A stretch of 64,000 bases of DNA from a virus (IMGVR_UViG_3300030098_006079); one strand, 5' to 3'. Positions 1 through 64,000 are shown, counted from the stretch's first letter. Made by a program: numbers and translations. Notes: generated by a model not told the origin, from the sequence alone.

Positions 1-1733
1 ATTTCTGAATCATTTGTACTTGGTGCGATAGTAAATGTAAATGAACTAGAGATAATAGAAAGATCTTCTCCTCCATCAGGAGTCCCATCTCCAGGATAAC
101 CACCAGTCATGTTAAGTATAGTAGTACTACCTTCTGGTCCACTTTCATCCCAATCAATCCTAGGAGTACCATAACCTGAAACACCACCAGATTCAGATGT
201 AAATGTCGGAACAGATGATAAACTTGGAACACGAGCAGAAACAACTAAAGTATATGTACCTGAATTTTCTGGGTCAATATTTAAGTATAAGAAACTACTT
301 AGCGATGTACTATTTGCTGTTGAATCATACGGAAATTTGTTTGTACTCAAACTGCTAATATTACTTGTTGTAGACGAACCATCTGGTCCTTCCCATCTTG
401 CAGACCAACTAAAATCATCTTCTGTCGCGAAATCACTTGAATCAGTTAATGATGTTATCTTTTTAAATGTAGGGTAATTCTTTAAAATATTAAGTTTATT
501 ATCTGCAAGAGCAACAAAGATTTGAAATTTATTTTTTTGTCTTTTGTTATTGCTTGCAGACATTTCTTTCATACCCGTTGATGTAAATGATATTCTACGA
601 GGTATATTCTCAACTACTCTTGTATTAACTCCTATAATAGTACGACCACTAGCACCGAAACTTACAGTTGTACCAGCGACATTAGTTTCTAAAAAGTCTA
701 AACCAGAATTGTTTATATCTGTGTCAATATTATCAACATAAAAGGATTTCACTCTATGTTTACTATAATCTGCTTTGATTAATAATTTTACATTATCTGT
801 TGGTATGTCATCATAATAATAGAACTCTACAGGTGTAGTAATTTTTTGATTAACTATTTCTGCGGAAGTTGGTCGTACCGCTGTTACACCGTTTGTAACA
901 CTTAACCTTGATGTTGACGGGCCAGATTGTGTACTAGAGTAAAGCAAAAACGGTTCATGTTGCACATAGCCATAATTCTCAGGTATTATATTTAAATTAT
1001 TTTCTGAAATTTCTATTAGTTCATGTTTTTCATTAATAACAAAATAATGAGGATATAATTTATGAGTAATACCAGTTCTATCTATTCTGTCTAATTGACC
1101 TCGTTCATTACGTTGGTAAAAAGCATTAAAAGGTATTAAGTGAGCATATTTATTTGTAACATCATACGGTTTAGTCTGACTACCGCTAGATGTGAAATAC
1201 AATGTATGAGGATCATTTACATTAGGGGTATCCTGCCATGATGCAGACATATCTAAGTAAAACGTTGACCCTCCTTTCTCACTAGCATTTATCACAATAC
1301 TAGATAGGGTTTGATTTTCTGTTCTTATTTTTAAATGACTGTTTACATAGTTAAACACTGACACGACCTGTGTAAATGTAGTATTATATACTTCTCCGTC
1401 TTTATCATAAAAGAAAGCATTTATTGTGTATGTACCTGGTACATTATATTTGTGGGTTGCAATAAACGTATTATCTCCACTTAATGTATAACCGTCTCCA
1501 AAATCCCATACTGCTGTTTGTACTGACACTCCTGTAGGGAAGTAATCGTTTATAGAAGTATCACTACTTGTAAGCAAAGGGGTAAATGTAAATTCAGAAA
1601 TACCTGTAAATCCTGTATGGGTAGCAGCAAGACTTTCACTGAGAGCTTGACTTGGAGTCGAGCCAGATGTGTTTACTGTTACCGTATACGGAACCGGTAT
1701 TGTTACTGGGCAATTTTTCGATTCAGTTGGCAT
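1..1733 (-). CDS. Large baseplate/structural protein with PKD (Ig-like) domain, gp7-like by position; truncated at window start (>=577 aa)
   Basis: Not in ORF track. ATG at 1733 overlaps the gp6 stop (TAATG). My translation (MPTESKNCPVTIPVP...) stays open to base 1 and contains the PKD signature WDFGDG...HKYNVPGTYTI. Directly downstream of gp6. Confidence 0.7.
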   Translation of the reverse strand, partial: MPTESKNCPVTIPVPYTVTVNTSGSTPSQALSESLAATHTGFTGISEFTFTPLLTSSDTSINDYFPTGVSVQTAVWDFGDGYTLSGDNTFIATHKYNVPGTYTINAFFYDKDGEVYNTTFTQVVSVFNYVNSHLKIRTENQTLSSIVINASEKGGSTFYLDMSASWQDTPNVNDPHTLYFTSSGSQTKPYDVTNKYAHLIPFNAFYQRNERGQLDRIDRTGITHKLYPHYFVINEKHELIEISENNLNIIPENYGYVQHEPFLLYSSTQSGPSTSRLSVTNGVTAVRPTSAEIVNQKITTPVEFYYYDDIPTDNVKLLIKADYSKHRVKSFYVDNIDTDINNSGLDFLETNVAGTTVSFGASGRTIIGVNTRVVENIPRRISFTSTGMKEMSASNNKRQKNKFQIFVALADNKLNILKNYPTFKKITSLTDSSDFATEDDFSWSARWEGPDGSSTTSNISSLSTNKFPYDSTANSTSLSSFLYLNIDPENSGTYTLVVSARVPSLSSVPTFTSESGGVSGYGTPRIDWDESGPEGSTTILNMTGGYPGDGTPDGGEDLSIISSSFTFTIAPSTNDSE

Positions 1734-3565
1734 TAGTATTCTATAACAGCTGCTGATTTAGTGGTTGTTTGAATTTTAATTTTATTCTTAAAGCTTTGTT
1801 CGTTTTCAATATAAGGTATTTGATACGGCTTTAATTGACATCTTGTATCAAATATTTTTACATCTTTACCGTTGTGTACAGGGTTAAATATACCAAAACT
1901 TAAACCTGGGGAACTTACATTAATATCAGTACGTAACGTCTGAAAGCCTATTATACCATCAATCTTTTCTATTTCATTGTTTAAATATCTTGCATCAATA
2001 GTATCTCCCAATTTTAAGTTTTTAATATAATTTGTAATAGCATTAAAAACTTTCGCTTTAAGCTCCTCTTCGTTAATTAAAAGCTTTTCATCTCTTGTAA
2101 TAACTAATTCTGTAAAATCTTTATATATTACTCTACTTGGTTCGTTAGAGAGTTTATATGAGAGATCTAAGTTCATATAAACTGGATCTATAAATGCGAT
2201 TTCGCTGTTTAATAATTTGTAATCTTCTATTTCTTTAATTATTTTTTCTTTCAGCGCAGGAGACAGATAATTTGATCTTGTAACAACTGATTTATTTTTT
2301 CTTAACTTAGGTACAATAACAAAATAAATGTTATTAGTATCAGCACTATCAGCATAAAAATATTGATTGAATAGTGCGTTAGCTTCTTGAGAGTAATCAG
2401 TTAAACCTAATTCGTCATTTATATATTTTAAATAATTGTTTACATAATCACTATTGTTAAGTACAGCGATATCATAAATTAAATTCTTATAATTGCGTTC
2501 AAGAAAAGATTTATAATCTGCTTTTGTTGATAATTTATATTCACTGCTGAAAAATTTTGGAGCATTTTGTTTTATTTCCTGTACAGTTTCTTCTGTACCA
2601 AATTCTGTACTATCCTCAGTATTAGATAATTGTACATCAACTGACTCTTCAATAGTAAGATAGTTTAATGACGTATCTTTAACATCGTTAAGTATTTGAT
2701 TGTATTGAGTAGTATTGTATATGTTTAATGTACTATCTAAAAATGCATTCTTAGTTACTTTACCTTCTACACCAGAAGAACTTAAATAGTATATCGCAAT
2801 TTGATCTCCTAGATTTAATTTCTTTCCATTTACCCCATTACCGAATTTTAACTCATAGTTTTTATTTTCATTATATCTAACTTCAAAATTTCTTTCATTT
2901 GGTTTAGACAAAAACAAGCTTGGTTTACGATCCCATTTATACCACTTATTATTAGAGTTAACTTCTTTTACATAAACATGTATGTTAAAGTGGTCTATAA
3001 TTACATCTTGACCTGGTAATAAATTAACAGTTTCAAATTCCTCACCGATTGGGTTAACTATTGGATATTCTTGTATTGTACCTTCATACATTAACTGGCT
3101 TCCAGAAGCAGATATTGTCTCTACGTTAGATGTAACTTTCTCAAAAGTAAAGTCATCAACAAATGTAAATGTTTTACCTTGTGAGCTTGAAAAAGAGAAT
3201 CTCGGTAGTGTATAATACCCTACAGATAGGTTCGCTGTAGTTTTAATATTAATTGGTAAAATACTTGATTGTTTACCTAAAGGTTTGTAGTTAAGTAACT
3301 TTGTTATTCTATTTACATTTTCAAATAACTCTGCATCATTAAAATTACTTTCAGCGCTTGTCTGGTTTAAGTAGTATAGTAATGTATGATAAGAGTATGC
3401 GATAATATCGATAATAGCAGAGATGTTACTACCTTCAAAATTTTGATCTGTGAAGTTGATTGTGTTATCGTTGTTAATGCGTTCAATAATTAAATCTCGC
3501 ATGCTTTGAGCGTCGAAACTCGCATACGCATTAACTGGTAAATTAAACTCTGTATATTTTGCCAT
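1733..3565 (-). CDS. gp6: Baseplate wedge subunit gp6
   Basis: FTDQNFEGSNISAIIDIIAYSYH N-terminus, YELKFGNGVNGK, ETVQEIKQNAPKFF; follows gp25. Confidence 0.9.
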   Translation of the reverse strand: MAKYTEFNLPVNAYASFDAQSMRDLIIERINNDNTINFTDQNFEGSNISAIIDIIAYSYHTLLYYLNQTSAESNFNDAELFENVNRITKLLNYKPLGKQSSILPINIKTTANLSVGYYTLPRFSFSSSQGKTFTFVDDFTFEKVTSNVETISASGSQLMYEGTIQEYPIVNPIGEEFETVNLLPGQDVIIDHFNIHVYVKEVNSNNKWYKWDRKPSLFLSKPNERNFEVRYNENKNYELKFGNGVNGKKLNLGDQIAIYYLSSSGVEGKVTKNAFLDSTLNIYNTTQYNQILNDVKDTSLNYLTIEESVDVQLSNTEDSTEFGTEETVQEIKQNAPKFFSSEYKLSTKADYKSFLERNYKNLIYDIAVLNNSDYVNNYLKYINDELGLTDYSQEANALFNQYFYADSADTNNIYFVIVPKLRKNKSVVTRSNYLSPALKEKIIKEIEDYKLLNSEIAFIDPVYMNLDLSYKLSNEPSRVIYKDFTELVITRDEKLLINEEELKAKVFNAITNYIKNLKLGDTIDARYLNNEIEKIDGIIGFQTLRTDINVSSPGLSFGIFNPVHNGKDVKIFDTRCQLKPYQIPYIENEQSFKNKIKIQTTTKSAAVIEY

Positions 3566-3566
3566 T

Positions 3567-4046
3567 TTAGTAATCTATTCCTTTGTCTGTGAGTACTCCT
3601 TTAAATTCAGTTACTTCATCATTTAAAGACGGTATTGCAATATTTATTGTTATATCATATTGATTCTCGTTTGGTAAAGCAGTAATATCTACTCCATTTA
3701 CTACTATTCTAGGTTCGTATACTGCTAACTGTTCATGTATAGTAGTACCTATAATATCAGCATTTTCTTTTGTAATATTATCAAACAAATATTGCTCTAG
3801 GTCTAACCCAAAATTAGGGTTAAGTATTTTTTGACCTTGTTTAGTATTAAAAATATTTTTTATTGAATTATGAATTGCTTTTGTATCATAATTTAATTTT
3901 AAATCTTGCGGATTTTTAGAAGCTCCTACAGGCTTATTTGGCAAAAAGCTATTTAGTTCAAGATCTAAGCTGACATCAGCATATGTAAACGATCTATAGC
4001 TATCTTTATTTTTAACATTTTTGAGTGTGTCAAGATTAATTGCCAT
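3567..4046 (-). CDS. gp25: Baseplate wedge subunit gp25
   Basis: SIKNIFNTKQGQKILNPNFG...YEPRIVV gp25/GPW signature. Confidence 0.9.
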   Translation of the reverse strand: MAINLDTLKNVKNKDSYRSFTYADVSLDLELNSFLPNKPVGASKNPQDLKLNYDTKAIHNSIKNIFNTKQGQKILNPNFGLDLEQYLFDNITKENADIIGTTIHEQLAVYEPRIVVNGVDITALPNENQYDITINIAIPSLNDEVTEFKGVLTDKGIDY

Positions 4047-4050
4047 GTAT

Positions 4051-4089
4051 AATTATTTAATTAAAAAATGCTTAAAACAATAAATAATT
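4051..4089. promoter_or_regulatory. Pair of divergent TAAATAATT late promoters (gp25 and the 165-aa gene); representative of 14 exact copies
   Basis: Copies at 4051(-), 4081, 5960, 10708(-), 12452(-), 14478(-), 15092(-), 17779(-), 23407, 24029, 26453, 49017, 50655, 55039; related to the T4 TATAAATA promoter. Confidence 0.75.
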
Positions 4090-4092
4090 TAA

Positions 4093-4590
4093 ATGAGTAA
4101 ATTCGATAACATATTTGAGGCTCAAATCGAACGGTTTGTAAAATCTGGCCCTATTGCAGGAGATTATGTTAAGTTCGCTAGTAATCTTAAATCTTCAGAG
4201 TGGTATGGTGGTTTAGATGAAGCTCGTAAAGCTTACGTCGATGAAATTGCCACTATAAGCGAACAAGGCAAACCTTTAATGCTCTCTACTATTAAGAAAG
4301 CGGTGTATGAGACAGAAACTACAGATACAGATAAGCAATTAGCAGATATTGCTGTAGAAATCACACCAGGGTTCTATGCTCAAAAACTTACAGTCCCGTT
4401 AGAACTATTAGAATTTGCTATTTCGGCTGCGGATGCGAGAGGTACTCAAAAAGATCCGACTAATGATCAAGAAAATCCAACATCTTTAACTCCCGAAGAA
4501 GCAGAAGATAAAGACATTGATGTAGGTCAACAAACTAAAATCCCTAACGGAGACTATAAGCTGACCACTGCGAAATACCTAAATGCTTAG
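4093..4590 (+). CDS. Hypothetical late protein, possible internal head protein
   Basis: TAAATAATT just upstream; N-terminus MSKFDNIFE; acidic C-terminus. Confidence 0.6.
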   Translation: MSKFDNIFEAQIERFVKSGPIAGDYVKFASNLKSSEWYGGLDEARKAYVDEIATISEQGKPLMLSTIKKAVYETETTDTDKQLADIAVEITPGFYAQKLTVPLELLEFAISAADARGTQKDPTNDQENPTSLTPEEAEDKDIDVGQQTKIPNGDYKLTTAKYLNA

Positions 4591-5487
4591 ATCTAAGATA
4601 CAAGAATAAAAGTTTATCTCTTGATCTATACATTGGCTATTTTGATAAAAGTATCTAGAGACTGTAATTAAACAGTCTCTTTTTTTCTCTTCTGATATAT
4701 TAATATTGTACAGATAATCGAACAAATGCTTAAACAACTCATCATAATCGTTATTAAATAACTCTTCATTACTAATGATATGCTTTCTAATAACTGTATA
4801 TTTCTTTTGTTTAATTAAATCAATTAAACCATCAAAGAAACCTTCTGAATCAAAATTAAAATCTGCATTACCGTCAGACAAATGATATTTTTGTAGATTA
4901 TTAATACCTTTACGAAAGTCAGGATAACAATTATCCACAACAGACATAAAGTCTTCTTTTTTAATTGATACGTTTTCTTCCTTTACAATAGAAATAAGTT
5001 TCGTGATATAATCATTCTTATCATATTTTATATCAATAGTTTGACATCTACTTTGTAAGGCAGGAATAATCTTATGTTTATAATTAGCAGTAAGAACAAA
5101 TCTTGTTAGATCATGATACTCTTCCATCGAGTTACGGAGAGCTTTTTGTGCATCAATAGATAAACCATCACACTCATCTAAAATTATTACTTTTATATCA
5201 CCAAATAAACTTTTAGTTTGCGCGAAGTTAAGTACTTTTGTTCTTATAGTATCAATACCATTTTCATCAGATGCATTTATATATAAGTATTGACATTTAA
5301 GAATATCATTAACTATGACTTTTGCGAGAGTAGTCTTACCAATACCAGGTTGCCCTACAAATATCAAATTAGGTACAGACTTCTCTTCTTGTACGCTTTT
5401 AAAATAAGTGAGTGTGCTTTTATTTAGAACTACATCATCTAAAGATGCAGGTCTATATTTCTCACACCAGATATCAGATATTTCCAT
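4579..5487 (-). CDS. gp44: Clamp loader ATPase subunit (gp44/RFC small)
   Basis: WCEKYRP, Walker A GQPGIGKTT, YINASDENG, IILDECD, ALQSRC. Confidence 0.95.
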   Translation of the reverse strand: MEISDIWCEKYRPASLDDVVLNKSTLTYFKSVQEEKSVPNLIFVGQPGIGKTTLAKVIVNDILKCQYLYINASDENGIDTIRTKVLNFAQTKSLFGDIKVIILDECDGLSIDAQKALRNSMEEYHDLTRFVLTANYKHKIIPALQSRCQTIDIKYDKNDYITKLISIVKEENVSIKKEDFMSVVDNCYPDFRKGINNLQKYHLSDGNADFNFDSEGFFDGLIDLIKQKKYTVIRKHIISNEELFNNDYDELFKHLFDYLYNINISEEKKRDCLITVSRYFYQNSQCIDQEINFYSCILDLSI

Positions 5488-5924
5488 TACGCTTTATCAG
5501 TAGAGCCAAAACCTGCATCTCCACGATCTGCTTCAGTAACTTCTTCTGCCCAACTAACATTTGCAGTTATATGAGGATATAAAACTAACTGAGCAATCTT
5601 TGTACCTTTAATTAATGTTACATTAGTATCGCTAAAATTATATAGCTTAACACCTAAGTCTCCTCTATAACCGTTATCAATAATACCTAAATGAGGTTGT
5701 ATGTTGTGTTTAAAGCCTAAACCACTACGAGGTTCTACTCGAAACCACCAACCCGGTTCTAAGTAACCTAGAGTTACTCCTACCGGGACAACTACAGAGC
5801 CTCTACCCGGGACGACTACTTCTTCCACACTAGTTAAATCATAACCCGAATCACTCGCGTGCGCCCGATAAGGCAATACTGCGTCTTCATGCGTTTTAAC
5901 AAACTCCATTTTTACGTTACTCAT
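5487..5924 (-). CDS. dut: Trimeric dUTPase
   Basis: SGYDL, PRSGL, GIIDNGYRG, RGDAGFGST motifs. Confidence 0.95.
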   Translation of the reverse strand: MSNVKMEFVKTHEDAVLPYRAHASDSGYDLTSVEEVVVPGRGSVVVPVGVTLGYLEPGWWFRVEPRSGLGFKHNIQPHLGIIDNGYRGDLGVKLYNFSDTNVTLIKGTKIAQLVLYPHITANVSWAEEVTEADRGDAGFGSTDKA

Positions 5925-5958
5925 ACGACTAATATAGTGTAAATAAACAATTATTCAA
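5925..5958 (-). promoter_or_regulatory. Sigma70-like promoter TTGAAT-N16-TATATT-AGTCGT-ATG of dut
   Basis: Same architecture and AGTCGY spacer as the folE and queD promoters. Confidence 0.7.
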
Positions 5959-5970
5959 GTAAATAATTTT

Positions 5971-6444
5971 ATGGATGATTTTAATCCGGACGATTTAATA
6001 TCTCAGCTAAAAGCTATCCCTACAGATAGTAAACAAATTACACGTGCAGTTCAAGATCGACCTGAAATCGAAAAGGAAGAAATTGAAAATTTTGTAATAC
6101 AAAACTCTGCAAAGTTAATACAAGATAGTTTAGAGTTAATTGATAACATGAAAGAAGTAGTTCATCATATGCCAGAGGCTGAAAATATGTCAGCTTTATC
6201 TGAACTAGTAAAGGCATCTACAGGGGCAATCGATACTTTAAATAAAATAGTTTTACAAGATAAAAAATCTAATACTACTATAAAAGCGAAACAAATGGAT
6301 ATTGAGTCTAGAAAAGAATTGCAAAATTCTGACCAACAACACGCTTTAACAATGAGTAGAGAAGAGGTAATAGCAAAATTATTAAACTCTAAAGATGCTA
6401 TTGATGTAGATGCTGAAGTTAAAGAACCAGAAAAAATTACCTAA
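5971..6444 (+). CDS. Probable terminase small subunit (gp16-like)
   Basis: 157 aa helical protein. SALSELVKASTGAIDTLNKIV and C-terminal LTMSREEVIAKLL resemble the layout of T4-like gp16. Late motif upstream. Confidence 0.45.
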   Translation: MDDFNPDDLISQLKAIPTDSKQITRAVQDRPEIEKEEIENFVIQNSAKLIQDSLELIDNMKEVVHHMPEAENMSALSELVKASTGAIDTLNKIVLQDKKSNTTIKAKQMDIESRKELQNSDQQHALTMSREEVIAKLLNSKDAIDVDAEVKEPEKIT

Positions 6445-7543
6445 GCACGTCTATACTAAACATCCGCTGTAACGTTTGAATTTTATTTGTTAGTATATCG
6501 ACTTCTTCCATTGAGTTTTCTACAACGGTTTCTATCACTGTAGGAACAGTCTTTTGTTTGTCATTTAAATTGTTAGTAGATAACCATTTTAAAAGTTTAG
6601 CCGTGCCTCCGAGAGTTGTGTTTATATTCTCATTTATTTCGGACTGATTTTCAATTAATCGTTTATAATGTACGTGATCGGTTGCTAAGTTTTCTCTATG
6701 AGCTAATTCAGGATTAGCTTCTATAGGTGTAATCTCTGGTGATCTAAACATAGATTGCATATTTCGTTTAAATATAGCATCTGCGCGCTTACTTAAACCA
6801 ATTACATTTTTCTTATAATCAAAATCAATCTTATCATCTATAATACTATTATAAGGAAATGGTCCGTCAACACCTTCATCTCCTGTGTTTTCGTCTGCAT
6901 AGTGGGTATACCTACTTTGAGGGTATAGGTGTTGATAAAACAAAAACCCAATACTTTCTGAAACTTCTTGTAAGATAGTATCTTCTACATTCATTCTTTC
7001 TACGAGAAGATCTTTTACTTTCTGATGGGATCTTTTATATGCGTTTAACCACCAATTTAAAAATTCACCATTTTTATCTCCCTCTTCTATACTAAAACTA
7101 TTTGATACAGAATTGATTTTGTTTTGCACATTTTCAGTATCATTTTCTGTTAATGGTATAATAGTACCTTCGGTTGTTTCAGTAACCAAATTACCGGATG
7201 AATCTATATATGTAAATGGGTTACCTGCTTTATCAAGTTTGATAGTTTGATTAGGGGGTACGTTCGCGTCTATTTTTTTTAAGTACGTTATAGCTTTTGG
7301 ATTCTTTGCAAATTTTGTAAGGTCTATATTTTCACCTGCTATTAATTCCCAAAAATCTGCTTCAGCTGTTATCGGGTCGCACTCGTATTTTAAACTTTCA
7401 TAATATTGAGCAAGAGCTACGAAATTAATATATGCGTCAACCACTTTATTATAATTTGTTGATGCAATATGAAAATCAACAGATGTAGCCAAAGTATTAG
7501 CAACTAATTCTGGTACTCCTGTTTTCGACGGAACTAAACTCAT
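6437..7543 (-). CDS. Hypothetical virion protein, last gene of baseplate hub operon
   Basis: 368 aa, 4-nt overlap with upstream gp27-like gene; no motif recognised. Confidence 0.6.
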   Translation of the reverse strand: MSLVPSKTGVPELVANTLATSVDFHIASTNYNKVVDAYINFVALAQYYESLKYECDPITAEADFWELIAGENIDLTKFAKNPKAITYLKKIDANVPPNQTIKLDKAGNPFTYIDSSGNLVTETTEGTIIPLTENDTENVQNKINSVSNSFSIEEGDKNGEFLNWWLNAYKRSHQKVKDLLVERMNVEDTILQEVSESIGFLFYQHLYPQSRYTHYADENTGDEGVDGPFPYNSIIDDKIDFDYKKNVIGLSKRADAIFKRNMQSMFRSPEITPIEANPELAHRENLATDHVHYKRLIENQSEINENINTTLGGTAKLLKWLSTNNLNDKQKTVPTVIETVVENSMEEVDILTNKIQTLQRMFSIDVLR

Positions 7544-9045
7544 TCTACAATATCCTTATCTACTTTACTACAAATAATTTTGCTTTGAAATAATCCTTCT
7601 TGTATAGAAGTTACATTTTCTAACACAAACCAAAAGCCTGGTAAATTCTTTAGATAACTATTTACTTGCAAACCTGCTAATTCTATACCTACAAATTTTG
7701 CACCAGCTATATTTAAGTTACCAGGTATATTAAAAGAAATCTTATCGCTTACATCAAGTATTTTTTGCTGTAAAATAGCCTTACCATACGCATCACTACT
7801 ATCATTTTTTGATTCTTGATTAAAAAATAATTTCTTATTCGGTTTAGTAAACTCTGCTTTTTCAACATTAGCTTCTTTTTTATTTGCATCAGGTAATGTG
7901 TCAACATAAGTTGTAAAGTCTTTTGTTACTGTATGTACGCTACCTTTTGAATTAAACAATTTAAACGCTTTATCTCCTATATTATAAGATACTATTGAAT
8001 GATCAACAATAACATTCGCCGCTGTATCAGGTTGTTTGTTTATAATATCTACGTTTGATATATGTAACGGTATTAGAATGTCTTTATTTTTAAATAAATC
8101 ATTAGCCTGTCTACGAGAGTACTCATACCTATTATCATCTGTTTCTAATCGTAAACCAGCTGCGAAATTTTCTTTATAAAATATACTTTTGTTATTTGTG
8201 AGTTTTGATGCAGATTTAAATATATTAGTAAGAGAGTTTAACCTAAATGACCCACCTATTAATCTTAATATACCTAAGTCGTTATGATCTTTAGATATAT
8301 ATTTTGATAACAAATTACCTAACGCTACTACAGGTGGTTCATTATTAGGTAATGTATATTCTATACGAGAAGAACTTTCATCCCAATTAACTCTATTTTG
8401 ATATTGATCGAGTTCTATTAAATGAGTGTTTTTATATTTGCTTTGTGAACTATGTTTTCTATTACAAAACTTTAACAGCAATGCCGCAATAGCGTCGCTT
8501 ACTGGAATAGTCTTTTCATCAGGACCTAATTTAGTTACATATTGCTTTCTTGGAGAAATATAATCATTAGTAGACCATGGAGCTCGGGTAAGTAATAAAC
8601 TTGCATATTCTATATCTGCGAAATAATAATTTAAATATTTGTTCGATGCGTCACTACTTATTTCTAAATTCTGACTAACGAAAATTTTATTTAGTATTTC
8701 AACTCGTTTACATCTAGTATGAGCAGCTTGTTGTTCAATTATAATATGTATATACTCACCACCTGAACCTAATCTTTTATACTCAAGACCAGTGTTCTTT
8801 CCTATTCTGTTTAAGAAATTATTTTGTTCATTGTTGTTTATTAACTGTAACCTACCAATGATAAATGGAGATTTATATGAAGACTCGAATACAAGTTTAT
8901 CAAATTCTAATCTATTTATATGTTTTAGTTGACCTTCTGAATTAACAAAATTAATAGAAATAAAATAATTACTACCTCCTGCAGTAATTTGAAATGTATT
9001 TCTTGAAGTACTAAGCTCCTTTATATTGCTTACCGCCGGCTTCAT
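7540..9045 (-). CDS. Baseplate hub protein (gp27/late control D-like)
   Basis: FESSYKSPFIIGRLQL...GGEYIHI near N-terminus and PGNLNI...LPGFWFV...FQSKIICSK at C-terminus resemble gp27-type hubs; follows gp53. Confidence 0.6.
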   Translation of the reverse strand: MKPAVSNIKELSTSRNTFQITAGGSNYFISINFVNSEGQLKHINRLEFDKLVFESSYKSPFIIGRLQLINNNEQNNFLNRIGKNTGLEYKRLGSGGEYIHIIIEQQAAHTRCKRVEILNKIFVSQNLEISSDASNKYLNYYFADIEYASLLLTRAPWSTNDYISPRKQYVTKLGPDEKTIPVSDAIAALLLKFCNRKHSSQSKYKNTHLIELDQYQNRVNWDESSSRIEYTLPNNEPPVVALGNLLSKYISKDHNDLGILRLIGGSFRLNSLTNIFKSASKLTNNKSIFYKENFAAGLRLETDDNRYEYSRRQANDLFKNKDILIPLHISNVDIINKQPDTAANVIVDHSIVSYNIGDKAFKLFNSKGSVHTVTKDFTTYVDTLPDANKKEANVEKAEFTKPNKKLFFNQESKNDSSDAYGKAILQQKILDVSDKISFNIPGNLNIAGAKFVGIELAGLQVNSYLKNLPGFWFVLENVTSIQEGLFQSKIICSKVDKDIVE

Positions 9046-9419
9046 TATGTCAACTGTTTGTTTATTTCAATTAATACTCTACTTACATATGTAGGTTTTA
9101 TTACTTTATAAATTTCTCCTAACTTAGGATTATCTATTGGGTTACGAACTTTATTTAAACTACAAATTAACCACCATAGATTTTGATCACCATATACTTG
9201 ATTAGCAAATGTAGTCCATGGCATTTTTGTCGTTACTCTCACCTCAGTAAAAAGCTCAGAATCGAGTTCGTCTGGGAAGTTAACTTTCTTACTTATATTA
9301 TAAAAGAAATACTTATCGTCTTTTGCGAGCCTAAAGATATTTTCATATCTCGTCTCATCTAACGACCGTAATTCTTTTATATTATCTTGCGTTTTATATA
9401 AATCTTCAATCATTTTCAA
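9045..9419 (-). CDS. gp53: Baseplate wedge gp53 (LysM-like)
   Basis: FANQVYGDQNLWWLICSLN signature. Confidence 0.85.
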   Translation of the reverse strand: MKMIEDLYKTQDNIKELRSLDETRYENIFRLAKDDKYFFYNISKKVNFPDELDSELFTEVRVTTKMPWTTFANQVYGDQNLWWLICSLNKVRNPIDNPKLGEIYKVIKPTYVSRVLIEINKQLT

Positions 9420-10702
9420 GGATTAGGGTTGTTCCATGCTCTTGGATTCCAAGAATTTAAAAAGTCAAAAGCTGGTGGATCTTGTTGTGGTCCAACTAAT
9501 TCATCAGGAAGTGGAGCTGGGCCAGCTGTAGGATCTTGTTGTGCTTGTGCTGGCTTAGAATCTGCAACATAACTTTGGACAGGATTGTTAATACTGTCAT
9601 ACATAAGATTTTTTGTCTCTGGTGTTAAGCTCTTCAGAGTTAACTGTACATTATAACCTTCCGGTATAATTACTTCAGACATTGGCTCTCCCGCACCAAC
9701 AATCATTTTAATTGGTCTTCTTGCTCCTATAAACTCAACACTAATATTCGCTAAGTAACTCCATCTATAACTAAACACTCCAGGCACGGATGCTTGATAT
9801 ATAACTGGCGGTGTAAGAGATGTTCTATTAATTCTATTAGGTAAGTTTTGATATAACAACAAGTAAATAAATCTATAATGTTTTAACGCATCAGACTGAT
9901 TATCTATACGTGTATTGTCAAGAAAGAAATTAACGTTATGACTTGGACCATCATCAGGGTATGTAAATGTTTTAGCAAAATCAATACCTACTCCTGTTGA
10001 ATAAGCACTCGCTAAACTTTGTAGTTGTTGTAACGGTTTAGTTGTTATAGCGCCTTTAAGAGCTGAATCATCTGTTCCCCAGGAATTAGCAATTGACTTT
10101 ACCTGATTATCTAAATATGGCAATCTGTAAATAAAGTTCGTTTGTTTTACCCCATATAATCTTTCATAATCTTTTAAGTAAGCTGGAAAATTAAATTGTT
10201 GTGCACCTGTTATAGTGCTGTTAAAATTCCTGAGAGCGTCTCCTAAAGCTTTTGTACCTTCATCAACATTGTTAACAAAACCTTTAAACACTGCACCTAC
10301 ATCTAACGGACCATCACCTATTAAATTAGCTAAATCATTTGCTAGATTAGTTACTCCTGTACCTTGATCATTTGATAATGTATCAAATAATAATTGTAAG
10401 TTTGTATAAAATGCCGGTACTACAACTTGTAATTCTCTTAATGTTAAGACTGGCACACCTTTTCGCGCACGTGTATTACTTTTAGTTTTAGTCCATCTAA
10501 AGTCTTTTGCCACATTTATATCTCCAATTTTACCTAATGGAGCTGGAATACGAGCAGCAGTAGCTGAAAACTGACCTTGATTGTATGCTTTTTGAACAGG
10601 TTCGATACCCGACGACGCGGAGCTAGCGCCTCCAACATTAGGGCATGTTGGTTCAATAAATTTGAACAAATAGTTTGAAACTGCTTTTTGTATACCAATC
10701 AT
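9416..10702 (-). CDS. Baseplate tail-tube cap (gp48-like)
   Basis: Tube-fold features (LTPPVIYQASVPG, YLANISVEFIG, VQLTLKSL); lies between tape-measure candidate and gp53. Confidence 0.55.
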   Translation of the reverse strand: MIGIQKAVSNYLFKFIEPTCPNVGGASSASSGIEPVQKAYNQGQFSATAARIPAPLGKIGDINVAKDFRWTKTKSNTRARKGVPVLTLRELQVVVPAFYTNLQLLFDTLSNDQGTGVTNLANDLANLIGDGPLDVGAVFKGFVNNVDEGTKALGDALRNFNSTITGAQQFNFPAYLKDYERLYGVKQTNFIYRLPYLDNQVKSIANSWGTDDSALKGAITTKPLQQLQSLASAYSTGVGIDFAKTFTYPDDGPSHNVNFFLDNTRIDNQSDALKHYRFIYLLLYQNLPNRINRTSLTPPVIYQASVPGVFSYRWSYLANISVEFIGARRPIKMIVGAGEPMSEVIIPEGYNVQLTLKSLTPETKNLMYDSINNPVQSYVADSKPAQAQQDPTAGPAPLPDELVGPQQDPPAFDFLNSWNPRAWNNPNP

Positions 10703-10713
10703 CGTTTAATTAT

Positions 10714-12447
10714 TTAATTGTCTTTACCACTGTACTTATCAGATTGAGGTGCTGGTTCTTGTGTTATATTAATTGTAGGTCCTCCAATCATCTGAACAGC
10801 GGGCCCGGGAGCTTTATCAGCTCCTTGATAGTATGGGTTAGACGGATCATTAAATTGTCTTAATTTTTCTAATTGATTAATTTCATTTTGATCTAATTTC
10901 TCATTAGCGTCTAGCTTTTGTATTAAATCCATCATTTCTTGCTGTTCCGCCTTTTGTAGATTTATTTCATTTTGCCGGCTGATCTCCTCTTTCTGTTTGG
11001 CCTTTTCTGGGTTGAGAACTTTATCTCCACCTAGCATGTTATAGATATCTGCGTGCATCCTAGCTATCATACTATACGGTAATTTTTGCAAATCAGCTTT
11101 AGTAATTGGTTCTCCAGTATTAGACGTCCATTTTACTATATCATTTATTTTATTATTTTTAATCTCTACTGCTTTTTTCCAATTTTCATACTCCTTTAAC
11201 TCTGCAGCAGTTGGTTGTATAGTAGTACCCATACCACCTGGAGCATATGACCCTACATACCTAGCTTTAGGTTTAGTCATTTTTTTATCAGCAAGATCAG
11301 TTTTATAATCTCCTGCAGCCCATTCAGCTAGATTTTCCCCCATCATAGCACTAAAGTATGCTGGACTGCTTATTGCTGTTATTGCTTTCCAAACTGGACT
11401 ACTTTCATCGAACTGCTTTCTATATGCTTCTAGTTTTTCTCCACCACCAGAAGACATTATATCGATTGCATCAGAAACAGTAAGTCCTGCTTCAAGTAAT
11501 ATCCCTATAGGGCCGAGAGCTTTTGACATACCTCGTAAACCTGTTTTTACACCCGCTTTAGCTGCCTTACCAGTTTTTTTAGCCGCCTCAACTACCTTCT
11601 TAGTATTTGAAACTTTTGGAGCTGCTGTTTTAGATGGTCCTCCGGGTGTTAATTTTTTAGGTCGTTGCTTTATAGCATCGTCAATATTTTGCGTACCACC
11701 TCTTGTTTCGATCATCTTTCCCTTTGGAGAATCTACATCGATTTTTTTTCCTGTACTCGACTCAACTTGAAGTTTGCCTTTTGCATCCCTACTATACACA
11801 AGTGGTTTTTTAGTAGGGGTTTTAGCTTTTGGGGTAGTAGGTTTAGGAGTAGGTTTAGGAGTAGTAGGGGCTTTTCCAGGGAAAAATCTTTTTCTTATTT
11901 GATTAAGTTTGTATGCTCCATAAGCACCAACAGGTCCGAAAAATCTTGGATCAGAAACTATATTTCCCAATTGCCCAAAAATCTTATCAAGGCCTTTAGT
12001 AAGAGAATCTCCAAATATACCTGTTAACCCTACTAATCCTGGTAATACCCAACCATCAATTTTTTCAGCTAAAGTACTAGCAGGAGCCTTAATTGATTTT
12101 TTTATTAACTCTTTTCGTTTTTCTTTTCGAAAGTTTTTATCTGCATCTACTGTAGTACCAGATAATCTCTTTTTTCCACCTTTATCAGCATCTTTAGTTG
12201 TACCTGTTAGTTTTTCTTTTTTAGTAGACTTCTTTGACTTCTTTGGTGTATCTTTTTTTACAAGGCTATCGATTTTTTTTATTAATAGGCTCGTCTCAGT
12301 TAATTGCTCTTTTGAATTATCTTGAATTTGCTGCAGAGCTGCTAAGCTATCTTTACGGTATACTTCCGTAGTATCTTTCGAAGGTATACCCATCGGGTTG
12401 GGATTCCGCTGCAACTGTTGTAGCAGGTTCATAGCATCGTTCGGCAT
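10714..12447 (-). CDS. Probable tape measure/hub protein (gp29-like)
   Basis: 577 aa, K/P/T-rich linkers, amphipathic G/A-rich segment (KALGPIGILLEAGL); synteny. Confidence 0.5.
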   Translation of the reverse strand: MPNDAMNLLQQLQRNPNPMGIPSKDTTEVYRKDSLAALQQIQDNSKEQLTETSLLIKKIDSLVKKDTPKKSKKSTKKEKLTGTTKDADKGGKKRLSGTTVDADKNFRKEKRKELIKKSIKAPASTLAEKIDGWVLPGLVGLTGIFGDSLTKGLDKIFGQLGNIVSDPRFFGPVGAYGAYKLNQIRKRFFPGKAPTTPKPTPKPTTPKAKTPTKKPLVYSRDAKGKLQVESSTGKKIDVDSPKGKMIETRGGTQNIDDAIKQRPKKLTPGGPSKTAAPKVSNTKKVVEAAKKTGKAAKAGVKTGLRGMSKALGPIGILLEAGLTVSDAIDIMSSGGGEKLEAYRKQFDESSPVWKAITAISSPAYFSAMMGENLAEWAAGDYKTDLADKKMTKPKARYVGSYAPGGMGTTIQPTAAELKEYENWKKAVEIKNNKINDIVKWTSNTGEPITKADLQKLPYSMIARMHADIYNMLGGDKVLNPEKAKQKEEISRQNEINLQKAEQQEMMDLIQKLDANEKLDQNEINQLEKLRQFNDPSNPYYQGADKAPGPAVQMIGGPTINITQEPAPQSDKYSGKDN

Positions 12448-12461
12448 ATGTAATTATTTAA

Positions 12462-13109
12462 TTACAAATCAATAAAGAACGAAAAATCTGCTTCTAATGT
12501 TCTGAGGTCAGATATCTTATCTAATGTAGAATTTACACTATCTGAAAGCTTTTGTAAGGCTGGTAAGTCAAATAACAGATATATTTGATATAATTCTTCT
12601 ACCGTAATATCAGTTGTTTTGTGCTCAGTACTATTAAAGGTAATAGATTCTACAAACCTAAAATTATCAAAAAATGATAAATCAATATTATCTTTTTCTT
12701 CCTTAGTAAGGAGATATTCTAACAATAAATTTTCTGTTGCAACACTTGGCTGTTGTAACTTTATAGTTACGTCGATATCATTTATTAATACAGTATTAGT
12801 ATTATCAAAATTTATATTTTTAAATTCAGGTATGTTATCTTCTTTTGCTTCACTAAACTCCTGTACCCATTTGTTTAATACAAATAACTTATCGAGATAT
12901 TTTATCTCTGGATATATACTTAACAGGTAGTTATTAACAAATTGTATATACTTTAGACCAAGAGTTGTCGGATCATTATCTTCGTCAAAATGCGCAAGTA
13001 AACTACGTTGAAAATCTACATTTAATCTTTGTATAGATACATTTTTACCACTTGGTAAAGTAGTTTCCATAACGCACAATTTCTTAAAATTATTGAGAAG
13101 CTCGCTCAT
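12462..13109 (-). CDS. Baseplate hub assembly protein (gp26-like)
   Basis: TTLPSGKNVSIQRLNVDFQRSLL resembles the gp26 N-terminal LPSxGK motif; synteny. Confidence 0.45.
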   Translation of the reverse strand: MSELLNNFKKLCVMETTLPSGKNVSIQRLNVDFQRSLLAHFDEDNDPTTLGLKYIQFVNNYLLSIYPEIKYLDKLFVLNKWVQEFSEAKEDNIPEFKNINFDNTNTVLINDIDVTIKLQQPSVATENLLLEYLLTKEEKDNIDLSFFDNFRFVESITFNSTEHKTTDITVEELYQIYLLFDLPALQKLSDSVNSTLDKISDLRTLEADFSFFIDL

Positions 13110-13758
13110 CTTTAGTCATTTTGTTCATTACCTTAACATAATCTTTGTATTGATTATATGTAATGTCATTAAAATCTGCTCTTGTAAAATTAAAGTTTTT
13201 TATAAGGAATACTTGGTCTCTTAATAATGCTTCATAGCTGTAAACAAAAGCAAAGTATATTATATTAATAATTATCTGTTGATTGTATATAAATCTACTA
13301 TTATAATTTTCATTTATATAGTAAACGTATGTATCGTTTAGTTTCTGTATAAATGGTGAGGTGTGTTTTTTAATTTTGCGTATAAATGAAAGTGGTATAT
13401 GTTTATAATCCTTTTCAGTTATTTTTTCCCCGTCTATTTCTTTTAAAAACGAACCTGTATTATAGTTATCCATATCTGGATATCCTATTGTTACATTATG
13501 TCCGTCAACAATATGAGTAGAAATAGAATCAGTAGGGAGATTTTTGAGGAAGTTTTCTTTATATATGATAAGCTCTCTATCTTTATAATTTAGATTAATA
13601 GAGTCAGTTTCTGTAATATACTTTAAAGATTTGACTTTGTTAAGAAATTTAATTAACCCTTTTTCATTTATTTTATTTTGTACGTACTGTAATAATTCGT
13701 CGTACATTTTATTTGTATGAAGAAAAGATATTTGAATTAAATCATTATAACTTATCAT
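13090..13758 (-). CDS. Baseplate assembly chaperone (gp51-like C-terminus)
   Basis: C-terminal LLRDQVFLIKNFNFTRADFNDITY resembles gp51. Start re-called at ATG 13758, which overlaps the upstream stop (track start 13797). Confidence 0.4.
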   Translation of the reverse strand: MISYNDLIQISFLHTNKMYDELLQYVQNKINEKGLIKFLNKVKSLKYITETDSINLNYKDRELIIYKENFLKNLPTDSISTHIVDGHNVTIGYPDMDNYNTGSFLKEIDGEKITEKDYKHIPLSFIRKIKKHTSPFIQKLNDTYVYYINENYNSRFIYNQQIIINIIYFAFVYSYEALLRDQVFLIKNFNFTRADFNDITYNQYKDYVKVMNKMTKDERASQ

Positions 13759-14474
13759 GTATATGGAGTAATTACATCGTAACGTGAAAATCTCCATGTT
13801 ACAGTAACTGATCCAATATCTATATCACCATTATATTCTGCGACATTTGCTGTCTTTATGTTATATGGTATACAATCTTTGTACTTATAAATTTTACGTA
13901 CAACAGGGCTATCATCTCCCGGATTACCGAATAGAATAGAACTAAAAGAAGACTTACGAGTTGAAACTTGTTGTTTAGAAATGAAGTATACATCTACATC
14001 TGTCGTTAATACAGGGTTCTCCATGTTACCATACACACTATACATTTGAATCCATGGTCTAAATAAACCGTCGATTATACTAATGTTAGTTTCTTGAAAT
14101 TGTATATCTAGATCATTATCAGGATATTCTTTTTCATCCATAAACGGACCAACAGGTAGAAAACCAGGAGCTCCTCCTGCTTTACGATTACCTACTCTAT
14201 TAGTTTCGCTTGTTAAGTTTACTCCTGTGGAGAGAAACATATACCCATCAAAGAATTTTTTGAATACTTCTTTATTCTTGTTGAGACCAATATTGTTATT
14301 ATACGGTCTAATACCTAGCTCCTTTATACTATCTTCAGTAACAGCAGCAGGGTAATTCTTTATATTTACAAGGAAATAATTAGTAGCAGCAGGAAATGTG
14401 GCGAAGTCCTGTAATAATTCAAAGAATGACTGTCTCAGATTTTTCGCATCTGAGGATTGTAGTGCGACATCCAT
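13755..14474 (-). CDS. Tail tube-like baseplate initiator (gp54-like)
   Basis: LDIQFQETN, FRPWIQ, YKYKDCIPY, VTWRFSRY: gp19-fold paralog next to gp19. Confidence 0.65.
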   Translation of the reverse strand: MDVALQSSDAKNLRQSFFELLQDFATFPAATNYFLVNIKNYPAAVTEDSIKELGIRPYNNNIGLNKNKEVFKKFFDGYMFLSTGVNLTSETNRVGNRKAGGAPGFLPVGPFMDEKEYPDNDLDIQFQETNISIIDGLFRPWIQMYSVYGNMENPVLTTDVDVYFISKQQVSTRKSSFSSILFGNPGDDSPVVRKIYKYKDCIPYNIKTANVAEYNGDIDIGSVTVTWRFSRYDVITPYT

Positions 14475-14489
14475 TTGAATTATTTAGGT

Positions 14490-15083
14490 TCAGCCTCCTA
14501 TCGCAGCACCAGCTAACTTACCAATAGCATTAACTGCCGCGTTGAGCTCATTGTCTCTCCTAAAGAACTGATATGCTAATGTGATAGTAACTGTTGCAAC
14601 TTCTCCATCACCAGACATAGAGTAACTAATGTTACCGCAATCTGTTGGAAAAACTCCGCGTAATTTGTAAGTGCGGATTGGCTCAAGTTTAGTATCTAAT
14701 TGAACCAATGTAATAGTACTATTATCATGTAACAAACCATCTCCTACAGACGTTTCATCGTTAAACGTTTCTGTGATCCAATTTTCCATTGCAATGCGTG
14801 TTTGTGTAGTTGCATCGCAATAAAAATCGATTGTAAACGAGTCACTGTCTGTATAAGAGACTGTACCAGGGATACGGAAAGTAAAACCATTGTAAGGGAC
14901 TTCTTTCGTGGCGATCGTTTTACCAGGCAGAGTAGCGGCAGTTGCATAGACTAAATCGTCTTCTGTAAAAACCGGTACTCCCTTGTTAGAGACATCTAAT
15001 ACACGAAATTGGAAATCCCGTGCAAAGTCTCTAGTTTGAGCTACTTTGTAAAAGTCCTTAATAGTTTGTTTTATATCTGCCAT
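14490..15083 (-). CDS. gp19: Tail tube protein gp19
   Basis: ATLPGKTI...VPYNG...PG, QLD...YKLRGVFPT...LAYQFF; follows sheath. Confidence 0.9.
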   Translation of the reverse strand: MADIKQTIKDFYKVAQTRDFARDFQFRVLDVSNKGVPVFTEDDLVYATAATLPGKTIATKEVPYNGFTFRIPGTVSYTDSDSFTIDFYCDATTQTRIAMENWITETFNDETSVGDGLLHDNSTITLVQLDTKLEPIRTYKLRGVFPTDCGNISYSMSGDGEVATVTITLAYQFFRRDNELNAAVNAIGKLAGAAIGG

Positions 15084-15113
15084 GACGTTATAATTATTTA
15101 ATGTTTCTATCTA

Positions 15114-17765
15114 TTATTGGCCTGCTATCTCTTCAAAATTAACATCAGTGTTCACTGCGTAGAAGTTAACTAATATAAATTCCGCAGCACGTACTGGCTT
15201 CAAGTAGATGTCTACTCTCAACTCATTTTGATCAATAACACTACCAGGGTTATTCCTATCATCACAAACAATAAGGTAATCAAAAACACCTTCTGTTTGT
15301 TTTGCGTTTTCAAATATAGGCGTTAAAGTATTAACAACCTTATTTCTTGTTAAGAACGTATTTGGTTCAAATACGAAATACTTCAATGTTTGTCTTGTTC
15401 TCTTCTCGAGATCCAAGAACGTACGACGTACATTAACTCTGTCAAATGCAGTTGGTTTCTTTTGTAAGGTCTTTTGACCAAATACAATTGTACCTTCTGC
15501 AGGGAATTGAGTAATTGGATTAATTGCAATCCTATACAATTGATCTCTTTGACGCTGTGTCGGATTTAATGCAATATCATTAATACCTGTTACAACTCCT
15601 CTGTTGAAACCAGCTGGTGCAAACCAAGGAGCAAAATTAGCATCTGTCTGAGCGTACATTTTAGCAGCTACACCAGAGAATGGAATCCATACTTGCTTAC
15701 CGCTAATACCGTCATAGACTTTAGCCCAGTTAGCATACACAGTAGCAAAGTTACTATTAGTATTACCGAACTGATGGCGTAACGGCCAATAAACGTGTTT
15801 GCTAAAGAACTTATTCTTATCATCAAGCACCTTCTGATCAGCACCTTGAACCAACAATGGTCTGAAAACATCAGCAATAAAGATATGATCTTTTCTTGTT
15901 TGACGAGCAAAGGTTTCAAACCTATTGAAAATAGTTGTATAATTATCTCTATAATTTCTAGTAGCTGTATCAGTTATGTTTTCGTTTGTAGTAAAGAAAC
16001 CATCGACGTTTACATATGCTGTATCATCAAATGTTCCTCCACTCGCAATAGAATGTACTGTACCTAATCCAGCTTCGATCGCTACATCAATATTAAACAA
16101 ATCAACATTAGAAGCAATGTTAAATATTCTATCTAACTTATTAGGAATACTACCGATGTTTTTATCTGTAGTGGTGTTATTTTTATTTTGATAATTACCT
16201 AATGGGAATAAACCCTGGGTTGAGGAATAATTAGCCGATAACGGGAACACATTTGAAGAACTAGTATCTAATGTTACATCTTGTAACCAACCTTCTGCAA
16301 TCGCTGCATTACCAGGAAATCCTGTTGATGTAGCTGTACGAGTTGTGCGAACAAATTTTGTAGGAGCATCTCCGATATTTGATTGCCAATCACCAGCATG
16401 TTTACTAATGTGTGGATTAACAAGTACTTTAACATTAGGTGAATTATCTTCTACATCTCCAATAAAGAATGATGTTTTATTACCACCGTTTTCACTTTGT
16501 ACTGATCTGTATTCATTTAATGAACCAGTATAACCTTCAGCTAAGAAGTTTGTTAATTCAAGATCGCTATTTGCAAATGGTGTGTTACGTATCTTATAAA
16601 CACCAATATTAATTGTATCAATAAATGCTGCACCATCAATATCAAATTTACTTAACCGCTCTAATGAATGACTCACAGTGTCTTTATTTTGGTCGTTAGC
16701 AGAACTACCGGCACTTAATTCAAACCCAAGTCGATTACTTGGTATAGTTGGAAAGTCTGTCGCAGAAACAGAACCAGTTGAAGTTACTGTATAAATTTGT
16801 TGTACAGAATCATAAGCAGTTGCTTCGTTAATATTAACGTTATCAGTTACACCAACATAGTAACCTTCATATTCATTATTAATTTTTGACCCACCTGTAT
16901 TAAGAACAATAATACCGGCGCGCGCTAAACCAGTCGCATCTTGAGTTCCAGGAATACCGGCATCTGACCAGGAAATATTCTCCTGAAGTACATCATTATA
17001 CTCTGAATCAGTAAGTTCAAGCTGATAAGGATTACCTATAACATAATAACCAGCTCCACTTAAACTACTATATATACCGTCACTATCATTATCATTTGTA
17101 AAAATTTCACCACGAATAACTGTTTCTGCAGAAAGAGACGCTATTTCAGAACTACCATCAGCACCAAGGCTAAATAAGAGTTCACTGTTATTGGATGCCT
17201 GATCATCAGATAACATCGACCCTGATATTGATCTATAAATTGTTCTACCGTTACTGTCTTTCGACACAACTTCAATATAATGTTTATCAGTACCACTTGC
17301 AGCTGCAGCAAAAGATGTTCTCCAGGCAGTTGTACGAGCACCTTCATTATCACCGTTTAAGTTCAAAGAAATTTTAGCATATTCCCCATCCGCCGCGTCA
17401 GTATCAACCGAAACTGCAGAGAAGCTCGCTGTATTAAGTGGAGCAACTGGATATACTAATGCTGATTTCTTTTTCCCGTCAGTACCAGTAGTTGTACCAT
17501 ATGGTAATCTTGAGACATAAACATTGGCGTCGCTGTTAAAGACTTGGCGAGCAGAATGATAAAAATATCTCTCAGCGGCTGTGGTTGGTTTTCCGTAAAT
17601 TTCTTCGAATTCAGAAAAGCTGCCTACATTAAAAATTTCATCTGTAGGTCCTTGATTAGAGAAACCAGCGATAAATACACTTGTACCTACAGGGCCTGCA
17701 GCGCGCTGTGTCAAATCTATTTCTCTAATTTCTACACCAGGTGATTGGATTGTTCTTCTACTCAT
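15114..17765 (-). CDS. gp18: Tail sheath protein gp18
   Basis: SPGVEIREIDLT N-terminus; WFAPAGFNRG, FDRVNVRR, FEPN, KPVRAAEFI. Confidence 0.95.
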   Translation of the reverse strand: MSRRTIQSPGVEIREIDLTQRAAGPVGTSVFIAGFSNQGPTDEIFNVGSFSEFEEIYGKPTTAAERYFYHSARQVFNSDANVYVSRLPYGTTTGTDGKKKSALVYPVAPLNTASFSAVSVDTDAADGEYAKISLNLNGDNEGARTTAWRTSFAAAASGTDKHYIEVVSKDSNGRTIYRSISGSMLSDDQASNNSELLFSLGADGSSEIASLSAETVIRGEIFTNDNDSDGIYSSLSGAGYYVIGNPYQLELTDSEYNDVLQENISWSDAGIPGTQDATGLARAGIIVLNTGGSKINNEYEGYYVGVTDNVNINEATAYDSVQQIYTVTSTGSVSATDFPTIPSNRLGFELSAGSSANDQNKDTVSHSLERLSKFDIDGAAFIDTINIGVYKIRNTPFANSDLELTNFLAEGYTGSLNEYRSVQSENGGNKTSFFIGDVEDNSPNVKVLVNPHISKHAGDWQSNIGDAPTKFVRTTRTATSTGFPGNAAIAEGWLQDVTLDTSSSNVFPLSANYSSTQGLFPLGNYQNKNNTTTDKNIGSIPNKLDRIFNIASNVDLFNIDVAIEAGLGTVHSIASGGTFDDTAYVNVDGFFTTNENITDTATRNYRDNYTTIFNRFETFARQTRKDHIFIADVFRPLLVQGADQKVLDDKNKFFSKHVYWPLRHQFGNTNSNFATVYANWAKVYDGISGKQVWIPFSGVAAKMYAQTDANFAPWFAPAGFNRGVVTGINDIALNPTQRQRDQLYRIAINPITQFPAEGTIVFGQKTLQKKPTAFDRVNVRRTFLDLEKRTRQTLKYFVFEPNTFLTRNKVVNTLTPIFENAKQTEGVFDYLIVCDDRNNPGSVIDQNELRVDIYLKPVRAAEFILVNFYAVNTDVNFEEIAGQ

Positions 17766-17846
17766 AGTTAACCTTTAAAATTATTTATTGTATCTCAGCC
17801 CAATAAATTAGTTGATTTCGCAAAATAGACACTATAATATAAATAT

Positions 17847-18725
17847 ATGAAAGGTATAATTCTAGCTGGTGGTACTGGGTCACGAGTTTACCCATCAACT
17901 AAAGTTGTGTCAAAACAACTTCTTCCTGTTTATGATAAGCCTACAATTTATTATCCGCTTTCTACTTTAATAAAACTAGGGATAAAAGATGTAATGATTA
18001 TCACGAACGGTGCAGCATATCCGCATCTACTTTCTTTGTTTAAACAAGAAGACGGAAAGAGTAAGCCATATCTTGGAATTAATTTTACTTTCAAAATTCA
18101 ATCAGCTCCAAAAGGTATTGCAGAGGCTCTTATTATAGCTGAAGAGTGGCAAGGAGATGATGATGTATGTCTAATTCTAGGAGATAATATTTTTACAGGT
18201 ATAGAACCTTTTTATTGGTCAAAAAATTGTGGAGCGCATGTTGTGGGTTATAGAGTATCTAATCCTTGTGACTACGGGGTAATAGAGACAAATGATGTAG
18301 ATGGACGTAAAGCTGTCAAATCTATAGAAGAAAAGCCCATGGATCCAAAAAGTAATATTGCAGCGACTGGAATTTATTTTTATGATAAGACCGCTGGAAA
18401 AAGAGCTAGAAATCTTACACCATCTGCTAGAGGGGAATTAGAAATTACCGACCTAAATAAAAGTTATTTAAGCGATAACTTGTTGTGCTACAGTGAGTTA
18501 GATAGTAACTACGCTTGGTTTGACACTGGAAATCCAGACGATTTATTTGCAGCTTCTATGTATGTAAAGTCTATTCAAGATAGAACTCAAACTATGATTG
18601 GTTGTATAGAAGGAGAATCTTACAAGCAAGGGTTTATTACAGAAGAAGAATTTCTCATAATAAAAGACAAAATGCCTCAGTGTAGTTATAAGACAAATAT
18701 GGTAATGAGTTATTGTTTTGATTAG
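17847..18725 (+). CDS. rmlA: Glucose-1-phosphate thymidylyltransferase
   Basis: GIILAGGTGSRVYP, KQLLPVYDKP, LILGDNIF, EEKP, RGELEITD, WFDTG. Confidence 0.95.
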   Translation: MKGIILAGGTGSRVYPSTKVVSKQLLPVYDKPTIYYPLSTLIKLGIKDVMIITNGAAYPHLLSLFKQEDGKSKPYLGINFTFKIQSAPKGIAEALIIAEEWQGDDDVCLILGDNIFTGIEPFYWSKNCGAHVVGYRVSNPCDYGVIETNDVDGRKAVKSIEEKPMDPKSNIAATGIYFYDKTAGKRARNLTPSARGELEITDLNKSYLSDNLLCYSELDSNYAWFDTGNPDDLFAASMYVKSIQDRTQTMIGCIEGESYKQGFITEEEFLIIKDKMPQCSYKTNMVMSYCFD

Positions 18726-19444
18726 TGATGGAGTTAATTGATTTTGTAATCATCGGACCGTCGAGATCTGGTTCAAGTCTTTTATGCTCTATGTTAGACT
18801 TACACCCTAATATACATTGTCAATTAGAGCATTTCTACAGACCTAAGTATGAGGAATATGTACAGACATATAAAACAGAAGATTCAGTTGAGATATATAA
18901 TCAAATAGCAAAAGAATGGAATAAAACAAAGGAGCTTCCTTCAAACCCTTTAACAGGTTTTAAATTTTTATTCAATAACCATCGACCAGAAACAGAAAGA
19001 CTATACAGAAAACTTTTAAGAAATAATGAAATAAAAAAAATTCTTATCACTAGGAACCCGTTGGAGAGATATATTTCAAATAAGATTGGCGCAGTCGCGA
19101 CAGTGGAGAGTAAAAACTGGTTAGGTACAAAACTACATGGTACAAAAATGAGATTTGATCAAAAGGGATTTCTTAATTTTTTAAAAAAGGATAATTTAGC
19201 TTATGATTATGCATTGAGGACTGTACAAGGACCATTACTTACAATTGACTATACAGACACAACCAACACGACCGCTTTTAAAGATATTTATAATTTTTTA
19301 AATATACCGGATAATCCTACAACACTACTCGATTGGGGAGGATCAACGAAACAAAATTATACACAAATGTCTTATAAGGTGGAGAATTTTACAGAGATGG
19401 TAGAGTATCTCAGAATAACCCCATATAAAAAATGGTTAGTATAA
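18725..19444 (+). CDS. Sulfotransferase (Stf0/Sulfotransfer_3-like)
   Basis: PAPS loop GPSRSGSSLL, HPNI, GFKFL, ITRNPLERYIS. Confidence 0.75.
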   Translation: MMELIDFVIIGPSRSGSSLLCSMLDLHPNIHCQLEHFYRPKYEEYVQTYKTEDSVEIYNQIAKEWNKTKELPSNPLTGFKFLFNNHRPETERLYRKLLRNNEIKKILITRNPLERYISNKIGAVATVESKNWLGTKLHGTKMRFDQKGFLNFLKKDNLAYDYALRTVQGPLLTIDYTDTTNTTAFKDIYNFLNIPDNPTTLLDWGGSTKQNYTQMSYKVENFTEMVEYLRITPYKKWLV

Positions 19445-19460
19445 TTATATAAATAATAAT

Positions 19461-20705
19461 ATGAACCGGAGACAGTTTATAGGGTCGTTAGGTTTAACAT
19501 TTGCGTTACCTCAATTAGAAGTTTTTGGTAGTACTACAACAGATATAAAAAGATTAGCAGTAGTATATGTACCCAATGGTATAAACATGAGCCATTGGAC
19601 ACCGAACGGGTATGGAGATATTATTGATATACCTAATACTCTATCTCCTCTTCAAGATCATTTAAAACAAACTCAGGTCATTTCTGGTCTAACTCATGAT
19701 AAAGCTAGAGCAAATGGCGACGGGGCTGGAGATCACGCAAGAGCAGCTTCTACATTTTTAACAGGTAAGCAGGCTCACAAACACGAATCTAAAATTAGAT
19801 CTGGTAAATCTGTCGACCAACATATTGCAGACAAGTATAACGGAGTTACAAGATTTGATAGTTTGCAGATTACAGGTAGTAAGTCACGTTTAGTAGGTAA
19901 ATGTGATTCTGGTTATAGTTGTGCCTATCAATATAACTTATCTTGGAAGAACGCCCAACAACCAATGGCCGCAATGCATGACCCGCAAGATATTTTTAAT
20001 AGACTCTTTAATGTTAAGACATTAGAACAAAAACAATTAGCGCAGAAAAAATCTATACTTGATTTTGTCTTAGAAGAAAGTAAAACTCTCGAAGGGAAAT
20101 TACCAGCATCAGATAAAGTTAAATTAGACGAATATATGTATGCTGTAAGAGAAGTTGAGAAAGATTTACAAAACAGAGAGCGCTTCAAACTCGATAAAGA
20201 TTTTAACTTTGATTTTGAAATTAACAAAAAATCTGATAAAATAAGATTATTATACAAGTTAATGCATTTGGCATTCTTAAATGATACAACAAGAGTCGCT
20301 ACGTTCTTAACTCAGCATGATGGTTATAATGGTCCTCATAGAGAGATTGGTATAGCAGATGGGCATCATAGTTTATCTCATCACCAAAAAGACCCTAAGA
20401 AACTACATCAACTTGCAATGATAGATTTATATAATGTAAGGTTGTTTTCTGAATTTATTTCTGATCTTAAAAAAGATAACTTGTTAGAGAGCACAGATGT
20501 AATTTATGGTGCTGGTATATCAGATGGTAACAGACACAATCATGACGAGTTACCTGTTTTATTAGTCGGTGGTAAAAATAAAGGCAAACACTTTAGAGTT
20601 GAGAAAGAAAAACCTATGTGTGATTTATTTGTTAGTTTACTACACAAACATAATATAGATGTTCATCACTTTGGAGATTCCACAGGAGAGCTTAACGTAG
20701 TTTAA
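19461..20705 (+). CDS. DUF1552 family protein with Tat signal
   Basis: MNRRQF twin-arginine leader, YVPNG, DGAGDHAR, SVDQHIA, CDSGYSCAYQYNLSW, HHSLSHH, SDGNRHNHDELP. Confidence 0.85.
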   Translation: MNRRQFIGSLGLTFALPQLEVFGSTTTDIKRLAVVYVPNGINMSHWTPNGYGDIIDIPNTLSPLQDHLKQTQVISGLTHDKARANGDGAGDHARAASTFLTGKQAHKHESKIRSGKSVDQHIADKYNGVTRFDSLQITGSKSRLVGKCDSGYSCAYQYNLSWKNAQQPMAAMHDPQDIFNRLFNVKTLEQKQLAQKKSILDFVLEESKTLEGKLPASDKVKLDEYMYAVREVEKDLQNRERFKLDKDFNFDFEINKKSDKIRLLYKLMHLAFLNDTTRVATFLTQHDGYNGPHREIGIADGHHSLSHHQKDPKKLHQLAMIDLYNVRLFSEFISDLKKDNLLESTDVIYGAGISDGNRHNHDELPVLLVGGKNKGKHFRVEKEKPMCDLFVSLLHKHNIDVHHFGDSTGELNVV

Positions 20706-21271
20706 ATTAATTTAGACTCAAGTCTAGTAAACGAAAATGTTGCTCCGGCAACTATTTCATCTGTATTGTTATAATCCCATTGTATTTGAGATAAAGCTGT
20801 AGGAAAAGCTCCTACATAATCCCACTGTATTTTTCTATTTTCATATTCGTCTAAACCGTAAACAGTTAAATTAGAGGAATACACAGAAAGTAATTGTGAT
20901 GGATTATTATATTTTATAATTTCATCTTCATTTACTGTACCTAATTGTACATCATTGATTACGTCTAACCATTTATATATTGCCCAATAATTTGAATATT
21001 CGTTGTCTATTTTAAAATTAAAATCAAATTCACTATATGGAGATCTTGTGTGAGAGCTAACTTTTATAGATTGAGCACCATACGGGATAACTTTTTCTGG
21101 TACAATAATAGATGGAGTTACAGTACCAGTAATAGATATTTCTAAACTATTAGCATTAATGCGATTAGTGTTTCTATTTATATTATCTGTAATTTCTTTT
21201 ATACCTTCAGGTAAGTTTAAAACTAAGATAAATTTATCTTGTCTATTTTTATTTAGAGGTGCTTGTTTCAT
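20702..21271 (-). CDS. gp3: Tail tube terminator / gp3-like
   Basis: FKIDNEYSNYWAIYKW and GAFPTALS motifs of the gp3/gp19 family. Confidence 0.65.
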   Translation of the reverse strand: MKQAPLNKNRQDKFILVLNLPEGIKEITDNINRNTNRINANSLEISITGTVTPSIIVPEKVIPYGAQSIKVSSHTRSPYSEFDFNFKIDNEYSNYWAIYKWLDVINDVQLGTVNEDEIIKYNNPSQLLSVYSSNLTVYGLDEYENRKIQWDYVGAFPTALSQIQWDYNNTDEIVAGATFSFTRLESKLI

Positions 21272-22974
21272 ACTCTTGTCCAGCCTTCAGCTTCTAATAA
21301 TTCTATATCATTTACTTCACCGTCGCCAAAAATATTTATGTCTTCAAAGTAAACTGGCGGGGGACTCCAACTATCATCTATGTCCTGATATTTATAATCT
21401 TGCAAGAAATTACTGAACTTTTGATCAATATATGCGCCAAGTTCTAGCTTAGCTGGTCGTTGGTTACTATCAATATCTAGTACATTGTAATATCGTTGTA
21501 CAATACTATTTTCTAATATTAGTAATGCCCACGTCAAAGCCATTACTCTATCATCTGCATCATATCCAGGTTGAGCAGCCCATGACCCATTTGGGTAACG
21601 TACGAAGTTTTTAAGTTCTTCAACAGCGAGTTTAGATTTTAATTGTACACATTTTAATTCATTAACCCAATATCTCATATTAGTTATACCTTTGTATTTG
21701 GTGTTTGTATGAGCGTATACTCCTAATCTATCAAACTTTACCTGACCTACTTTAGGAGACCAATTTACTATATTTCTGTAATTGTATTGGTGGTATAAAT
21801 TATCTACAACTTGGCTACCGCAATTATTTCTTTCTATTAACACAGGCGGTGTACCCCAGTGATAACATATGTCTCTTACTTTAGTTGTAAACTCAAATGG
21901 ATTAATTTGATTACTCGCATACTCAGCAACTTGTTTTATATTTTGTAAATCTGTTATATCTAATACTTGTATAACGCTATGGTTTTGCTGAACTCCTTCT
22001 GCAACATCAACCCCGATTGTATATAAGTTTTCTTTATTCGGTTCTTCCCAAACACTATAACAACCATCATCAAAGAGATATTCTGGATCCTTTGTCTCAC
22101 TTGAGAGCTTAGCGTAGAATACTTCATCAATAAACGAATCACCAGTGTCTAAAAACTTACATTCAAACTCTTGCGCAAAGGCTTCTTCACTACCTATCGA
22201 ACGTATTGTATCTTGCTTCCACGCTTCATCACGCCCCGGGATTTCATCCCATAATATTTTTTCTGCTTTCCAGTTACTCTTACCATTATCTGCGTCAGTA
22301 TATAAATTATAAAAAAGATTATTACTACCGTTTGGGGTAGACGCTACGAATATTTTTGATTTTTTTGAACTTGATATAATAGGATAAACAGACTTCCAAA
22401 AGCTATCTACTAAATTATTTGGAATGAACGCAAGCTCGTCTAGAATTAATACATTACAAGAATCACCACGACCAGCATCTGAACTTGTAGTACTAATACC
22501 TATACTACTACCATTTGCTAATTTCATCGATGTTTTACCGTATTCGAGTACCCCAGGTTTAAGATAGTTAGGTAACTTTTCATATGCTGTACGTACACGA
22601 GAAAATATATTAATAGCGGTTTGTTCTTTGTTAGCTACAATTAATATACGTTGATCATCTTGGAAGCACGCTATCCATAGTGCATAGATGGTCATCATTG
22701 TAGTTTTACCAGTCTGTCTAGAAGCAAGACAAGCTACAAATCTATTATCTCTCAAACTACGTAAAACTCTCTTTTGACAAGAGTATAATTCTATTTTTAT
22801 TTTACCTCTATCTAGGTTAACTATATAAAAAAAGTTCTCTGCGAAATACAAAATATTTTGTTTTGCTTTCTTAAGAGTCTTTACCATTTGCGGAGTCCAT
22901 TCAAACTCCATATTAGCGTTAGGTAAATCTTTATTACCTAAATAGAACTTATCCTCTTTTTTTTGGCGCGGCAT
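21268..22974 (-). CDS. gp17: Terminase large subunit gp17
   Basis: SRQTGKTT, LILDELAF, ASTPNG, FAQEFEC, GVDVAEG, DDRVMAL. Start re-called at ATG 22974 (MPRQKK) behind the TAAATA motif. Confidence 0.95.
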   Translation of the reverse strand: MPRQKKEDKFYLGNKDLPNANMEFEWTPQMVKTLKKAKQNILYFAENFFYIVNLDRGKIKIELYSCQKRVLRSLRDNRFVACLASRQTGKTTMMTIYALWIACFQDDQRILIVANKEQTAINIFSRVRTAYEKLPNYLKPGVLEYGKTSMKLANGSSIGISTTSSDAGRGDSCNVLILDELAFIPNNLVDSFWKSVYPIISSSKKSKIFVASTPNGSNNLFYNLYTDADNGKSNWKAEKILWDEIPGRDEAWKQDTIRSIGSEEAFAQEFECKFLDTGDSFIDEVFYAKLSSETKDPEYLFDDGCYSVWEEPNKENLYTIGVDVAEGVQQNHSVIQVLDITDLQNIKQVAEYASNQINPFEFTTKVRDICYHWGTPPVLIERNNCGSQVVDNLYHQYNYRNIVNWSPKVGQVKFDRLGVYAHTNTKYKGITNMRYWVNELKCVQLKSKLAVEELKNFVRYPNGSWAAQPGYDADDRVMALTWALLILENSIVQRYYNVLDIDSNQRPAKLELGAYIDQKFSNFLQDYKYQDIDDSWSPPPVYFEDINIFGDGEVNDIELLEAEGWTRV

Positions 22975-22977
22975 TAA

Positions 22978-22987
22978 TAAATATTTA
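22978..22987. promoter_or_regulatory. Palindromic TAAATATTTA, putative bidirectional late promoter
   Basis: Perfect palindrome in the 14-bp gap between divergent ATGs at 22974 and 22989. Confidence 0.6.
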
Positions 22988-22988
22988 C

Positions 22989-23969
22989 ATGACCGGAAAA
23001 GATTTCGACACATTAAATGAAGCTTACAGAACTAAAGTAAGCGAGGTAGCACCTGCAGTAGCAGTAGTAGGTCGCGCTGTTGCAGGCGTTGCCGCTAAGA
23101 AAGCAGGTCAAGCATTAGCTAAACGTCTTAAAAAAGACGAAGAAGAAGTAGAAGAGGGTAAACACGAAAAACCCGACTATATAGATGCTGATGGAGATGG
23201 TGATAAAAAAGAGCCGATGAAGAAAGCTCTCAAAGATAAGAAAAAGAAAGTTAATGAAAAGGCTTCCGATCAACGACCTAAAGATGAAGTAAAAGCGGAT
23301 GAAGTTGAAGAGGGTGGTTGTGATCAGGTACATGATGAATTACAGGAACCTGTTGACGGAGAAGAAAAAGAAGATAAAAAGCCTAAAAAAACTGCGAAAG
23401 AGAGCATAAATAATTCTAACAAAGGTAATATTATGTCCGAAAATAAATCAACATTTGACGAGCTCTACGAGAGCGTAATGAGCGAAGACGAAGATTTTGA
23501 ACTTGGTCTTCCCACCGAAGACGAAACTGATGGTATTGATGAGCTCGAGCTCGGAGATGACGAAGGCGAAGGCGGCGATATAACAGTAACGTTATCTCAA
23601 GCTGATGTCGATTGTCTAAAATCAATTCTTGACCAAGTAGGTGGTGGTGATGAGCCAGAAGAAGAACTTGGTGATGAGCCAGATCCGCTTGAAGCTGGTT
23701 ACCATGGAGAGAGTACTGAAGAAGATGGTGAAGTAACTGAAGAAGATACTACCCATACTAAAGACGGTACTAAAACTGGAGTAGATCCTTCTGACGGTGG
23801 CGGTATCACAGCCAAAGCTAATGAAGACGGGCTCGGTGGTAAGTCTTCTGGTACAGGAGATGCTAGTACAACTGATGAAATTGACGGTGGTAAAGATACT
23901 GGCGAAGGCAAGAAACCGGGACATACTAAAGCAAAGGGTGCTGGTAAGCCTGGTTCACAAGCTGTTTAA
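22989..23969 (+). CDS. Highly acidic late protein (prohead core/internal protein candidate) with DxDxDG loop
   Basis: D/E-rich, YIDADGDGDKKEPMKK, several L/V-x-E sites. Confidence 0.6.
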   Translation: MTGKDFDTLNEAYRTKVSEVAPAVAVVGRAVAGVAAKKAGQALAKRLKKDEEEVEEGKHEKPDYIDADGDGDKKEPMKKALKDKKKKVNEKASDQRPKDEVKADEVEEGGCDQVHDELQEPVDGEEKEDKKPKKTAKESINNSNKGNIMSENKSTFDELYESVMSEDEDFELGLPTEDETDGIDELELGDDEGEGGDITVTLSQADVDCLKSILDQVGGGDEPEEELGDEPDPLEAGYHGESTEEDGEVTEEDTTHTKDGTKTGVDPSDGGGITAKANEDGLGGKSSGTGDASTTDEIDGGKDTGEGKKPGHTKAKGAGKPGSQAV

Positions 23970-23994
23970 GACCTCTAATAATTATACCTTTAAG

Positions 23995-24026
23995 AAAGCC
24001 TCTCGTGTAAGCGGGAGGCTTTTTTT
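23995..24026 (+). terminator. Intrinsic terminator
   Basis: AAAGCCTCTCG-TGTAAG-CGGGAGGCTTT hairpin followed by a T run, just after the stop at 23969. Confidence 0.85.
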
Positions 24027-24041
24027 ATTAAATAATTAAAA

Positions 24042-24380
24042 ATGACCCCTACATTTGATTCATTATTAAAAACAATAAAAGAAGGTTTAAGAAAGCCAAG
24101 AAATGTTTTAGGTAAAAGACATATGCAAGGATCTACAGGTATGGCTCGAGATAGGCAAAATTTACTTGCCAAATCAAACCGAGCTACTCCTAACTACCCT
24201 CATAAATTAAAAGATTTAAAATGTAAACAAAGCGGGCAATATTTATTAACTTCAGTTGAAGTGAATCAAATAAAAGAACTGTATAACATAACAGATTTAG
24301 AGCAAAGAAAATCTCGTATGTTAGGTAATACAGGAATAACCTTTTTTATAGACAATAACGAATATTACATTAAAAAGTAA
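24042..24380 (+). CDS. Hypothetical basic late protein
   Basis: TAAATAATT upstream; MTPTFDSLLKTIKE leader. Confidence 0.6.
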   Translation: MTPTFDSLLKTIKEGLRKPRNVLGKRHMQGSTGMARDRQNLLAKSNRATPNYPHKLKDLKCKQSGQYLLTSVEVNQIKELYNITDLEQRKSRMLGNTGITFFIDNNEYYIKK

Positions 24381-25111
24381 TGCCAGGTTATCTTACACAG
24401 AGCGTTAGTGCTACTCCTTTCTATGAAGGAGCTGCAAATACTGATAGGTTCGGTACTAAACATATCGCGACAACAGAAAGAAATAATACGTACAAGGTTT
24501 GGTGGAAGGAACAAGTACGTTTATATGGGACACAGATTGATTATTATGCTCGCAATTTTTCGCTGAGCGCTACCGATAAAGTATATGGTGAGAACACTTA
24601 TCAAGGTTATCACCCAAAAGCTACATTTGTAATGTTAATTGACCTCTCTGACGGTAATATGACTTACTCTGAATTTGGTTTAGTTTCAGATGATGAGTTG
24701 ACTGCAATTATAGATATTGAAACATATCAACAAAACTTATCTACATATTATAATTCTAGTGACGACACATTGCCAAAAGCAGGTGATGTATTTCAATTAA
24801 CAGAATATGGTAGTATCGATAGACCTCTAAGTAACGGTAAAATATTTGAAATTACAGAGCGCTTAGATCAAAGCATAAAAGAAATAAATCAATTACAAGG
24901 GCACTATGTTTTTAAATTACGCGCTAGGCGTAATGACCACACTTTCCTATCTGGTTTAACACCTGAATTGAGTTCAACTCAAGTTGTTGATACGTCAGGA
25001 GTTGGTCAGTTAAGTTCCATTGAAATTGATTATATTAATGATTTAGATACTGAACAGGGTAGTTATTTTGATTATGGTTCTAATGATGATGTATATGGAG
25101 ACTATTATTGA
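24380..25111 (+). CDS. gp14: Neck protein gp14-like
   Basis: EQVRLYGTQIDYYAR...DKVYGE, FGLVSDDEL, PKAGDVF, FEITE. Confidence 0.65.
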   Translation: MPGYLTQSVSATPFYEGAANTDRFGTKHIATTERNNTYKVWWKEQVRLYGTQIDYYARNFSLSATDKVYGENTYQGYHPKATFVMLIDLSDGNMTYSEFGLVSDDELTAIIDIETYQQNLSTYYNSSDDTLPKAGDVFQLTEYGSIDRPLSNGKIFEITERLDQSIKEINQLQGHYVFKLRARRNDHTFLSGLTPELSSTQVVDTSGVGQLSSIEIDYINDLDTEQGSYFDYGSNDDVYGDYY

Positions 25112-25317
25112 CGCTCAGCTACAGAAGCATTTTCGTATTCAATTTCTATATCCTTAAGTACTGAAGGGAATCTCTCAGCAATATATTTTCCAATTGGTAT
25201 AGGTTTAAGGCACTCCTTTTCATAACCCATTTTTTCTGCTTTTTCAGAGATAATGTTTACTGCTTCATATAAGCACATCCAACGTGCTAGTTTCGAATGA
25301 TCTTGTTTATTTATCAT
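25105..25317 (-). CDS. Hypothetical protein
   Basis: 70 aa ORF overlapping the upstream gene end. Confidence 0.5.
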   Translation of the reverse strand: MINKQDHSKLARWMCLYEAVNIISEKAEKMGYEKECLKPIPIGKYIAERFPSVLKDIEIEYENASVAERQ

Positions 25318-25696
25318 AAATTATTTTAGTAGGTAATACCGTATTATATTCTATATTAATTTTATTATTAGCGCCACAATGTACGCATTCAAAAGAATTT
25401 TCTTCAGTGAGATCTATCGACACATTATTTGTATTTTTGCAACCTTGACACTCAACAAAGATTTTATTTTTCTCCGCTAATTGTGCTAATTTAATATTCT
25501 CTTTTTCGAGATTAAGTTTTGCAATATATCGCAAGACATTGTTATATATTAAGAAGAAAATTATTTGTATGATAGTTGCGAGTAGAAAGGCATTTAAAAA
25601 TGAACCAGTGCGTTCAGTTATAATATAATATAACCCCCCTACAGAACTTGAAATTATTGTTAGTAAAATTAAACTACGAATTATTTGTGCCGTCAT
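25307..25696 (-). CDS. Membrane protein with C-terminal zinc ribbon
   Basis: Two hydrophobic helices, then CQGC...CVHC. Confidence 0.6.
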   Translation of the reverse strand: MTAQIIRSLILLTIISSSVGGLYYIITERTGSFLNAFLLATIIQIIFFLIYNNVLRYIAKLNLEKENIKLAQLAEKNKIFVECQGCKNTNNVSIDLTEENSFECVHCGANNKINIEYNTVLPTKIIYDK

Positions 25697-26042
25697 GATC
25701 TAAATCGTCCGTGATCGATTTTATCATTTCTTGAATTTTTTGCAACTTAAAATTTACACTTTTTTTAGTCTCGTCGTCTGTTTTTACAGTTGGGTTTTCA
25801 AACAATTGATTTAATAAATAGGTCGCATCAGAAACATTTTTAAAAGCTCTCCCGAGCTGTTCTACGACATGATCACCAGGGAAAGGTTTGAGGTCGGTTT
25901 TTACTTGATTGTACGTCTCAGGACTTACTTTCGCAATATCCGCTAAAGTCTTTGTAGTAGGTCGAACATGTCGAGCCTTTACATCTTTCCAGTACTTGTT
26001 AGTGTACATGTATAAATCTTCGAAAAGTATGCCTTTCATCAT
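25674..26042 (-). CDS. Hypothetical late protein
   Basis: TAAATAC upstream; 122 aa. Confidence 0.55.
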   Translation of the reverse strand: MMKGILFEDLYMYTNKYWKDVKARHVRPTTKTLADIAKVSPETYNQVKTDLKPFPGDHVVEQLGRAFKNVSDATYLLNQLFENPTVKTDDETKKSVNFKLQKIQEMIKSITDDLDHDGTNNS

Positions 26043-26063
26043 AAGTATTTAATAAATACTTAT
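26041..26063. promoter_or_regulatory. 11-bp inverted repeat forming back-to-back late promoters
   Basis: ATAAGTATTTA-A-TAAATACTTAT between divergent starts at 26042 and 26064. Confidence 0.6.
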
Positions 26064-26459
26064 ATGGGAAAGTTTAAAAATAAATTTTTATCTCTATTAA
26101 AAGAAGATGAAGAAGTACCAGCAGTAGATGCAACACCTGGTGATGATAGAGAGTCTCTTGCTAATACCTTAGACGATCCTGCGACAGCTGGCGACTTAGA
26201 AGACGTACAAGACACCCAACCCAACACTGCTCGAGAGTTAGAACTCTTACAGGATTGGACGTCAAACATTGACGAAATACTGCAATATTTAAATGGTGGT
26301 ACTGATAGTGTGTTAGGTGTTTTAAGAACTGATAATAAAATCGGTACGATTTTTGATGGTATTTCTGACGCTACTAAGTCAGAAGTATTAGATGTATGTG
26401 AGCGTTTAGCTAGTTTAAATCAAATCTTTAAAAACCTTTACTTAGAAAAGCATAAATAA
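26064..26459 (+). CDS. Hypothetical acidic late protein
   Basis: MGKFKNKFLSLLKE leader; late motif. Confidence 0.6.
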   Translation: MGKFKNKFLSLLKEDEEVPAVDATPGDDRESLANTLDDPATAGDLEDVQDTQPNTARELELLQDWTSNIDEILQYLNGGTDSVLGVLRTDNKIGTIFDGISDATKSEVLDVCERLASLNQIFKNLYLEKHK

Positions 26460-26463
26460 TTAT

Positions 26464-26661
26464 ATGGGCTTATTTGACGACAATAAAACAGAAGAAATTA
26501 GCGCTGAAGAGCAAGCAAAAATTGATGCTAAGCGTGAAGCAAAAGCAAAAGCAAAAGCTGAGAAGAAAGCAGCTGAAGCTGCTGCTAAATCTGCTCCAGC
26601 ACCCGCTGAGGATTATACAGAACAAGAGTTAGAGGAATTAAAAGTATTAGGTTATATTTGA
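26464..26661 (+). CDS. Small A/K/E-rich hypothetical protein
   Basis: TAAATAATT at 26453; low-complexity helix. Confidence 0.55.
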   Translation: MGLFDDNKTEEISAEEQAKIDAKREAKAKAKAEKKAAEAAAKSAPAPAEDYTEQELEELKVLGYI

Positions 26662-27677
26662 GATAACAAAAGTTTACCTTTTAGCTCGTCATAGCTATTA
26701 TTAATAATAAACTGAGATGAAATTTCGTCTCGGTTTATTTTTTGGCAAATATCATTAAAGTCTTTATACTTTTTTAATTCTCTCGGCCATATAAAACATT
26801 TTTCTCCAGCAGACAAAAGGGATATAGTTTTTTCTTTCGCGGTTATATCTAACCATTGATTATCAAGAACCCAAATTTTTTCGTGAAACGGTTTTTGTTC
26901 TATTTGTATTTTTTGTTTAGGGGTATAGCATGCTCTACCTTTAGTAATACCTCCAACAGCAACACCGTTTTTTGCAAAAAAGCAATCGATTGGTCCTTCA
27001 AATATGAAAATATAATCGAGTGACGAATCAATATTATCAAAATTAAATATAGTTTTATCTGACCCTATTTTAGAAAGGTATTTTGGTTTTTTATCTTTAA
27101 CTAGTATCTTACGAGATTGATAGAAAACTATATCTGTATTATCATAAAAAGGAATTATTATTCTATCTTTATGTACATAATCTTTCATACAGAACCATAG
27201 GCTTTTAGGTCTATTTACTGCAGTAAACAGTCTACGCTCTCTACACGTTTTTAATGCTAGCTCTACTGTTTTATCGTGTGCATAAAAAGCACATTGAGAT
27301 TTTTCATATAAATTTATACACTCCCCAGGTAAGGAAGGTTGAGGCTTTTCTTGTGTTTCTTTTTCTTTATAAGTTGATATGTTAAAATTATCAAATGATT
27401 TACTATCTTCAATAATTTCTAAAAACGTTTTGCCAGTTACTTCTTTTACCCATTTAGCAGGAGATCCAGACCATCCGCAGTTATGACAAAAAATTAAGTT
27501 TTGTTTATTAACGAAGTATAGGCGACGTTTTTTACCCCATGATTTACCCTCTCTGCATATAGGGCAACCACCTTCATATACATCAGTATATTTCTTGTAT
27601 TTAGGGTAACCGGCGTATTGGTAGAATTTTTCGATATAGTAATCTTGCGGTACTATATCAAGGTTTAGGTTTGCCAT
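26652..27677 (-). CDS. gp61: DNA primase gp61
   Basis: CPIC...CHNCG zinc domain, RIIIPFY, TOPRIM FIFEGPID, VLDN. Confidence 0.92.
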   Translation of the reverse strand: MANLNLDIVPQDYYIEKFYQYAGYPKYKKYTDVYEGGCPICREGKSWGKKRRLYFVNKQNLIFCHNCGWSGSPAKWVKEVTGKTFLEIIEDSKSFDNFNISTYKEKETQEKPQPSLPGECINLYEKSQCAFYAHDKTVELALKTCRERRLFTAVNRPKSLWFCMKDYVHKDRIIIPFYDNTDIVFYQSRKILVKDKKPKYLSKIGSDKTIFNFDNIDSSLDYIFIFEGPIDCFFAKNGVAVGGITKGRACYTPKQKIQIEQKPFHEKIWVLDNQWLDITAKEKTISLLSAGEKCFIWPRELKKYKDFNDICQKINRDEISSQFIINNSYDELKGKLLLSQI

Positions 27678-27864
27678 CTAGTTTTGTTGACTTAAGTGTT
27701 ATCTTTGTAACAAACTGATTAGATGATGGGCAAATATAATGAGCTTCAGTACGAATTTCATCACCAACACGCACTTCTCTAATTACAGGTCTAATCGTAT
27801 CACCGGTTATTGGTGATATAATATTTCTAGGTTGATCTGGTAATCCGTTAAAATGGTGCGACAT
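27658..27864 (-). CDS. Hypothetical protein
   Basis: 68 aa, overlaps rnh and primase. Confidence 0.55.
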   Translation of the reverse strand: MSHHFNGLPDQPRNIISPITGDTIRPVIREVRVGDEIRTEAHYICPSSNQFVTKITLKSTKLDGKPKP

Positions 27865-28795
27865 TGTGTATAGCCTTGTTAATAATATTTAATAATAATT
27901 CATCATTATTAAAGGTTTTTCTCCAAGAAGTCTCATTTCTTACTACTGTCCACATATCTAATTTTTTTGCTGCTTCTATAAATCTAGTAAAATTACTCGT
28001 ATGTAATGTTAAATCCTCTAATTGTTGTTTATACGCAGGTACTTCATCATCATAATAATGATATCCTTGTGTTAAATCCATTAATTGCCAATTGCGCTTA
28101 TATATTTCATATTGTTCTTCTGTTATTGAATCACCTCGTAGCAACGCCCATTCATCGTTGTTAGATACGTTTTTATGTTCTAATTTGAGAAATCTTTTTA
28201 TACCAAATCTAGGGAAGCCATTAATATTATCAGATTTATCTCCTGTTACAGCCCTATATGAAAGGTAATATTGTTTTTTAACTCCTGTATATTCTTCGAA
28301 ATTATTAAGAGTAATTTCTTTTTTCTTAATAGGATTAAATACAGTTACATTATTGCTCACTACCTGCAACAAATCTTTATCTGTTGTTACTACAACACTT
28401 GTACCAGGTAAGTTATGAGCAAGATAAGCCATAACATCATCTGCTTCCATTCGCTTTGGATAGATATTCTTTACACCAAGTAATGAAATAACGTCGATTA
28501 TTTGCTCTAAGAATTCAAATACATCCTTAAATTTTTCATCATCACGACCCGCTTTATATTCTACACTTGTCGCTTCTTTTCGAAAATTCGTTGACGGCCA
28601 ATCTAACTTTTTATCCCACGTGCAGTAAATATTTTTAGCTTGAAATTTATCTACATAAGATTTCAGCGCTCTAAGGAATAAAAAAATCTGACCCGGTGAG
28701 TCAGATTCGTTAATTTTAAAGTTACTAGTCCAGAATATTCGATACAACAAATTGTTGCCATCGATGATTATATTATTTTTCCCACCAGCTTTCAT
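27848..28795 (-). CDS. rnh: RNase H / 5'-3' exonuclease
   Basis: IIDGNN, YKAGR, MEADD, TTDKDLLQ, GDKSDNING. Confidence 0.92.
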   Translation of the reverse strand: MKAGGKNNIIIDGNNLLYRIFWTSNFKINESDSPGQIFLFLRALKSYVDKFQAKNIYCTWDKKLDWPSTNFRKEATSVEYKAGRDDEKFKDVFEFLEQIIDVISLLGVKNIYPKRMEADDVMAYLAHNLPGTSVVVTTDKDLLQVVSNNVTVFNPIKKKEITLNNFEEYTGVKKQYYLSYRAVTGDKSDNINGFPRFGIKRFLKLEHKNVSNNDEWALLRGDSITEEQYEIYKRNWQLMDLTQGYHYYDDEVPAYKQQLEDLTLHTSNFTRFIEAAKKLDMWTVVRNETSWRKTFNNDELLLNIINKAIHNVAPF

Positions 28796-29777
28796 TTTCT
28801 TTGTACCACATTATAGTGTATCTCAAATCATCGGCAAATGTTTTCTCTGTACCTGGAAGATCTAATTGTAATCCAGCCATAATCATCATAGCCCTGTATG
28901 AACTCTCTCTCAAACAATATTTCATGTCGTGACCTTTTCTATCCTCAACAAAAGAAATTAAACTTTCAGGTTTTTTCAAGATACTCAATATTTCCTGAAC
29001 AAGATTTATATTATTAATTTCACCATGATTATCATTTTCGTAACTTGGTGCAAAATTATAAATCTCGCCAGATGTACCATACTTAAGTACATTAAAGATT
29101 TTCTCACAATGATCCTTTACATATATCCATTGTCGGACATTTTCACCAGTACCATAAACTGGAACGTAGGAATCCGCAAGAGCATTTCTTACTACAACCG
29201 GTATTAATTTTTCTGGATACTGTCTAGGTCCGAAATTATTAGTACATCTCGTAACCATAACATCTCGCTTGTATGTATGAAAATATGAAAGGGCTATTAG
29301 ATCTGCAGCAGCTTTAGTTGATGAATATATAGATGAAGGCTGTAATAAGTCTCCTTCTTCACTCGGTGAACCAGTTAATGGTAAGCTCCCATATACTTCA
29401 TCTGTACCAATTTGTATAAACCGCTGACCTTCTTTAAGTTGATTGAGTAGATTATAAACTCCTACTACATTTGACTGTATAAAAGGGTCACCATTTTCAA
29501 TACTATTATCTACATGCGACTCAGCTGCGAAATTTATGATATAATCATATACACCAACATTATCAAATTCGTGTATAGATTTAAATGTAATTTCTAGTTT
29601 ATTTTTTTTATCTAAATACAGATCCCATAATAAGTTTTCTGTTTTTTCTGATACACTGTAATTATAGCTATCAACAATTGTAATCTTACAATTATTACAT
29701 TTTTCATGTAATAACTCAACAAAGTGACTACCTATAAATCCTAAACCACCTGTTACTAAAATATGTTTATTTTTCAT
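28773..29777 (-). CDS. rmlB: dTDP-glucose 4,6-dehydratase
   Basis: TGGLGFIG, FAAESHVDNS, TDEVYG, YSSTK, NNFGPRQYPEKLIP, RKGHD. Confidence 0.93.
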   Translation of the reverse strand: MKNKHILVTGGLGFIGSHFVELLHEKCNNCKITIVDSYNYSVSEKTENLLWDLYLDKKNKLEITFKSIHEFDNVGVYDYIINFAAESHVDNSIENGDPFIQSNVVGVYNLLNQLKEGQRFIQIGTDEVYGSLPLTGSPSEEGDLLQPSSIYSSTKAAADLIALSYFHTYKRDVMVTRCTNNFGPRQYPEKLIPVVVRNALADSYVPVYGTGENVRQWIYVKDHCEKIFNVLKYGTSGEIYNFAPSYENDNHGEINNINLVQEILSILKKPESLISFVEDRKGHDMKYCLRESSYRAMMIMAGLQLDLPGTEKTFADDLRYTIMWYKENESWWEK

Positions 29778-30664
29778 TTCTCTTGTAATAATCTATGAAG
29801 TGAATCCGCTTCTGTTGGGAATTCAATATTATACAATCTAGATTTTTCGGTTGATAAAATACAATTAGATCTTTGCGCAGTAATATGCTCTTGTAATTCT
29901 TCGTAGTTAATAAACTTCCAATGAGGGTTCCATAAATTGTACTTATCAAGTATACCACAAACCTCTTTAGTAGTAAGCGGGTTAGGGTTTACACAATTAT
30001 ACGTTCCTGTCGGTATATCCTCAACAGTGATAATTTTATTAATAACAGTAATTAAGTCTTCTATTACTGTTTTAGAATTAACCTCTTCAAGAAGATTGTT
30101 ATACTTAAGTAGTTTTGTTAAGTAATTTTTACTTAGGTTAAAATCATTACATATAGGCATCCTAATACGTAAATTGTAAACGTTTGTGAAACCATTTAAG
30201 CATAATTCTAATGCATGTTTCGTCTTACTATACCAGCTACTTTGACTACCATAATCATTACTATCAATACCAAAGTTTGGTGTGTCTGTTTCTTCATACG
30301 GTGTGTTCGTATCTGTGTAAATACAACCTGAAGTAATGTTAATTAGTTTTATGTTTTGATCTGAACAAAACTGAGCAAGCAACGTTGGTAGGGTTACGTT
30401 CAAATCCCATGTAAGTTGTTTATTATCTTCACAACCATCTACGTTAGGTGACCCAGTATAACCTACACAGTTCACAATCCATTTAGTACCTGTATTGATA
30501 AACTCTTGTCTTATGTCTTGAAAAAGAGTTTCTTTAAGTTCTGCAGGGTTTTGATATGGGTAATTATATAAATGCTTTACGTCATTAATATTGAACTTCT
30601 CGGTAAACATTTTATTTATCTTATTACCGATATAGCCGTTACCTAATATAACTATTTTACTCAT
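29774..30664 (-). CDS. NRS/ER-type NDP-4-keto-6-deoxyglucose 3,5-epimerase/4-reductase (RmlD superfamily)
   Basis: GYTGSPNVDGCE, SGCIY, PNF, YSKTK, LRIRMPI, NYLTKL, RSN pattern resembling plant UER1/NRS-ER as recalled. Confidence 0.75.
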   Translation of the reverse strand: MSKIVILGNGYIGNKINKMFTEKFNINDVKHLYNYPYQNPAELKETLFQDIRQEFINTGTKWIVNCVGYTGSPNVDGCEDNKQLTWDLNVTLPTLLAQFCSDQNIKLINITSGCIYTDTNTPYEETDTPNFGIDSNDYGSQSSWYSKTKHALELCLNGFTNVYNLRIRMPICNDFNLSKNYLTKLLKYNNLLEEVNSKTVIEDLITVINKIITVEDIPTGTYNCVNPNPLTTKEVCGILDKYNLWNPHWKFINYEELQEHITAQRSNCILSTEKSRLYNIEFPTEADSLHRLLQEK

Positions 30665-30950
30665 TTGTTTTGTCTTTCGGTTCTTGTATATTATTAAAAA
30701 AATCTATATTACTAACTCTGCGTAGTAATGTTTCTATCGCGTCATAATCTTGTGCAGTTTTACCACCTATAATAACGACGCTTTCTCCTGTCGTATCATA
30801 TCCTAATAAAACAAACGATTTTAAGTATTCAGATAAATAGTCGTTTACTGCAGATAATTCTTGTTGAGATCTTTCTTCTACACTCTCAACTGCGCTTATG
30901 CTTGATTTAAGTAAGTTGTCGAAGTTTCGGTTAGCCATTGATTTGTTCAC
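30657..30950 (-). CDS. Hypothetical protein
   Basis: 97 aa, coupled to neighbours. Confidence 0.55.
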   Translation of the reverse strand: MNKSMANRNFDNLLKSSISAVESVEERSQQELSAVNDYLSEYLKSFVLLGYDTTGESVVIIGGKTAQDYDAIETLLRRVSNIDFFNNIQEPKDKTNE

Positions 30951-31239
30951 TTGGTGAAATATTTTTTTCTAAAAGTTTTGTTATAATTACTTCCATACTA
31001 TCTGTTTTTAATTGTAAATTTTTAAACTGATTACCATTATGTAATTCAAACATAATTTCTCCATACCAGTCTTTATTAGTATAACATGTAATATATAATG
31101 CGGCGAATTTTGGGTCTATCATTATAGTCCATCTTCGTGCATCTGACGCAGGATAATCAGTGAATATTCTGTTCGCAATATAGCCGTTATCTCTTAATCG
31201 CTTTAAAAAATAACCACATGTTGTTACCTTGTTTTTCAT
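30931..31239 (-). CDS. Hypothetical protein
   Basis: 102 aa, start overlaps gp45 stop. Confidence 0.55.
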   Translation of the reverse strand: MKNKVTTCGYFLKRLRDNGYIANRIFTDYPASDARRWTIMIDPKFAALYITCYTNKDWYGEIMFELHNGNQFKNLQLKTDSMEVIITKLLEKNISPSEQING

Positions 31240-31973
31240 TAATTCTTATAACTTGTACTTACGAAAGTAAGTTTACAGTCATCAATGCTAAGCTTTAATA
31301 ACAACATTTTAAATTTACTATTAATATATATTTCTGCAGAATCGTAATTCAAGGTTGATATGAGACGAAACAATTCAACATCTAATATTAGCTCATAGCT
31401 TAACGGCTCTCCATGTAGTTTATCAGAGATGACTGTTGTATATGTGTCGGTGTTTTGTAGTTTTTTATCCCCTAATTCTACAAACACTCGGTCGTCTTCT
31501 GTAAATAGATAAGCCTTACTAGTTTCCGTAACAAACGGTAAAGCTTTGAGCATTGAATTATTACTTTCTTTAGTAAAAGTAAAATTAGTATCTAGCTCTA
31601 ATGTATTAATTTTATCAAAATCAAACGGTGTATTTGTTTGCAGACTATCATCAAATAAATGATATTTAAATCTGTTACCTTTACCATTATTGTAATTAAT
31701 ACAATTGTTAGTAATGTTTAATTCTATACTCTCTTCATCTAAGCAAGAAAGTATTTTTATTAATTTATTAGTATCTGGAAGGCAGATAATATTGTCATTA
31801 TTATCTTCCCACTCTACTTTACATTCTGCTTTAAGAAAGATATTCGAGTTGTTGTGAGCTAGAGTACTCACGAAATCATCACCGATATCAAGGGTTGCAG
31901 ATGTAATTAATCTTGATACAGGAGATAGGAAGTTTTTTATAAAACTATCTTTATTATTAATCTTTAGAATCAT
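31239..31973 (-). CDS. gp45: Sliding clamp gp45-like
   Basis: 244 aa beta-rich repeat pattern (CLPDTNKLIKILS, FKYHL); replication context. Confidence 0.65.
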   Translation of the reverse strand: MILKINNKDSFIKNFLSPVSRLITSATLDIGDDFVSTLAHNNSNIFLKAECKVEWEDNNDNIICLPDTNKLIKILSCLDEESIELNITNNCINYNNGKGNRFKYHLFDDSLQTNTPFDFDKINTLELDTNFTFTKESNNSMLKALPFVTETSKAYLFTEDDRVFVELGDKKLQNTDTYTTVISDKLHGEPLSYELILDVELFRLISTLNYDSAEIYINSKFKMLLLKLSIDDCKLTFVSTSYKN

Positions 31974-32358
31974 TATTCTCGTTTAATTTGATTCTTATAT
32001 TAATTTCTTTTGCGTTTTTTGCAACATTACGTTCAATCAGATTAACAAACTTAGTTACCTGTTTTTCCAACGCTGTTACTCTATCAATTAGAGGAGTTAA
32101 ATCTTGCTGCTGTACAACTGGTGCAGGTTGTTGTTGCGGTACAGGTTGTTGTGGAGCTTGTGTAAGTGGTTGCGGAGCTGCTTGTTGCTGTATCATTTGC
32201 TGCCTAGTTGCTTCTCGTGCAGCTGCTTCTTCATATATTTTTCTATTAATAGGTACATCACCCATAGTGGCGCTTTTTTGTACCATATTCTTGTTAAATT
32301 CATTTGATGTTACATTCAAACTATGTAACGCATACTGTAGTTCTTGCTCGTCGTTCAT
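31957..32358 (-). CDS. Hypothetical Q/P-rich protein
   Basis: Start re-called at ATG 32358 (MNDEQ), because the track's first 21 codons span the gp32 hairpin. Confidence 0.55.
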   Translation of the reverse strand: MNDEQELQYALHSLNVTSNEFNKNMVQKSATMGDVPINRKIYEEAAAREATRQQMIQQQAAPQPLTQAPQQPVPQQQPAPVVQQQDLTPLIDRVTALEKQVTKFVNLIERNVAKNAKEINIRIKLNENNDSKD

Positions 32359-32366
32359 CTTACGAA

Positions 32367-32391
32367 ATAAGGGGGGTATAACCCCCCTTAT
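32367..32391 (-). terminator. Hairpin after gp32 (terminator or mRNA processing site)
   Basis: Perfect 10-bp IR ATAAGGGGGG-N5-CCCCCCTTAT 14 nt past the gp32 stop; short U tail. Confidence 0.6.
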
Positions 32392-32404
32392 GAATTTTTT
32401 TATT

Positions 32405-33250
32405 TTATTCCAAACTATCAAGGAGCTGCTTTACCTTGTCATCATCAACGTCACCACTCTCATTAGTAGTCTCTTTTACGTCGTCATCAAAGCTAATGTC
32501 GTCGTCGTCATCGTCTTCTATTTTAGAAGAAGTTTCAGTTGAAGGTTTATCTTGCGCTCCATAATAATGCTCGTTTAGCATTGTCTCTAATTCCTCGTAA
32601 CTCTTGACCGGGAATACATTCTCAAGATCATATACTTGATCATAAATTGTACCTACCGAATCAGCGTCAACACCAGTAATCTTTGACGGGCTAGCAAAAC
32701 GAGAACTTACATAAGTAGGAAAACCACCCTGCTCTTCAACTTTAATACGCAAGTTACAACCATTTTCAGTCAAATCAAAGATACGCTCACCAAATTCATC
32801 AGCATCATCTCCCTCAATAGCTTCCATAACAATCTTATGTAGCTGACGACCAAAACGTAAAATTTTCACTTTACCTTCATTCTCAGGATTTTCATTATCC
32901 TTGACTACATAGACATTGATTAACCAGTTCTCTTTTCGATTCAACGCCTTAGCCTTTTCTTTCTCTTCCTCAGTACCAGTGCGTGTGATCTTGAATCGAG
33001 CTTCAGCAATTGGATCACGCTCACCCCACGTTTGAGGAGAGATAGCACTCTGGAACTGACCAGTTGCTTCACTAACCCATCCATGAGAATAGTAATGAAA
33101 AAACGTCTTACTCGGATCTTTTGCGAACGGAACTAACCGTACCGTATATGTATTACCAGCCCTCAACCGTAAGATATTACTTGTCGAGTTGTTGTTCTGC
33201 GATGGTTTATTCAACGCGTCCTTGATTGATGCAAACATACTTGTTGTCAT
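32405..33250 (-). CDS. gp32: ssDNA-binding protein gp32
   Basis: TVRLVP, FFHYYSHG, GKVKILRFG, IFDL, YVSSRF, acidic tail. Confidence 0.9.
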   Translation of the reverse strand: MTTSMFASIKDALNKPSQNNNSTSNILRLRAGNTYTVRLVPFAKDPSKTFFHYYSHGWVSEATGQFQSAISPQTWGERDPIAEARFKITRTGTEEEKEKAKALNRKENWLINVYVVKDNENPENEGKVKILRFGRQLHKIVMEAIEGDDADEFGERIFDLTENGCNLRIKVEEQGGFPTYVSSRFASPSKITGVDADSVGTIYDQVYDLENVFPVKSYEELETMLNEHYYGAQDKPSTETSSKIEDDDDDDISFDDDVKETTNESGDVDDDKVKQLLDSLE

Positions 33251-33897
33251 TTTCTTTTTAATATATTGTTAATAGTTTTTTTAAGTTTAATACTCAACGG
33301 TTTGATTTTATTCGAGGATAAGTACCTCGATCTCAAACTACTCAGCACATTATAGAAGTCTTTGTAAACAAAATCAACTACTTTGTTCTCTAGATTTAGA
33401 TGTCTATCGTCGTAACCTAATGCTAATAAAGAATATAAACATATGTTATCGGATTTTAAGTCTAGTAGAAACGCAGGGTACATGCCTTTGTTTATTTCTA
33501 AATATTTCTCTACAATTGAAATATCATTTTTTACACACTGTTCGTAAATAAATTTAAAACTATTTCTTAATTGTTTAATGTTAAATTCTGCGTCTGGTTT
33601 AGTGAGTTGTATTTCTCTTACATATTTTCTATAAACTGAAATAGCTGGAAAAGTACTATAATAACTTAGCGGAACAAATCGCTCACTATGCATAATATAA
33701 GGAGCTTCAAAAAATAAAATAGGGTCAATTTTTTTATTTCTTAAGGTAGCAGATATCTTCTTAATCGCGATATATTTTTCATCCTCGATGTCGTCGAAAT
33801 TTTTACGAGGAGTGAACCCTTTATTTTTTCGTGTAGATTTTAAATATGTATTGTATGTGTGTTGCTCTTGTACGGTAAGATTTTTCTCTACAGTCAT
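33247..33897 (-). CDS. gp59: Helicase loader gp59-like
   Basis: Immediately upstream of gp32 as in T4; size and YNTYL...K pattern. Confidence 0.5.
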   Translation of the reverse strand: MTVEKNLTVQEQHTYNTYLKSTRKNKGFTPRKNFDDIEDEKYIAIKKISATLRNKKIDPILFFEAPYIMHSERFVPLSYYSTFPAISVYRKYVREIQLTKPDAEFNIKQLRNSFKFIYEQCVKNDISIVEKYLEINKGMYPAFLLDLKSDNICLYSLLALGYDDRHLNLENKVVDFVYKDFYNVLSSLRSRYLSSNKIKPLSIKLKKTINNILKRK

Positions 33898-34169
33898 ATT
33901 TGAAGTGTATTTTTCTTAAAAAATTTTGTTACGTATTTGCTCTTATAAAGTAATGGATCATGATCTAGAAATAATCTAACTAAATCAAAATTACTCTCTA
34001 ATAATAAGCTATCTTTGAACAAATCTCTATACTTTTTTTTATTAAGAACAATTAAAAATACATTCGCCAAATTAATTTTTTTATTTTCACACATCGAGAC
34101 AAAACTACATAGAGTGAGAAATCTATGTTTTATATCTTTACGGTCTAAAATTGTATATGGATTATCCAT
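33894..34169 (-). CDS. Hypothetical protein
   Basis: 91 aa, coupled to neighbours. Confidence 0.5.
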   Translation of the reverse strand: MDNPYTILDRKDIKHRFLTLCSFVSMCENKKINLANVFLIVLNKKKYRDLFKDSLLLESNFDLVRLFLDHDPLLYKSKYVTKFFKKNTLQI

Positions 34170-35058
34170 TTAAAGGTACAAATTTTTTGCTTAACGCTAA
34201 TACTGTCTCAGTTAATTCTCCACCTGCAGCATATTCATGACCTCCACCGTTACTAATAGTTTTAGCAAATTTGCCTAAATCTAATTCTACATTTGTATTC
34301 TTGCGATAATAAACCCGTTTACCGTTGAGGTTGATCAACATACATACGTCGCGATTAGTTTTATCAATAATATACTGCGCTACATCATTTATATATTCCT
34401 TTGCAAAAGCACTTACGAATTTATATTCTTTACCACCAATTGGTAATGTACATTCAAATAATTGTAACCCTTCTGCAAGTTTTTTAAATTTATAAAAATG
34501 ATAACTTATAATTTTGTTCTGCTCATTTGTAAAGCCATGAAAACCATGCTCAAAATCATTAATAAAATTTTGTAATTTATTACCATTTTTATACCAGAAT
34601 AAAAAGTTAAGTTTGTTGCTTTCAGGAAATTTTAATTCATAACAATCATAATCATTAACAAGAGCGATTAAATGTTTTTGCTCAGTTGTTAAATTACCTA
34701 GCGAACCTAATGTATTATAATATTTGTATATTAGTTTACTGCAGGAGGTTTCATTTACATCAATATAATACTCTGCATTTTTGTAAATTTCTTCTTTATG
34801 AGTCTTATGATGATCAAATATGCATACGTTTTTCTTATCTATTAAATCTTGTATTTCAGTAGTATCTAAGTCAAAGAAGTATACTTGTTTATAATCTTCA
34901 AGCTTGTTATTGTTAAGCCAACCTAAAAACTTCTCTCTCAAATTACTAACTTTAAGAGTAACTACTTTAGGCTTTTTTTGTTTAGCCCAGCAGTATACAA
35001 GATAACTACAACACCCGTCGATATCTAGGTCGGTAAAGATTATTTCATCTTTAGACAT
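34162..35058 (-). CDS. DHH/DHHA1 family phosphoesterase
   Basis: TDLDIDG, FFDLD, IFDHH, GGGHEYAAG. Confidence 0.88.
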   Translation of the reverse strand: MSKDEIIFTDLDIDGCCSYLVYCWAKQKKPKVVTLKVSNLREKFLGWLNNNKLEDYKQVYFFDLDTTEIQDLIDKKNVCIFDHHKTHKEEIYKNAEYYIDVNETSCSKLIYKYYNTLGSLGNLTTEQKHLIALVNDYDCYELKFPESNKLNFLFWYKNGNKLQNFINDFEHGFHGFTNEQNKIISYHFYKFKKLAEGLQLFECTLPIGGKEYKFVSAFAKEYINDVAQYIIDKTNRDVCMLINLNGKRVYYRKNTNVELDLGKFAKTISNGGGHEYAAGGELTETVLALSKKFVPLNG

Positions 35059-35067
35059 TATGATTAT

Positions 35068-36411
35068 TTACACCTCCCTCCCGAAATGTCCCGCTGACGT
35101 TTCTGCAGCCGATACATCTTCGTTAATATTAAGATCATTATTTTCAGATAATGTTAGAGTACTATAATCTATAGCCATTCTATTACTACCGGTATTTGAC
35201 CCAAAACGGTTTTTTATAATACCTATATGTAATGCATCTTCTTCTTCATCTTGCTCATTGCGCCATATACTAACTATTGCGTCAGCAGTAGCACCGAGCC
35301 CATAACTCTCACCTATACTCTCTAAACCAGGAGTAGTTGTATTACCATAACCAGTACGGTTAACCTGAGTAGCAGAAACAACTGGGCATTCAAACGTGTA
35401 CGACATAGCTCTTACTTGCTCAGATATACTTTTTACTCTTTCGTAGGAATTATTACCGTATGTACTCCCCATTAAATTAAGATAATCAAGTACAATTATA
35501 TCTGGTTTGAATCCTTTATTGCCTAACTTTTTAATAAAACCTTCTAATTGAGGTGGTGTAATTGAGTTAGGAGGGAACTCTTTAATTATCATATTAGCCC
35601 TAGGGCTTAACATTTTAAATTTAGTAACCTTTTCTTTTAACGTCTCAACATGGTCTTTTAAATGATTGATCGGTAAATTAGATATTCTTGATGTAATACG
35701 TTTACTATAAATCATCTCTGACATCTCTAAAGATACAACAAGTACATTCTTACCCTGTTCTGCAGCATTAGTTGCTACATTACTTAAAAATATTGATTTA
35801 CCAACATTTGTCGGACCAGCAAAAATATACATTGCACGACCGTTCTCTAAGAAACCACCATCCAATCGCTCATCTAACCATTTCCAACCAGTACGTATTT
35901 TTGTTTCCTTCGTAGTGATATCTTCAATATGCTTGTCGAGATCTTTAAAATAATCATGACCTACATTTGTGGTAATAGAGATATTGCAAGCTTTAGTAAA
36001 CTTATCGTGTATTACAGATACATCTCTTTCTTTACTATCAACAATGTCTAAAAATGTATTAAAGACTGCTTGTTCTTGCAAAAACTTTTCTGTGTATTTG
36101 TATAATACATCTTCATTAAAATCTATTTCTATTTCCGCAATAGACTTTTTGCATTTCAAATAATGATCTTTTAATTGATCAGTATTTAAATATAATTCTA
36201 ATTCCGTCTTTGATGGTCGTTGTTTATTCTTTTTATATAAAGCTTGAATTATTTTTATAATTTGTTTTATATCATTATTTTTAAAGAATTTATAATTTAA
36301 ACTATCTATGATAGAATTTAAATATATTTCATCTTCAAGCAGCTGCTTAAAAACAATTTTCTCTAAAAATTCAAGATCAACGTCGAGGTAGTTACTTTCG
36401 CTTGTTAGCAT
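35068..36411 (-). CDS. gp41: Replicative helicase gp41 (DnaB-like)
   Basis: GPTNVGKS, SLEMSE, IKEFP, LDYLNL, SATQVNR, KNRFG. Confidence 0.95.
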   Translation of the reverse strand: MLTSESNYLDVDLEFLEKIVFKQLLEDEIYLNSIIDSLNYKFFKNNDIKQIIKIIQALYKKNKQRPSKTELELYLNTDQLKDHYLKCKKSIAEIEIDFNEDVLYKYTEKFLQEQAVFNTFLDIVDSKERDVSVIHDKFTKACNISITTNVGHDYFKDLDKHIEDITTKETKIRTGWKWLDERLDGGFLENGRAMYIFAGPTNVGKSIFLSNVATNAAEQGKNVLVVSLEMSEMIYSKRITSRISNLPINHLKDHVETLKEKVTKFKMLSPRANMIIKEFPPNSITPPQLEGFIKKLGNKGFKPDIIVLDYLNLMGSTYGNNSYERVKSISEQVRAMSYTFECPVVSATQVNRTGYGNTTTPGLESIGESYGLGATADAIVSIWRNEQDEEEDALHIGIIKNRFGSNTGSNRMAIDYSTLTLSENNDLNINEDVSAAETSAGHFGREV

Positions 36412-37096
36412 GTTTTACGAGAGTATTATAGAAGTACTCTTCTGATTTTCTATAGTCGTCAGTTATTTCGGTTAGGCCAGGTGATTCATGTATAACATGA
36501 ATAGGGGCTGTTGTTAGTTTTAAACCAGCAAGATGACAATCCAAACAAAATTTAATATCGTAGCAATGAAAACCTTTTAACTGCTCATCAAAACGTACGT
36601 CATGTAAAGCAATAGATTTAGTTCTTACCGCTAAAAATAAACCGTCTAGTAAAATTACATCTTTTGGAACATCACCAAATATAGTATATGCATAATCAGT
36701 TTTATTATAATAATGGGATACTACACCTGATAAAGTTTCTGGTTTACATAATAAATGCCATAAACATGGTTTTTTTATTTGTAGTTTACTACCACCAGCT
36801 AAACCTACTACATCATATCCATTTTTAAAAAAATTACGGATAGTCTGTAAGAAGTTAATACTATCAATTGTTATATCATCATGCACAAATAATATACAAT
36901 CATATTCTTTTAAATTCTCTTTTGTCAGATATTTGTTATACGTTGCGCATAATGGAGAGGTATTGTTATAAGTAGGTTGCAACGTATATGATACATTGGT
37001 TTGCTTTGACTTATGATTCTTTAGGCTATTAGCTAAACGAGAATTTTTAAATTCTTGTTCATTAAGCTTAGTAGCTGTTGCTATTAAAGTTTTCAT
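36392..37096 (-). CDS. GT-A fold glycosyltransferase (Glyco_tranf_2_5-like)
   Basis: ILFVHDD, VVGLAG, LLDGLFLAV, FDE..GFHCYD, HES. Confidence 0.75.
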   Translation of the reverse strand: MKTLIATATKLNEQEFKNSRLANSLKNHKSKQTNVSYTLQPTYNNTSPLCATYNKYLTKENLKEYDCILFVHDDITIDSINFLQTIRNFFKNGYDVVGLAGGSKLQIKKPCLWHLLCKPETLSGVVSHYYNKTDYAYTIFGDVPKDVILLDGLFLAVRTKSIALHDVRFDEQLKGFHCYDIKFCLDCHLAGLKLTTAPIHVIHESPGLTEITDDYRKSEEYFYNTLVKHANKRK

Positions 37097-37731
37097 AAAA
37101 AGAACGGTACGGAATTGAGCTTAAATTTACTTACTTCTTTAAATCTATTTGAAGTAAAGTTATATTCTAACACAGCCCCTTCGTCTATATATTTATATTC
37201 AGGCATAGCCGCAGACGTAAAGTTTCCGTCATTATAATGTAATGTACTGCCAGATCTAAATATACGTAAACTACCAGTTTTACTATTATAATACCAGCAG
37301 CCATATATACCTTCTAACATTTCTAGAGCTTGGGTAAATCCAACCTTTTCCATAAGAGGTAAAATGATACTACTATCTACGTCATTATAGTTTTCTAGTT
37401 TCATCTTATCAACTAAATCTCTATCATTTTCTAGTACACCATTGTGCGCTAAATAACGACCATTCATAGTAAATGGATGAGAAGTAGATAATTTAAAGTC
37501 TCTTTCCTTTGATGTAGGAGACTGTACGTGACCGAGATAATAAATACAAAACGGATTCTCGGTAATAGGTTTTGTAAAGTCTAATTCGTGTGTTGTTTTT
37601 ACTAAAGTATTACTTTGTAATCCTTGCGGGAATAGATACGTTACACTACGTACAAAATTACCCCTCTCTGTATTTTTTTCACAGAGTTTTCTAAATGTCT
37701 CTATATTATTTGATCCAAAAATTCCACACAT
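37093..37731 (-). CDS. Class II (Ntn) glutamine amidotransferase, QueC-associated
   Basis: N-terminal MCGIFG, GHVQSPT, HPF, AHNG, DVDS. Confidence 0.85.
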   Translation of the reverse strand: MCGIFGSNNIETFRKLCEKNTERGNFVRSVTYLFPQGLQSNTLVKTTHELDFTKPITENPFCIYYLGHVQSPTSKERDFKLSTSHPFTMNGRYLAHNGVLENDRDLVDKMKLENYNDVDSSIILPLMEKVGFTQALEMLEGIYGCWYYNSKTGSLRIFRSGSTLHYNDGNFTSAAMPEYKYIDEGAVLEYNFTSNRFKEVSKFKLNSVPFFL

Positions 37732-37746
37732 AATTTTATATTTTAT

Positions 37747-38442
37747 TTAAACTACTTTCCAAGGTATATCATCTCGCTCATACTCTATTGGGTCAACGAG
37801 ACCATTTTGTAAGAACCCTTGTATACGAGAACTACATGCTGTACAATAACCGCATGCCTTTTCTCTTCCCTCATAACAAGTCCAAGTATCCTCAAATTTT
37901 ACATTATTGACTACACCAGTTTTAATAATTTCTTGCTTTGATAACTTAATTAAAGGTGCTTCTATTTTAATTTTTGTTTTTCTATTCAAAGCAGTTACAT
38001 TATTAATCTCTGTAAGAAACTCTTTACTACCGTCCCAATAACCTGCTTGACTATCTACAAGCGCCGATCCATGATATACAGTCTCTGCTCCTACAGCTTC
38101 TGCATATGCTGATGCAATTGATAACAACATCATATTGCGGAACGGAACATAATTTACTGTTTGTGCATCTCCTAATACATCTCGCGCATGCGCTACTTTA
38201 ATATTATTATTTGTTAATGCAGATGTTGTTGCAAGATCTTTAAAGAAGGTAAGATCAATAATCTTATGCTCTTCAATATTATCATAATTATCAGTTTGCA
38301 TACCAGCATATAACATTTCTTTTATATGCTTTTGACCGTAATCGAAAGTTATTGCATAAATGTCGTCATGAACACTTGCTGCTAAACTTAAAATTACTGA
38401 ACTATCTAAACCACCTGAAATAGGTACTACTGCTTTACTCAT
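37747..38442 (-). CDS. queC: 7-cyano-7-deazaguanine synthase
   Basis: SGGLDS, FDYGQKH, YVPFRN, TWTCY...CGYCTAC. Confidence 0.95.
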   Translation of the reverse strand: MSKAVVPISGGLDSSVILSLAASVHDDIYAITFDYGQKHIKEMLYAGMQTDNYDNIEEHKIIDLTFFKDLATTSALTNNNIKVAHARDVLGDAQTVNYVPFRNMMLLSIASAYAEAVGAETVYHGSALVDSQAGYWDGSKEFLTEINNVTALNRKTKIKIEAPLIKLSKQEIIKTGVVNNVKFEDTWTCYEGREKACGYCTACSSRIQGFLQNGLVDPIEYERDDIPWKVV

Positions 38443-39523
38443 CGTCTTGTTCTAATATAGCTAATTCATCGAGTGACTTACCATAACGGTACTTTTCACT
38501 TATAGAAGATTCTAATTTAGGCAGCACATTACTCCACGTTTCTTCGTCATTGCGCCAATTTTTGTAATAACCTAATTTTTTCTCTCCCATACTATACGTC
38601 GAACCATTTTGTTGTATAATACCATGAGATACTGCAATATCTTTTAGACCAGAATATTTTTCTAGACCAGTCTTAAAATTAAGATATGCTTCTCCTTGCA
38701 AGAAAGCAGGTATAAATCTATTTTTTACTGTGAGCATTCGAAGAGTAACGCCAGAATAGTTACGACTTTCAGTTAATGCCTCGTCGTTTGTATTACCAGC
38801 ATCAGTTTTCTCTTTCTTAGCTGCCATTTGTACTAGTATAGACGCCATGTATACAGGCCCAGACCCACCAGCTTGTTGCTTAACTAAGGTAGGATGGAGT
38901 GCACCAGGGTCAGCGTACGTATGATTACTTGCAATTACAGTTGTACCAGTAACAGCTGCTTTATAAGTAATAATACGCATCATGGATTTAAGCTGCTTGG
39001 CTCTAAGCCCCATATCCATGGCGCCTTTATTAGCACCAGCATCGTTTATTTCCTTCTCCGACGCTAAATTACCGAGAGAGTCAATAGAAATAATGAACTT
39101 ACCATGTAGTTCGGGTTCTTTTTCTACTTCATCTAAGAACGCCATGATCTGGTTACGACAACTTTCTACTGTATCTACTGGAACATATTTTACATTAGAC
39201 GTATCAAGACCGACATTCTCAGCTCCCTCGTTTTCTACTGCTACCTCTGTATCAAAGATAACAGGTACCATGCCTTTGCGTTGAGCATGAGCTAAAATTT
39301 TATTTAAAATAAAGGTTTTACCACAACCAGAATCTCCTGCAAAAATAGTAATTCTACCTTTAGGTACTCCACCGTATAAGGAACCAGAAAGAATAGAATT
39401 TAACACTAAACAACCAGTATCAATCCATTCGGTTACATTACTGAGAGTATTTTTTTCTAAAGTAGTAGCGTTACTATTTAGTTTTTGCAGTTTAGCAAAT
39501 GCTTTATCAACGAGATTAGACAT
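38435..39523 (-). CDS. uvsX: RecA-like recombinase UvsX
   Basis: DTGCLVLN, AGDSGCGKT, FDTE, IDSLG, NHTY, GGSG. Confidence 0.93.
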   Translation of the reverse strand: MSNLVDKAFAKLQKLNSNATTLEKNTLSNVTEWIDTGCLVLNSILSGSLYGGVPKGRITIFAGDSGCGKTFILNKILAHAQRKGMVPVIFDTEVAVENEGAENVGLDTSNVKYVPVDTVESCRNQIMAFLDEVEKEPELHGKFIISIDSLGNLASEKEINDAGANKGAMDMGLRAKQLKSMMRIITYKAAVTGTTVIASNHTYADPGALHPTLVKQQAGGSGPVYMASILVQMAAKKEKTDAGNTNDEALTESRNYSGVTLRMLTVKNRFIPAFLQGEAYLNFKTGLEKYSGLKDIAVSHGIIQQNGSTYSMGEKKLGYYKNWRNDEETWSNVLPKLESSISEKYRYGKSLDELAILEQDDE

Positions 39524-39526
39524 GTA

Positions 39527-39865
39527 TTAATGATCTTCAAATAAAGTTACTTCTTCTTCCTTTACAGGCTCAGGATTTGGTTCTTCTTTCGTGTTAATCT
39601 TCGCATTATAATGCTCTAAGATTTTATCTGAAATCTTAACCTCAACATTTACAATTTGAGATTGCCTATATTCAAACACAGGATGTTCTCCGTCAGAAAA
39701 TTCCGTAAAAAATAAAGGCATAACATCTACCTTCATATTTGCTGCGTCGTTGGGCGTAACCATAATCATGGCTGGAGCCTTTACTTTTAATGTTTCGTCC
39801 GTTCTTGCGACAAGTTCTCCGAAACATGTCCTACCAATACTATCTACGTATGTAACTATATCCAT
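39527..39865 (-). CDS. Hypothetical protein
   Basis: 112 aa; own TTGCAA-N16-TATAAT promoter. Confidence 0.6.
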   Translation of the reverse strand: MDIVTYVDSIGRTCFGELVARTDETLKVKAPAMIMVTPNDAANMKVDVMPLFFTEFSDGEHPVFEYRQSQIVNVEVKISDKILEHYNAKINTKEEPNPEPVKEEEVTLFEDH

Positions 39866-39888
39866 GTAAGTATTATATATGTTAAAAA

Positions 39889-42546
39889 TTAATTTGCAAC
39901 TTCTATTTTAAAGAAATCAAATAAGTCTACGTTTACTGCTTCTCCTGGTCGAAAAGACTTCCATTTTACAGAGTCATAAAATCTATCAATCACACTATAT
40001 ACAATTTTTTCAAACATTTTTTCATAATCAATTTTGAAGTCTTTGTTAAACTCCTCAGGAAGGTCGTATTTAAAACCAAGGCTAGCTATACCAAACTTAT
40101 TCGGTGTAATTGTATAAAAGTATCTTATTTTGTCACCTGAGCCAATATACTCATTATTGTTAGCTATACCATAATGATCAAGTAATTTGTTATAATAAAT
40201 AGAAGATTTAACGTGTATAGGGGTTCCCTTTTTAACCTTCCAACCCTCAGAATCTATACTATATTTTTCGTAGTCCTTAACACCCATAACGAATGCAATA
40301 TCTTTTATAGGTAATGATTTGAATATATCATATGTCTCTTCAAACAGCTCGTTCGTTGAAGATTGGTTTTCTGACATAATCATATGTTCAATAATTTTCT
40401 TCACATAAGGTTTAATTGCGTTAGGCATAGTAGTTCTAACAACTTCTACTCCTGTATATTTGAACTTTTTGCATACTACACCTTCATCATCGAGTTTGTG
40501 TAATACGTATCTTTTCTTTTGTAAAAAGATACCCTTATCACATATCGACTCTCTTTTAAAGACAAATCTCGGATCTTTTGTAAGAAGAGTATCCCGTGCC
40601 CACTTTTCAATATTAACGTTTAAGTCGTCTTCTATATCTTGCACTAAATCATATACCTCCTGATTAATCTTATTGTTATTATGGAGCTCAATACCCATAT
40701 GTTTTAATAAAGGAGTTATAGTGCAGTATGAACTATCAGTATCGTTATAGATGATCGGGTCTTGTTTATCTAAATCTCTATCAGTTAACCCGGTTTTATT
40801 TTTTATATAATTACGCAAAATTACATTACTTTGCTTAATAACATCCCGGCCTGTAAGAGTTATTGATCGCGCAATATCTCCATCTCCCATTTGAGATATT
40901 TTATTTCCAAAGTAACCGTAAATACGATTGATTAAAATTTTCAGAGTAAATTGCCATATCCAAAGTTGATCAATTTTATACTTTGTTAATTTCATTTCCT
41001 CTTTTATCTTCTCTTGCGCGATAGGGTCAGTCTCTTTTTCTAAAGCAAGGGTTAATTGATGTAAATTCTCTCTTTCTACATTCCATTCCTCTTTCTTACC
41101 TCTTCTTATATCGTAGAAATGATCGGTTATTCTTGGAAATATACCTTTCGTTTTTTGTGAGAATAATTTTTTTGCTCGTGTTATTGCAATTTCATTTACA
41201 TCGCACCACTTACGAAAATCCTTATAGGTCATTTCTATATGCTTGTCATTAACAGTCTTGACATAAACTTTATCTTTATCTGTACCTATAATACTACCAA
41301 CTTTAGTTTCTGGGCTCAAGTTAAGAGTAACCATCACACTCGGGTATAGAGAGTTTGCATCAAAAGAAATTATGTTTTTTTGGAAACCTCTTTGAGGCTC
41401 TCCAACATATGCACCTTCGTATTTTTCTGTACGGTCATCCCCTTTAATAAAAGTAGGTATAACTCTAGGAGGATCTTGCTTTCGTGCTTCAACTATTGCT
41501 CGACCGTTAACAGTACTAATAGTACCTAGAGCAGCGTTAAATGGTGTTAAACCAACATATGAAAGCATACGAGCTAACTTCATGTACATTAGTTTCTCAT
41601 CAAGACGGACTAATAGTCTTACATCATGAATATTGTAATCAACAAATTTGTCCCAATTTTCTAATGATAGAGTAGCAAGATTAGTTTCTCCAATATCTAC
41701 CTTTTTCTCTCCTAATTCTATATGAGCTATATTATCAAGTTTATAACTATCTCTCATACCCATACTAAATGTTTTGTATACATCGAGATAATCTAACATT
41801 GATACACCTTCAACTACATATTTCGTAGCCTGCTTACCAAAATTACCTCGGTATATTCTCTGATAAATAGGCTTCATTATTTCATCATGTACAGGAGAAA
41901 AAAGCCGTGTCGCATCTTCTCCTAAAATATTTCTCACACGATTAATAACATACGGAATATCAAACAACTCACTATTCCATCCTGATAATATATCAGGACG
42001 ATCATTACAGTAATGATCTAAGAACTTTTGTAGTAGTTCGGTTTCATTTCTGCAATGATAGTAAATAACATCATCTGTTTTTGGAGTGTATGGTTGTATG
42101 CCCCAAGTATAATATGTTTCCTTCTCTGTGTCATATATAGTGATTACATTAATCATATGACTAGCTTCTTCAGGTTTAGGAAACTCGTCTGGGGAGTAGG
42201 TCTCAATATCAAAGAACCATATTTTAAGAGGAAATTTGCTAAAGTCTGTATCCTCATTAACCTGCCAAAACCTATCTACAAGGAATTGTTGGTATGGGGA
42301 AATGTTCTCATATATCTTTTGTTCGTTGAGGTCTTCTATCTTTTTTCTACGATCTAACTCACTTGTACCAATTACTTTACGTAGTTTAGTACCATACAAA
42401 GAAACCGCGTCATATCGTTTAGAAACGGTTTCATAATAGAAATAAGGTTGATATGGAACATCAGTTTCGATCCGTACTCCATCGTCATCCCAAGTGTAGA
42501 GCCGCATCACGCGTTGATTAGGTATGTAAGCAAGATTCCTATACAC
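39889..42546 (-). CDS. gp43: Family B DNA polymerase gp43
   Basis: FDIET, SGWNSELFD, YKLD, SFDANSLYPS, KILINRIYG, YNDTDS, KKRY; GTG start. Confidence 0.97.
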   Translation of the reverse strand: MYRNLAYIPNQRVMRLYTWDDDGVRIETDVPYQPYFYYETVSKRYDAVSLYGTKLRKVIGTSELDRRKKIEDLNEQKIYENISPYQQFLVDRFWQVNEDTDFSKFPLKIWFFDIETYSPDEFPKPEEASHMINVITIYDTEKETYYTWGIQPYTPKTDDVIYYHCRNETELLQKFLDHYCNDRPDILSGWNSELFDIPYVINRVRNILGEDATRLFSPVHDEIMKPIYQRIYRGNFGKQATKYVVEGVSMLDYLDVYKTFSMGMRDSYKLDNIAHIELGEKKVDIGETNLATLSLENWDKFVDYNIHDVRLLVRLDEKLMYMKLARMLSYVGLTPFNAALGTISTVNGRAIVEARKQDPPRVIPTFIKGDDRTEKYEGAYVGEPQRGFQKNIISFDANSLYPSVMVTLNLSPETKVGSIIGTDKDKVYVKTVNDKHIEMTYKDFRKWCDVNEIAITRAKKLFSQKTKGIFPRITDHFYDIRRGKKEEWNVERENLHQLTLALEKETDPIAQEKIKEEMKLTKYKIDQLWIWQFTLKILINRIYGYFGNKISQMGDGDIARSITLTGRDVIKQSNVILRNYIKNKTGLTDRDLDKQDPIIYNDTDSSYCTITPLLKHMGIELHNNNKINQEVYDLVQDIEDDLNVNIEKWARDTLLTKDPRFVFKRESICDKGIFLQKKRYVLHKLDDEGVVCKKFKYTGVEVVRTTMPNAIKPYVKKIIEHMIMSENQSSTNELFEETYDIFKSLPIKDIAFVMGVKDYEKYSIDSEGWKVKKGTPIHVKSSIYYNKLLDHYGIANNNEYIGSGDKIRYFYTITPNKFGIASLGFKYDLPEEFNKDFKIDYEKMFEKIVYSVIDRFYDSVKWKSFRPGEAVNVDLFDFFKIEVAN

Positions 42547-42553
42547 AGAAGAA

Positions 42554-42582
42554 AGTATAGGGTATTTTCATGAATTAATCAA
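42554..42582 (-). promoter_or_regulatory. Sigma70-like promoter of gp43 (TTGATT-N17-TATACT)
   Basis: 7 nt upstream of the GTG start. Confidence 0.55.
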
Positions 42583-43826
42583 CTAATACCATTTTGGAGA
42601 TTTAATAATTTGCGCTCTGGAGCGGCATATGAGTATGAATAAAGCTCTTTGTAATAATCAATATTATCTTCCATCCATCTTTTATTCATATACTCTCGAG
42701 CTCTTTTACATTCTTTGACATATTTTTTATGGTCTTGAGTTAGGTATTTTATTTTATCGATCAAGTCATCTCCAGTTTTAAATTTATGAAAAGCATTCTT
42801 ATAAGTTTCCTGATCCTGACAAATAGACGGGATACCATAAGCACATGCCTCAATAAATTTTAAATCACTTTTTGCGTTATTAAAATTGCTATCCTCAAGA
42901 GGAGCGTAAAATAATGTTGCGTTTAAAGTACTAACAAATCGAGGGTAATCTACTAAAGTAGACCATTCATGAAATTCAATCTTGCCAGCTTTAATTAAAT
43001 CTCTCAATGATAGTGGAAACCCACCAACAAACACCCATTGTATGTCGTCGACAGATTTACGGATTGCATCAATAACATGATAGAAATCATCTTTTTGTTT
43101 TATTCTGTTTTCTATATCAAAATGTGCACCACTACCACAATAAACCACTCGCGGCTTTCTTTTATTTTTTTGATAATTTTCTTTTATTTCATTTAAATTA
43201 TAGTATCGGTCCATCCAAAAACGTGGAATAAAATTAGGTATAACTGTTATGTGTTTATTACCAGTTTTCTCCGTGTAGTATTGTTTCATGAAATTATTTG
43301 TTACTGTGATCTCATCACACAGCTGCATAATTTCCATACTAGTTCTTCTTATCTCTGGGTCTTCAAACGCAAATCTAAATTTATTGTAATGAGGGATATC
43401 CTCTTTGAATATTAAATCGTCAATTTCATATATTATATTAAAACCAAATTCTTTTTTTACCTCAGATAACCATTGTATATATTTTAACTGTTGATCTGTA
43501 GCTTGTCTTTGTATCCTGACTGTTTTTAAACCTTTATAAAAGTTTTTATCTCCAATCATTACAGTACCGCCTTGTACATTTGCTTTACCATAACAATTCA
43601 ACAATAGTTCTGGCCAAATCATTCTCCAATGACCACACCCAGAATAGTCAGCGTAGAAATTTACACCGCGAGGTAGATCTGGAGTTTCATGACCCGTCTT
43701 TTTTAATGTATCTTTATAATTTAACCTGTTTATGTTATGTAAAGCATTTCCTGGGGTTGTAGGAGTAGGTATTACTGGTGAAGTAAACGGTAATCTTTGC
43801 GTTGTGTTATTAAACGGAGTAAGCAT
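42579..43826 (-). CDS. Glycosyltransferase (GT-B-like)
   Basis: ADYSGCGHWRMIWP, IYEIDD, ITVT, VIPN, APLEDSNFNNAKSDLKFIE. Confidence 0.8.
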   Translation of the reverse strand: MLTPFNNTTQRLPFTSPVIPTPTTPGNALHNINRLNYKDTLKKTGHETPDLPRGVNFYADYSGCGHWRMIWPELLLNCYGKANVQGGTVMIGDKNFYKGLKTVRIQRQATDQQLKYIQWLSEVKKEFGFNIIYEIDDLIFKEDIPHYNKFRFAFEDPEIRRTSMEIMQLCDEITVTNNFMKQYYTEKTGNKHITVIPNFIPRFWMDRYYNLNEIKENYQKNKRKPRVVYCGSGAHFDIENRIKQKDDFYHVIDAIRKSVDDIQWVFVGGFPLSLRDLIKAGKIEFHEWSTLVDYPRFVSTLNATLFYAPLEDSNFNNAKSDLKFIEACAYGIPSICQDQETYKNAFHKFKTGDDLIDKIKYLTQDHKKYVKECKRAREYMNKRWMEDNIDYYKELYSYSYAAPERKLLNLQNGIS

Positions 43827-43848
43827 CTACATTAAAAATTTATTATAA

Positions 43849-45666
43849 CTATTGGGATAAATCAACTTTTTTAGTTATACCGTTCCGCTTTTCTAGCATA
43901 ATTACATCCCCTGTTGCCGCTTTAACAGATTCTTTACGATGAGAAATAATATAGATAGATTCTTTATAAGTATCGACTCTTTCTTTTATTATGTTTAATA
44001 CCAATTCAACCCCCTTTTCATCTAACGAACTATCTAACAATTCGTCAAACATAACTAAATTATATGCGACATCTCCCTGTAGTCTTCTCATATCCATAAA
44101 CGTAAATAATATCGCTAAGTCAATATTTTTTCGTTCAGCACCAGAAAAATTAAAGTAACTACATTTTTCCCCCTTTTCATTTACAATTTCTTCTTCGAAG
44201 AATTCATTAAACCTACAAACACAGTTTGCATCCATTTCATTTAAATAATAAACTAATCTATTATTAAGTACATCGAGAATTTTCTTTACAATGAATGATT
44301 TAACTCCTTCTTCTGATAAGATATATTTTACTATTTGTAATATCTCTAATTGCTTGTGAATCTCGTTTGTATCTTTTTCTAGCTCTTCTACCTCTTTTAG
44401 TTTAGTAACAATTTTGTTATCTAAATCTTGTAACTCAATACTTGATTCTTTACTCTTTAATTCTTGCTGATCTTTACAATTTGTCTCTAACTCTTTAGTT
44501 AAGTTATCAATATAACTTTTAGTTAATTTATTATTATTGTTAGTAGTCTTTATATTAGAGATATATTCTTTTATTTTTTCCTGTGCTGTTTTATTATCTT
44601 TCTTTATACTATTAATACTATTAATTTGAAGTTTTAAGCTTTCAATATCATCATTACAATTATTAATCTCTTGTTTAATATTGCTTTTTTCTCGCTCAAT
44701 ATGATCTCTGTCATTACTTGTTATATCATGCAAACAAACAGGGCATACATCTTCTTTAGTACCAATATTATTAAGTTTTTTAGTATGAAAATCTATCTCT
44801 GTTTCATGCCTCGTAATTTTTGTTTTAATATCAGATAATTGCGTAGATATATCAGAAAGCTTTTCTTCAATTTGATTATATTTTGTTCTACTCTTTTCAT
44901 ATAATTCTTTATTAATAGGTTTAATTTTGAGTTTATTACTCTCAATATCTTCTTTTAATATTTTAATTCTATTGTTAATCTTATCTTTTTGCTCAGCTAT
45001 ATTAGATAAGAAATTATCTTTTTGATCGGTTAAAAGCTTATATATGTTACTAGCATGATCATAATCTTTATTAGCACCTTCGTAATTTTTTTGAACCTCG
45101 TTATGCTCAGCGCGGGCTTTTAGTAACATCTCAGAAAAGATTTCTAAATTAAGAATACCCTCTATAAATTTTCTCTTTTCTACTTTTCTTTGTGCCATGA
45201 AAGGTAGAGTCGTATTCAATGACATAATGACACAATTTTGAAAAACTTCAGGAGAACAGTTAAGTAAACTTTTTATTTGTTTGTTTGTGTTAGGTATTGT
45301 GCTCTCTGTCATATCAACCCCTTCGATAAACAAATAACATTTTGTTGGTTTTAGCTTACGAACAATTTTGTAATTTTTTATTTCATTATTTTCGTTAATT
45401 GAAAAGTCTAACTGTATAACTGTGTCTTTTTTATTAATAGAATTAACAATAAAATCTTTTGACAACTCTCTAATTGTTTCTCCGAAAATAGCGAAATGTA
45501 TAGCATCCGCTATAGTAGACTTACCTACTCCATTTCTTCTGTCCTCCTTATCTTTGTTGATACCTGTTATAATATTAAGGCCTTGTTTGAAGTCTATAGA
45601 GACTTCTTCATTACCTACAGATAAAAAGTTTCTTATTGTTACAGAATTAAAATTTATATACTTCAT
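43849..45666 (-). CDS. gp46: Recombination ATPase gp46 (SbcC/Rad50)
   Basis: NGVGKS, CxxC hook (CPVC), FSGAE, MFDE, ISH. Confidence 0.95.
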   Translation of the reverse strand: MKYINFNSVTIRNFLSVGNEEVSIDFKQGLNIITGINKDKEDRRNGVGKSTIADAIHFAIFGETIRELSKDFIVNSINKKDTVIQLDFSINENNEIKNYKIVRKLKPTKCYLFIEGVDMTESTIPNTNKQIKSLLNCSPEVFQNCVIMSLNTTLPFMAQRKVEKRKFIEGILNLEIFSEMLLKARAEHNEVQKNYEGANKDYDHASNIYKLLTDQKDNFLSNIAEQKDKINNRIKILKEDIESNKLKIKPINKELYEKSRTKYNQIEEKLSDISTQLSDIKTKITRHETEIDFHTKKLNNIGTKEDVCPVCLHDITSNDRDHIEREKSNIKQEINNCNDDIESLKLQINSINSIKKDNKTAQEKIKEYISNIKTTNNNNKLTKSYIDNLTKELETNCKDQQELKSKESSIELQDLDNKIVTKLKEVEELEKDTNEIHKQLEILQIVKYILSEEGVKSFIVKKILDVLNNRLVYYLNEMDANCVCRFNEFFEEEIVNEKGEKCSYFNFSGAERKNIDLAILFTFMDMRRLQGDVAYNLVMFDELLDSSLDEKGVELVLNIIKERVDTYKESIYIISHRKESVKAATGDVIMLEKRNGITKKVDLSQ

Positions 45667-46709
45667 ACAAACTGATTATACAAACTTATCGTTTTGTTTA
45701 TTACATCGTATTTGTTTTCAACATCCAACGATTCTATATATTCTACTATACATTGTTTAATATTCAAATCTCCGAACTCATTAGTTAGTTCTATATTATC
45801 CCCAATATTAAATTTATGTAGATAGTCAGTTACAAATGAAAAAGGGGCTTCATAATTTATAGCAGAAATAATTTTATTGAGGGATGTACTTTTTATTTCT
45901 TGATCGATAACAACTTTTATAGCTAGCTTCGACCACCCTTTATTTTTAGCAATTGTTTTTAATTTTTCTAAATCAGTAAAATTAACTTTTACATGTATAG
46001 GGGAAATATTATTTTCATAAAAATCATATGTAATATTAGTTGAATCAAAATTTAAAACATAATAACCTTTTTGGTCATTAATATCATTAAAATCCATTTC
46101 AAAAGGATTACCAACATAAACGATTTTTCCTTCGTTATAATATCTTTGCTGTCTTTTATGAAAGTGACCAGAAAATATTAACTTACTCTTTTTAAGTACA
46201 TCTGCTGACGTCATACCAACTTCACATACTTTAAAAGAATTAAAATTAAAGTTTTGTAATTCAAAGTGACCTACAATTAAGTCACAATTTTCCGGTATTT
46301 CTTCCAGCTGGGTACCCCACGGACAAAAACCAATCTTTTTTCCATGTAATTCATATACAGTAGGTTGGTCAAATATTTTTATATTAGGGCGATTACTGAG
46401 TATAGATAAAGAATGTATTGAGGAATTATCCTTATAAAACGCATCATGATTTCCCGGTATCATTAAGATTTCGAAATCATTAAATAAATCTAATAATGTG
46501 TTTGCGAAATATAAACTCTTTACATTTATCTCATCACGATAATGAAACAAATCACCACCGAAAATTATTTTAGTAATTTGTTTTTCTCTTAATTGACTGG
46601 TATACCACTCTGCCCATTTATAAGTCACATCATGCCATTTTTCGCTATTTTGATGTACCCCTATATGCAGATCAGAAAAGAAACCTACTTTGTAATTTTC
46701 ATCACCCAT
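45663..46709 (-). CDS. gp47: Recombination nuclease gp47 (SbcD/Mre11)
   Basis: SDLH, GDLF, GNHD, GHFE, SGHFH, YVGNP. Confidence 0.95.
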   Translation of the reverse strand: MGDENYKVGFFSDLHIGVHQNSEKWHDVTYKWAEWYTSQLREKQITKIIFGGDLFHYRDEINVKSLYFANTLLDLFNDFEILMIPGNHDAFYKDNSSIHSLSILSNRPNIKIFDQPTVYELHGKKIGFCPWGTQLEEIPENCDLIVGHFELQNFNFNSFKVCEVGMTSADVLKKSKLIFSGHFHKRQQRYYNEGKIVYVGNPFEMDFNDINDQKGYYVLNFDSTNITYDFYENNISPIHVKVNFTDLEKLKTIAKNKGWSKLAIKVVIDQEIKSTSLNKIISAINYEAPFSFVTDYLHKFNIGDNIELTNEFGDLNIKQCIVEYIESLDVENKYDVINKTISLYNQFV

Positions 46710-47140
46710 TAATAATAAAGTTCTTTATCGTAGTCTTTTTTCGGTGGATTAATTTTCTCATCTTGCGCCATGTTACCATAAACTTGTTCTTGATAATCAT
46801 TAATCGTGTCTCTGTATTTCTTTTCCTTTTTTATTCTATTAATGAAAGCATGATAAGCAATTGTTGTAAAATATGAGAAAGGGTTTGATGTAGACTCAAG
46901 ATTAAACTTTTTATTCTTTACAGCTGCAATCATCTTTACAACTGCATCTCCAATCATTTCATCTTTGTAACTGTAATTAATAAAGTTCGGCGAGTAACTT
47001 AAACCAACAGCGATTTTGTATGTCGACTCTGCTAATTCATCTACAAAATCATCTGTTTCATAATAGTCTTTTAATAACTGTAAGAATTCTTTAGGACTTA
47101 CGTAATATGCCTTTTTAGTTTTTTTCTTTTTAGCTTTCAT
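46709..47140 (-). CDS. gp55: Late sigma factor gp55
   Basis: YYVSPKEF, NFINYSYKDEMIGDA, NPFSYFTTIAYHAFINRIKKEKK. Confidence 0.9.
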   Translation of the reverse strand: MKAKKKKTKKAYYVSPKEFLQLLKDYYETDDFVDELAESTYKIAVGLSYSPNFINYSYKDEMIGDAVVKMIAAVKNKKFNLESTSNPFSYFTTIAYHAFINRIKKEKKYRDTINDYQEQVYGNMAQDEKINPPKKDYDKELYY

Positions 47141-48563
47141 TATAACTTGTAAATTTGTATTTTATATTTTCGTTTTTATATAAACTCAATCTCTCCTCCA
47201 TATGCCGCTGACCGTATCTCAAATTGTCAGCAATATCAAAGATTATAAGCTCTTTTTTATCGGTATGCAACCGTAAGCCTCTACCGATACTTTGAACAAT
47301 TTTAATTTTCGCTTTTCCACCACCAGCAAAAATAATATAATGTAAATTTTTAATATTAATACCTGTAGAGAATATTTTAGAAATAGCTACGACAACTATA
47401 TTCTTTTTCTTCTCCATTAATTCTTGTATTCTTTTTCTTTCGTCTGTCTCAACGCTGCCTTGTATAAAATATACTTCTTTTGTTTCACATATACTTGTTA
47501 ATGCCGTAGTGAGTAGCTCTCCATGTTCAATATAGTCGACGAGTATAAGTGCATTATTACTGAGCTTGTCACATAATTTGGATATAAGATTATTTCTATA
47601 AAAACTACTTCTTATAAACTCATTCTCTTGTAAATAAAATGCATTACTATTATTACCGTGATAAATTTGATTGGTTGGGGTACTGTAATTTATTTCTAGC
47701 ACGTGTACTTTTGCAGGTGTTACATATTTTTCATCTCGCAACTCATGTGCCATTTTTTCATATAAACGTGGCCCAATTTTACCAAATATATTCCATGTAT
47801 CTAGATTATCAGGAGGTAATGTTCCAGTAAACCCAAATCTATTATTAGTTTTAACACTTGTTAATATTTTGTTTACTTTATTACCTCTTCGAAGTTTATG
47901 TACTTCATCAATTATTAATATATCTATATGCTCAATCCATGATATATCTTGCTTTGAACTTTGTAAGATACCTAGATTAGCAACAATAACATTATTTGAT
48001 AGATCCAGTTCGTCTTTACCCGTCCACTTCGCAGTAGTAAAAGATGTTTTATATTCTGTGAAGTCTCCTTTTGTTTGATTTACTAGACCTAAATCTGGAA
48101 CGATAATTAAGCATTTAAAATTCTTACTAAAATTTTGATAATAATATTCTAGTAACCCAGCCATAGTAAGAGTTTTACCGCCTGCAGTAGCTAATACAAC
48201 CGTGCCTCTACCTGCATCAATACATTTGTTAATAATTTCTTGCTGATAGTTTCTTAATGTAAGTGCTAAACTATAATTATTAATTTTATGTTTACGTAAA
48301 GATGGTAACAATACAGAGGATACCTTTTCTTTTAAATTGTATACAATTTTTTTCTCCGTACAAAATTTTATTACCTCGAAAATTAAACCTATATCTATTT
48401 TACCTTGATTAGTAATTACGTACGTACGCGCTGGGACAAACCTACCCATACGTCTTTGAAAATGAGCTGCTTCGTTTTTTACGCTGAAGTGCTCTCTTAT
48501 TATGTCTAATTCTGGACCGTCAATTATTGCTTGAGAGTTAGAATGATAATTAATATTAATCAT
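47130..48563 (-). CDS. uvsW: UvsW helicase
   Basis: LRNYQ, ATAGGKT, IDEVH, GFTGT, FSTGINI, QSIGRGLR. Confidence 0.93.
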   Translation of the reverse strand: MININYHSNSQAIIDGPELDIIREHFSVKNEAAHFQRRMGRFVPARTYVITNQGKIDIGLIFEVIKFCTEKKIVYNLKEKVSSVLLPSLRKHKINNYSLALTLRNYQQEIINKCIDAGRGTVVLATAGGKTLTMAGLLEYYYQNFSKNFKCLIIVPDLGLVNQTKGDFTEYKTSFTTAKWTGKDELDLSNNVIVANLGILQSSKQDISWIEHIDILIIDEVHKLRRGNKVNKILTSVKTNNRFGFTGTLPPDNLDTWNIFGKIGPRLYEKMAHELRDEKYVTPAKVHVLEINYSTPTNQIYHGNNSNAFYLQENEFIRSSFYRNNLISKLCDKLSNNALILVDYIEHGELLTTALTSICETKEVYFIQGSVETDERKRIQELMEKKKNIVVVAISKIFSTGINIKNLHYIIFAGGGKAKIKIVQSIGRGLRLHTDKKELIIFDIADNLRYGQRHMEERLSLYKNENIKYKFTSYNES

Positions 48564-48964
48564 TGCATTTCTAGTTTCATTAACTCAACAAGATTCTTAA
48601 TATCGTTTGTCGCGAAACTTATATTTTTATAAATGTTTTCAACATGCTGAATTATTAGTAATTCATTATTAATTTTTTCATCTATAGTTCTGATCTCTTT
48701 TTTTCTTAATACAGCTTTTTCCGCAATAGACTTATTTACCATTACAGGTTGTGTAGCTTGATATTCTTCAATTTTTTCTTCTAAGAGAGAGAAGCGAAGA
48801 TTTTTGTACTTATTGAGTTTAATTTTATGATTTATAAGACGGGCAGACCATTTATGTTTATTATTAACTAATTTCTCTTGTACGTCTGTAACATTAAGCC
48901 TATCGATATTAGTATCAATACTAGATTCTAGAGTATACTGCTCAATGATCTCATCAATATTCAT
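48560..48964 (-). CDS. uvsY: Recombination mediator UvsY
   Basis: 134 aa helical protein adjacent to uvsW; HKW..RL pattern. Confidence 0.65.
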   Translation of the reverse strand: MNIDEIIEQYTLESSIDTNIDRLNVTDVQEKLVNNKHKWSARLINHKIKLNKYKNLRFSLLEEKIEEYQATQPVMVNKSIAEKAVLRKKEIRTIDEKINNELLIIQHVENIYKNISFATNDIKNLVELMKLEMQ

Positions 48965-49028
48965 ATATTTATTCTAGTGACTTTTTACAAAAATCAACTA
49001 ATTAATCTTAGAGAAATAAATAATTATA

Positions 49029-49643
49029 ATGCCGCTAAAATTATTCGATCAATTAGTTACACAGTATTTAACAGATAATACCGTTGGGTCTGTAGGTATG
49101 GCTCCTTCCGGAGGTCAAGGTGGTGGGGATTATAATAATAGTGATACATATGCGCCAGGAGATGCTCGTAGACCAAAAGTATTAGGGGCTACAATAAAAC
49201 GTAAGGGTAAAGTAAAGAAAAAGCGGAAAAAAAAACTAAACGAAAGTAAAACTATATATGATTATTTGTTATTTCCTCCTGAAGGGGAAGAACATGAAAA
49301 TATAGTAGCTAATATCGCTAAATTACAAAATAGTCCTGATGAAGTTTATAGAGGTATTTCTTCTGCAGAATATAAAAATTTAGAGAAATACAAATTCGTA
49401 GTTTCTCGTGGAGCTGGTAATACACGTAAAGGTATAACTGGTTCATATGTATCAGATGATATACAATTAGCAGGTCGTTTCGCGTTTCATGAATATAAAC
49501 AAAAAGGGAGAGCTTACTTACTAGTGTTAGATAGAGATAAATTACCAGAACTTAATCCAGCTGATGAAGGTAATTATTGGACTGAAAAAATCCCGTTAGA
49601 CGCAGTCAAACAAGCTATTAACTTGCAAGATCTGGCTAAGTAA
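49029..49643 (+). CDS. Late protein with putative ADP-ribosyltransferase-fold C-terminal domain
   Basis: VYRG...YVSDDIQLA..F...DEGNYW matches the R-S-E pattern; low-complexity basic N-terminal part. Confidence 0.5.
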   Translation: MPLKLFDQLVTQYLTDNTVGSVGMAPSGGQGGGDYNNSDTYAPGDARRPKVLGATIKRKGKVKKKRKKKLNESKTIYDYLLFPPEGEEHENIVANIAKLQNSPDEVYRGISSAEYKNLEKYKFVVSRGAGNTRKGITGSYVSDDIQLAGRFAFHEYKQKGRAYLLVLDRDKLPELNPADEGNYWTEKIPLDAVKQAINLQDLAK

Positions 49644-49654
49644 TAAGTAAATAC

Positions 49655-50158
49655 ATGCCAAGTGCGGCAAAACAAAAAGGTAACGCCTGGGAGCGAGATG
49701 TAGCAAAAGATTTAAGTGAAACGTTTAATGAAAATTTTATTAGAGTTCCAAATTCCGGAGCCTATACTGGAGGCGCTAACGTTTTCAGAATTGATCAACT
49801 AACCGAACAACAAAAACGAATGATGGACGGAGATATTATGGTTCCTCCCTGTCTTTCTCGTTATAAAATTGAATGTAAAAATTATAAAGCATTTGATTTC
49901 CATCAATTATTCAATGAAAACAAAACTTTAGATAAATGGATAAAGCAAGCTGAGTTTGGATTACTCTGGTTTTTAGTTATTAAGGTTACTCGTAAAGGTT
50001 CTTTTATTTTGTTTCGTAAGGAAATTAGTAAACATTTCTCATATAAAAATTACTTGAGTTATAAAGACAAATATCTTATAACTGATTATAAAGAATTTTG
50101 GCAGAAAAACGCTGATGCAATTAGAAGACTTAACGAAGATTCCACAATTGAATTATAA
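49655..50158 (+). CDS. PD-(D/E)xK nuclease, Holliday junction resolvase-like
   Basis: KQKGNAWER, GDI, IECK. Confidence 0.8.
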   Translation: MPSAAKQKGNAWERDVAKDLSETFNENFIRVPNSGAYTGGANVFRIDQLTEQQKRMMDGDIMVPPCLSRYKIECKNYKAFDFHQLFNENKTLDKWIKQAEFGLLWFLVIKVTRKGSFILFRKEISKHFSYKNYLSYKDKYLITDYKEFWQKNADAIRRLNEDSTIEL

Positions 50159-50657
50159 ATTACCGGGTTCTTATTTTAATCTCGTTAATTTTACACCAGT
50201 AATAGAATATATACACAATAATTCAGTTAAAAGTATATCTGAATTTGATTCAGACGTTAAGCTTAACAACTCTCAACATAAAAAATACATATTTCACTAC
50301 TTTATATACTATACATGCGAGATACTTAAGGTACATAATAAGAAGTATAAACCAGTTATTTATTTCGATGTAGATATTAAGTTAAATAGGGACTATTCTG
50401 CGTTCTTACAAACTTTTGAGAAAAAATTCCCAGTACTTGTTATTCGAGAGAATTTTACCCTTAAACAACTTAAGAAAAAGTGTAAATGTGAAGGCTATAT
50501 TGAAGAATTACATATAATATTACTACGTAAGCTTAAAAAAATACAAAACAGTGATTTTTACTTCAACAAGTTACATTATTTTTGTAAAAAGTACGAGCTT
50601 ACGTTCTTAGATAAAACATATTTCGAAGACATAAGAAATAAACTTTCTCTACTATAA
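50115..50657 (+). CDS. Hypothetical protein
   Basis: 180 aa ORF filling the gap between coupled genes. Confidence 0.5.
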   Translation: MQLEDLTKIPQLNYKLPGSYFNLVNFTPVIEYIHNNSVKSISEFDSDVKLNNSQHKKYIFHYFIYYTCEILKVHNKKYKPVIYFDVDIKLNRDYSAFLQTFEKKFPVLVIRENFTLKQLKKKCKCEGYIEELHIILLRKLKKIQNSDFYFNKLHYFCKKYELTFLDKTYFEDIRNKLSLL

Positions 50658-50666
50658 ATAATTATA

Positions 50667-51794
50667 ATGAGTAGGTTCACTTCCAGAATAGATGAAATGA
50701 TAGGCAAAAAGCCTAAAGATAATAATCAGGCTGATATTGACCGTATTGAGAAGGAAGTAGATGACGGCTTAACTAACGATCCTGTTAAAAAACGGATTGC
50801 TCAAAAAGCAAAGCAAAAAAGACAAGACCTTTTAAAATCTTTAGATGAAGCCGAAGGAGATGAATTTGTCCCACGTCAAGGACCTGAAACAGGTGGTGAA
50901 TTCAAACCAAAATCTAAAGATGATTTAGCCCAAGAACCGGCTGAAGAGCCAACACCCGATCCAATGACTACGGAAGGTGAAACATTTTACGTTAATCTTG
51001 CTCGTAAAGCACTATTCGTAGATTTAGACAATGTGAGCCTTACTGATACAGAGAGAGAAACAGTTACACGTGACGTTGAACCTAATAACGCAAAGGAAGT
51101 CGCTAAAATTCTTCGTAAAATTGTTGTTGATTATGGTTTAAGTGAAAATTTTGATTCTAAAATTAATAATGTATGGGAAGACTTGGAGTTAAAAGATTTA
51201 CGTAGTAAACTTTCTTTAGAGTTAAAAAAAAACGATAAAGTAGTTGTATTAGTACCGGGTAGTTTTAAACCTCCTCATAAAGGCCATTACGAAATGGTAA
51301 AAACATATAGTCAGATGTATCCATCTGGTCATGTACATGTTTTAATTTCAGCTCCTTCAGCTAAAAGTGAACGAAGAACTAAAGATGGTAAATTAATAAC
51401 TCCCGCTGCTGCAAAGCAAATATTTGAGCTTTATGTTCAGCCGTTAAATAATGTTACAGTTAGTATTTCAGAATATCCATCACCAGTTACTGCTGCGTAT
51501 GAGACACTTAAAACTCTCGATGATGGTACAACTGCTGTATTAGGAGCTAGTAGAAAAGATGGAGATTGGAAAAGATGGTCATACGCACAACCGTGGGCTG
51601 AAAAAGAAGGTTTAGATATTGAGATTGTTGAACCAGAAGAGTCTGCAGTAGACGTAACTCTAAAAGCAGATGGTACACCTTACAGTGCGAGTAATATTCG
51701 AGATAATTTTGACGATTTCGAAAAAATAAAGGCTGACATACCGGAGCATGTCAGCCCTGAGGCTGTTAAACAAGTATTTGATTCTTTATCTTAA
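50667..51794 (+). CDS. HIGH-family nucleotidyltransferase with acidic N-terminal extension
   Basis: PGSFKPPHKGH, YSASNIR; residues about 1-180 charged/unrelated. Confidence 0.75.
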   Translation: MSRFTSRIDEMIGKKPKDNNQADIDRIEKEVDDGLTNDPVKKRIAQKAKQKRQDLLKSLDEAEGDEFVPRQGPETGGEFKPKSKDDLAQEPAEEPTPDPMTTEGETFYVNLARKALFVDLDNVSLTDTERETVTRDVEPNNAKEVAKILRKIVVDYGLSENFDSKINNVWEDLELKDLRSKLSLELKKNDKVVVLVPGSFKPPHKGHYEMVKTYSQMYPSGHVHVLISAPSAKSERRTKDGKLITPAAAKQIFELYVQPLNNVTVSISEYPSPVTAAYETLKTLDDGTTAVLGASRKDGDWKRWSYAQPWAEKEGLDIEIVEPEESAVDVTLKADGTPYSASNIRDNFDDFEKIKADIPEHVSPEAVKQVFDSLS

Positions 51795-52421
51795 GTCTCT
51801 TATAAAGTCGTAAAACTCTTGTCTTGTTAAATCTGTTTTATCTAAAAACGCACCAGACATTCTTGCCGTCTTCATAATACTATCATGCTTTACTCCTCGA
51901 AGACCAGCACAAGTATGATTAGCTGATACTAAAACAGCAACACCTTTATTATCTTTACATACTTCATTCATATAGTTATGAATTTGCATAGTTAGATTTT
52001 CCTGGACTTGAGGTCTTCTAGAAAACCATTCAACAATTCGGTTAATTTTACTTAAACCAATCACCTTACCATCTTTACCAGGAATATATGACACATGAGC
52101 TTGACCAATAAAAGGTAAATGATGATGGGAACAAAAAGAATTAACTTTAATGTTACCTTGAAATACTAACCCGTCATATTTATCAACATTATCAAATGCT
52201 GTGATCTTAGGGGGTAAGCTATAACAACCCTCTGCTAAATCATTCACAAAAGCTTTTGCTACTCTTCGAGGAGTATCAGCACTATTAGGATCATTTCGCC
52301 AATCAAACCCTAAAGCATCCATATACTTCTCATACGCAGCTGCAGCTTTTTCAATTATCGCCTCTTTTTCATCTTCTGTTCGGGGTAAGTTACCGTTTGC
52401 ATATTGCAGTAATTCACTCAT
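51786..52421 (-). CDS. folE: GTP cyclohydrolase I
   Basis: TPRRVAK, CSHHHLPF, GLSKINR, RRPQVQE, HTCAGLRG. Confidence 0.96.
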   Translation of the reverse strand: MSELLQYANGNLPRTEDEKEAIIEKAAAAYEKYMDALGFDWRNDPNSADTPRRVAKAFVNDLAEGCYSLPPKITAFDNVDKYDGLVFQGNIKVNSFCSHHHLPFIGQAHVSYIPGKDGKVIGLSKINRIVEWFSRRPQVQENLTMQIHNYMNEVCKDNKGVAVLVSANHTCAGLRGVKHDSIMKTARMSGAFLDKTDLTRQEFYDFIRDLR

Positions 52422-52492
52422 GCGACTATTATATGAAATATTTTCTTAAGTTCAACACTTGATTTCGGTCTAGAAATCGTTATAATAGTCGT
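52422..52492. promoter_or_regulatory. Divergent promoters of folE and queD, each TTGA-xx-N16-TATAAT-AGTCGY-ATG
   Basis: Minus: TTGAAC 52450-55, TATAAT 52428-33, AGTCGC. Plus: TTGATT 52459-64, TATAAT 52481-86, AGTCGT. Confidence 0.75.
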
Positions 52493-52984
52493 ATGTTTAG
52501 TAGTACTAAGATAATTGAACTTGGGAGTTGTGCATTTCGGCAACCTCAAGCAACATCGCATTGTCGGTTCGTGCACGGATATCGTTTGATTGGTAAGTTT
52601 TGGTTTGGTGCTAATGAATTAGATGAAAATAATTGGGTTGTGGATTTTGGAGGTCTTAAGGACCTTAAGAAGAAATTAGAAGATCATTTTGATCATACAA
52701 CTGTTATTGCTGATAATGATCCTGCTTTAGATTCTTTTCGAAAACTTCATGAGGAGGGTATTGTAGATTTACGTATCATGCAAGGAGGAGTCGGTATTGA
52801 GAAGTTTGCTGAGTTTTGCTTTAAAACTGCTGATAAGTATGTAAAGGAATTGACAAATAGGCGTTGTTTTGCGAGTCGTGTAGAGGTATTCGAGCATGAG
52901 AAAAACTCTGCTATTTATGAGGATAAATATAATATAATGTCTTGGGCTAACGAGCAAAACGCAAAAATAAATAGAGGACACTAA
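52493..52984 (+). CDS. queD: 6-carboxytetrahydropterin synthase
   Basis: AFRQ...HCRFVHGY, VVDFGGLK, FDH, EHEKNSA. Confidence 0.9.
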   Translation: MFSSTKIIELGSCAFRQPQATSHCRFVHGYRLIGKFWFGANELDENNWVVDFGGLKDLKKKLEDHFDHTTVIADNDPALDSFRKLHEEGIVDLRIMQGGVGIEKFAEFCFKTADKYVKELTNRRCFASRVEVFEHEKNSAIYEDKYNIMSWANEQNAKINRGH

Positions 52985-52985
52985 T

Positions 52986-53120
52986 ATGGGTAAAGGTAGT
53001 AAACGCCGAAAGGAAGATACTAGCAAAATCACGGACAACTGGGATAATATTGATTGGGGTAAACCTAAGAAAAAAGAGGTTAAACCAGAGACTAGAGATA
53101 TTAAAGATATATTTAAATGA
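52986..53120 (+). CDS. 44-aa basic peptide MGKGSKRRKEDTSKITDNWDNIDWGKPK...
   Basis: Below track cutoff. Fills the queD-queE gap exactly; ATGA overlap with queE. Confidence 0.65.
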   Translation: MGKGSKRRKEDTSKITDNWDNIDWGKPKKKEVKPETRDIKDIFK

Positions 53121-53884
53121 CAGATATAGATAACTACAAACAAGATCTTAGTGAGCAAAGAATATTTTTATCTGACGATAAAGTGTTCTATACAGTAGAG
53201 GGAGAAGGTGAATATGTAGGGTGGCCCTCTGTTTTTATGAGATTGTCAATGTGTAATCTTACATGTCAGGGGTTCGCCTCAGAAGATTCTCCTCATGGGT
53301 GTGATAGTTATGTATCATGGAGTATAAAAAATAAACTTACGTTTGAGGAATTAAAAACTCTTTTAGAAGAAGATGGTTATAAAGACAATATGGACAATGG
53401 CGCTATATGGAAAATTACTGGAGGAGAACCGTTAGTCCAACAATCAAGATTACTTAAGTTTGTATCATATGTAGATATAGAATGGGGGTATGTACCTAGA
53501 ATAGACTTTGAAACTAATGCTACTATTCAACCTAATGAAGAATGGTTAAGGCATGGCGCTACATTTACTACTTCTCCTAAGCTTAGTAATAATGGAGATC
53601 CGGTAGAGCGAAGATATAAACCTGAGGTGCTTAAATGGCATGTCAGTAATGGGTCTGGTTTTAAGTTTGTTATTAGTAAGAAAGAAGATTTAGATGAGGT
53701 ATTAGAAAAGTATGTTAATGAATTTAATATACCTAGAGATAGAGTATGGTTAATGCCTTGTGCTGGTAGCAGAGCAGAACATATTGAAATCGCCGAAGAA
53801 ATAGCAGAGTTTGCAAAGCAACAATACTTTAAATTTAGTCCTCGTCTACATTTACTAGTATGGGACATGGCATTAAAGGTATGA
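53117..53884 (+). CDS. queE: 7-carboxy-7-deazaguanine synthase (radical SAM)
   Basis: FYTVEGEG, CNLTC..CDS, ITGGEP, ETN, SPKL, FKFV, SPRLH. Confidence 0.93.
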   Translation: MTDIDNYKQDLSEQRIFLSDDKVFYTVEGEGEYVGWPSVFMRLSMCNLTCQGFASEDSPHGCDSYVSWSIKNKLTFEELKTLLEEDGYKDNMDNGAIWKITGGEPLVQQSRLLKFVSYVDIEWGYVPRIDFETNATIQPNEEWLRHGATFTTSPKLSNNGDPVERRYKPEVLKWHVSNGSGFKFVISKKEDLDEVLEKYVNEFNIPRDRVWLMPCAGSRAEHIEIAEEIAEFAKQQYFKFSPRLHLLVWDMALKV

Positions 53885-54300
53885 AGATAGTAGCTACCAA
53901 CGGTTGCTTCGATATTATACATGCTGGTCACGTTCAGTTTTTAAATGAAGCGAAACAACTAGGTGATAAATTAATTGTAGGTTTGAACTCTGATAAGAGC
54001 GTTAAAAAGCTTAAAGGAGATAGTAGACCTTATAATACCGAACAAAATCGAGCAGAGGTTCTTCTCGCATTAGAGAGTGTTGATCAAGTTATTATATTTG
54101 ATAGTATAGATTGTCGTGGTTTCTTAAAAGGAGTGCGACCCGATATATATGTAAAGGGTGGAGATTATACAATTGACACTTTACCAGAGTGTGAAAAGGA
54201 AACTATATTTAGTGTTTGTAAAGAGATAAAAATCCTCAAAAAATATGATAGCTTATCTACCTCTCAGATTATTGAAAAATTACAATTAACGGATAAATAG
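53881..54300 (+). CDS. HldE/RfaE domain II-like nucleotidyltransferase (heptose-1-P adenylyltransferase family)
   Basis: TNGCFDIIHAGH, GLNSD.SV..LKG..RP, KGGDY, ST; start re-called at MKIVAT (ATG 53881). Confidence 0.85.
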   Translation: MKIVATNGCFDIIHAGHVQFLNEAKQLGDKLIVGLNSDKSVKKLKGDSRPYNTEQNRAEVLLALESVDQVIIFDSIDCRGFLKGVRPDIYVKGGDYTIDTLPECEKETIFSVCKEIKILKKYDSLSTSQIIEKLQLTDK

Positions 54301-54304
54301 AAAT

Positions 54305-55045
54305 ATGAGGATTGCAATCAGCGGTACTGCTTGTCAAGGTAAGACTACTTTAATTAAAGATTTCCTTGAACAATGGCCAGATTATAATACTCCCGAAAAG
54401 ACATATCGGGATATAATTAAAGAAAATAATTTAGATCACTCATCAAACACTAATAAAAAAACTCAATGGGATATCCTTAACTTTCAAATCGAGGAACTCA
54501 ATAAGTACAGACGAGATGATAAAGTAATTTTCGATAGATGTCCATTGGACAATCTTGTGTATAGTATTTGGGCTGCTGAGCAAGAAAATAATGACATTGA
54601 TGAATCGTTTATTACTGAGTGTATACCACTTGTAAGAGAAAGTTTTCGAAATTTAGATATTATATTTTTTACTCCTGTTACTAAGGTAGCTCCTGTTCCA
54701 GTTGAAGAAGATGGAATGCGTGATACAAAAATAATTGGTGAGATAGATAATTTATTTAAAGCAATTCATAGGGATCATGAACAAAACCCAAAAACTACAT
54801 TTTTTGTTTCCGACGACAAACCTGCTATTATTGAAGTTTTTGGTAGTCGTAGAGAGCGAATCGAGATTATTAAATTATATCTTGATGGTGAGGGAGATTA
54901 TGTAGAACCGGGTAATATTATTGATGAAGAAACTCTCGAAGAGTTTGAAAAGCTTAAAGAAGTATGGAAAGATGCCGATCCAGAAGAACATTCTTATGTA
55001 AAAAAAGAACTAGAGCGACAAAATCAGCGCAAGTTTAATAAATAA
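54305..55045 (+). CDS. P-loop nucleoside/nucleotide kinase (AAA_28/NadR-type)
   Basis: ISGTACQGKTT, FDRCPLD. Confidence 0.7.
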   Translation: MRIAISGTACQGKTTLIKDFLEQWPDYNTPEKTYRDIIKENNLDHSSNTNKKTQWDILNFQIEELNKYRRDDKVIFDRCPLDNLVYSIWAAEQENNDIDESFITECIPLVRESFRNLDIIFFTPVTKVAPVPVEEDGMRDTKIIGEIDNLFKAIHRDHEQNPKTTFFVSDDKPAIIEVFGSRRERIEIIKLYLDGEGDYVEPGNIIDEETLEEFEKLKEVWKDADPEEHSYVKKELERQNQRKFNK

Positions 55046-55049
55046 TTAC

Positions 55050-55241
55050 ATGAAAGAATATGATAAAGTTTGCGAAAAATATATGATTCGCAAAGTAAGA
55101 TCATTTTACCCGCGTAAGTTAGATTTATCTCCTGAGTTTATTGAAGCATTTAAAGCTGAGTACTCTAGATTAGTAGAGAGTGGTCAGAACAAGCGTACCT
55201 TATTTGAAAGAATGCGTAAAGCATTAACGTTTCATCTTTAA
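55050..55241 (+). CDS. Small late hypothetical protein
   Basis: TAAATAATT at 55039; MKEYDKVCE leader. Confidence 0.55.
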   Translation: MKEYDKVCEKYMIRKVRSFYPRKLDLSPEFIEAFKAEYSRLVESGQNKRTLFERMRKALTFHL

Positions 55242-56012
55242 TTTCTCTAGTACCTTTACGATATATTTTAGTATTTCTGATCTAACTATCTCAAGTTCAG
55301 TAAACTTAAATCCAAACAGCCCGTGATCTGTTGATTCTGCAGTATTAAACGCATTGAATATTGCCTTAAAGCCTGACTTATTACCAATATCACTTTGCTG
55401 TGTATCCCCTACGACTATATATTTAGAATTTTCACCGAACCTTGTTAAGATAGTTGTGAGTTCTTCTCTAGTTAAATTCTGAGATTCATCAATTACAACA
55501 CATGCATTTTTAAACGTTAAGCCTCTTGTATAATTAACAGGTACACACTTTACATAACCTTCAGACATTAAATTGTTAATAGTTGGTTTGTCTAATAGTT
55601 CATTAAGCTTTTCTAAAAGAGGCAGACTCCATGGAAGAAACTTCTCCTCTACCTCTCCTGGTAAGGAACCCATACTCTTAGAAGCGGATTCTACAACACT
55701 ACGTATATAAACTATTTCTTCTATTTTTTGAGTACGCAACAATTGTAAAGCAACAAAAACCGCAAGGTATGTTTTTGCGGAACCAGCTGGACCGTCAATC
55801 ATGCACATTTTACATGCATCTTTAAAACATACATCTAAAAAATTATCATGTGTTTCTGTGAGTGTGTATTTTTGCGTTATATTAAAACTTAAAAATGTAT
55901 TTTTTTCTATACTCTCTGTAATCTCATTATCATTGATTTTAGTTTTTTTAGATATCTTTCTTGACGTAACTTGCGTTTTCGACATAGGCGTAGCCTTTCC
56001 TTTTCTTGCCAT
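55224..56012 (-). CDS. phoH: PhoH-family ATPase
   Basis: GPAGSAKT, LPGEVEEK, RGLTF, IDESQN, GDTQQSD, IVRS. Confidence 0.93.
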   Translation of the reverse strand: MARKGKATPMSKTQVTSRKISKKTKINDNEITESIEKNTFLSFNITQKYTLTETHDNFLDVCFKDACKMCMIDGPAGSAKTYLAVFVALQLLRTQKIEEIVYIRSVVESASKSMGSLPGEVEEKFLPWSLPLLEKLNELLDKPTINNLMSEGYVKCVPVNYTRGLTFKNACVVIDESQNLTREELTTILTRFGENSKYIVVGDTQQSDIGNKSGFKAIFNAFNTAESTDHGLFGFKFTELEIVRSEILKYIVKVLEKLKMKR

Positions 56013-56060
56013 ATCAAATATTTATTTGATATATATGATTAGTAAAGTAAATTATTCTAC

Positions 56061-56855
56061 GTGAATAAGGTTAAAATTGTATCTGGTTGGTCAAATAGAG
56101 GTGGTTCGACCACTGCATTTATTAATTTAACTAACGCATTAAATAAAAGCAACATTGATTGTACATTCTACGGACCGCATACGTGGCATTTAGAAAAATG
56201 TAAATCTGGTTTATTAAAAAATTGCGCAGTTAGTAGTTGTGATAATTTAATTGTTCATTTTCTATCACCACCGAGCAGACCTGCCGCGGCTCGGGTTATT
56301 TTAGCTTGTCATGAAAAAAATCTATTTGAAGTTTCCAAAATAAAACCATTTTGGGATGAAGTTGTCTTTATTAACAAAAAACAACAACAATACCATAGTA
56401 AGTATACAGGTAAATACAATATTATACCTAACTTAACAGAAGAACTTAAAGCTAACCCAAAACCTAATGATAATATAGTTGGTATTATTGGTTCGATTGA
56501 TGAAAATAAGCAAACACATGTTTCTATTGAAAGAGCTATAAAAGATAATAGCTCAAAAGTATATTTGTTCGGTACTATTAATGATCCTAACTATTATAAT
56601 AATTATGTCAAGCCATTATTATCAGATAAAGTAATACATTATGGTTATTTGGAAAATAAACAACAAATGTATGATATGATTGATAAAGTCTATCTTTCTT
56701 CCCTGAGTGAGTGTGCTTCTTTAGTAAAAGATGAATGTAGAACTACTAATACAGCGTTTTGCGGTAATTCTGCAGTAGAAAACGATTCAGAGACGTTAAC
56801 TAATGATATTATTCTTGAGCGGTGGAAAAAAATATTAAATTATAACTGTCAATGA
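56061..56855 (+). CDS. Glycosyltransferase (GT-B-like)
   Basis: GGST, GIIGSI..NKQTH, SECASLV; GTG start. Confidence 0.65.
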   Translation: MNKVKIVSGWSNRGGSTTAFINLTNALNKSNIDCTFYGPHTWHLEKCKSGLLKNCAVSSCDNLIVHFLSPPSRPAAARVILACHEKNLFEVSKIKPFWDEVVFINKKQQQYHSKYTGKYNIIPNLTEELKANPKPNDNIVGIIGSIDENKQTHVSIERAIKDNSSKVYLFGTINDPNYYNNYVKPLLSDKVIHYGYLENKQQMYDMIDKVYLSSLSECASLVKDECRTTNTAFCGNSAVENDSETLTNDIILERWKKILNYNCQ

Positions 56856-57520
56856 TTATAGGTAACGGTTTAATCGCAAAATCTTTCGAGAATTACAATT
56901 TAGATTGTATTCTTTTTGCTTCCGGTGTATCTTCCTCAAAGGAAAGAAATAGAGATAATTTTCTTAGAGAAGTTAATTTATTGAAAGAGACAATCAGTAA
57001 TTATCCAGATAAAAAAATTGTTTACTTTAGTACGATTATGAGTACTGTTGACAGTAGTTATTATTGTACTCATAAGTTTTTTCAAGAAAAATATGTTAGT
57101 AAACACGCAAAAAACTACATTATTTTTAGATTACCCCAAGTTATTGGACCAGGTGGTAATACAAACAATATTTTTAACTATATAAAAAATAAAGCATATA
57201 ATAATGAACCTATAGATGTATTTCATAGTATAAAAAGGTCGTTAATTGATGTTATCGACGTCGCGAAAATTGTTAACTATTGTGTTAATAAACAAAATCG
57301 TCAAACTATTAACATAGTAGGTATAGAGGAAAAGTATGTTTCAAATATTGCTCATCTAATAACTAAAAAAATTAACTCTACATCTCATATTAATGTTATA
57401 AAAAGACATGTTTGTAAAAATCACAAATACAAAAACTGTGAAATAGTTGATTTAGCGATAAAAGATACTACAATTGATACTAACAACTACACGGAGAGAA
57501 TTATTAGTAAGTATATATGA
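56852..57520 (+). CDS. NAD-dependent epimerase/dehydratase (SDR)
   Basis: IIGNGLIA, FASGVS, YCTHK, IFRLPQVIG. Confidence 0.75.
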   Translation: MIIGNGLIAKSFENYNLDCILFASGVSSSKERNRDNFLREVNLLKETISNYPDKKIVYFSTIMSTVDSSYYCTHKFFQEKYVSKHAKNYIIFRLPQVIGPGGNTNNIFNYIKNKAYNNEPIDVFHSIKRSLIDVIDVAKIVNYCVNKQNRQTINIVGIEEKYVSNIAHLITKKINSTSHINVIKRHVCKNHKYKNCEIVDLAIKDTTIDTNNYTERIISKYI

Positions 57521-58233
57521 AAATTTTAATGGGTTTCTACAATGCTGAAAAGTATATCCAAAGGAGTATACTATCAGTTATGTCTCAGAATTTTAAAGAC
57601 TATAAATGTTATATTACTAGTGATAAATCTACCGATAATTCTGTAGATTTAGTTAATCAGATAATTAAAAACGATGAGAGATTTGAACTAGTAGAGGATA
57701 CAGATATAAAGCTTTATCAAACTGGTAATTTCGATCGTAATATTCGTAATAACAAAGAGATAGATGATAACGAAGTTTTAGTTGAAGTCGATGGTGATGA
57801 TTTCTTACCAGACGTAAATGTATTAGATCGTATTAATAATGTTTATAAAGACCCTAACGTGTGGATAGCGAATGGAAGCTTCCAATATGCAAATAGTTCA
57901 CCAGGATTTTCACAAGCACAGACAGACTTTGATAATTTACGTGCTAGTAGGTTTACTGCCTCTCATATTCGTACATGGCGTGCCTTTTTGTGGCGTAATA
58001 TTAAACCAGAAGATTTGCGCGATGAAAATGGAGACTATTGGCAGTGGAGCGGAGACTTGTGCTTTATGTTTCCTATGTTAGAAATGTCTGGTCCTGAACA
58101 TTATAAATTTATGAAAGACATAAACTACATTTATAATGAGGATAATATTATAAACGAACATAAAGTTGATATGTCAATGGTAAACGATCACGCATCTAAA
58201 ATAAGAAGTAAGAAAAAATATGATAGGCTGTAA
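57517..58233 (+). CDS. Glycosyltransferase family 2
   Basis: YNAEKYI..SI.SV..Q, D.STDNS, EVDGDD. Confidence 0.85.
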   Translation: MKILMGFYNAEKYIQRSILSVMSQNFKDYKCYITSDKSTDNSVDLVNQIIKNDERFELVEDTDIKLYQTGNFDRNIRNNKEIDDNEVLVEVDGDDFLPDVNVLDRINNVYKDPNVWIANGSFQYANSSPGFSQAQTDFDNLRASRFTASHIRTWRAFLWRNIKPEDLRDENGDYWQWSGDLCFMFPMLEMSGPEHYKFMKDINYIYNEDNIINEHKVDMSMVNDHASKIRSKKKYDRL

Positions 58234-58981
58234 TTTACAAGGTGGTTTAGGCAATCAAATGTTTCAAATAGCTGCTGCAACTGCATTAGCTTTAAGGAAT
58301 AATGACACCGCTGGTTTTGATCTTACTAACTGTCATACACCTCTTCAAGGTAATCCTTCTTTTTTCTACAAAACAAATATTTTTCGTAATATTAACGATA
58401 TACAAAATTATAATTTTAAACATTTATATACTGAACCAACTTATAGTTATAAAGACATAAAATATTATCCCGATCTATGCTTACAAGGTTTTTTTCAGAG
58501 TGAAAAATATTTTAATGATTGTAAAAGTGATATAAAAAAATTATTCTCCTTACCTGAGGAAATAATCAATATCGTAAAAAATGAATTTGACTATAAAAAC
58601 ACTACTGCTGTACATATAAGGAGAGGGGACTATGTTAATAAACAAAACTTTCATCCTGTATGTGATATTAATTATTACAAAAAAGCTGCAAGCTTAGTCA
58701 CAGGAAGCAAATTACTTTTTATATCTGATGATATAAATTGGGTTAAAAAATATTTTCAAGGTAGTAGAGTTTTATATTCCCCGTATAAAGAAGAAATATT
58801 AGATTTTGTGCTAATGTTATTATGTAAAAATGTTATTATAGCTAATAGTACGTTTAGCTGGTGGGGAGCATATTTGAATTTTAATAAAGATAAGCATATA
58901 ATAGCACCAATGAGTTGGTTTGGACCTAATGGGCCTAAAGACACACAAGACATTATACCCGACAACTGGACACAACTTTAA
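58220..58981 (+). CDS. GT11 alpha-1,2-fucosyltransferase-like
   Basis: GGLGNQMFQ, GFFQSEKYF, VHIRRGDY, ISDD, IANSTFSWW. Confidence 0.92.
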   Translation: MIGCNLQGGLGNQMFQIAAATALALRNNDTAGFDLTNCHTPLQGNPSFFYKTNIFRNINDIQNYNFKHLYTEPTYSYKDIKYYPDLCLQGFFQSEKYFNDCKSDIKKLFSLPEEIINIVKNEFDYKNTTAVHIRRGDYVNKQNFHPVCDINYYKKAASLVTGSKLLFISDDINWVKKYFQGSRVLYSPYKEEILDFVLMLLCKNVIIANSTFSWWGAYLNFNKDKHIIAPMSWFGPNGPKDTQDIIPDNWTQL

Positions 58982-58983
58982 GA

Positions 58984-60285
58984 ATGAAACAATTAGACGA
59001 AATCTTACAAGATCTTACTGAATATATAGAAGTCCATAAACCAAAGTATTTGTATAATACAGACTTTATACCTGGTCATAGTTCGGTTTATTATTCTGGT
59101 CCGTTTTGGGATACAAAAGAGATTTTAGCTGGTATAAATACATTTATTTCAGGTAAATGGGTTGTCGCAGGAGAGACAGTATATAAATTTGAAAAAACAT
59201 TTGCAAAGTATTTTGACACTAAGCACGCTCATATGGTTAACTCCGGTAGTTCTGCTAATCTTGTTTTAGTATCTGCATTAAAGAAAAGATATAACTGGCA
59301 AGATGGTGATGAAGTTATAGTTTCTCCTGTCGGTTTTCCTACTACTATATCTGTATTGGTACAAAATAACTTAAAACCAGTTTTTGTAGATATAGAGTAC
59401 GATACTCTTAATTTTGATATTACTAAAATTGAAGAGAAAATTACAGATAAAACTAAAAGTATATTTGTTTCGCCAGTTTTAGCTAATCCGCCTGATATGG
59501 ATTACTTAACTGAATTATGTGATAAACATAATTTAAAATTAATTGGTGATAGTTGTGATAGTATAGGAACAAAATGGAATAATAAACCTCTTTCACATTA
59601 CTATACCGCGTGGTCATCATCGTTTTATCCTGCTCATCATATTTCTACTGGTGAAGGAGGTATGGTTTGTACGAATGACGATGAATTAAAAAAATTATTT
59701 GTTAGTTTTTCATGGTGGGGTAGAGATTGTTATTGTATAGGACCTGCTAATTTATTAGCATGTGGAAGTTGTGGGAATAGATTCGATAAATGGCTAGAAG
59801 ATTATGATGGTATTATAGATCATAAATATGTTTTTAATAATATGGGTTATAATCTTAAACCTTTAGATCTACAGGGCGCTATAGGTTTAGAACAAATGAA
59901 GAAGTTCGATATTATAGATGAGAAAAGAAAGAATAGTAAGAAAAATATCGAAAGTATTTTATTGAAATATGTAAACGATTTGTCTGGTGTAAAAACTTTA
60001 GATAAAGCTGATCCTTGTTGGTTTGGTACACCGTTTATTTGTAAAGATAAATCTTTGAAAGATAAGCTTATAACCTTTTTAGAAGACAACAAAATACAAA
60101 CTAGAAATTACTTCGCTGGTAATATATTATTACATCCAGGATATAAACACTTAGGTAATCTTGAAGAATATCCTAATGCGAATCAAGTGTTAGATAAAGT
60201 ATTCTTCTTAGGAGCAGCACCACATTACACCTCCGAAGTATTTGATTATATTGATAGAGTTTTTCGCGACAAATGGGTAAATTAA
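58984..60285 (+). CDS. rfbH: PMP/[2Fe-2S] NDP-4-keto-6-deoxyglucose 3-dehydratase (RfbH/DdhC-like)
   Basis: NSGSSAN, SFYPAHHISTGEGG (His in the Lys position), WGRDCYC...C..CGNRF, GYNLK. Confidence 0.85.
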   Translation: MKQLDEILQDLTEYIEVHKPKYLYNTDFIPGHSSVYYSGPFWDTKEILAGINTFISGKWVVAGETVYKFEKTFAKYFDTKHAHMVNSGSSANLVLVSALKKRYNWQDGDEVIVSPVGFPTTISVLVQNNLKPVFVDIEYDTLNFDITKIEEKITDKTKSIFVSPVLANPPDMDYLTELCDKHNLKLIGDSCDSIGTKWNNKPLSHYYTAWSSSFYPAHHISTGEGGMVCTNDDELKKLFVSFSWWGRDCYCIGPANLLACGSCGNRFDKWLEDYDGIIDHKYVFNNMGYNLKPLDLQGAIGLEQMKKFDIIDEKRKNSKKNIESILLKYVNDLSGVKTLDKADPCWFGTPFICKDKSLKDKLITFLEDNKIQTRNYFAGNILLHPGYKHLGNLEEYPNANQVLDKVFFLGAAPHYTSEVFDYIDRVFRDKWVN

Positions 60286-61658
60286 ATATAGTTGTTTTAG
60301 GTGACGGTTTATTAGGTAGTGAGATAGTTAAACAAACTAACTGGGACTATTTATCTCGTAAAAAAGATAATATTAATTTTACAGATACAGATAGTTATTT
60401 TCATTTACTTAAAAAGTATAAAGTTATATTAAATTGTATAGCATGTACTGACACATATTCAGATAATAAAGAACTACATTATAATGTTAACTATAGGTAT
60501 GTCGTTAAGTTAGCGAGATATTGTGAAATTCATAATAAAAAACTAATACATATTTCAACTGATCATGTTTACTCTAAAAATACTAACATACCATCTGAAG
60601 AAGATATACCGCATTATGCTAATAATTGGTATTCATATACAAAATTATTAGGAGATAACGCCGTACAAGTAGAAAGCGATAATAATTTAGTTATACGATG
60701 TACTCATAAACCTACACCATTCCCATATAATAAAGCATGGGTAGATCAGGTAGGTAATTTTGATTATGTAGATGTCATTTCAGGCTTAATTATTAAAGCT
60801 ATTAATAAACAACTTACTGGTTTATATAATATAGGTACAGAACAAAAATCCATGTACGAATTAGCATCAAAGACCGCGACTGTAAGCAAATCATATACTC
60901 CGAAGCATGTACCTAAAAATGTAAGTATGAATATTAGTAAATTTAATAATGATATAAAAACATCATTTTTTTCTATCGCTATACCTACTTATGAAATGAA
61001 TGGGTATGGTAGAGAATTCTTAGAACATAGTTTTAAAATTTTATATAGTCAGACATTTAAAGACTTTGAAGTAGTAATATCTGATCATAGTCTAGACGAT
61101 CGGATAAAGGATTTATGTAAAGAATACAGTAAGCTGCTTAACGTTAGATATTTAAGAAACACTTATAAAAGAGGTGGGTCCTCTCCTAATATAAATAACG
61201 CTATAAAAAATTGTACTGGAAAATGGATCAAAATATTATACCAAGATGATTTTTTATATAAAAATACAGCTTTAGAAAAATTAACAAACCATATAATAGA
61301 TAATAAAGATAAAGTTTGGATTGTATCTGCCTGTGAGCATACGAACGATGGTTCCACCATGTATCGTCCGTTTTATCCAAAATGGAATCAGTATATGCAT
61401 TTAGGTAACAATACATTTAGTAGCCCTAGTGTTCTCACACTTAAAAATATAAAAGATAAGTTATATTTTAATGAGGATTTAATTTGGTTAATGGATGTCG
61501 AATATTATAAACGGATGTACGATATATATGGCGAGCCATCATATTTACATCAAGTAAATATAGTTAACAGAACGTGGTCGGGTAGTGTGACTGATACGTT
61601 GTCTCCAGAGCGTAAACAAAGTGAAGTAAATTTAATGAGAAAAACTTACATATGTTAA
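60273..61658 (+). CDS. RmlD-like reductase fused to GT2 domain
   Basis: N-part GDGLLG, HISTD, YSYTK; C-part IAIPTYE, VVISDHS, KILYQDD. Confidence 0.8.
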   Translation: MGKLNIVVLGDGLLGSEIVKQTNWDYLSRKKDNINFTDTDSYFHLLKKYKVILNCIACTDTYSDNKELHYNVNYRYVVKLARYCEIHNKKLIHISTDHVYSKNTNIPSEEDIPHYANNWYSYTKLLGDNAVQVESDNNLVIRCTHKPTPFPYNKAWVDQVGNFDYVDVISGLIIKAINKQLTGLYNIGTEQKSMYELASKTATVSKSYTPKHVPKNVSMNISKFNNDIKTSFFSIAIPTYEMNGYGREFLEHSFKILYSQTFKDFEVVISDHSLDDRIKDLCKEYSKLLNVRYLRNTYKRGGSSPNINNAIKNCTGKWIKILYQDDFLYKNTALEKLTNHIIDNKDKVWIVSACEHTNDGSTMYRPFYPKWNQYMHLGNNTFSSPSVLTLKNIKDKLYFNEDLIWLMDVEYYKRMYDIYGEPSYLHQVNIVNRTWSGSVTDTLSPERKQSEVNLMRKTYIC

Positions 61659-62377
61659 AATTAAAAAATATTACATTAGTGTTAATGAGTTCGGTTAAGA
61701 TTAGCCAGAGTATACAGGCTTTAGAGTATAGTTCAAAAGATATTGAATTCGGTGCTGTAAAATTAATTAGTGATATTAAACCTACTACATTACCTAACGG
61801 TATTACTCATGAACATATTGATAGAATACATGATATAGACTCATGGAATTATAGTATTATATACAAATTAGGAAATTACATTAATACTGAGTTTGCTATA
61901 CTTATACATGATGATGGTTATATTGTTAACGCTGATTCATGGCGAGACGAATTTTTAAATTATGATTATATTGGCGCACCATGGCCTTTACCACAAGACA
62001 ATTTTTCATTTAGAGACAAAAACAATAAACTTATACGGGTAGGTAATAGTGTTTCGTTGCGCAGTAAAAAATTAATTGATTTACCTAATAAATTAAATTT
62101 ACCATGGAGAGATTTTCATGGTTATTACAATGAAGATGGTTTTATATGTACTGGTTATAGACATATATATGAAGAACATGGTATGAAATATGCCGATATA
62201 GATGTTGCTAAATATTTCTCTCATGAAACCCCAATACCAGAAATTGAAGGAATCGAGCCTTTTGCATTTCATCGTCAACGATTAGGTAGAAATAATAGAT
62301 ACCCAGTTTTTACTAGTAAGCCTTTAGAGGTTAATAAATCAACACCTTTATTATATGAAAATAGATTTGGTAATTAG
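61652..62377 (+). CDS. DUF5672-like putative glycosyltransferase
   Basis: LIHDDG, YDYIGAPW, VGN..SLRSK, NED, F..E...PFAFH. Confidence 0.75.
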   Translation: MLKLKNITLVLMSSVKISQSIQALEYSSKDIEFGAVKLISDIKPTTLPNGITHEHIDRIHDIDSWNYSIIYKLGNYINTEFAILIHDDGYIVNADSWRDEFLNYDYIGAPWPLPQDNFSFRDKNNKLIRVGNSVSLRSKKLIDLPNKLNLPWRDFHGYYNEDGFICTGYRHIYEEHGMKYADIDVAKYFSHETPIPEIEGIEPFAFHRQRLGRNNRYPVFTSKPLEVNKSTPLLYENRFGN

Positions 62378-63026
62378 TCTTTTTGATAAAGATATATCTT
62401 GGCTAAAAGATATAACTAATAAAAATGTTTACCCTGTTATATATCGTAAGGGAGATATAGCTACCCATGAGCAAGAAATAGTAATTGAACCAAATGTTGG
62501 TCGAGACGTACATACATTTTTTTATCATATTTTGCATAATTATGATAAGCTAGCAGATGTAACTTTTTTTGTACAGGATTATCCATTTGATCATTGGGGA
62601 GATTTGATAGAGATTTTAAACAGTGAGACATGGGAAGAAAAGGCTACTCTAAAAAATGGTGGTTATTATGGTTTCCATAACAATACTCTTGGTACAGCAT
62701 GGAGCACTCCAATACAAGGTTGGTTAGACACCAATCAACATGGAAGTGGTAAGGTATTAGTTTGTAATAATGATGGTTCGCCTCAAGATTTAGTCAATAA
62801 TATTGACGTAAATGAATATTGGAGTAAGTATTTTACGAATAATCCACCGTCAGTATATGAATTTATGCCTGGCGGTCATTTTGGTGTAACTAAAGAACAA
62901 GTGAGATTAAGACCTAAAGAGTTTTATGAAAGAATTGTACAGGATTTAGCGACAATAGATAATATGCCATGGATTATTGAACGGTTAGAGTGTTATATTT
63001 TTAGTAATTTATATGATAACAACTGA
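62355..63026 (+). CDS. DUF3431-like putative glycosyltransferase
   Basis: WL, PNVGRDVHTFFYHI..NYD.L, FFVQD.PFDH, GGHF.V, IER. Confidence 0.75.
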   Translation: MKIDLVISLFDKDISWLKDITNKNVYPVIYRKGDIATHEQEIVIEPNVGRDVHTFFYHILHNYDKLADVTFFVQDYPFDHWGDLIEILNSETWEEKATLKNGGYYGFHNNTLGTAWSTPIQGWLDTNQHGSGKVLVCNNDGSPQDLVNNIDVNEYWSKYFTNNPPSVYEFMPGGHFGVTKEQVRLRPKEFYERIVQDLATIDNMPWIIERLECYIFSNLYDNN

Positions 63027-63858
63027 AATATACAACGGTCAAGGCCCGGGGGATCAACTCTGGGTATATCTAACTACGCGGTATATTGCTCATATTAAAG
63101 AGTATGAGTTCGGTATCGGTCATCCTGAACGATGGAAGCTAAAAAATTTAAATATTAACTTCGGTAACCCTGTAACAGGAGGTAGTAACGTACAGGAAGG
63201 TGGTCCTCCAATAACATTACCCGACACAATCACTAACTACTATAAAGAAAAACACACATATCACCCTAATTTTACTGATTGTAATATAAGTGACGTAGAT
63301 AAAGATGTTTTTAATATAGAAGATAATACTAAGATAGAAGGTTTGTTACATTATTCATATCTTATTGATAATAACAAAGATCTTTTTAAAAAATGGTTAG
63401 ATTTTAATAGGATTATAGATAACAACCCTGTTATTCCTGGTAAAATTATTGCTAATATAAGAGGTGGTGAGTATAAAAACGTACCTGACTTAATTTTACC
63501 AAAAAATTACTGGGATATGTGCTTAGAGTATACTAATGCTACAGAAGTAGAGATTATTACTGATGATCCATCTTATGCTTTGAGTTTAATACCTAATGGT
63601 ACAATATTTCAGGGTAGTATGACAGAGCAATTTGAGAGATTATTCACAGCTGAAAAGTTAATTTTATCAAATTCAGCATTTGGCTTTTTTCCGGGTGCGC
63701 TAGGTAATGCATTAGAAGTAATTGCGCCTAAGTATTGGAGCAGATGGAATATTTCTGATGGTTTCTGGGCTATGGAAATGGATAAATGTAGTAGATTTTC
63801 TTACCTTGATAAACAAGGTAGAAGATGGAACATGCATGATGGATACTGGAATACATAA
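63013..63858 (+). CDS. Divergent GT11-like glycosyltransferase
   Basis: GQGPGDQL, NIRGGEY, ITDD, LSNSAF. Confidence 0.65.
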   Translation: MITTEIYNGQGPGDQLWVYLTTRYIAHIKEYEFGIGHPERWKLKNLNINFGNPVTGGSNVQEGGPPITLPDTITNYYKEKHTYHPNFTDCNISDVDKDVFNIEDNTKIEGLLHYSYLIDNNKDLFKKWLDFNRIIDNNPVIPGKIIANIRGGEYKNVPDLILPKNYWDMCLEYTNATEVEIITDDPSYALSLIPNGTIFQGSMTEQFERLFTAEKLILSNSAFGFFPGALGNALEVIAPKYWSRWNISDGFWAMEMDKCSRFSYLDKQGRRWNMHDGYWNT

Positions 63859-63860
63859 TT

Positions 63861-64000
63861 ATGATATACGATTGTTTTAATTTTTTTAATGAACTTGATA
63901 TACTTGAAATAAGATTTTACACACTCTATGAAGTTGTAGATAAATTTGTAATTGTTGAATCAAATAAAACTCACAGCGGTATACCTAAAGATTTTAATTT
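63861..64000 (+). CDS. GT17 (MGAT3-like GlcNAc transferase) N-terminus, truncated at window end
   Basis: My translation MIYDCFNFFNELDILEIRFYTLYEVVDKFVIVESNKTHSG; not in track. Confidence 0.8.
   Translation, partial: MIYDCFNFFNELDILEIRFYTLYEVVDKFVIVESNKTHSGIPKDFN

Follow-up and report, generated by a model that had tools for sequence, protein, structure and literature searches.

To our knowledge, all DNA bases that carry a sugar are pyrimidines (glucosyl-hmC, arabinosyl-hmC and base J), and the eight deazaguanines known from DNA all have small side chains. The only glycosylated 7-deazaguanines in nucleic acid that we know of are galactosyl- and mannosyl-queuosine of animal tRNA. These belong to RNA and not to DNA, and their sugar is attached to the cyclopentenediol of queuosine. 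The glucosyltransferases of phage T4 have a GT-B fold and act on 5-hydroxymethylcytosine.

In the Flavobacterium phage immuto_2-6A every G (100%) is replaced by formyl-dPreQ1 (fdPreQ1) (PMC10516641), while in Vibrio phage 6E35.1a dPreQ1 was measured at 15% of G and its insertion attributed to DpdA (PMC12028318). Outside phages, a free preQ0 derivative is glycosylated in huimycin biosynthesis by HuiG with UDP-GlcNAc (PMC7439116), and dapiramicin carries a 6-deoxyhexose made by an Rml-type route (bioRxiv 10.64898/2026.04.15.718813). A literature search on glycosylated deazaguanine in DNA, DpdA3 and PF13712/majastridin returned nothing relevant beyond the papers cited here. The locus described below belongs to an uncultured marine T4-like phage (virus IMGVR_UViG_3300030098_006079), of which a stretch of 64,000 nt, here called the window, was analysed.

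The uvsX-gp41 block and its surroundings in the window

On the minus strand of the window, uvsX is followed by genes for QueC, a free-standing glutamine amidotransferase (Gat), a GT-A glycosyltransferase (GT) and gp41, the last of which is ~31% identical to cyanophage gp41 (Table 1). The initial annotation had proposed this order with overlaps of 8, 4 and 20 nt, and ORF calls and Pfam matches bear it out in every part. The genes for UvsX and QueC share 38435-38442 (8 nt), those for Gat and GT are translationally coupled through the ATGA at 37093-37096 (4 nt), and those for GT and gp41 share 36392-36411 (20 nt). QueC and Gat are two ORFs spaced 15 nt apart, and not a fusion of the type found in phage 9g and archaea. 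No terminator-like sites were found on the minus strand within the block.

Table 1. Genes of the uvsX-gp41 block and of the preQ0 route in the window, with the family match that supports each assignment.
Feature	Position	Strand	Family match and remarks
UvsX/RecA recombinase	38435-39523	-	PF00154 4e-16; upstream flank of the cassette
QueC (7-cyano-7-deazaguanine synthase)	37747-38442	-	PF06508 2e-57
Gat, free-standing class II (Ntn) glutamine amidotransferase	37093-37731	-	GATase_6 3e-9
GT, GT-A glycosyltransferase	36392-37096	-	Glyco_tranf_2_5 PF13712 7e-16
gp41-type DnaB helicase	35068-36411	-	DnaB_C PF03796 3e-29; downstream flank of the cassette
FolE, GTP cyclohydrolase I (first step to preQ0)	51786-52421	-	PF01227 9e-47
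QueD (CPH4 synthase)	52493-52984	+	PF01242 2e-16
QueE (CDG synthase, radical SAM)	53117-53884	+	phrog_2076 QueE-like 4e-45
AAA_28 P-loop kinase near QueE	54305-55045	+	PF13521 2e-12

Both members of the QueC-Gat pair retain their catalytic residues. QueC scores 194 bits against PF06508 (cut-off 22) over residues 3-213 of 231, and its PP-loop SGGxDS (S9, G10, G11, D13 and S14) and zinc cysteines (C189, C197, C200 and C203) are invariant in 18 orthologues. Gat scores 37 bits against GATase_6 (cut-off 27) and begins with MCGIFG, so that the catalytic Cys comes right after the initiator Met. Its C2, R23-G24, H96-N97-G98 (including the Asn-Gly oxyanion site) and D119 are likewise invariant in 18 orthologues. 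That Gat is an intact class II glutaminase is strongly supported, and it is the probable partner of QueC.

FolE, QueD and QueE, previously placed about 14 kb away, do lie at a distance, 13.3 kb from QueC. The preQ0 route is complete within the window, and the formation of preQ0 by FolE, QueD, QueE and QueC is strongly supported. The AAA_28 kinase, a possible member of the pathway, is 29% identical to the kinase of the DpdA3-DpdN-QueF operon of immuto_2-6A, and in relatives, too, AAA_28 genes occur next to QueE or QueF. DpdA3, QueF and DpdN were not found within the 64-kb window, and we infer them for this phage from the genomes of its relatives. None of the queuosine biosynthesis enzymes QueA and QueG/H was seen in the window.

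GT fits its family in sequence, fold and motif. It scores 59 bits against PF13712 (cut-off 27), has a GT-A Rossmann-like fold and carries a DXD metal/NDP-sugar motif, and H72-D73-D74, D151, D180 and H203 are invariant in 43 homologues. Its AF2 model (pLDDT 94) is matched best by the UDP-binding GT-A protein majastridin (2qgi/2nxv, TM 0.71), and a fold search of BFVD added only a homologue from an uncultured phage. An assignment of GT as a DNA base glycosyltransferase of the T4 a-GT/b-GT type is not supported: no DNA glucosyltransferase was among the top 50 PDB fold matches, and as to a hydroxymethylated pyrimidine pathway, the scanned ORFs of the window gave no match to dCMP/dUMP hydroxymethylase families. 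GT orthologues differ in net charge from -11 to +7, a spread that gives no hint of a conserved DNA-binding surface; the isoelectric point, used as a proxy for DNA binding, varies too widely to be decisive. A complex prediction with QueC, Gat and GT gave a score of 0.01, which counts neither for nor against an interaction.

The phage also has its own NDP-sugar supply, as the initial annotation had claimed, with RmlA at 17847, a dehydratase at 28773, an RmlD-like gene at 29774 and DegT at 58984, and between them the sugar genes of the window provide for deoxy- and amino-sugars in full. Among ~87 ORFs there are at least six GT-like genes, and the GT of the cassette stands apart from the glycan island of the phage (56-64 kb). 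In a single genome, the chance that some glycosyltransferase flanks a given gene pair is ~0.15-0.2, which is unremarkable. Chance is exceeded, however, by the way in which one and the same GT orthologue is kept with Gat and QueC across different gene orders.

Gene order and the DpdA3 pathway in relatives

Orthologues of GT (35-100% identity) were found at ~110 distinct viral loci in four gene orders, and at least 586 IMG/VR stretches encode a GT relative; the arrangement classes are few, so that the ~110 loci are not independent of each other. Gat lies no more than 800 nt upstream of GT at 71 of the 79 distinct related loci with enough upstream sequence, and QueC is within 3 kb of GT at 44 of 51 loci. 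In most lineages the cassette sits between uvsX and gp41. Type B has uvsX immediately next to gp41, with the order QueC-Gat-x-x-GT-DUF366 found 31 kb away, beside QueD and QueE, while type D has the order QueC-GT-Gat-DUF366. Of the 58 loci where both QueC and Gat are seen, 21 have a gene for GMP reductase between the two. In several lineages GT adjoins small ORFs (77-87 aa), which have no detectable homology to each other.

The synteny of queC, gat and GT across relatives, which the initial annotation had put forward as a check, is thus borne out. The cassette is kept in three of the four gene orders, where GT is ~1 kb or less from QueC and Gat, but in type C only QueC and Gat remain between uvsX and gp41, and GT is unlinked, 41 kb off on the same contig, in a neighbourhood of RmlA-like, PfkB and galactosyltransferase-like genes. 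The slot beside QueC and Gat is occupied in type C by an NDP-sugar epimerase/dehydratase gene and one for a carbamoyltransferase, so that genes for sugar tailoring are again found beside deazaguanine genes. The type C GT is preceded by an ORF of 262 aa, which is not DpdA3 and belongs to no Pfam family. Among the ~110 loci, none was found with GT and without Que genes. QueC, Gat and GT travel as a cassette that moves as a unit, and the free-standing glutaminase is a regular partner of QueC.

Beyond these viruses, 50,697 deposited phage records, glycan-rich T4-like cyanophages included, were searched by tblastn with GT and with one of its bacterial homologues and gave no match, and neither did a DNA search with the cassette block. 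Bacterial homologues of GT (29-38% identity) were never near Que genes (0 of 80) and lay beside flagellar genes in 17 of 80 cases, in flagellin/protein glycosylation islands where GT41/TPR, methyltransferase and DegT genes are enriched as neighbours. The phage GT clade is a branch separate from the bacterial genes and tied to QueC and Gat.

The enzymes that act after preQ0 are found in the relatives. DpdA3 is encoded on long GT-bearing contigs of types A, B and D, types A and B have QueF and DpdN in addition, and QueF is present in two type C fragments. Type D contigs, of which one is 61% complete, have DpdA3, but QueF was not found in them. The Pfam TGT model for DpdA gave no match in G001 and G002, a negative that is uninformative because the model equally misses the known DpdA3 of CP220 and phiST; searches were made instead with phiST CGPG_00065 and the G001 protein. 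DpdA3 was located in nine relatives (G001, which is a complete 200-kb genome, G008-G011, G014, G016, G019 and G020), sharing 35-100% identity among themselves and 41-46% with CP220 and immuto_2-6A. The DpdA3-DpdN-kinase-QueF operon of G001 is collinear with that of immuto_2-6A, at identities of 46% (DpdA3), 40% (DpdN), 31% (kinase) and 43% (QueF). Therefore a preQ1-derived base, rather than archaeosine, is expected by analogy in the DNA of these phages. Gat most likely provides ammonia to QueC for glutamine-dependent preQ0 synthesis and is probably not an archaeosine synthase; in favour of the ammonia role, Vibrio phage 6E35.1a, where a Gat homologue adjoins QueC and QueF is present, contains dPreQ1. 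An immuto-type pathway is widespread among uncultured T4-like phages.

GT is absent from immuto_2-6A, CP220, phiST and 9g, DUF366 is absent from immuto_2-6A, CP220 and phiST, and Gat has no match among Flavobacterium and Campylobacter phages. The three genes thus form a joint, correlated addition to DpdA3 systems.

Possible roles of the glycosyltransferase

The best explanation of the block, in which our confidence is somewhat short of even, is that it contributes the local portion of a DpdA3-type system, by which guanine in DNA would be swapped for a 7-deazaguanine, with GT as a dedicated tailoring enzyme. FolE, QueD, QueE and QueC supply preQ0, Gat would feed ammonia from glutamine to QueC, and GT, in what is the uncertain step, may put a sugar from the NDP-sugars of the phage on the deazaguanine. 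GT might modify the free base ahead of its insertion by DpdA3, or the base once it is part of the DNA. DUF366 would join as another partner, and the end product would be a base beyond fdPreQ1. A glycosylated deazaguanine is thus a tentative candidate product of this phage. That a marine and freshwater clade of uncultured T4-like phages extends the DpdA3 pathway by Gat, GT and DUF366 to replace G with a sugar-bearing 7-deazaguanine is a proposal we find plausible but would not yet call probable. The link of GT with the cassette is kept in many rearranged relatives, and a sugar-bearing deazaguanine is therefore a serious though unproven possibility. In its favour are the invariant catalytic motifs of GT, the NDP-sugars made by the phage and the glycosylation of a free preQ0 derivative in huimycin. 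Against it, fdPreQ1 has no obvious hydroxyl acceptor, the type C GT lies in a sugar-gene neighbourhood away from QueC and Gat, and the bacterial GT homologues lack Que neighbours.

The many other glycosyltransferase and sugar genes in the window make glycan or virion glycosylation a ready alternative. GT would then be unrelated to DNA, another of the many enzymes with which the phage builds glycans, and its target would be a protein of the virion or host, or a surface glycan. It would owe its place next to Gat to shared cassette ancestry and shared early or middle expression; QueC and Gat alone would serve the pathway, and its product would be fdPreQ1. This is a strong contender, though we would stop short of calling it probable. 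It agrees with the flagellin and protein glycosylation islands in which the nearest cellular homologues occur, none of them linked to Que genes, with the company of the type C GT, with the number of GT-like genes and the full sugar supply of the window, and with the variable and often acidic charge of GT orthologues. An immuto-type operon is, moreover, sufficient by itself for a complete known modification. It accords less well with an orthologue that stays ~1 kb from QueC and Gat in three gene orders and at two genomic sites, that is away from the glycan island of this phage, that was found at no viral locus lacking Que genes, and that is missing from the deposited phage records, including those of T4-like cyanophages rich in glycan genes.

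It is unlikely that GT acts on a small molecule, namely on the displaced guanine or on a surplus deazaguanine base or nucleoside that never enters DNA, where it might, alongside GMP reductase, sequester the acceptor or pull the DpdA3 exchange forward. The GMP reductase gene between QueC and Gat points to handling of the purine pool, kinases flank the Que genes, an acidic and compact GT suits a small acceptor, and huimycin biosynthesis glycosylates free preQ0 derivatives. Nevertheless, we know of no phage precedent, and this reading also agrees with a sugar-bearing DNA base if the glycosylated base later enters DNA.

The idea, which follows on from the initial annotation, that QueC and Gat act as a split Gat-QueC, converting preQ0 to G+ with GT glycosylating the amidine, is very improbable: an intact class II glutaminase adjoins QueC, the fused Gat-QueC of phage 9g yields dG+ (PMC6884629) and QueF was not found in the type D contigs with DpdA3, but relatives of types A and B have QueF and DpdN, enzymes that use preQ0 and preQ1, the similarity of Gat to the Gat domain of 9g is marginal (E 6e-4 to 7e-7), and Vibrio phage 6E35.1a, with QueC, a neighbouring Gat homologue and QueF, contains dPreQ1 (PMC12028318).

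Should GT tailor the DNA base, the product would found a new class of DNA hypermodification, as no glycosylated purine analogue would have been known before from any DNA, and it would occur in aquatic phages that are abundant as a group, with a bearing on restriction and CRISPR evasion, on sequencing bias in viromes and on enzyme tools. Even if GT is unrelated, the partnership of glutaminase and QueC, the Gat/GT/DUF366 add-on and the widespread immuto-type pathway in uncultured T4-like phages would stand.

Comparison with known systems

Majastridin (2qgi/2nxv) and the bacterial island genes share the Pfam family and fold of GT, but the neighbours of the island genes are flagellin, GT41/TPR, methyltransferase and DegT genes, and in no case Que genes. 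The alpha- and beta-glucosyltransferases of T4 resemble GT as phage glycosyltransferases encoded among replication genes, and they decorate a modified base after replication; GT differs from them in its GT-A fold, and no hydroxymethylase was seen in the window. The huimycin and dapiramicin clusters likewise combine a preQ0 pathway with a glycosyltransferase that acts on a 7-deazapurine base (PMC7439116; bioRxiv 10.64898/2026.04.15.718813). Their products, however, are actinomycete secondary metabolites, and no enzyme for insertion into nucleic acid takes part.

Among phages, Vibrio phage 6E35.1a and related Schizotequatroviruses also have QueC with an adjacent Gat homologue (26% identity, full length) and QueF, but they have no GT homologue and replace G only in part, and insertion there is attributed to a DpdA, whereas the clade described here carries DpdA3. 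Phage 9g, itself an example of a phage deazaguanine DNA pathway, and Crenarchaeota combine a class II glutamine amidotransferase with QueC (PMC6884629); in the window the two are separate genes, and 9g has DpdA1 and no such GT. Phage immuto_2-6A is a large T4-like aquatic myovirus like the phage studied here, whose relatives share with it the order of the DpdA3-DpdN-kinase-QueF operon at 31-46% identity. Unlike immuto_2-6A, which is without a free-standing Gat, a Glyco_tranf_2_5 GT and DUF366, this phage has its QueC in the replication operon together with Gat and GT.

The QueC-Gat-GT block and its protein products

The genes for QueC, a free-standing class II (Ntn) glutamine amidotransferase (Gat) and a GT-A glycosyltransferase (GT; Glyco_tranf_2_5, PF13712) were confirmed by open reading frame calls and family matches as one minus-strand block between uvsX and gp41. 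The gene overlaps reported in the initial annotation (8 nt for uvsX/QueC, ATGA for Gat/GT, 20 nt for GT/gp41) were borne out, and no terminator-like sites were found on the minus strand of the block up to gp32. FolE, QueD and QueE are present as described, and so are the genes for NDP-sugar supply (RmlA, a dehydratase, an RmlD-like gene and DegT). This T4-like phage is highly divergent, with approximately 31% identity between its gp41 and that of cyanophages, and a search among deposited phages gave no DNA match of the block.

Replication, deazaguanine and sugar genes of the window
Feature	Position (nt)	Strand	Remark
RmlA, sulfotransferase, DUF1552 gene	17847-20705	+	close to tail sheath
gp32		-	past DHH gene
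DHH/DHHA1 phosphoesterase	34162-35058	-	between gp41 and gp32
gp41 helicase	35068-36411	-	
GT	36392-37096	-	234 aa
Gat	37093-37731	-	212 aa
QueC	37747-38442	-	
uvsX	38435-39523	-	
112-aa ORF		-	between polB and uvsX
polB (gp43 polymerase)	39889-42546	-	replication operon
GT-B-like gene	42579-43826	-	weak Glyco_trans_1 matches; between gp46 (SbcC-like) and gp43 polymerase
FolE, QueD, QueE	51.8-53.9 kb		away from QueC-Gat-GT
Cytidylyltransferase-like gene, AAA_28 kinase	53860-55045	+	directly 3' of QueE
Glycan island	56061-63858	+	epimerase fragment, GT2, GT11 fucosyltransferase-like, DegT, RmlD+GT2 fusion, DUF5672, DUF3431

The PP-loop and zinc cysteines of QueC are invariant in 18 orthologues. 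Gat begins with MCGIFG and has retained the catalytic residues of class II (C2, H96-N97-G98, D119), and its likeness to the Gat domain of the Gat-QueC protein of phage 9g is only marginal (E 6e-4 to 7e-7). The predicted fold of GT (pLDDT 94) best matches the solved structure of majastridin (2qgi/2nxv), a UDP-binding GT-A protein (TM 0.71); generic GT-A enzymes rank next. Among 43 GT homologues, the HDD (DXD-type) motif and residues D151, D180 and H203 never vary. GT is a predicted active NDP-sugar transferase, of which the acceptor is not readable from sequence.

This phage invests heavily in sugar chemistry, with further GT2, GT11 and GT-B-like genes in the window. Because the window is so rich in sugar genes, a GT adjoining QueC and Gat in one genome is unsurprising by itself. 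The GT-B-like gene is a second candidate glycosyltransferase among the replication genes, and two relatives (L017, L021) have a gene of similar size at the same gp46-gp43 position.

Gene order around GT orthologues

At least 586 stretches in IMG/VR encode a relative of GT, and approximately 110 distinct GT loci were examined and sorted into four gene orders.

Gene orders around GT orthologues in related viral loci
Type	Identity to window GT	Order
A	35-100%	uvsX-QueC-(GMP reductase in many)-Gat-GT-gp41
B	36-43%	QueD-QueE-AAA_28 ... ThyX-QueC-Gat-two small ORFs-GT-DUF366
C	~45%	GT alone, near RmlA-like, PfkB and galactosyltransferase-like genes; 4.7 kb from AAA_28-QueF
D	37-44%	QueC-GT-Gat-DUF366

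In type B, uvsX directly adjoins gp41 and the cassette lies 31 kb away from this pair. In G004, a contig of type C, QueC and Gat are still found between uvsX and gp41 with GT 41 kb off. The uvsX-gp41 slot looks like a hot spot of modification genes and in G004 (L236:3975-9977) holds a NodU/CmcH-type carbamoyltransferase, QueC, a weak methyltransferase-like ORF, Gat, a 199-aa ORF and an NDP-sugar epimerase/dehydratase. Gat lies at most 800 nt upstream of GT in 71 of the 79 loci that extend far enough, and the distance from QueC to GT is no more than 3 kb in 44 of 51. These counts stem from few independent rearrangements and were made before the type D loci and some further type A loci joined the set. 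The expected synteny of queC, gat and GT thus held in types A, B and D but not in type C. Genes that move jointly as one cassette, and stay associated even when their internal order changes, show the classic signature of functional coupling.

The position of the DHH/DHHA1 gene is kept in every type A and type C relative looked at. A GMP reductase/IMPDH-family gene (PF00478, 8e-61; L008:8408-9364 in relative G001) separates QueC from Gat in 21 of 58 related loci, including many type A relatives but not the window, and in other lineages the same position is taken by a GuaC-like gene that is less closely related (31-33% identity). A possible role for the inserted gene is to salvage guanine that DpdA3, the deazaguanine DNA insertion enzyme, has displaced, or to rebalance the purine pool.

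Candidate roles of GT

The initial annotation proposed that GT may add a sugar to a 7-deazaguanine, or its amidine, in phage DNA. The conserved cassette linkage supports GT as a candidate tailoring enzyme of the deazaguanine pathway; a sugar-bearing deazaguanine as its product is possible and held tentatively. GT would place the sugar on a 7-deazaguanine made by a DpdA3-type pathway. Such a role is favored by the persistence of GT with QueC and Gat through relocation and reshuffling, its translational coupling to Gat, the presence of DpdA3 systems alongside GT on all testable long contigs belonging to types A, B, and D, the sugar-tailoring genes in the type C slot, and the location of GT apart from the glycan island. 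Huimycin biosynthesis, in which a preQ0 derivative receives a sugar from a GT, sets a chemical precedent (PMC7439116). Against a role in the pathway, the literature searched contained no description of a glycosylated deazaguanine in DNA, formyl-dPreQ1 (fdPreQ1) has no obvious hydroxyl acceptor, and the net charge of the GT orthologues varies from -11 to +7; the bacterial gene contexts and the type C arrangement treated below weigh against it as well.

Action of GT on a glycan or protein unrelated to the pathway is an alternative of about equal likelihood. The closest cellular homologues (29-38% identity) are found in flagellin glycosylation islands, and no Que gene lies closer than 8 kb at any of 80 bacterial loci, 17 of which carry flagellar genes; around these 80 loci, genes for GT41/TPR, methyltransferases, DegT and hexapeptide transferases are over-represented. 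The unlinked GT of type C fits this as well, but the integrity of the moving cassette and its distance from the glycan island do not. Among the approximately 110 loci covered, a search for relatives that keep GT but are devoid of the pathway turned up no example. Minor variants take up the remaining probability.

The probable DpdA3 pathway and known phage systems

The Pfam TGT model matched neither two relatives nor the positive controls CP220 and phiST; because it misses the published DpdA3 of both phages (L013, L014), this negative search cannot show that a phage is without DpdA. With phiST DpdA3 (CGPG_00065; PMC10516641) as query, a 272-aa homologue was found in G001 (complete, 200,819 bp, terminal repeats), with 46% identity to DpdA of the Flavobacterium phage immuto_2-6A and 41% to that of CP220. 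It is the first gene of an operon that continues with a Formyl_trans_N protein, a 116-aa ORF, an AAA_28 kinase and a bimodular QueF, collinear with the DpdA-DpdN-kinase-QueF operon of immuto_2-6A (DpdN, formyltransferase), in whose DNA all G is replaced by formyl-dPreQ1 (PMC10516641). Contigs of types A and B carry these genes too, type C has QueF, and type D has DpdA3; within the 64-kb window, DpdA3, DpdN and QueF were not found. The AAA_28 kinase after QueE in the window has 29% identity to the kinase of the immuto operon, and QueE or QueF is also flanked by AAA_28 genes in types A, B, and C, which may hint at a nucleotide-level step. The window's QueC and Gat are probably parts of a deazaguanine system of the known DpdA3 kind.

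For Gat, the best reading is that it supplies ammonia to QueC, with which it stays in type C when GT is elsewhere. That QueC and Gat make archaeosine (G+) is a minor alternative, modeled on phage 9g, where Gat-QueC yields dG+ (PMC6884629); there the two are fused, whereas in the window they are separate genes. The QueF and DpdN of relatives point to preQ1 chemistry instead, and Vibrio phage 6E35.1a, which has QueC with an adjacent full-length homologue of the window Gat (26% identity) plus QueF, carries dPreQ1 at 15% of G (PMC12028318). On these grounds the predicted base is of the preQ1 type rather than G+, and the proposed amidine is unlikely.

DUF366 (PF04017; L023:8703-9284; L150:1501-2070; L250:9440-10006), otherwise an archaeal family, is present in G001 and two further contigs (G010, G008). 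It lies 3' of GT in type B, 3' of Gat in type D and elsewhere in type A genomes, and looks like a member of the deazaguanine gene set. Neither immuto nor CP220 nor phiST encodes it, and the GT family is missing from these three, from 9g and from all deposited phages. Relatives of the window phage carry a GT and a DUF366 protein that the immuto system does without; Gat, GT and DUF366 therefore make up a correlated set of additions to a system of the immuto kind.
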